A DNA stretch of 28,570 nucleotides from Vitrella brassicaformis CCMP3155 (lineage: Eukaryota > Protista > Chromerida): contig CDMY01000706.1 in the NCBI GenBank assembly GCA_001179505.1, positions 1 to 28,570 of the forward strand, in the 5' to 3' direction. The position numbers and the translations under genes are program-made. Positions 1-28,570 of this stretch are shown here, piece after piece; position 1 is the stretch's first letter; each line of letters begins with the position of its first letter. The notes beneath the pieces were generated by a model. It worked only from the letters and a program-made list of their open reading frames with translations. It was not told the DNA's origin and made no database searches.

Positions 1-700
1 CCACAAAGCACACATAGAATGGAGAGCCCGCTCGCTTGGCACGTTCGATGAGTGTGGCTAACACAAAACAATGCCCGATAGTGGAGTGATCCGTACGAAA
101 TCCTGCCTGTTCAGGGCATACCTTGGCTTGCTGCAGCAGCAATGGCTGAAGCACATTACCATACAGCTTCATGAATACAGACAGTAAGTGAATACCACGA
201 TAATTATCAGGATCACTCAGTGTGCCCTTCTTGTGAATAGGATGAATGATGATACAGTCATTCGTGTACCCCCAGTAAGACGTACGGAGATATGTCGGTG
301 TGCATCGTGGGTCAGGGTTCGGGTTTCACGGTTCCGCGCTCTCCCCCCCGACTCTTTATTTCTCAGCTGCATTGATCCATCTCACGCTCTCCGCTTCTCA
401 GCTGCGATGACGGGTGTGAATGAGATCAAACAGCTGTGAAGCTTGTACTTCACTGACTGTCAGGGGCATTATTTACGTGTGTGCAATGAAGTACGTACAT
501 GACGGATTGTTCGGATGAATGAATGCGGGTCGATTCAGGGCAGAATGGCTCACCGCGACAGACGCTTCCAGACGCTCCATGTCGTCGTGGAGCAAGTGAA
601 AGACACGATTTGACATAATCAAGTCGACGTTGTCAAAATGCATTCAAACATACAGCCACTTCGCCCCTTCTCATGGCCTCTCCATCCCTCTCCGTCTCAG

Positions 701-2425
701 TCAGTCGATGCCCAGCGGCACAAAGAGGCCGGTCCCCTTGTCAATGCGGCCCAGCTGTTGCCATGAGAACTGGCAGTCCTGGTCGCCCAGATGCTCGTTG
801 AAGCCCTTGACCACCCCCACCCCACCATGGCTGACCTCGTCCAGCCGGGCCCAGTGCACCACCTCACGCACACCCTTCAGCACCCCCTGCCCCCCACTGC
901 CGCGAAAGGCAAAGCACTGCAGCGGCGGGACGGTCACCTTGACGCGCTTGTCGCCCTGCTGCTCGTATCGCGTCCCGCCCACCACCTCCCTGTTGCTGCT
1001 CGTCTGTGTGGCCGCCGACTTGACGAAGTGGCCGACGGCCGCACGCACGCGGCGCCTCAGCACCGACTCGCCAATGAGGTACTGGTCGATGGCGGCGACA
1101 GCAGCGGGGGGCTCGTGTAGGAAGGCGCCGATCTTCCAGCCGATGGCCTCAGCCTCGTGTGGGCCGAATGCCATGTTGGATGGGGAGGGGTGGGGGTGGG
1201 CACCGTCGTGGTGGGGGGCCAGGGGCAGCAGACGGGCGAGAAGCATCGAGTGGTCGCGCTGGGGGGCGAGGGCGCCGTTGATGGCCGACATGACGACGTC
1301 GGACAGCTCACCCAGCACTGTGGCATACTCGGCCAGCACCAGCTGGCGGCGACGGCGCTGCATGTCAGTGGCGGTGGGCATGCGGGCGATGCATGGGGCC
1401 GCCCCGCCCCGCAGCAGCACACGGATGGTGGTCCTGTGCTCGCGGATCCGTCTCGCGTCCCACTCTCCCTGCCGCTGCACTTGGATGATATCATAGAGCG
1501 CCTCGGCAGCGACGGCGAGGGGTGCTGTCCGATGAGGCTGGGGGCCCCAGTAGTTCGGCATTCCTCGGTTGACGTCATTAACTGTGAGCTGGCGGCACAG
1601 CCAATCAGCCACACAGGGGGAACCAGCTTTTGCCGCCCAGTGCAGTGGCGTCGAGCCGTCGGTGTCTGTTGCCGTCATGTCGGCTCCGTGGCTGGTGATG
1701 AGGGTGAGGTACTGGTCGATGAATTGCTGGGAGAACCTAGCAGACTTAACGGCTGCCGAATGAACCAGACAGCTTCCAAAGGTCCGTTCCGCTGCAAGTG
1801 TGCTGTCGTGTTGGATGAGGCGACGGTACACCGACATGAGGGCGTCCTCGTACTGACAAGTGAGGGCAGCGGCAGCCTCAGAGACGTAGGGGAGCTGCAT
1901 CACCGTGAATCCCCGCACGTTGGCCTGCCGCTCCAGGAGGGCCTCCACAGCCGTCAGATTGCCCGCACGAATCGCAATCTTGATGGGCCTCTCGGAGCCG
2001 TCGCCATCATTGATGTCCGCACCGCCGTCAATGAGTGCATTGATGATATCACGCTGCAGCTCGCGGGAGGACCACTGTGGCAGGAAGAGGGGCACTTGAG
2101 CAGGAAAAGGCCCGTATGCGTAGAGGAATAGTCCGTTTGCGGGGCTGTCGATGGCGAAAGACAGGCAGCTATATCGCGCGTACGGCGGTACTCGCGATAC
2201 GCGCAGGCCGCCGAGGGCTCTCGGGTCGGCTCCTTGCCCGATCAGCTGTGTGACTTGACTGACTTCGGTGAACGTGTGGCGGATGCAGCCCTCCAAAAGC
2301 TGCCGGCTGAGAGCACTGACGCCCTCATCAGGGACGATGTCGACGTCATCCAGCCCCTTGCAGCCGTGTGGCAGCGTAGCATGAGGAGGTGCTTGCGATG
2401 CGGCAGAGGACGACTGGGCCATCAC
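701..2425 (-). CDS. Intronless ankyrin-repeat protein (574 aa) with a lineage-specific C-terminal region
   Basis: Single long ORF with ankyrin motifs (ALIDGGADIN...PIKIAIRAGNLTAVEALLE; GADMTATDTDGSTPLHWAAKAGSPCVADWL). A paralog lies at 27545+. Confidence 0.85.
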   Translation of the reverse strand: MMAQSSSAASQAPPHATLPHGCKGLDDVDIVPDEGVSALSRQLLEGCIRHTFTEVSQVTQLIGQGADPRALGGLRVSRVPPYARYSCLSFAIDSPANGLFLYAYGPFPAQVPLFLPQWSSRELQRDIINALIDGGADINDGDGSERPIKIAIRAGNLTAVEALLERQANVRGFTVMQLPYVSEAAAALTCQYEDALMSVYRRLIQHDSTLAAERTFGSCLVHSAAVKSARFSQQFIDQYLTLITSHGADMTATDTDGSTPLHWAAKAGSPCVADWLCRQLTVNDVNRGMPNYWGPQPHRTAPLAVAAEALYDIIQVQRQGEWDARRIREHRTTIRVLLRGGAAPCIARMPTATDMQRRRRQLVLAEYATVLGELSDVVMSAINGALAPQRDHSMLLARLLPLAPHHDGAHPHPSPSNMAFGPHEAEAIGWKIGAFLHEPPAAVAAIDQYLIGESVLRRRVRAAVGHFVKSAATQTSSNREVVGGTRYEQQGDKRVKVTVPPLQCFAFRGSGGQGVLKGVREVVHWARLDEVSHGGVGVVKGFNEHLGDQDCQFSWQQLGRIDKGTGLFVPLGID

Positions 2426-2999
2426 ACCGAGTCACACCACTGCAAGCACAAACAGAGATACACAGTCAATTGCAAATCCCTTCTCCATCCAACATTGCCG
2501 GCGCACCTGGTCAGTCAGTCACTCGACGGCCGCCACCGCGAAGCCATCGACGACACCTGCGGTGAGAACACACAGAGATGCCACCCCAGTCAGTGGTGCT
2601 TTGCCTTGCCGTCACACATCGTTGATTCGTTCATTCATTCTCATACCATCAGCGGGTGGATTGGCAGGCCAACCAGACTCCGAGAACAAAGGCTGCTTCT
2701 CCGTTTGCTTCTTCACCGAGGGCTCGACAGCTGACAACACACACGGCGAGCAGTGAGGTCACGCATGTTCGGTCTTTTCGCTTGTTACCTTCCTTACTGT
2801 GTCTGCTGACCTGGAACAACCTGCGAAAGAGCCGTTTTGCTTCACTTTTATCCCCCGATCGGCATCATTTGCGAGCTTGGCGCCACGAGTTCTCCCTGTG
2901 GCTTGTGAATGTCCACGGAGGGACGTGCTGACATCAAGATCAGCAGCTTGGCTTCACATGACCCATCTGCTGCTGCTGCTGGTGCATCCATAGCAACTC
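2426..2999. promoter_or_regulatory. Putative bidirectional promoter/5'UTRs between the ankyrin and F-box genes (twin at 26928-27544)
   Basis: Divergent gene starts at 2425 (-) and 3000 (+). The segment ~2690-2850 is visibly near-identical to ~27120-27285 in reverse. Confidence 0.5.
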
Positions 3000-5900
3000 A
3001 TGGAGGTAAGCGCCAACCACGACAGAACAAAAGAGAGAGGAGCAGCTATTTCAGATCTTTCGTTGGTTTGCAGATGTCTGGCGGTGCTGACGAGAATGCC
3101 GGCAAGCGGCCTCGTGTGGACAATATTGACTCATCGCCAGCTGCTGCTGCTGCTGGAGGTGGGAAGAGGGACCCATGAAGGGAACAGACCGACTCACTCT
3201 TTGATGGCCGGCTGCCTTTGTTGTGATGCTCTCTCTCTCTCTCTCTCTCTCTCAGGTGGTGGATGTAGCACTGGTGTAGCTGTAGATGGCGGGCAGCCCT
3301 CGGACCAAGGGGTGCATCCCGTCATAGACTGGGTCAGCAGCACAACCACCTGCATGGACGACACACGCAGACACACACACTTGATGGCTCTGTGTGTGTC
3401 CGTGTGTTCGTTCATTCCATCAGGCCGACAGGGCGAATGTCCGTCGGCTGGTCCCCTTGTTGAAGAAGATCAAATCGCTCGAGGTGCAGACGGCGACCGT
3501 GCTGTTAAAGGTGCGACCACTCGTCACTCCCACACTGGCCGACAAGGTACACACACACACACACACACGCCCTTCTCCTTCTGTTTGTGAGTGGTGATGT
3601 GTGTTGGCAGGTGCCCGGCCTGTCGAGTAAGCTGATGACGGTGGAGCAGTCGGTGGCGTTGCGACACGACACGCTGCGGGGTCTCATCAAGACACTCGAC
3701 AGCGTCAAAGTCGCCAAGCCGCCACTCCCTCACCCCATCGCCAACAAACCCCTCCCACCAGACACCACAATAACCCAGGCAAGCCACACATCAGACCAGC
3801 CCAAAGATCCTCACACATGACATGTGCGCCCCTGTGTGTGTGGTCAGCTCGGTCGTCCGTGTCTGGACGGCCTGCCGCCCGACGTGGCGCACGACGTGTT
3901 GGCCTTCATGCCCACCAAAGACGCCGCGCCCCTCTCCCGCGTCAACCAGGCCATCAAGCAGCCCGTCACCGACGACACCAGGGGCGTGTACCGCCATCTG
4001 GTCATTGGTGTGGACGAGCGAGAGTGGTGGGATGAGGGCATTCGGAGCAATGCCAGGCGGAAGCGCGAGGACCGGCAGAGACCTCGATACACTGAAGCAG
4101 AAACTGGTGTGCCAGCGCATTCCACCAGCCATCGAGCGGCCGGGGAGGGAGCATGTTCTGGTTCTTGGTCAGGGTCGGCTGCGGACGGTGCACATTAGCT
4201 CTCATTGGAAGGGCCTCGACTTCCCTCTCGACTGCATCGAGGCCTCCCGCGACACAGTGAGGAGCATGAAGCTCTACGAGAAGAGACTCGAGAACGACTA
4301 CGACCTCTCGGGCTTTGAGGATTACGACTACAGCGTGCCGACTTCACCGTCCACTGTGGCCTTCTCACAGCTGGAGGACCTCTACGTCGAACAGTGGCCA
4401 TATGATTACGGGTGAGCAGCGGGTGTCTGACGGTCACAGGCAGCTGTGATGTGTGTTTATCATCCCCTCTCTCTCCCTCTCTCTCTCACACACACTGTGT
4501 GTCTGTGTGTGTGTGTGTGTGCGTGTGTGTGTGTGTGTGTTCAGGCTGAGGCGTCGCCGTGGGTAAGCATCAGTGTTCTTCATGGTCACACAGCTGCTAT
4601 GCACTGATCATCCCCTCTCTCTCTCTGTGTGTGTGTGCGTGTGTGTTTGTTTAGGTTCCGAGGGTGGCGATTCCCATCGCTCCTTCGCCTGCGAGCTCGG
4701 GGGTCTTCTTGGGGGATGAGTGACATCATGGAGCATGCCCCCAAGCTCAAGTCACTGTGTAAGCAGTCACAGTTCTCACATGCAGCTGCTGCACCCATGG
4801 ATGACTTCTCTGACCCTCCCACCTGTCTGCAGCGATCGACTGCCTGTTTTTTGACTTCGATTCCCTCGTTCTGGGATGCCCGCACCTCACCGACATCGAG
4901 TTGGTGCAGGTGTGCCCCTATGAATTCACGTCGACACTGGGCAAGCTGAAGCGTGCTCTCGACCCCATCTGGACCAAAGATAGCCTAAAGGGTGCGCCAG
5001 CCACCGAGCGAGAACAGACAGAGGAGCCATCGACAGCGGGCTGGCCGCAATGTTCTTTGTGGCTGTGTGCAGACGTTGAGAAGAGGCTCGGCCTGGAGTT
5101 CGACGGCAGGATCTCCGTCCCCTTCACCGACCATCTGCTCCGCCCCACAGGCCGTGATCAGATCGGCCTCCCTGCCTTCCTCGACTGGGCAGGTAAGTCG
5201 GTACGACAAACCGACAAATGGACAAACAGGAGGATTGCAATGCTGTGCATCTCTGTTGAATGTGTGGGTTTGTCTGCAGCGTCGGTCAACTGCATGGTCG
5301 ACTGGAGGGCGAGTGAGGTTCGTGTCGACTGCTCCAGGGACCTCGTCACTTCCCCTCCTGCACCCACTGGCTTCATGACCAAACTGATCAAAGACATCAG
5401 CAGCACAGCCAAACACGTGAGCAACGCAGCACCAAGACTAGAGGCCGCAAAGAGACGCACATTCACCCCTGCTCCTTGTCTGCCACGGGTGTACGGTTGG
5501 ATACACGCAGGTGACTCTGCAGTGTGGCGGGAAGCCTCTGCACCCGTCGTGGGCCGGCCTGCTGGTCTTCACCAAGGCCACTTCTCTCACGGTGGCGGGC
5601 CTGACGTCATCCCGGGCGTTGTCGAGTGTGCCGCAGTGGATGGCAGCCAAGAGCGACACCACCGGTGGCAATCGCCACCTGCCCAACATCACCACCCTCC
5701 ACCTCGGCTTCGACGGGGGTGTGTGTGATGACGTGCCTGCGGGGCCCGATGGCCTTCGTGCGCTGTTGGGCATATTAGATAGGCTCACGACAGTCAGTCT
5801 GACCTGCTTGTCGAACATGGGCGTGGCAGCGTTTTGCCTATCGCAGCTGCCCCCCACTGCCAAGCTAGAGAGCGTCGACGTGGTGGCATTGGATTGCAGC

Positions 5901-6242
5901 TCAGATGTGCCCGCCATCTCTGCCTGCACCCGATACCCTCACATCGCTTCCATGACTGTCGAAGTGATCGTTAGCAAAACGATAGATGAGATTGCGTCTG
6001 GCGTCGCGTTGATCGCTGCTGTGCGGCCTGCAACCGCTCGTCTGAAAGCGTCTGTCGGTCTGAGTGCTCTGCACAATCGGGAGGGGTGTGAGAGCAGAGA
6101 GGCCGAGTTGCGTTCAGTGGTGGAGCATTGCATCGACCAGGCAGAGACAGCCCACTATGGGCTGGTTGCCGATGACAGCGAGTCGGGTGCGTATGTAGAG
6201 TATGTAGAGCTGCAGCTGGTGAGGCTGCCAACGCATTCCTGA
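3000..6242 (+). pseudogene. F-box/LRR-like multi-exon gene, left copy, frameshifted
   Basis: F-box motif LDGLPPDVAHDVLAFMPTKDAAPLSRVNQ in exon 3848-4106. That exon is 259 nt between two phase-0 junctions (28 nt at 4061-4088 replaces 357 nt of the right copy), giving TAG at 4196-4198. Downstream exons remain colinear with the right copy and end ...VRLPTHS* at 6242. Confidence 0.65.
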
Positions 6243-6811
6243 CATGTCTATGATGACTAGCTAGCTGTACAGAACATCGTGTCTAGCGGGGACGGCTGGC
6301 TGTCTGGCGTGTGGTGACTGGATGCTATGCGAGTTGGCTATTTCTGCACTCTGCCTTTCCTCGACCGATCAGTGTGTGGGTGACGTGTTGATGCATTCGA
6401 TCATACGTGGCTGCAGTGACACTGTTCGTGCTTATCGCTATCAAGCCTTCTCTGGCTGTCTGAGCAATGAGCATCCATATTGAAATCCATGAGCCCCGAC
6501 ATCCATTCATTCCTCCCGGCCGTTCCTTCTCTGCCGACACACACACCTTCATTCCTCCACGTGGTGTGTGGCACACTGTGTGTATGTCCGCTGTGTGGAG
6601 GCCATCGGTCAATTCCTCTCTTACAGCGGTTGAATGCACTGTGTGAAGGCATGAATCCTCTGGCAGTCTGTCTCTGTCGCTTCGATCAGTCCCTCGGTTG
6701 CCAGCGCACCACAATACCGCAGCTGTTAATGTCACGAGACGTCTGCACACACAAACGTCAGACAGACACACATCAAAGGCAGGGAGACACGTCCATTAAT
6801 TACATGGTTGC

Positions 6812-7886
6812 TTACATCCTGGTGGGATGATCTCTCCGTCGCTTCGGATCGGCCCCCTCAGCGCACAGGGCGGCCTCTCCGACCGATTCACACCTCGCTC
6901 CATCTTCTCTGCACACATCACAACAACAACACACACACACACGCGCGTCACGTGGCTGTCGGTCACTGGATCTCTCACCTTTGAGCTTGAGTGCCGTGAC
7001 AGCTCCTGGGTGATAGTGGTGGTGCAGCCGTCCGCTGCAGAACTGCACCCGGCCGAATGTGGTCGTCTCTTCGCTGGGCCGGAGGGTGAAGAACCGACAG
7101 TCTTCCAACTCGTCACTGGACATCACACATCACACACACAGGGAGAGACACTGACTCTATTGCTGCGCTGCCCTACCCACCAGTGGTTAGCGGCTGTGGT
7201 GGCGTTGATGTTGTCGTGTTGCTCGAGCGTCTCGCTGCACGCACTCAGCATGTTCGAGTAGACGTCGTAGTTGGCAACCAACAGCGGCTTGACATAAGTC
7301 GTGGCAAACCTTCAATGAGGAGACAGCGAGAGAGAGAGAGAGAGACACGTGCAGTGTGTCTCTGTGTGTCAGAAGGTCGTACGGCGATGTTTGTGTGGTC
7401 AGGGTTTGGAGCGTGCGCATCCACGTGTCATCGAGACACACACGTGCAGTCGGCCAGCTGAATGCCGTGCACTCAGTGGCCTTGTCGCACCACTCGCGCA
7501 TCTCATCGACGCCACTGATGCCCTGACGACACACACACAGACAGACAGACAGACAGACAGACAGATGGACAGACAATCGCGTGACTGATTGATTGATGTG
7601 GTGGAGAGGCTCACTGACTGACTGACCATTTCTGCCGGCAGGAGAGTGATTGACCGGCGACAGTCGACTGTGTGGTTGGCTATCTGCAGGTACTCGGCCA
7701 CACAGACGCCTCACCTGTGCCATCATCATGATTCACAGCCAGGAGAGACAGACGAGAGCGGGGCCCTTCCCTCTCTCTGTATTGATTCACTCACCTACCA
7801 TTGTGTTTGCGGCCGACATGGAGTGCATTGCAGCGGGCCAGCCACCACACCGTCAGAGACAGCACAAAGAGGAGCTTGACCGCCAT
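6812..7886 (-). pseudogene. Secreted PAN/apple-like protein gene, left copy, frameshifted (3' end uncertain)
   Basis: Signal-peptide exon MAVKLLFVLSLTVWWLARCNA starts at 7886. Exon 2 lacks 7 nt present in the right copy (TGGCCGAGTAC vs TGGCCGACCACCGAGTAC), giving TAG at 7680-7682. Confidence 0.6.
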
Positions 7887-8566
7887 CTTAGCTCTCCGAC
7901 CAATCGCTCTCCGATCGATGAAAAATTGATGAAGTCGGGTCCCACACACACACATGTAATGCACATGTATGGAGAGCATCCGACCCATTCATCGAGTAGC
8001 TTTTCACGCACAAAGAGAAGCTGTGTATATCAAAAACTCTAGTTGAGCAGCCCAAGGCTTGTGTTCGTGCCCGATAGATACACTGACCTAGTCTCTAGCA
8101 AACACAGCTCAACTTGGCCAGCAAACAGAGAGACACATCGACCACCGAACGCTCACTCACTGAATCAGTTCAAAGCGCCATCGGCGTTTCCCATGCTGAG
8201 GCCCTTGTAGTCCGACCCTGCGGCTTCACTGCATGGATGGCGCAGAAAGACCCAAGGAGATATGCAGACACTGATTGAGTACTGCTTGATCGGTGCACCT
8301 GTCCTCAACCGATGGAGAGACACTGTCAGCACGTGCAGCTGCGCTCTCTTGCGATCCTGCCCAGATCACAAAAAGATGAATTAGTGAATGATTCATTCCT
8401 CGCGCTTGGGTGGGTGTGCTGTACCTGATCCTGCGAGCGGCGACCCGAACCATGAAGCTGGCGAGAAGACCTTGGCATACCAGGGGCGTCTGCCGTTCTG
8501 GTCGGGTGGTGGTTGGCCTCCTGGGCCTCTTGGCATGCAACACGAACTGCCAAACCAAAGCCTCAT

Positions 8567-10070
8567 CTATCTGAGTGCCCTGTGTGGTCCATGCAGTCGG
8601 CTGTCGTACCTGCAAGAGCCGCACGGCGATCGGCCTCCCTCCCAGCACTTTGATCTTCCACAAGACGACCAGTTTCCCCAACCCTGAGGAGGAGGACACA
8701 GACAATAAGATGAGCGAGACATGCGTGTTTCTTGTTTGCGAACGGTCACCGCGCTCTCATTGTTGAGTTTGGCTCTAAGGCCCTCGACCACGGACTCGAG
8801 CTCACGTCCTCTTTTACGCAAAAACTATACAACCGGTCATAGATGCACGGACACATACATGTCTTTCAATCTGCGTGTTGTTTCTGCGTACCTCGACCTC
8901 TGCTTGCGCGGCATCCAATGCTTCTCGGCACTCAATATCTTCAGCGTGTCTCAGGGCGTCGTCCAGCCGCTCACCTTAGAAGAAGGCAACAATGCGACGT
9001 CTTGAATGACAAACATAAAGGCTTGGCGTACCATTATCCGGCTCAGCCTCAGAGGTGAGCTCAGAGAGCACAGCTGCGCCAGTTTGCCCTGTCTTGGATG
9101 CCTCTATTGTGGCCTGGAGATTGGCAGTGACCGTCCTCAACTCGTCGTTCTTACTCTTTAACACAGATGCCTCCTCTCGAGCCTCATCACGCTCTCTCAG
9201 GAGCTCCTGATGGCATCACAAAGAGAAAAGAGGCAACTCTCTCCTTCGATTCCTTCTCTTGTCTCACGTTCATCTGTCGCAAAAATTCGCCCTCCCGTGG
9301 CGTCGTGCGGTCGACGTTTCTGGGGCTTCGCGGGCTGCTGGTTGAAGAGAATGGAATGGCGAAAGGCGGCACAAGGGGCTTGTTTTCTTCCTTGCGGAGC
9401 GCCTTCATCTCTTCCTTCAACTGTCGCGTCTCTCTCGTCTTCTTGTGTGCCTCCTCTTGGACAACATCAACTTGTGTCTTGAAGTGATACGCGTCGCCCT
9501 CTGCTGCCTGCACACGTCGCTCCAGTGCTGTTATCTTGCGGTTGGCCTCTACCAAGGCTGCCGACTTCTCCTTCAGCGCTGTCTCCAGCTGGTGCACCGC
9601 TTCGTCGCACTCCTGGCCTGCAAAGAAGTGCATGCAGAGAAAGCTCAAGGTCGTGTGCACACATACATGACGCGTACCGACAGCAGAGGCACTTGACGCC
9701 TGGGAACTTCTCCTCCTCTCGAGTGCTTGAGTGGCCCTCAGGCGGTCACATCTGCAGACAGAGACGGGAAGAGGGCAAGGCATCCAGTACAGTAACTCTG
9801 ACAAGTGCCAGTGCCTCTTTCTCACTCCTCCTCGAGCTGCCGCTCATTCGTTCTTGATGTCTGCAGGTGCTTGTACATGGTCTCGTACGATCCGCGAAAC
9901 ACGTCAAACTGCTCCTTCCCGACCATCTCCAGCAGCAGCAGCTGGTACTCCTTCTCAAATGCCTTCCTGCGGGAGAAACAGCCAAGCGCACAATGGCTAC
10001 CATGCGTCATCTTGCTGATTGCTCACTCGAAATGTAAGGAATCGTCGCTCGACGACCGTGAGTGCGTCAT
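8567..10070 (-). CDS. Multi-exon coiled-coil protein of unknown function (both ends uncertain)
   Basis: Phase-consistent GT-AG exons: MTHSRSSSDDSLHFE/KAFEKEYQ...ERQLEEE/CDRLRATQ.../QECDEAVHQLETALKEK.../ELLRERDEAREE.../GERLDDALRHAE.../FLRKRGRELESVVEGLRAKL. Composition is E/K/R/L-rich and heptad-like. Confidence 0.6.
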
Positions 10071-10075
10071 GGTGC
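9725..10075. repeat. Inner inverted repeat, partner of ~11305-11640
   Basis: GTGGCCCTCAGGCG...GAGGGCAAGGCATCCAGTAC...GACGACCGTGAGTGCGTCATGGTGCTC is the reverse complement of the 11305-11640 segment. ORFs 9731..10018(+) and 11112..11633(-) begin with near-identical text. Confidence 0.9.
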
Positions 10076-10740
10076 TCCGTGGCCAGCGGGGATGGTTGGA
10101 ACTCCGGGGAAAGACGGGGGCCGAGTGGGGGCCTCGCGAGCTCGGACGCGAGAAAGATCCTGAATCCTGGTGCTATTGATTCACACCGATGTCGGCACTC
10201 ACGTAAGCAACATGACACGCACGTGGACCGTTCGTCGAATAGGCAGAGGCCGCTTTGTCTCTTGTCTGTGCGTCAGAAGTCCGCGTAACGGGGGAGTGCA
10301 TCGGCTATCGAGGATGAGGAACGCCGGTCGGCCCGTTTGGCCTCTTTCCTGGGGCCTTGTGATCGATGTTACCCAATTCAAAGAGGCGAGATCGCTGGGA
10401 GAGACGGAGACAAAAATGATTTACGAGCTTGCAGCTATTTCTCGTTTTTGTCCGCGTTCGGCTTTCCAGCCTTGTTTTTAGCCACAGATCCTCCGTTCTT
10501 TTTTTTTGGCTGGTTGTTGGCTTGTGTTGTCGACCGCATCTGCCTCTACCCCTCCCAACCCGTGCGAATGTCATCCGCCACTTTTTTCCTCCGCCGCCGT
10601 GCCCCTGCCTTCTGTGGAGCGGCTGGCGACTGCCTGGCATCAGCTCCAACAGGTGAATACATATGAGTGTGCCCTCGTGTGGATGATTTGTAGGGGTAAG
10701 GGCATGGTGCATTTTGTTGCCATGAGTGTGCTTAAAATGG

Positions 10741-11661
10741 GTAGCTTTTGTGCGCTTGTCTGTTTCTCCCGCAGGAGGGCGCTTGACAAGCAGTACCAGC
10801 AGGTGCTTCAAGAAATGCTCGGCCCCCCGTCTTTCCCCGGCGCAGACAGCCGAAAAATACTCAGCAATGCACTCAAGGTCATCAAGCGACGACTCCCTTG
10901 ACTTCGAGTGAGCAATAATCAGCAAGATGATGTATGGGTAGCGTTTGTGCGCTTGTCTGTTTCTCCCGCAGGAAGCAGTTTGATAGAGACTACCAGCAGG
11001 TGCTGCTTGAAACGCTTGGCGAGGGGGGACTTCGACGATACCGTAGAGCGTACGATGGCATGAACAAGCAGCCGCCCCTCTCCAGCTGACACCAGCTGCA
11101 TGGCCATTCACTTAAGGTCGTCGAGTGACGCTAGACTTCGAGTAAGCAATCAGCAAGATGACGCATGTTTTGTGCGCTTGGCTGTTCCCCCCGCATGAGG
11201 GCGCTTGACAAGCAGTACGTACCAGCAGCTGCTTCAAGAAACGCTCGGTGAACTCTTGAAGGTGCTTGCAGCTGCCGCTCGCAAGAGCCCCCAGTGAGCC
11301 CCCGAGCACCATGACGCACTCACGGTCGTCAAGCGACGACTCCCTCGACTTTGAGTGAGCAATAATCAGCAAGATGACGCATGTTTTGTGCGCTTGTCTG
11401 TTTCTCTCGCAGGAAGGCATTTGACAAGGAGCACCAGCTGCTGCTGGAAACGCTCGGCGAGGGGGGCCTTCGCCGATATCGCGAAGCGTACGAGCGGCTG
11501 TACAAGCAGCTGCAAAATTCAAGAGCGAACGAGCGGCAGCTTCAGGAGGAGTGAGAGAGAGGCACTTGTTAGAGTACTGGATGCCTTGCCCTTTTCCCGT
11601 CTCTGTCCGCAGGCGTGAGCGCTTAAGGGCCACTCAAGCGCGCGTCATGACGGCAGGCTGA
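10741..11661 (+). repeat. Degenerate tandem array of ~4 exon-intron-exon units (~200-225 bp)
   Basis: Acceptor motif TTGTGCGCTTGTCTGTTTCTCCCGCAG ends at 10774, 10971, ~11196 (CAG mutated to CAT) and 11412. Donor motif CTT(C/T)GA|GT(G/A)AGCAAT recurs near 10908, 11140 and 11354. Confidence 0.85.
11311..11661 (+). CDS. Short (76 aa) truncated paralog of the coiled-coil protein N-terminus
   Basis: Exons 11311-11354, 11413-11550 and 11613-11661 total 231 nt with intact GT-AG sites: MTHSRSSSDDSLDFEKAFDKEHQLLLETLGEGGLRRYREAYERLYKQLQNSRANERQLQEERERLRATQARVMTAG*. Confidence 0.45.
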
Positions 11662-12855
11662 TTCCCGTGGCGCTTGCTTTCGAGACGGTACCCATCGACC
11701 ACGACAGGACCCAGCGCCTCTACGCACGGGTCAGACGGCAGGCCGAGGGCGGTGCCGAGTCGCCTGCTTTCTAAGTCGGCCCTCGACAAATGTGAACGAA
11801 AACAGCACCAAAACGAACGCCACAGAGACATGTCTTTTTTTGTGGTTCCTTGTCTTTCTTGCTGTCAGGAATCGCTGCGTGCATTTCATATCGTGGAGGC
11901 TTTCGATCCGTAGAAGACGAACCCGCTTATGCCTTCCCCGGAGACACAAAGTTGATGGGATGCAGAGCAACACTTGTGCTGACCCTATCGACCAAGTGAG
12001 CCGAGACACAGCCTGGCAGCCAGCCCAGAAACGGCTTCCTGACGTAAGTAGGGTACTTGTGGTCGTTCGTGCGTCCATCCGTGTGCGCGTGTGTGCGCGC
12101 AGGATGGAGTTGAATGTGACACTCAAGGGTGGGTGTGGGTGAAGTGTTGGTTTCTGCGTAGGGGACCTCGGTGCAGTGACAATATACGTGCTTACAGATA
12201 CAAAGCACGCATATTGAAAGAGCAGGTATATTGAAAGAAAGCAGAACCATCCCAAGCCATCTCATTCATCCCTTCCCACGACTGAGTGACTGAGTGACTG
12301 TGTCTCTGCTGAGTCCGGCCCAGAGAATGCTCCGTGTGTTGATGGCCGTTTTTGACTCGCTGCTGTAGTGTGGTGGCCAGACTTCTTGCCCTCCCTGGAG
12401 ACACAAAGATGAAAGGCTCGCTCATTGGTGCTGGAGCGGGCCCGAGAGCTGAAGAAGGGTGTGTTGATGGGCCGTTTTTTCCCTTGACCGATCAGTGTGT
12501 GGTTGTTAATGCACCACTTTTTGAGGCACTAGTGTGCGTGTCTGTAATGAGCATACTTGCCTACAGAACCAACCATTCTCTGGCCGTCCGAGCGTCCATA
12601 TGGAAAGAAAGCGACCAACTCAGCCAACCTCAGGACCAAAACTAATGAGCCTTCACATCCACTCATTCACCCCATACACAAAAACGTATGATCCATTCAT
12701 TCAAAATGCATGCAGGATCGACTGAGACACGCACCGACACATGCCCGTGACATACACGCACAAACACACACACACATTCACGCGCCTCCCTCCACTTCCA
12801 CATTGCGCGTGCTGCCTGCATCCCCCTCTCGACACACGACTGACTGGCTGAGTGT

Positions 12856-15355
12856 CTACTTTGGCACTGGTGCTATGTGTCTGGCTGCCTCGAGCCTCCG
12901 CTGCATCGCCCGAAACTGCTTGAGCTTGTCAGGCTCCTCCAGCAAATCCCGAAAATTCTTCAATACCTGTGCAAACACACATGCACACTCACACGTGTCT
13001 GCTCACGCGCCTACTCGCCCACCCATTCTGGCAGTCTGCCTGCGCCGCGTGGCAGATCCATCAAAGCTTTGACAGATGGCAGCAACAGGGGCACACACAC
13101 ACACATATATGTATATATATGTATCGACAGAGAGGGCTGCAGGGATGACACGAGTGACCGTCTGTGTGGCTATATGCGAGCCTACATTGAACACGTATGT
13201 GCGGAACACATTGGTTGCGATCTTTCCACGCTCCACCTGACGATCACCGAAGCTGCTCACATCGCATCACATCACATCACATCACATCACACCACACACA
13301 CTGGAGGAAGCACGATTGCTGATTTGCTGCCCTCGGTGTGCTGCTTACGCCACGAATTCGGTCAAAAGGTGGACAATGGTGTTGTAAAAGTCCTCATCCT
13401 TGATGCAGACCTCGCCTCTGGCGTGCTTTGCCAGCAGGTCACATAGCACACGCACCACCGACTTGTCACACGCAACCTGCACACCGCACACACACACACA
13501 CACACACACTGCTGCCACACAATAATCACCATAATGTCGGTGGAGCCGCTGTCTGTCGGACCTTGTCGACTCGCATGGCGATCCTGTAGAGCATGTCAAG
13601 ACACTCGTATGTCGCCTTCTGCGTGGCGGCGCCGAAACCCACCATCATCACAAGCTTACTGTCGTCCTCATCATCATCGCTGAAGCCGCAGTGCACTTGT
13701 GTGGCCGCCTTGACGCAGAAGAGGCGATCGTCGCCCAGCAGAGTGACGAGGGCCTTCACGTAGCCGGCGTCGACAAGAGCGTGGACGTGCTCGTGTGCAT
13801 CCCGGTTGAGGGCTGGATCTGAACCCCAACACACGATGCATCGATGGATGGATGGATGGATGGAAGTGGTATGGATGTACCTGAGAGGTGCCGGGCGACG
13901 GCGAGCGGCATGGCGATACCGAAGTCGACCTTGTTGCGGATGCTCTGGGATTGCTGAGCAGGGCTCATGACTAGCATGGTAGGCTCATCCCCCACTCCCA
14001 GGTCGATTGCGATGTCGGTGCTGCCGAGCAGCGTGGCCATCGTCTGCAGCGCCGACCCATTCGACAGCAGCACACGGACAGGCTCGCGCATCACTGGAGA
14101 AACAGACGGAGACTTCACTGATGGGCAGGCAGTGTCGGTCTCTCGGCTCACTCACCCTCATCGATGTGCATTTGAGTGTCCTTGGGAGGGAGAGGCAGCG
14201 TGTTGGGTCGGTAGGGGATGTGGGCCAAGTGGAAGATACACCCGATCAGGCTGGCCGCCCGCCGCTTGATGCTGTCGTCCTCACTACTGGTGAGCTTCTC
14301 GACCAGATCAGAAAGGTGCGGCACCAGATGCTCCTCGATCGCTGCCAACACCTCCTTGTATCGACCTGACGACGACACACGCAATCTTTTGCACATCATA
14401 AGAGCCACGTGACTGTCCAACTGGCGCACGTACCGGTCACGACTGCACAGATTGTGTTCTGCTGTGCGGTGATGAAGGCGGAGACTGACAGAAGGTCCGC
14501 AAAGTACTTGAAGGGGTAGTCTCCCAGCCGTTTGCCGATCGACTCGTCCACAACGCCCAGCTGCATCGACACACTCAGCTGCCGCATCCGGGCGCCGACA
14601 GGGCAGGATTTGGCGGCCATGGGCAGGTGGAAGCTAGCCAGGAACATGAAAGCGGCGCAATTGTTCATCGTGGGGGAGTGGTACAGAAGGGCCTCAGCTC
14701 GATGCAGGAGGGCTTGGTGGTTGGCCAGGACGACCTCACGATAGTCGGGGCCGCCTGCCTTGATGCGTCTGTTGGCCATGGACGGGGTATACACAGAACC
14801 CCAGTTGTCAGATGCCGAGAGCAGGATGCTGAAGATGATGTCGTCCGTCTCCGTCTTGCAGGGGTCATCAGGGAGCAGGTCTTCGAGGGCTGCCAGCAAG
14901 GGCTCGACCGCAGCTGGCTCGGACGCGAATAGGAAGGGGTAGCCGGCCCGGAGCAGCTTGTCCAATGCGACGGCCGCAGCCTCACGACAGGAGCGATGGA
15001 CAGTGCCCTGCAATGAACACAACACAACACACATAAGCACGCACAGAAGGGCTCGTTCCGACGCCAGTTGTCATTCATTCATGAGTCTGGAGATGCAAAC
15101 CTGCATGATTGCGAGTAGCGTCTGATGCAGCGGGGGCTCACTCTTGGCGACATCCTGCAGCACGGTTGTGACCTTCTCCGCCCGGTCGGTGGCCTTGTCA
15201 GCAGCTCCTTCATCCTTGGCCTTGGTGAGTATAGATGTGAGCTCGCCAAGCAGAGGAAGCGCAGCGTCAGGATCACCATCAGGATGCTGCGAGGCCTCAC
15301 GCAGCTTCTTGCCGACGGCACTCAGTTCATTCGCCAGAGAGGTGGCTGCTGTCAT
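12856..15355 (-). CDS. Multi-exon helical-repeat (armadillo/HEAT-like) protein
   Basis: ATG at 15355. Exons seen in ORFs 15071, 14396, 14148, 13756, 13526, 13345 and 13003. ARM-like segments: HALVDAGYVKALVTLLG, LLSNGSALQTMATLLG, LVEKLTSSEDDSIKRRAASLIGCI. Last exon VLKNFRDLL...APVPK* ends at 12856. Confidence 0.6.
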
Positions 15356-16160
15356 GCTGGCAGATCAGGGAGGATCAGCAGAGAAAGAGCCTCCAGCTTT
15401 CTTCTCCTTGCCGGCTGCGAGCTAGGCATGGAGGATGGATTGCACTCATTCGTTTGTGCAGAATCCATCGAGCAATAAGCGCGAGGGAAGACACAACACT
15501 CCCCTCCCTCCAGAAGGCGCCGGCAGCTCGCAGGAGCTCGGAGTAGCGGGTCGCGTGTGGGTGCGTGTCAGGTGTGGATTGTTTTAGGAAACTGACGTAA
15601 CTGAGTAGTGGCTGTCTGGGATTGATCGAGGAAAGGAACTAAGTAACACTTACGATGCAGGCAAGTCATCCGTCCGTCCGTCCATCCACCAACCATCCAT
15701 CCATCCATGGCAACGCAAAGCACACACACACCATGCCCATGACTCTGTGCCGGCGTATAGTTAAGAACGAGGTTCACATTGACCACAGGGGGATGGCGGA
15801 TGGAATGAATTGACTGCGGTGAAGTGCTACTCGACCTCTTCCCCACGGTGTTGGTTTGGCTGGCAAAACAGCATGAGTGACACACATCCACCGAACAGTT
15901 ACACCCGCCAGCCAGGTGCTTTCCGGATTGCATTCATCGATTATGCAGAGTCCACCTGGCAATACACGCGGTCTGTTTGATGGTGACGACATCTATAGGT
16001 TTCAGACACGCAGCTGCCCTTCCTCTACGCCCTATCCCATACTTTATCCAGCACATCAAGCAACAGAAGCCGCCCGTCAACTTTGGCCAAACCATCGGCC
16101 AGAAGCACCGCAATGCGGCCAACGGGCCAATGGGTAGGTGAGCCACTCACTCCTGAGTCA

Positions 16161-17005
16161 TCACTCATCGGGCAGCTCGCCGCAATGCTGCACGACGATG
16201 GGTGAACTGAGCGACACAAGGTCCCTCTGAGGCCCATAGCTCATCTCCCCCAGACTGGCCAGCCTCCGATCGCGGCTGCTGCTGCTGCTGCTGGCCTTGG
16301 GGGTCTTTTTGTCTTCTGTCTTGATCGAGATGGCGTGCAGGTGTGCGAGCATCACCATGTCGTCGATGTAGCCGACCACCGTCTCGAAGGTCTCACACGA
16401 GTTGGCCGACGACACCGTGATGAGAAACCGACCGCCTGAAACACCCACCCACAGACAGACACGACAAGTGAGTGCACACACAGGGATGCAACCATGGGGT
16501 GATTTATGCCGACACACACACTCTGACCGTGCTCTCGATAGCTCTGTATGCCGGTCTTCGTGCTGGTCTTCTCCCCGACGAGCACGACAAGGCCTGGCCG
16601 ACGTGGGGCGATAAGAGAGCGGCGGTGGTCCCACCGGCTGTAGTTCTCTCCATAGATGCTTTCGCTCATCTTGAAGACGTTGCCGCCACACATGTAGCCG
16701 CCGACCAAGTCGCTGCCCTTAATGGCGAACAGGATGGCCGAATCTGATAGTGTCATGATGACATCACACCCGCCACACAGACTACACGACGGACACTTAT
16801 GTGTAGATGCGCCTGCTGTCGCTCACTCACGTTTGTAGTGCAGCGGGTATCCGGCCGTGCCGGTGCCCTTCTCCCCGGTGCAGTAGCACCTGAAGTTCTC
16901 GGCGGCCTTGGGGTTGACGTCGGTGTAGAGCGTGATGACCACACGGCGGACTATGTTGTCGCCCTTGCTGTCCACACAGTTCAGATCCATGAACACCTTC
17001 GGCCG
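16161..17005 (-). other. Cyclophilin-like (PPIase-fold) domain, probably inactive
   Basis: The canonical FHRVIPGFMCQGGD segment is replaced by ILFAIKGSDLVGGY, losing the R55, F60 and Q63 equivalents. Confidence 0.75.
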
Positions 17006-19032
17006 CTGCAGACACACCACACGCACACACAAATAGGGCGGAAGACAGGCCATGTGGCTGTGCATTATGCGTCTCTCTGTGCGGGCCGCGTGTTGATGGC
17101 TTGCCTTTGGTGGTGGGCAGCTGGGGTTCTGTTGGGCCCACTGGATGCCCTCCGTCATATTTTGGATAAACTTGCTGGCCTCGTCTTTCACCTGAACACA
17201 TTCACACACACATGTACAGTGGGTGGGTGTTTGGGCGCTGGTGGTGCCTCTGCTGTCTGTCTGTTTCGCTGACCGTTTTGCAGGAGTTCTGTTTGACCTT
17301 GAGGCACATGAGCCTCCAGAGGTCTGTGCTCTCCTGACACGACACACAGGGACATATTCACACGCAGAGGTGACTGACCATCTCCATCTTTGCGGGGGGA
17401 GAGTGTCGCCTTTCCTTCCCAGCTGACCTTGAGCAGCCTTTCCCAGTGGCCGAAGTGGATGTGCAGCGACATATATGAGTCTATTTGGTAGATCAGGCCC
17501 AACAGGTCATCTATGTCCTGCAGACAGACAGACAGACAGACAGACAGGCAGGCAGACAGATCGACTTGACGACCTCACAGACAGAGAGAATCACTACATG
17601 CCCACGTTGATGGCGAGTGCCCTTCGGATGGATCTCTCGAAGTCTTTCACCCGCGCGAGCATCTCGGTGGTGTCGGAGGCTTTTCGGATCTCTTCTGCCA
17701 GCCGGTCACACACAACCTGCTCATCCTTGGTGGCTGTGGCAGCTGGGGGATTGCCGTCAAAACTGATAACTGGGGACAAACAAGACACAGAAAGGAAGCG
17801 AGCACTGCAGGCCGTGTGTGGTGTTAGTTGTCAGTCTCTCTGTGTGTGTACCTTCCTGGGCGTCTTTGGGCTCGGCCGTCCTGAGGCTGTCGACCACGCG
17901 CATGAAGTCGGCGACAGTATCCCTCTGAAGGCGAGCCAGCTGCTGCTGCACCAACACGCCTTTGTCGATGGCCTTGCCCTTGCTCTGCAGCAGCGAAGCG
18001 AAAGGACACCAGACAGACACACCCGAAATCACGCGCATATGGATTGGCGCCTTGTCGCTGCCCATCCACCTTGAGTTTGGCCATGTCCTCGTCAATCTTG
18101 GCGTCCAGCAGCGCCGCCAAGTCCGTCCGCCGCTCCCACAGACACCACCGCACCCAATCGGCCACCCATTGCTCGCTCGGGGAGGGCACCAGATGACCAC
18201 CTGTCGCGTGGCGTGCAAATCGGGGCCACCGCACAGCCTCAATGGCGGCTTGGAAGAGGGGCGGGGAGGTGATGAAGGCCGTCAGCGGCTTGCTATACTC
18301 TGTAAATGTCCTGGCCACCGACGGGTAGAGGCAAGAGATCAGCACACTCGGGGGGCTCGAGAAGACGGGCACGCCATCGACCGTGTAGAGCTGCGAATGG
18401 TGCCGCTGGGCCCTGAAGAGCAGGTCAAAGGCCAGAAAACGCACCTTGAGCCCGGCCCGCTGCAGGTCGCGCACGGCCGCCCTGGCGAAAGGCAGCAGCA
18501 GCGGGTCTATATGGTCCGCCTTGCTAAAGGTGGGAAGGAAACGAAGCACCGGGCACTCAGAAACACCCGAGCTCCCTCCAAATGTCGCGTCGACCACGTA
18601 AGGACAGAAGTTGAAATATTCGCCCATCGGATCCTCTCGGATGCGGAGGTCAACCTCGCCAGGCTGCGGCTCACTCAACTCGACTGCTGCAGCTGCTGCA
18701 GTGGCGTCTCCAGCAGATGCATCCTTGGCGGCCACACCAGCCAGGCACTCTTCAATCGCCGCCCTCTCGCGCTCCACCTGACACGTGTAGAAATCGGCCA
18801 TGTCGAGGAAGCCGATGAACAGCCGCGCGACGTTGACATTGGTAAAGGCCGGCCTCACGATGGTGCGAAAGAGCTCACAGGGCTCCCGACGAGTGTCTTC
18901 ATCTTCACGAAGGCATCGTGTCGAGCAGTAGAGCATCTCGCCGGACAGGGGGCATGCGACTCGTCGGCCGAGCGACCCGCACTTGAGGCACTTGATGTCA
19001 GCAGTGGCATGAGTCATTGACGCGTCCGACAT
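16161..19032 (-). CDS. Degenerate MYND-like zinc finger + helical region + catalytically degenerate cyclophilin domain (start may be 19032, 19095 or 19224)
   Basis: Exon 1 has CLKC-x8-CPLS-x4-YCSTRC. Phase-consistent exons lead to RPKVFMDL...VVITLYTDVNPKAAENFRCYCTGEKGTGTAGYPLHYK, SESIYG, RFLIT and PIVVQHCGEL*, which are cyclophilin-fold hallmarks. Confidence 0.7.
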
Positions 19033-19222
19033 CGGTGGGAAGGCGGCGTCACGACCGATGTCAAGATGGGGCGCTTGTCGAGGGGAGAAGAGCATGGATC
19101 TGCATAGATGAGAATTCAGGTCCGCTGCCGGGCAATCGCACAGGCTGCCGGGCCGCCTCTTTCCCGGCTGCGAGCTGAGTAGTTGCAGCTGCAAGCTTAG
19201 CTCAGAGGGTGCGAAGGAAAAC

Positions 19223-20429
19223 ATGGCGAACCGCTGGCTCCCTGGCGAGAAGCTGAGCAGCACGGAAGTCGCTGCTTACCTCGAGAGGATCGGGATCTCA
19301 GTGGGTGAGGCAAAGGAGCCGTCCCCCGAGCTGCTGTTGCTGCTGCAGCGAAAGCACCTATCGTCAGTGCCCTTCGAGAACCTGCATATCATTCTCAGCG
19401 AAGACAATCACAAAGTGCCACAGCTGGAGCCTTTCGCGACGTTCAACAAAATCGTGACGCACAATCGTGGCGGATATTGTTACGAGCTGAATGGCGGATA
19501 TTGTCGCCTCCTGGACGCATTGGGCTTTCGCGTCAAGCCACTCTTGGGTCAGCCCATGCGCAGGCACACACATCCACCTCAAGGCACCCATCCTCTGCTT
19601 GCGCCTGTGTGTGTCGATGTGTGTCTGCATGTGCAGCGCGCATCAGTGGTGAGGACACGCCCTACCCAGCGATTGCACAATTGGACCACCTGGTGATTCT
19701 CGTGACCTTGGGGGAGAGCGAGTACATCACAGATGTGGGCAACGGGACCAAGTGCATCCGATCACCAATCCACCTCCCCACAGAGGGCACACCGACGGTG
19801 ATCCCCGGCCACCGGCTGTCGTGCATTGCCGAGGGGCTGTATCTTCTCGAGTGGATGTCGGAGGACAACACATGGACACCCTGGTGAGTGACGGACGAGC
19901 CACGAAGATGACGAGAAATAGGTTGATGGGGTCATTCAGTCACGCCTGTCTGTCTGGCTGGGCTATGTTCCTGTCAGGTACACTGTTGACCTCAAGCAGA
20001 ACACCTACATTCCCCAGGACACCGTGTGAGCGCTGACGGGGAAGAATGCACCCCACTCGGCCAATGCGCATTTCTTCCTCTCTCTCTGTCTGTCCACGTC
20101 TGAAGTTTTGCCAACTTCCATGTGGCCAACGTCCATCCGCTCTTCTCCCAGGTGCCGCTGGCCGTCCTTCACACAGCGTATGGCGCCAAGGTCATCACCA
20201 AGGGCAAGTACAAGCACACCCATTTCGCATGGACGGCACACGAGACCGGCGGCGGCTGGCCCCCTGTGGACGTGGACGTCCCTCCGGTGATGGATGGCAA
20301 GGCCTCCGTCGATTTCGGCCACCGCAGTCTGTCTTGTGAGGAGATCCCCGCTTTGCTGGTTGGTGAGTTCCGCTTCGACTATGGCTTCAGCAGCGAGCAG
20401 ATGGAGCGTCTGAGGAAGCATGTGAAGGG
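19223..20429 (+). other. nat: Arylamine N-acetyltransferase domain
   Basis: VPFENL, RGGYCYELN (catalytic Cys), DHLVILV (His) and ITDVGNG (Asp) form the complete NAT triad. Confidence 0.9.
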
Positions 20430-21796
20430 GTATGCACTCGAGTGATGGAACAGCGGACCCAAAAATTGTGTGTGTGTGTGTGTGTGTGTGTTGGAATACC
20501 CCTCGTGCAGGGGAGCGGACTCGACGCTGAAGAGCACACAGCCGTCGCCGGACGAGCTGGCGATCAAGGAGACGGTGCGTGACTGCTACAGCAAAGTGTG
20601 TCGCGAGTTCAACCCTGCCAAGCAAGAACAGGCCGACCAGCTAGCGCAGAGCTTCGGCTATTCCAAGCAGGACGTCCACGAGCTGGGTGCGGGTGCCTCG
20701 ATGGGCCTCTCGTGCGGCAACCCCGTCAGCAGGGTGGGTGAGTCGGCAGGCAGTCAACGAAAGACCTACTCACTCTGTCCTGCGGGCGGATTGATGGATG
20801 GATGCATCAAGGGATGTGTGTGTTCTGGCTGTGTGTATTCAGGCTGACCTGAGAGAGGGCGAGGTGGTGTTGGACCTCGGCGCTGGAGCTGGATTCGACC
20901 TCTTTCTGGCCGCCAAGAGGGTCAGCCGGGCAAATGAAAACGAACTTTGGGTGCAACGGGTGTGATTGTCCTGATGTGACTGCAATAATGTGACTATTTC
21001 AGGTGGGCCCCAGCGGCCGGCTGATCGGCGTTGACTACAGCGCTGACATGGTCGAGCGGGCGAGGGCCAACGCCAAGAAAAGGGGCATTGCCAATGTCGA
21101 CTTCCACCACGCCGAGCTGGAGAGGCTGCCGATCGCTGACCGATCCGTGGACTGCGTCATCTCCAACTGTGTGCTCAATCTGGTGCCTGACAAGACAAAG
21201 GCATTCAGCGAGCTCTTCAGGGTGCTCAAATCAGGTCGGTCGGTGGCTGGCTGGTGGGGCAGGGAGCACTCAGGCCACACACGCACGTGTATGCTGTCTG
21301 TCTGTCTGTCTGTTTGTCTTTGTGTGCGCACGGCATGCAGGTGGTCGTGTGGTGATATCTGACATCGTCCTCAGGCAAAAGGTCCCTCCTGGCCTCGCTG
21401 CGGTCAGTGAGCGCCGACGCACACACGCACACACACACACGAAATGGTGTGCATGTGTATGTGTCATGTCTGCAGGACATCCGCACGCGTGTGTGCTGTG
21501 TGGGTGGCGCCCTGCAAGCAGAGGAGTACGAGTCGCTTTTGCGTCAAGTGGGCTTCGGCGAGGTCAGATTGGTGGACAAGAACGCTGACCTGAATGTGTG
21601 GAAGAAGCTCGACGTCCTGCCGAAGCAGCAGCAGCAGCAGCAGGAGGGCAGCTGCTGCTCGACCAGCCGGTCAGAAGCAACGAGAGTGAGCTGCTGCGGT
21701 GCTGAGCAAAGCGATAGTGAGGCCGGGTCTGCTTTCATGACGAGCGACCTGAACCAGTTCGCCTCGAGCTGCTACATCCACGCCCTCAAGCCGTAG
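19223..21796 (+). CDS. arsM: Arylamine N-acetyltransferase - arsenite S-adenosylmethionine methyltransferase fusion (9 exons, 619 aa)
   Basis: Exons 19223-19547, 19637-19883, 19978-20025, 20106-20429, 20511-20733, 20843-20920, 21003-21234, 21341-21402 and 21476-21796 sum to 1860 nt. All introns are GT-AG and phase-consistent. Confidence 0.75.
20511..21796 (+). other. arsM: As(III) methyltransferase (ArsM/AS3MT) domain
   Basis: MGLSCGNP, GEVVLDLGAGAGFD (SAM-binding motif), IGVDYSADM, SVDCVISNCVLNLVPDK, RVLKSGGRVVISDIV and CCVGGALQAEEY...GF carry the conserved ArsM cysteines. Confidence 0.9.
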
Positions 21797-21996
21797 ATAG
21801 ACGACTGACGAGAGAGTAGACGACTGTCGCGGGGGACGAGCTGTAGGCGGCTGGCTTTTTCTGTCCATTGATCGATGACACGCTTCATGTGTAGTCCTCT
21901 TTTTTTATCATCGACTCCATACGCACATATATATACATGTGTGTGAGTGACCCGACTTCATCAATTTTTCATCGCGCGATGATCAGTGCAGCTAAG

Positions 21997-23054
21997 ATGG
22001 CTATCAAGCTCCTCTTTGTGCTGTCTCTGTCGGTGTGGTGGCTGGCCCGCTGCAATGCACTCCACGTCGGCCGCAAACACAGAGGTAGGTAACTGAGTGA
22101 TGGAGAGAGAGGGAAGGGCCCCACTCTCGTCTGTGTCTCCTGGCTGCGAATCATGACGATGACACAGGTGAGGTGTCTGTGTGGCCGACCACCGAGTACC
22201 TGCACATAGCCAACCACACAGTCGACTGCCGCCGGTCAATCACTCTCCTGCCGGCAGAAATGGTAAGTCAGTCAGTGAGCCTCTCCACCACATCAATCAA
22301 TCAGTCACTCCATTGTCTGTCTGTCTGTCTGTCTGTCTGTGTGTGTCGTCAGGGCATCAGTGGCGTCGATGAGATGCGCGAGTGGTGCGACAAGGCCACT
22401 GAGTGCACGGCATTCAGCTGGCCGACTGCACGTGTGTGTCTCGATGACACGTGGATGCGCACACTGCACACCCTGACCACACAAACATCGCCGTACGACC
22501 TTCCGACACACAGACACACACACTGCACGTGTCTCTCTCTCGCTGTCTCCTCATTGAAGGTTTCCCACGACTTATGTCAAGCCGCTGTCGGTTGCCAACT
22601 ACGACGTCTACTCGAACATGCTGAGTGCGTGCAGCGAGACGCTCGAGCAACACGACAACATCAACGCCACCACAGCCGCATACCACTGGTGGGTAGGGCA
22701 GCGCAGCAATAGAGTTGGGCTCTCCCCCTGTCTGTGTGGTGTGTGATGTCCAGTGACGAGTTGGAAGACTGTCGGTTCTTCACCCTCCGGCCCAGCGAAG
22801 AGACGACCACATTCGGCCAAGTGCAGTTCTGCAGCGGACGGCTGCACCACCACTATCACCCAGGAGCTGTCACGGCACTCAAGCTCAAAGGTGAGAGATC
22901 CAGTGACCGACAGCCACGTGACGCGTGTGTGTGTGTTGTTGTTGGGATGTGCGCAGAGAAGATGGAGCGAGGTGTGAATCGGTCGGAGAGGCCGCCCTGT
23001 GCGCTGAGGGGGCCGATCCGAAGCGACCGGGGAGATCATCCCACCAGGATGTAA
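21997..23054 (+). CDS. Secreted cysteine-containing protein with two PAN/apple-like motifs (3' end uncertain, may extend toward ~23460)
   Basis: Signal peptide MAIKLLFVLSLSVWWLARCNA. Spliced exons give WCDKATECTAFSWPTARVCL and YHCDELEDCRFFTL...QFC (C-x5-C-x2-F...C). Confidence 0.5.
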
Positions 23055-23540
23055 GCAGCCATGTAATTAATGGACGTGTCTCCCTCCCTTTGATGTGTGT
23101 CTGTGTAACATTTGTGTGTGCAGACGCCTCGTGACGTTCGCTGATCAGTCTTGAGATTTGCTGGCAATCGAAGGACTGATCAAAGCGACAGACACAGACT
23201 GTCAGTGCATTCATGCCTTCACACGATGCATTCAACCGCTGTAAGAGAGAGATTGATTGATGGCCTCCACAGCGGACACACACACATCACATACACACAC
23301 ACCACAGGACGTGGGTGTGGGTGTGTCGGCAGAGTGGGAATGGACGGGAGGGATGAATGGATTGGCTTCTTTCTTTCAATATGGATGCTCATTGCTCAGA
23401 CATCCAGAGAATGGTTGATAGCTACAAGCACGAACAGTGTCACTGCAGCCACGTACGTATGATCGAATGCATCAACACGTCAACCACACACATTGAGAGG
23501 CAGAGCATCATCCAGCCCCCACACGCCACGCATAGACATG

Positions 23541-26500
23541 TCATGAATGCGTTGGCAGCCTCACCAGCTGCAGCTCTACATCTGACCACTCTACGTCGAA
23601 GCCGCCACCCGACTCGCTGTCGTCAGCGATCAGGCCATAGTGGGCTTTCTCTGCCTGATGGATGCACTGCTCGACTACTGAATGGAATGCGGCCTCTCTG
23701 CCATCGCCCTTTTCCAAATTGTGCAGAGCACTCAGGTCGACAAACGCTACCAGCCGAGCGGCTGCAGGCCGCACGGCAGCGATCAACGCAACGCCAGACG
23801 CAACCTCATCTATCGTTTCGCTAACAATCACTTCGACAGTCATGGAGGCGATGTGAGGGTATCGGGCGCAGTCAGAGATGGCGGGCACCTCTGAACCACA
23901 CACCGATGCCCTCACCTCGACGCTCTCTAGCTTGACGTCAGGGGGCAGCTGCGATAGGCAAAACGCTGCCACGCCCAGGCTCGGCAAACGTGTCAAACTG
24001 ACTGTCGTGAGCCTGTCTAAGGTGCCCAGCAATGTGCCCGGGCCATCGAGCCCCGCAGGCACGCCGTCACACACACCCAGATCGAGAACGAGGCTGGTGA
24101 TGTTGGGCAGGTGGCGATTGCCACTGGTGGTGTCGCTCCTCGCGGCCATCCACTGCGGCACACTCGACAAGGCCCGGGATGACGTCAGCCCCTCCACCGA
24201 TACCTTGTTGGCCTTGGTGAAGACCAGCAGGCCGGCCCATGACTGGTCCAGAGGCCTCCCGCCACACCGCAGAGTCACCTGCACCAAAGCATGCAGACAA
24301 TGAGCAGGGGTGTATGTGCGTCTCTGTACGGCCTCTTGTCTCGGTGCTGCGTTGCTCACCTCTTTCGCTGTGCTGCTGATGTCTTTGATCATTTTGGCGA
24401 TGGGGCCAGTGGGTGCAGGAGGAGAAGTGACGAGGTCCCTGGAGCAGTCGATAGCCACCTCATCGACCCTCCAGTCAACCGTGCAGTTGGCCAACGCTGC
24501 AGACAGACAGACCCACACACAACAGAGATGCGTAGCATTGCAATCCTCCCGTCTGTCCATTTGTCGGTTCGTCCTACTAACTTACCTGCCCAGTCGAGGA
24601 AGGCAGGGAGGCTTATAGCATCAGGGTCTGTGGGATGGAGCAGCTCATGGGTGAAGGGAACGGAGATCTTGTCACCGAACTCCAGGCCGATCCTCTTCTC
24701 AACATCTGCACACAGCCACAAAAACAATGCGGCCAGCCTGTCGGTGGTTCCTCTGTCTGTTCTCGCTCGGTGGCTGGCGCACCTTTCAGGCTATCCTTGG
24801 TCCAGATGGGGTCGAGAGCACGCTTCAGCTTGCCCAGTGTCGACGTGAAGTCGTAGAGGCCGTCCATCTTAACCCACTCGATGTCGGTGAGGTGCGGGCA
24901 TCCCTGAATGAGGGAGGCGAAGTCATCGTCATCCTCATCGTCAGCAAACAGCTCCTCGATCGCTGCAGACAAGGGAGAGGGACAGAGAACTCATCCATCG
25001 ATGCAGCAGGTGCATGTGAGAGGTATGATTGCTTACACAGTGACTTGAGCTTGGGGGCATGCTCCACGATGTCACTGACACCATGACCACCGTAGCTTCG
25101 GTTCCCCGCACGCAGGCGAAGAAGAGATGGGAATCGCCACCCTCGAAACCTAAACACACACACACACACACACAGAGGGGATGATCAAGACACAGCTGCG
25201 GTGTGACCATGAAGAACAGTCATGCTTACCCACGGTGATCTGGCCAGTCTTCGACGTAGAGCTCCTCCAGCTGTGAGAAGGTCACAGTGGGCGGCGATGT
25301 CGAGACGCTGTAGTGGTAATTCTCGAAGCCCGGGGTGTAGTCGAGCTTCATGCTCCTCACTGTGTCGCGGGAGGCCTCGATGCACTCGAGAGGGAAGTCG
25401 AGGCCCTTCCAGTGACTGCTGATGTGCACCGTCCGCAGCCGACCCTGCCACCAGACAGACAGGAGTCAGCTATGGTCTCGACTTGGTTGGTGCGGTGTGG
25501 TGGCGCACCAGTTTCTGCTTCAGTGTTTTGAGGGTGTCTTGCTCTCTCAGCCGCTTGCTCTGCTGTCTGAGGTCCGCCCCGCCCGCCGCCCCCTCCCCGG
25601 CCGAGTCGTCCCCTCCCCCCTCCTCATCGTCTCCCTCCCCTCCCTCCCTTTCTTCATCCTCCTCTCCCTGGTCGTCGTCGTCGTCTTCTTCTTCTGCTTC
25701 ATCATCATCATCATCATCCTCCTCCTCACTGCTGCCGTCGCCATCGACGCTCAGGCTCTCGCCCGTTTGCCAGGCGGTCCTCCGAATGCCGCCTGAGGGC
25801 CGCGCCGCCGCCACCCCCTTCCCCTCCCCTCCAGAGCTCCCCCGGCTACTGCCGTCGCCATGGACGCCGATGTCCTCGAACGTCCGTCTGGCGTTCCTCC
25901 GAATGCCCGCATCCCACCACTGTCGCTCGTCCACACCAATGACCAAGTGGCGGTACACGCCCCTGGTGTCGTCGGTGACGAGCTGCTTCATGGCCTGGTT
26001 GACGCGGGAGAGGGGCGCGGCGTCTTTGGTGGGCAGGAAGGCCAACACGATGTGCGCCACGTCGGGCGGCAGGCCGTCCAGACATGGACGACCGAGCTGA
26101 TCACACACACAGGGGCGCACATGTCATGTTGTGTGGATGTTTGGGCTGATTTGGTGTGGCTTGCCTGGGTTATTATGGTGTCTGGTGGGAGGGGTCTGTT
26201 GGCGATGGGCTGAGGGAGTGGCGGCTTGGCGACTTTGACGCTGTCGAGTGTCTTGATGAGACCCCGCAGCGCGTCGTGTCGCGACGCCACCGACTGCTCC
26301 ACCGTCAGCAGCTTGTTTGACAGGGCCGGCACCTGCCAACACACACACACACTCACAGACAGAAGGAGAAGGGCGTCTGTGTGTGTGTGTGTGTACCTTG
26401 TCGGCCAGTGTGGGCGTGACGTACGGTCGCATCTCTGACAGCACGGTCGCCGTCTGCGCCTCGAGCGATTTGATCTTCTTCAACAAGGGCACCAGCCGAC

Positions 26501-26927
26501 AAACATTCGCCTTGTCAGCCTGAGAGAATGAACACACACACGGGCACACACAGAGCCATCAAGTGTGTCTGCGTGTGTCGTCCAGGCAGGTGGCTGTGCT
26601 GCTGACCCAGTCTATGACGGGATGCACCTCTTGGTCCGACGGCTGGCCGCCATCTACAGCTACACCAGTGCTACATCCTCCACCTGCATGACGAGAGAGC
26701 ATCACACAACAAAGGCAGCAGGCCATCAAAGAGTGAGTCGGTCTGTTCCCTTCATGGATCCTTCTTCTCACCTCCAGATCCAGCAGCGGGCGATGAGTCG
26801 TCAAGGTCCACACGAGGCCGCTTGCCGGCATTCTCGTCAGCTCCGCCACACACCTGCAAACCAACAGAAGATCTGAGTCAGCTGCTCCTCTCTCTCTTGT
26901 TCTGTCGTGGTTGGCACCTACCTCCAT
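23541..26927 (-). CDS. F-box/LRR-like multi-exon protein with an acidic insertion, right (apparently intact) copy
   Basis: First exon is ATGGAG (26922-26927). F-box motif LDGLPPDVAHIVLAFLPTKDAAPLSRVNQ, a D/E tract, LRR-like segments (LIQGCPHLTDIEW, HLPNITSLVL, LDRLTTVSLTRL), stop at 23541. The junctions checked were phase-consistent. Confidence 0.65.
25560..25740 (-). repeat. Trinucleotide-derived low-complexity tract encoding poly-D/E/G
   Basis: TCA/TCG/TCC/TCT runs on the + strand encode SSEEEDDDDDDEAEEEDDDDDQGEEDEEREGGEGDDEEGGG. Confidence 0.85.
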
Positions 26928-27544
26928 GAGTTGCTACGGATGTACCAGCAGATGGGTCATCTCCGCCTCAGCGACAAGCCGGGCCGGGCGGCCGCGCTCG
27001 TGAGGCTTGATCTTGATGACAGCACGTCCCTCTCCTTAGACGCGGACACTGACAACTCCAACACAACTCTGTTGTCACTCATTTTGGCGCCAAGCTCGCA
27101 AATGGTGCCGATCGGGAGGGAAAAAAGTGGAGCGAAACGGCTCTTTCGCAGGTTGTTCCAGGTCAGCAGACACAGTAAGGAAGGAAACAAACGAAAAGAC
27201 CGAACATGCGTGGCCTCTTTGCCTGCCGTGTGTGTTGTCAGCTGTCGAGCCCTCGGTGAAGAAGCAAACGGAGAAGTAGCCTTTGTTCTTGGAGTCTGGG
27301 GCCTGCTGATGCTCCTGCTGACGGTATGAGGAATGAACGAAGGAATCAACAAACCAGCAAAGCACCACTGGCCGGGGTGGCATCTCTGTGTGTTCTCACT
27401 GCAGATGTCGTTGGTGGGGTCGCTGTGACGGCCGCCGACTGACTGACTGACTGACTGACCAGGTGCGCCGGCAATGTTGGATGGAGGAGGGATTCGCAAG
27501 TGACTGTGCGTGTCTGTGTGTATGCAGTGGTGTGACTCATTGGG

Positions 27545-28570
27545 ATGGCCCAACCATCCTCTGCCGCATCGCAAGCACCTCCTCATGCTACGCTGCCACA
27601 CGGCTGCAAGGGGCTGGATGACGTCGACATCGTCCCTGGTAGGAGCGTGAGTGCTGTCAGTCAGCAGCTGCTGCAGGGCTGCATTCGCCGAACCTTCACC
27701 GAGGCAGGATCCGTCACACAGCTGATCCGTCAAGGAGCCGACCCGAGAGCCATCGGCAACCTTCGTGTCCGCGGCCCCACAGTCACCCCGTACTGGCGAT
27801 ACAACTGCCCGTCTTTCGCCATCGACAGTCCAACAAACTACCCGCTCCTCTATGCGGACGGCGAGGATGGCTACGATGTGCGCGTCTCCCTGCCACAGTG
27901 GTCCTCCCGTGAGCTGCAGCAGGACATCATCAATGCACTCATCGACGGCGGGGCGGACGTCAATAGGGGCGGCGGGTCTGAGAGTCCCATCAAGGTGGCA
28001 ATTGCGGCAGGCAATCTGACGGCAGTGGATGCCCTCCTGGCGCGTCAGGTCGACGTGCGGGGATTCACGGTGATGCGGCTTCCATACATCCACGATGCTG
28101 CCCCTCCCGCCACTCGTGAGTACGAGGCCGCCCTCATGTCGGTGTACCGCCGACTTGTCCAACACGACAACACACTCGCAGCCCAGCGGACCGCTCATGG
28201 ATTCAATCTGGTGCATTTGGCCGCCGAGGCCCCCTCCATCTTCTCCCAGTCCTTCATCGACCAGTACCTCACCCTCATCACCAGCCACGGAGCCGACATG
28301 ACGGCAACAGACACCGGCTGGACGCCACTGCACATCGCAGCATGGCGTGGCTCCCCCTATGTGGCCGAGTGGCTGTGCCGCCGGCTCCCAGCTGAGGACA
28401 TCAACAGAGGAAGGCCCCCCCAGCCTCATCGGACACCCCTCGCTATGGCTGCCGATCGTTTCGACTTTTTTGCGCGACAGCAACAGGAGCGGCAACAGAC
28501 AGAGGGGGGCTCGAGACACATCCGCCAGCAGAAGGCCACCATCGGTGTGCTGCTGCGGAGCGGGGCGGCC
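27545..28570 (+). CDS. Ankyrin-repeat protein, right copy (truncated by the window end)
   Basis: ATG at 27545 with an in-frame TGA upstream. Open for 342 codons to the window end: MAQPSSAASQAPPHATLPHGCKGLDDVDIVP...GADMTATDTGWTPLHIAAWRGSPYVAEWL. It is absent from the ORF track, probably because no stop falls inside the window. Confidence 0.85.
   Translation, partial: MAQPSSAASQAPPHATLPHGCKGLDDVDIVPGRSVSAVSQQLLQGCIRRTFTEAGSVTQLIRQGADPRAIGNLRVRGPTVTPYWRYNCPSFAIDSPTNYPLLYADGEDGYDVRVSLPQWSSRELQQDIINALIDGGADVNRGGGSESPIKVAIAAGNLTAVDALLARQVDVRGFTVMRLPYIHDAAPPATREYEAALMSVYRRLVQHDNTLAAQRTAHGFNLVHLAAEAPSIFSQSFIDQYLTLITSHGADMTATDTGWTPLHIAAWRGSPYVAEWLCRRLPAEDINRGRPPQPHRTPLAMAADRFDFFARQQQERQQTEGGSRHIRQQKATIGVLLRSGAA

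What the first reader, a model, noticed from the sequence alone, without database searches (positions are those of the whole stretch)
19223..21796. NAT-ArsM fusion: candidate single-chain detoxifier of amino-aromatic arsenicals
Seen in sequence: the NAT frame ends ...RKHVK GG|GTATGC (phase 2). After an 81-nt GT-microsatellite intron ending GTGCAG, the next exon starts in phase 2 and reads GADSTLK...ETVRDCYSK into a complete ArsM. The ArsM exon has no in-frame ATG before MGLSCGNP. Both domains keep their catalytic residues. Established: NAT/NhoA-type enzymes N-acetylate arylamines, including aminohydroxyphenylarsonate derived from roxarsone in bacteria. ArsM methylates As(III) and aromatic arsenicals. 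Bacterial ars clusters pair arsM with GNAT-type ArsN acetyltransferases, a different fold. Inference: this is a eukaryotic two-step acetylate-plus-methylate enzyme for organoarsenicals, or an organoarsenical biosynthesis/self-protection enzyme. I do not recognise this architecture as described.
Basis: partly seen in the sequence, partly recalled or inferred. Interest (0 to 1): 0.85.

Follow-up and report, generated by a model that had tools for sequence, protein, structure and literature searches.

The report
Expressed NAT–ArsM fusion gene, Vitrella
The alga Vitrella brassicaformis makes one spliced mRNA that joins an arylamine N-acetyltransferase to a bacterial-type arsenic methyltransferase in a single 619-residue protein, a domain pairing I found nowhere else; that the two halves work on the same arsenic compound is not shown.

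Summary
A 9-exon GT-AG model (19223-21796, + strand) gives one 619-codon frame. Transcript contigs from four public runs (three studies) carry all splices I could score, including the 81-nt 20430-20510 intron, inside single contigs. Three contigs are full length and equal UTRs plus the 1860-nt CDS exactly.

The protein is already public (CEM30750.1 / A0A0G4GL81, named only "Methyltransferase domain-containing protein"). I found no paper on it.

- **NAT half:** it keeps Cys86-His126-Asp141 and models as a full NAT fold.
- **ArsM half:** it is 42-51% identical to ArsR-linked marine bacterial ArsMs. It keeps three of the four canonical cysteines and both C-terminal CC pairs. The first canonical Cys is missing, as in its whole bacterial clade.

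No other NAT+ArsM protein turned up in the searches of about 1.8 and 5.8 billion proteins. None of 160 prokaryotic NAT loci has an arsM nearby. Bacterial ArsN2(GNAT)-ArsM fusions do exist and are a fold-level analogue.

The fusion is real.

The scan has not reported this fusion on other DNA.

The parts
19185..19222 (+). 5' UTR (longest transcript contig starts at 19185; the others start at 19208 and 19216)
   Evidence: records 8, 10, 2, 3
19223..19547 (+). Exon 1: NAT N-terminal domain, residues 1-108 plus 1 nt. Catalytic Cys86 codon at 19478-19480
19637..19883 (+). Exon 2: NAT beta-barrel domain. His126 codon at 19687-19689, Asp141 codon at 19732-19734
19978..20025 (+). Exon 3 (48 nt), NAT
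   Evidence: joints 19882/19977 and 20025/20106
20106..20429 (+). Exon 4: NAT C-terminal (third) domain. It has a lineage-specific, low-confidence insert of about 25 residues (residues ~250-275) and ends at ...RKHVKG
20430..20510 (+). Intron 4, the fusion junction: 81 nt, GTATGC...GTGCAG, (GT)n run, in-frame TGA at 20443-20445. Spliced out in all four runs
20511..20733 (+). Exon 5: 14-residue S/T/P-rich linker (residues 316-329) and ArsM N-terminal region. Cys383 (GLSCGNP) codon at 20713-20715. Lineage-specific Cys340 and Cys345
20843..20920 (+). Exon 6: SAM-binding motif I (VLDLGAGAGFD)
21003..21234 (+). Exon 7: methyltransferase core. Cys471 (ISNCVLNL) codon at 21168-21170
21341..21402 (+). 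Exon 8 (62 nt). It is not listed as a separate piece by read laying, but the contigs hold exactly the 64 letters expected between the neighbouring pieces
21476..21796 (+). Exon 9: Cys521 (CVGGAL) codon at 21497-21499, C-terminal CC pairs 573/574 and 586/587, TAG stop at 21794-21796
21797..21979 (+). 3' UTR (contigs end at 21876-21979)

Best explanation
This is one nuclear gene of Vitrella brassicaformis with nine exons. In the data available it is constitutively spliced. It encodes a 619-residue, probably cytosolic, two-enzyme protein.

**NAT half (residues 1 to about 315).** It is a complete arylamine N-acetyltransferase fold. By family knowledge it should take the acetyl group of acetyl-CoA onto Cys86, activated by His126 and Asp141, and pass it to an amine.

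**Linker (residues 316-329).** A flexible S/T/P-rich stretch, encoded just after the 81-nt intron.

**ArsM half (residues about 330-619).** It is a complete bacterial-type ArsM. By family knowledge it should bind a trivalent arsenical between Cys471 and Cys521, with Cys383 assisting, and methylate it from SAM. It lacks the first canonical cysteine, as do its closest bacterial relatives. In CmArsM that cysteine is needed for As(III) but not for MAs(III) (PMC6138428). The domain may therefore prefer already-organic trivalent arsenicals, or use another cysteine.

**Likely origin.** Two once-separate genes, both bacterial-like, were joined when the spacer holding the NAT stop codon became an intron.

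**What is shown.** The gene structure, the splice, the single mRNA, the domain identities and the conserved catalytic residues.

**What is inferred.** Both activities, the cytosolic location and the origin.

My reading is that two conjugation-type detoxification activities are tethered and co-expressed. Coupling on one substrate is possible but not shown.
For: - **Splice and single mRNA:**. Four runs from three studies carry the joint. Three full-length contigs equal UTRs plus CDS.
- **Gene model:** it equals public protein P0001 = CEM30750.1.
- **NAT half:**
  - Pfam PF00797 at 116.8 bits.
  - C86, H126 and D141 are invariant in a 66-sequence alignment and align to the triad of solved NATs.
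  - AF2 gives pLDDT 86 and pTM 0.89.
  - Foldseek returns 40 NAT-family chains at E <= 2e-12, with target TM 0.68-0.88.
- **ArsM half:**
  - PDB ArsMs 5evj and 4fr0 match at E 1e-26 to 1e-25.
  - NF008823 scores 259.8 bits.
  - It is 42-51% identical over 94-98% of its length to about 290-residue bacterial ArsMs.
  - C383, C471, C521 and both CC pairs are conserved in 59-71 of 71 homologues.
  - The Atlas structure match gives TM 0.85-0.92 by target.
  - The closest homologues sit directly behind ArsR-type regulators.
- **No N-terminal extension:** the NAT aligns from residue ~14 with bacterial N-termini.
- **No support for coupling:** no arsM within reach of 160 NAT loci.
Against: - No enzyme activity has been measured for either half.
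- The ArsM half misses the first canonical cysteine and falls 3 bits under the NCBIfam cut-off.
- Most partners seen fused to bacterial ArsM are domain families with known arsenic roles (ArsD, LMW phosphatase-type reductase, ArsN2). By analogy a fused NAT may well be arsenic-linked rather than independent.
- Assembled contigs drop rare isoforms, so a minor intron-retaining mRNA encoding NAT alone is not excluded.
- The protein has not been seen at the protein level.
Confidence: 0.55

Rival explanations
1. Coupled pathway enzyme. The NAT half N-acetylates a natural amine-bearing organoarsenical, and the ArsM half methylates the arsenic of the same molecule. Candidate substrates are an arsinothricin-like amino acid, an amino-arsenosugar or an adenosyl-arsenical intermediate. 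This would be a fold-level replacement of bacterial ArsN, serving biosynthesis or self-protection.
For: - Bacterial ArsN2(GNAT)-ArsM fusions exist in the same domain order. P0178 scores 125.4 bits for ArsN2 against a cut-off of 125.
- Several other ArsM fusion partners belong to domain families with known arsenic roles.
- ArsN1 acetylates arsinothricin (PMC6465285).
- The missing first cysteine fits a preference for organic trivalent substrates (PMC6138428).
- Earlier notes say Vitrella carries arsenosugar-pathway genes (s1-215897, not checked here).
Against: - NAT-family enzymes are known for aromatic amines and hydrazines, not alpha-amino acids.
- No arsM lies near 160 prokaryotic NAT loci.
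- The closest NATs are not in ars operons.
- No such arsenical is known from chromerids.
- The fusion is seen in a single species.
Confidence: 0.22
2. One reading: a detoxifier of synthetic amino-aromatic arsenicals. It would acetylate the ring amine of reduced roxarsone or arsanilic acid and methylate the arsenic.
For: - The chemistry is real in animals with separate enzymes. [quoted passage not shown]
- CmArsM methylates PhAs(III) and Rox(III) (PMC6138428).
Against: - These compounds have been in use only since the 1940s and are mostly terrestrial (PMC6138428).
- The gene has eight spliceosomal introns and each half is only 33-51% identical to any relative, so it is ancient.
- Vitrella is a marine reef alga (my own knowledge).
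- I found no natural aromatic arsenical in the literature searches.
Confidence: 0.06
3. A neutral or partly dead fusion. One half, most likely the divergent NAT, no longer catalyses anything. It would serve only as a scaffold or regulatory module, or the ArsM-type half would methylate a non-arsenic substrate.
For: - The NAT half has no relative closer than about 45% identity. Only one hit falls below 1e-30, and that is the protein itself.
- It carries a low-confidence insert of about 25 residues.
- The genome is rich in unusual fusions (notes).
Against: - All 12 invariant columns of the NAT alignment, triad included, are kept.
- The fold is predicted with high confidence.
- The ArsM cysteines and CC tails are kept.
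- The gene is expressed in four runs.
Confidence: 0.12
4. Two products from one locus. Regulated retention of intron 4 yields a stand-alone 320-residue NAT (...HVKGYALE stop) beside the fusion.
For: The intron is 81 nt, a multiple of three, and carries an in-frame TGA 14 nt in. The NAT would end at a natural position.
Against: No contig covers the intron in any of the four runs. However, contigs drop rare variants.
Confidence: 0.05

Closest known systems
Bacterial ArsN2-ArsM fusion proteins (e.g. P0178, 484 aa; P0189, ArsM-ArsN2-like-CMD)
   Same: An acetyl-CoA-type N-acetyltransferase is fused to a PRK11873-type ArsM. In P0178 the domain order is the same, with the acetyltransferase N-terminal.
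   Different: The acetyltransferase is a GNAT fold of about 130 residues, not the Cys-His-Asp NAT fold. These proteins are prokaryotic and intronless. The substrate of ArsN2 is itself unknown (PMC6465285 studies ArsN1 only).
ArsR-linked marine bacterial ArsM of about 290-300 residues (P0326, P0333; Planctomycetota/Acidobacteriota-type)
   Same: They are 42-51% identical over the whole ArsM half. They share the three-cysteine pattern, the same two C-terminal CC pairs, and the lack of the first canonical cysteine.
   Different: They are stand-alone proteins in arsR-arsM operons with no NAT. Vitrella adds Cys340 and Cys345, where the homologues have K/R and Ala.
Solved algal ArsMs: CmArsM (4fr0/4kw7) and Chlamydomonas ArsM (5evj)
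   Same: They share the fold and the SAM motif. Cys72/174/224 correspond to Cys383/471/521. CmArsM methylates aromatic trivalent arsenicals (PMC6138428).
   Different: They score only about 92-96 bits, against 284 bits for bacterial relatives. CmArsM Cys44 aligns with Asp in Vitrella.
Bacterial arylamine N-acetyltransferases (P. aeruginosa 1w4t, S. typhimurium 1e2t, mycobacterial NATs)
   Same: They share the three-domain fold, the Cys-His-Asp triad and the PFENL and RGGYCxELN motifs.
   Different: Identity is 22-26% in the structural alignments and 33-45% to the best metagenomic NATs. The protein is not an NhoA equivalog (85 bits against 493). It has an extra loop of about 25 residues and a C-terminal ArsM.
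Other eukaryotic ArsM fusions, e.g. ArsM-SelD in Naegleria gruberi
   Same: A horizontally acquired arsM is fused to a second enzyme in a protist (PMC5552862).
   Different: The partner is selenophosphate synthetase, not an acetyltransferase.

Membership tests
Arylamine N-acetyltransferase (Pfam PF00797) | Profile match above the gathering score | tested here: met
   116.8 bits against 22.8, residues 38-245
Arylamine N-acetyltransferase (Pfam PF00797) | Cys-His-Asp catalytic triad | tested here: met
   C86, H126 and D141 are invariant in 66 sequences and aligned to the triad motifs of 1w4t, 1e2t and 4bgf
Arylamine N-acetyltransferase (Pfam PF00797) | Three-domain NAT fold, including the C-terminal lid | tested here: met
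   AF2 pLDDT 86 and pTM 0.89. Foldseek top 40 hits are all NAT family, target TM 0.68-0.88
Arylamine N-acetyltransferase (Pfam PF00797) | Acetyl-CoA-dependent acetylation of an arylamine or hydrazine | not testable with these tools
   Needs an enzyme assay
NhoA (NCBIfam NF011621 equivalog) | Score above the equivalog cut-off | tested here: not met
   85.1 bits against 493
ArsM / AS3MT arsenite methyltransferase | NCBIfam NF008823 score above the cut-off | tested here: inconclusive
   259.8 bits against 263. It is the best family by far, matching profile positions 6-233 of 272
ArsM / AS3MT arsenite methyltransferase | Class I SAM-binding motifs | tested here: met
   Methyltransf_31 at 123.5 bits, residues 393-534. 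VLDLGAGAGFD motif
ArsM / AS3MT arsenite methyltransferase | Cysteines equivalent to CmArsM Cys72, Cys174 and Cys224 | tested here: met
   C383, C471 and C521 align and are 71/71 conserved
ArsM / AS3MT arsenite methyltransferase | First conserved cysteine (CmArsM Cys44), required for As(III) but not MAs(III) methylation (PMC6138428) | tested here: not met
   It aligns with Asp. It is also absent in the 71 closest bacterial homologues. Cys340 and Cys345 lie nearby but are not homologous
ArsM / AS3MT arsenite methyltransferase | SAM-dependent methylation of trivalent arsenicals | not testable with these tools
   Needs an assay
ArsN-ArsM type acetyltransferase-methyltransferase fusion | GNAT-fold ArsN domain | tested here: not met
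   No GNAT family hit in P0001. The N-terminal half is NAT fold. This is an analogue, not a member

The most novel reading that the evidence does not exclude
The NAT half is a fold-level stand-in for bacterial ArsN. It would acetylate an amine on a natural, still undescribed marine organoarsenical, and the ArsM half would methylate the arsenic of that compound. The fusion would then mark a eukaryotic organoarsenical biosynthesis or self-resistance pathway, and would give the NAT family its first arsenic-linked physiological substrate.
Probability: 0.2. Interest if true: 0.8.

Novelty: new variant of a known kind. Interest (0 to 1): 0.5.

Why it matters
Both enzyme families are well known, but I did not find their union in one chain anywhere else. 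Bacteria independently fuse a different acetyltransferase fold (ArsN2) to ArsM. A second, unrelated acetyltransferase fused to ArsM in a eukaryote hints that N-acetylation and arsenic methylation may be linked more generally than is known. It also gives arsenic biochemists a ready-made, expressed construct to test for amine-bearing arsenical substrates. If the halves prove independent, it is simply one more lineage-specific fusion in a fusion-rich alga. The gene model is already public, so the new part is the reading, not the sequence.

Tried and rejected
- **First call for sequencing runs** failed because the machine was busy. The repeat worked.
- **Joint alignment** of P0001 with NAT-only and ArsM-only sequences (A1) stacked the two families on each other. 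I dropped it and modelled the NAT half alone (A2). I predicted no full-length structure, because no sequences bridge the two halves to inform domain packing.
- **Search for other NAT+ArsM proteins:**
  - In the profile-free scan of 1.84 billion representatives with exon 1, the only long hits besides the protein itself are NAT-NAT tandems.
  - The full-length word search listed 120 of 272 hits, and none but the protein itself carries PF00797.
  - The NAT-half and ArsM-half searches found none.
  - The ESM Atlas found none.
- **Bacterial operon origin or link:**
  - The contexts of the two closest NATs hold no ars genes.
  - Two of the closest ArsMs sit in arsR-arsM operons without a NAT.
  - 80 genome loci and 80 metagenome NAT loci (1.39 + 0.39 Mb) hold no ArsM. 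The only matches were generic methyltransferase cores of 45-68 bits.
- **Close relatives of the NAT half in JGI metagenomes** by exact peptide patterns: none.
- **Arsenic genes elsewhere in the window:** only ankyrin and F-box hits among the ten longest ORFs.
- **Literature:** no paper joins NAT and ArsM, or Vitrella and arsenic.
- **Phylogeny for gene transfer:** I did not build a tree. I could not fetch eukaryotic ArsM or NAT sequences as usable ids, so a tree would have held no eukaryotic comparators.
Full report
**1. The observation**

Reading 18900-22100 and assembling candidate exons gives a nine-exon model on the + strand: 19223-19547, 19637-19883, 19978-20025, 20106-20429, 20511-20733, 20843-20920, 21003-21234, 21341-21402 and 21476-21796. 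All eight introns are GT-AG and 73-109 nt long. The spliced CDS is 1860 nt, or 619 codons plus TAG.

The sequence reads ...AAG GG|GTATGC at 20429/20430 and GTGCAG|G at 20510/20511. The intron is 81 nt with a (GT)n run, and codon 315 is split 2+1. If the intron stayed in, a TGA at 20443-20445 would end the frame. No in-frame ATG lies between that TGA and the Met of SMGLSCGNP. The ATG at 19223 is the first start codon of any kind after an upstream stop.

**2. Is the splice real?**

Nine public runs hold the stretch. I laid four of them with exon-like word shares, from three studies, on 18700-22400. Every run shows the joint 20428/20510 ('skips 81, GT..AG'), along with the joints of introns 1, 2, 3, 5 and 6.

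In X1, X7 and X8 a single contig runs from just upstream of the ATG (19216, 19185, 19208) to beyond the stop (21885, 21979, 21906). Their lengths of 1956, 2081 and 1985 nt equal 5'UTR + 1860 + 3'UTR to the base. So exons 3 and 8, which are too short to be listed as pieces, and introns 7 and 8 are as modelled.

In X2 a 405-nt contig bridges the junction with 197 and 208 letters on the two sides. The depth bin 20436-20559 has 40% of the contig depth in all four runs. That is the share of its 50 exonic bases, so no contig covers the intron.

A splice that joins the two halves in frame cannot come from merging the transcripts of two neighbouring genes. One caveat remains: contigs drop rare isoforms, so minor intron retention is not excluded.

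**3. Identity and public status**

A scan of 1.84 billion representatives with exon 1 returned a 619-residue protein, P0001, at 100% identity. It is letter-for-letter my spliced model.

It is CEM30750.1 / UniProt A0A0G4GL81 / EukProt EP00390_P018835 of Vitrella brassicaformis CCMP3155. It is named only 'unnamed protein product' or 'Methyltransferase domain-containing protein', and it is the sole member of its 90% cluster. The window is the whole 28,570-base scaffold. So the sequence and model are public. I found no paper that discusses them.

**4. The NAT half (residues 1 to about 315)**

- Pfam Acetyltransf_2 scores 116.8 bits.
- In a 66-sequence alignment, C86, H126 and D141 are invariant, as are R22, E52, K76, G83, G84, E88 and N90.
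- HMMER alignments to solved NATs place these residues on the catalytic motifs.
- AlphaFold2 with that alignment gives pLDDT 86 and pTM 0.89. Only a loop of about 25 residues (~250-275) has low confidence.
- Foldseek returns 40 NAT-family chains, with target TM-scores of 0.68-0.88.
- The alignment starts at residue ~14 against bacterial N-termini, so there is no targeting extension.
- The NAT ends where bacterial NATs end. The last helix is 303-314.
- The nearest relatives are bacterial, at 33-45% identity. Only the protein itself scores below 1e-30.
- It is not an NhoA equivalog (85 bits against 493).

**5. The ArsM half (residues about 330-619)**

- The best NCBIfam family is arsenite methyltransferase NF008823, at 259.8 bits. 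This is 3 bits under the curated cut-off.
- PDB ArsMs from Chlamydomonas and Cyanidioschyzon match at E 1e-26 to 1e-25.
- Bacterial ArsMs of about 290-300 residues match at up to 284 bits, with 42-51% identity over 94-98% of the domain.
- Two of the closest, from marine metagenomes, sit directly behind an ArsR-type HTH_5 regulator.
- In an alignment with 71 homologues, C383 (GLSCGNP), C471 (SNCV) and C521 (C-GGA) are conserved in 71/71. C466 is conserved in 70/71. The C-terminal CC pairs 573/574 and 586/587 are conserved in 59-70 of 71.
- The first canonical cysteine (CmArsM Cys44) aligns with Asp. It is absent from all 71 homologues as well.
- In CmArsM that cysteine and Cys72 are needed for As(III) but not for MAs(III) (PMC6138428). 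A preference for organic trivalent arsenicals is therefore possible. This is inference only.
- Vitrella alone has Cys340 and Cys345, where the homologues have K/R and Ala.
- The bacterial N-termini align at residues ~320-330. The intron therefore sits exactly at the domain boundary, followed by a 14-residue S/T/P-rich linker.

**6. Is the architecture found elsewhere?**

Among the 150 closest NAT representatives, the only other long proteins checked are NAT-NAT tandems. A full-length search restricted to 340-1083 residues listed 120 of 272 hits. Only P0001 itself carries PF00797. The Atlas gives only ArsM clusters.

None of 80 species-representative genome loci or 80 metagenome loci around the most similar NATs holds an ArsM. 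Only generic methyltransferase cores of 45-68 bits matched. Exact-peptide patterns of the NAT half found no relative in JGI metagenomes.

These searches have limits: word prefilters, top-N lists, and few eukaryotic data outside NCBI and EukProt. Within those limits the fusion is unique to Vitrella.

**7. What bacteria do instead**

The same full-length search shows ArsM fused to ArsD, LMW-phosphatase-type reductase, AhpD/CMD, rhodanese, HTH and GNAT domains.

- P0178 is ArsN2 followed by ArsM. Its ArsN2 score is 125.4 bits against a cut-off of 125.
- P0189 is ArsM, then an ArsN2-like domain, then CMD.

So acetyltransferase-ArsM fusion is a known theme with a different fold. ArsN1 acetylates arsinothricin, and ArsN2 is uncharacterised in that paper (PMC6465285). 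A protist ArsM-SelD fusion is also on record (PMC5552862).

**8. How it most likely works**

*Shown:*
- one mRNA and one open frame;
- two complete domains with catalytic residues in place.

*Inferred from family knowledge:*
- The NAT half runs a ping-pong acetyl transfer through acetyl-Cys86.
- The ArsM half binds a trivalent arsenical at Cys471/Cys521, with Cys383 assisting, and methylates it from SAM.
- Arsenic methylation is a plausible need for a marine alga, since arsenate enters with phosphate.
- Earlier notes of this scan report arsenosugar-pathway genes in this genome (s1-215897, s1-221676). I did not check them.

*Coupling on one substrate:*
- I put the coupled, natural amine-arsenical reading at about 0.2. 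It rests on the ArsN2-ArsM analogy and on the arsenic-related nature of ArsM's usual fusion partners.
Those compounds date from the 1940s and are largely terrestrial (PMC6138428), whereas the gene is old and marine. The chemistry itself is real with separate enzymes in chickens (PMC5573966).

*Origin.* The NAT would end naturally eight residues after the donor site if the intron were kept, and the ArsM homology starts just after the acceptor. The simplest origin is that two adjacent genes were joined when the spacer became an intron. The lack of NAT-arsM adjacency in prokaryotes argues against joint transfer of an operon.

**9. Verdict**

The specific function is unsupported. The result is a new domain combination of two known enzyme families, seen in one species, from an already public but undiscussed gene model.

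Noticed in passing
window 1781-7893 and 21990-28192: A large, diverged inverted repeat, seen as 24 collinear segments at 81-97% complementarity, encloses about 14 kb. The NAT-ArsM gene lies at the inner edge of the right arm. The stop codon is at 21796, the longest 3' UTR ends at 21979, and the arm starts at ~21990. The divergence argues for a real old duplication rather than an assembly artefact. Note s1-235909 already flags it.
   Followed up: partly
window 18700-19185: The upstream neighbour lies on the minus strand, within ORF 17824-19263. Its transcript contigs end at 19143-19170, only ~15-40 nt from the 5' end of the NAT-ArsM mRNA at 19185. This looks like a head-to-head pair with a very short shared promoter region. 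The neighbour has no Pfam hit.
   Followed up: no
window 20584-20601 (residues 340 and 345): Vitrella-specific cysteines sit in the ArsM N-terminal helix, where 71 bacterial homologues have K/R and, in 70 of 71, Ala. They might stand in for the missing first catalytic cysteine.
   Followed up: no
L005 1783-6035, L006 1748-6000, L007 6950-8968: In marine metagenome contigs the closest bacterial arsR-arsM pairs are followed directly by one or two large FGE-sulfatase-domain (PF03781) genes. This is a conserved three-gene arrangement, and I do not know its meaning.
   Followed up: no
P0151, P0152, P0153; P0002, P0004, P0042: Tandem ArsM-ArsM proteins (449-585 aa) are the highest-scoring ArsM hits. 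Tandem NAT-NAT proteins (545-648 aa) are among the closest NAT hits. Both families therefore also occur as internal duplications.
   Followed up: partly
window 21998 onward (+ strand): The next gene downstream starts with a signal-peptide-like sequence (MAIKLLFVLSLSVWWLARCNA). It lies inside the right repeat arm, so it should have a twin on the left arm near 7880 on the minus strand.
   Followed up: no
window 701-2425 (-) and 25470-26120 (-): The only Pfam hits among the ten longest other ORFs are ankyrin repeats and an F-box. No arsenic-related gene was seen among them.
   Followed up: partly
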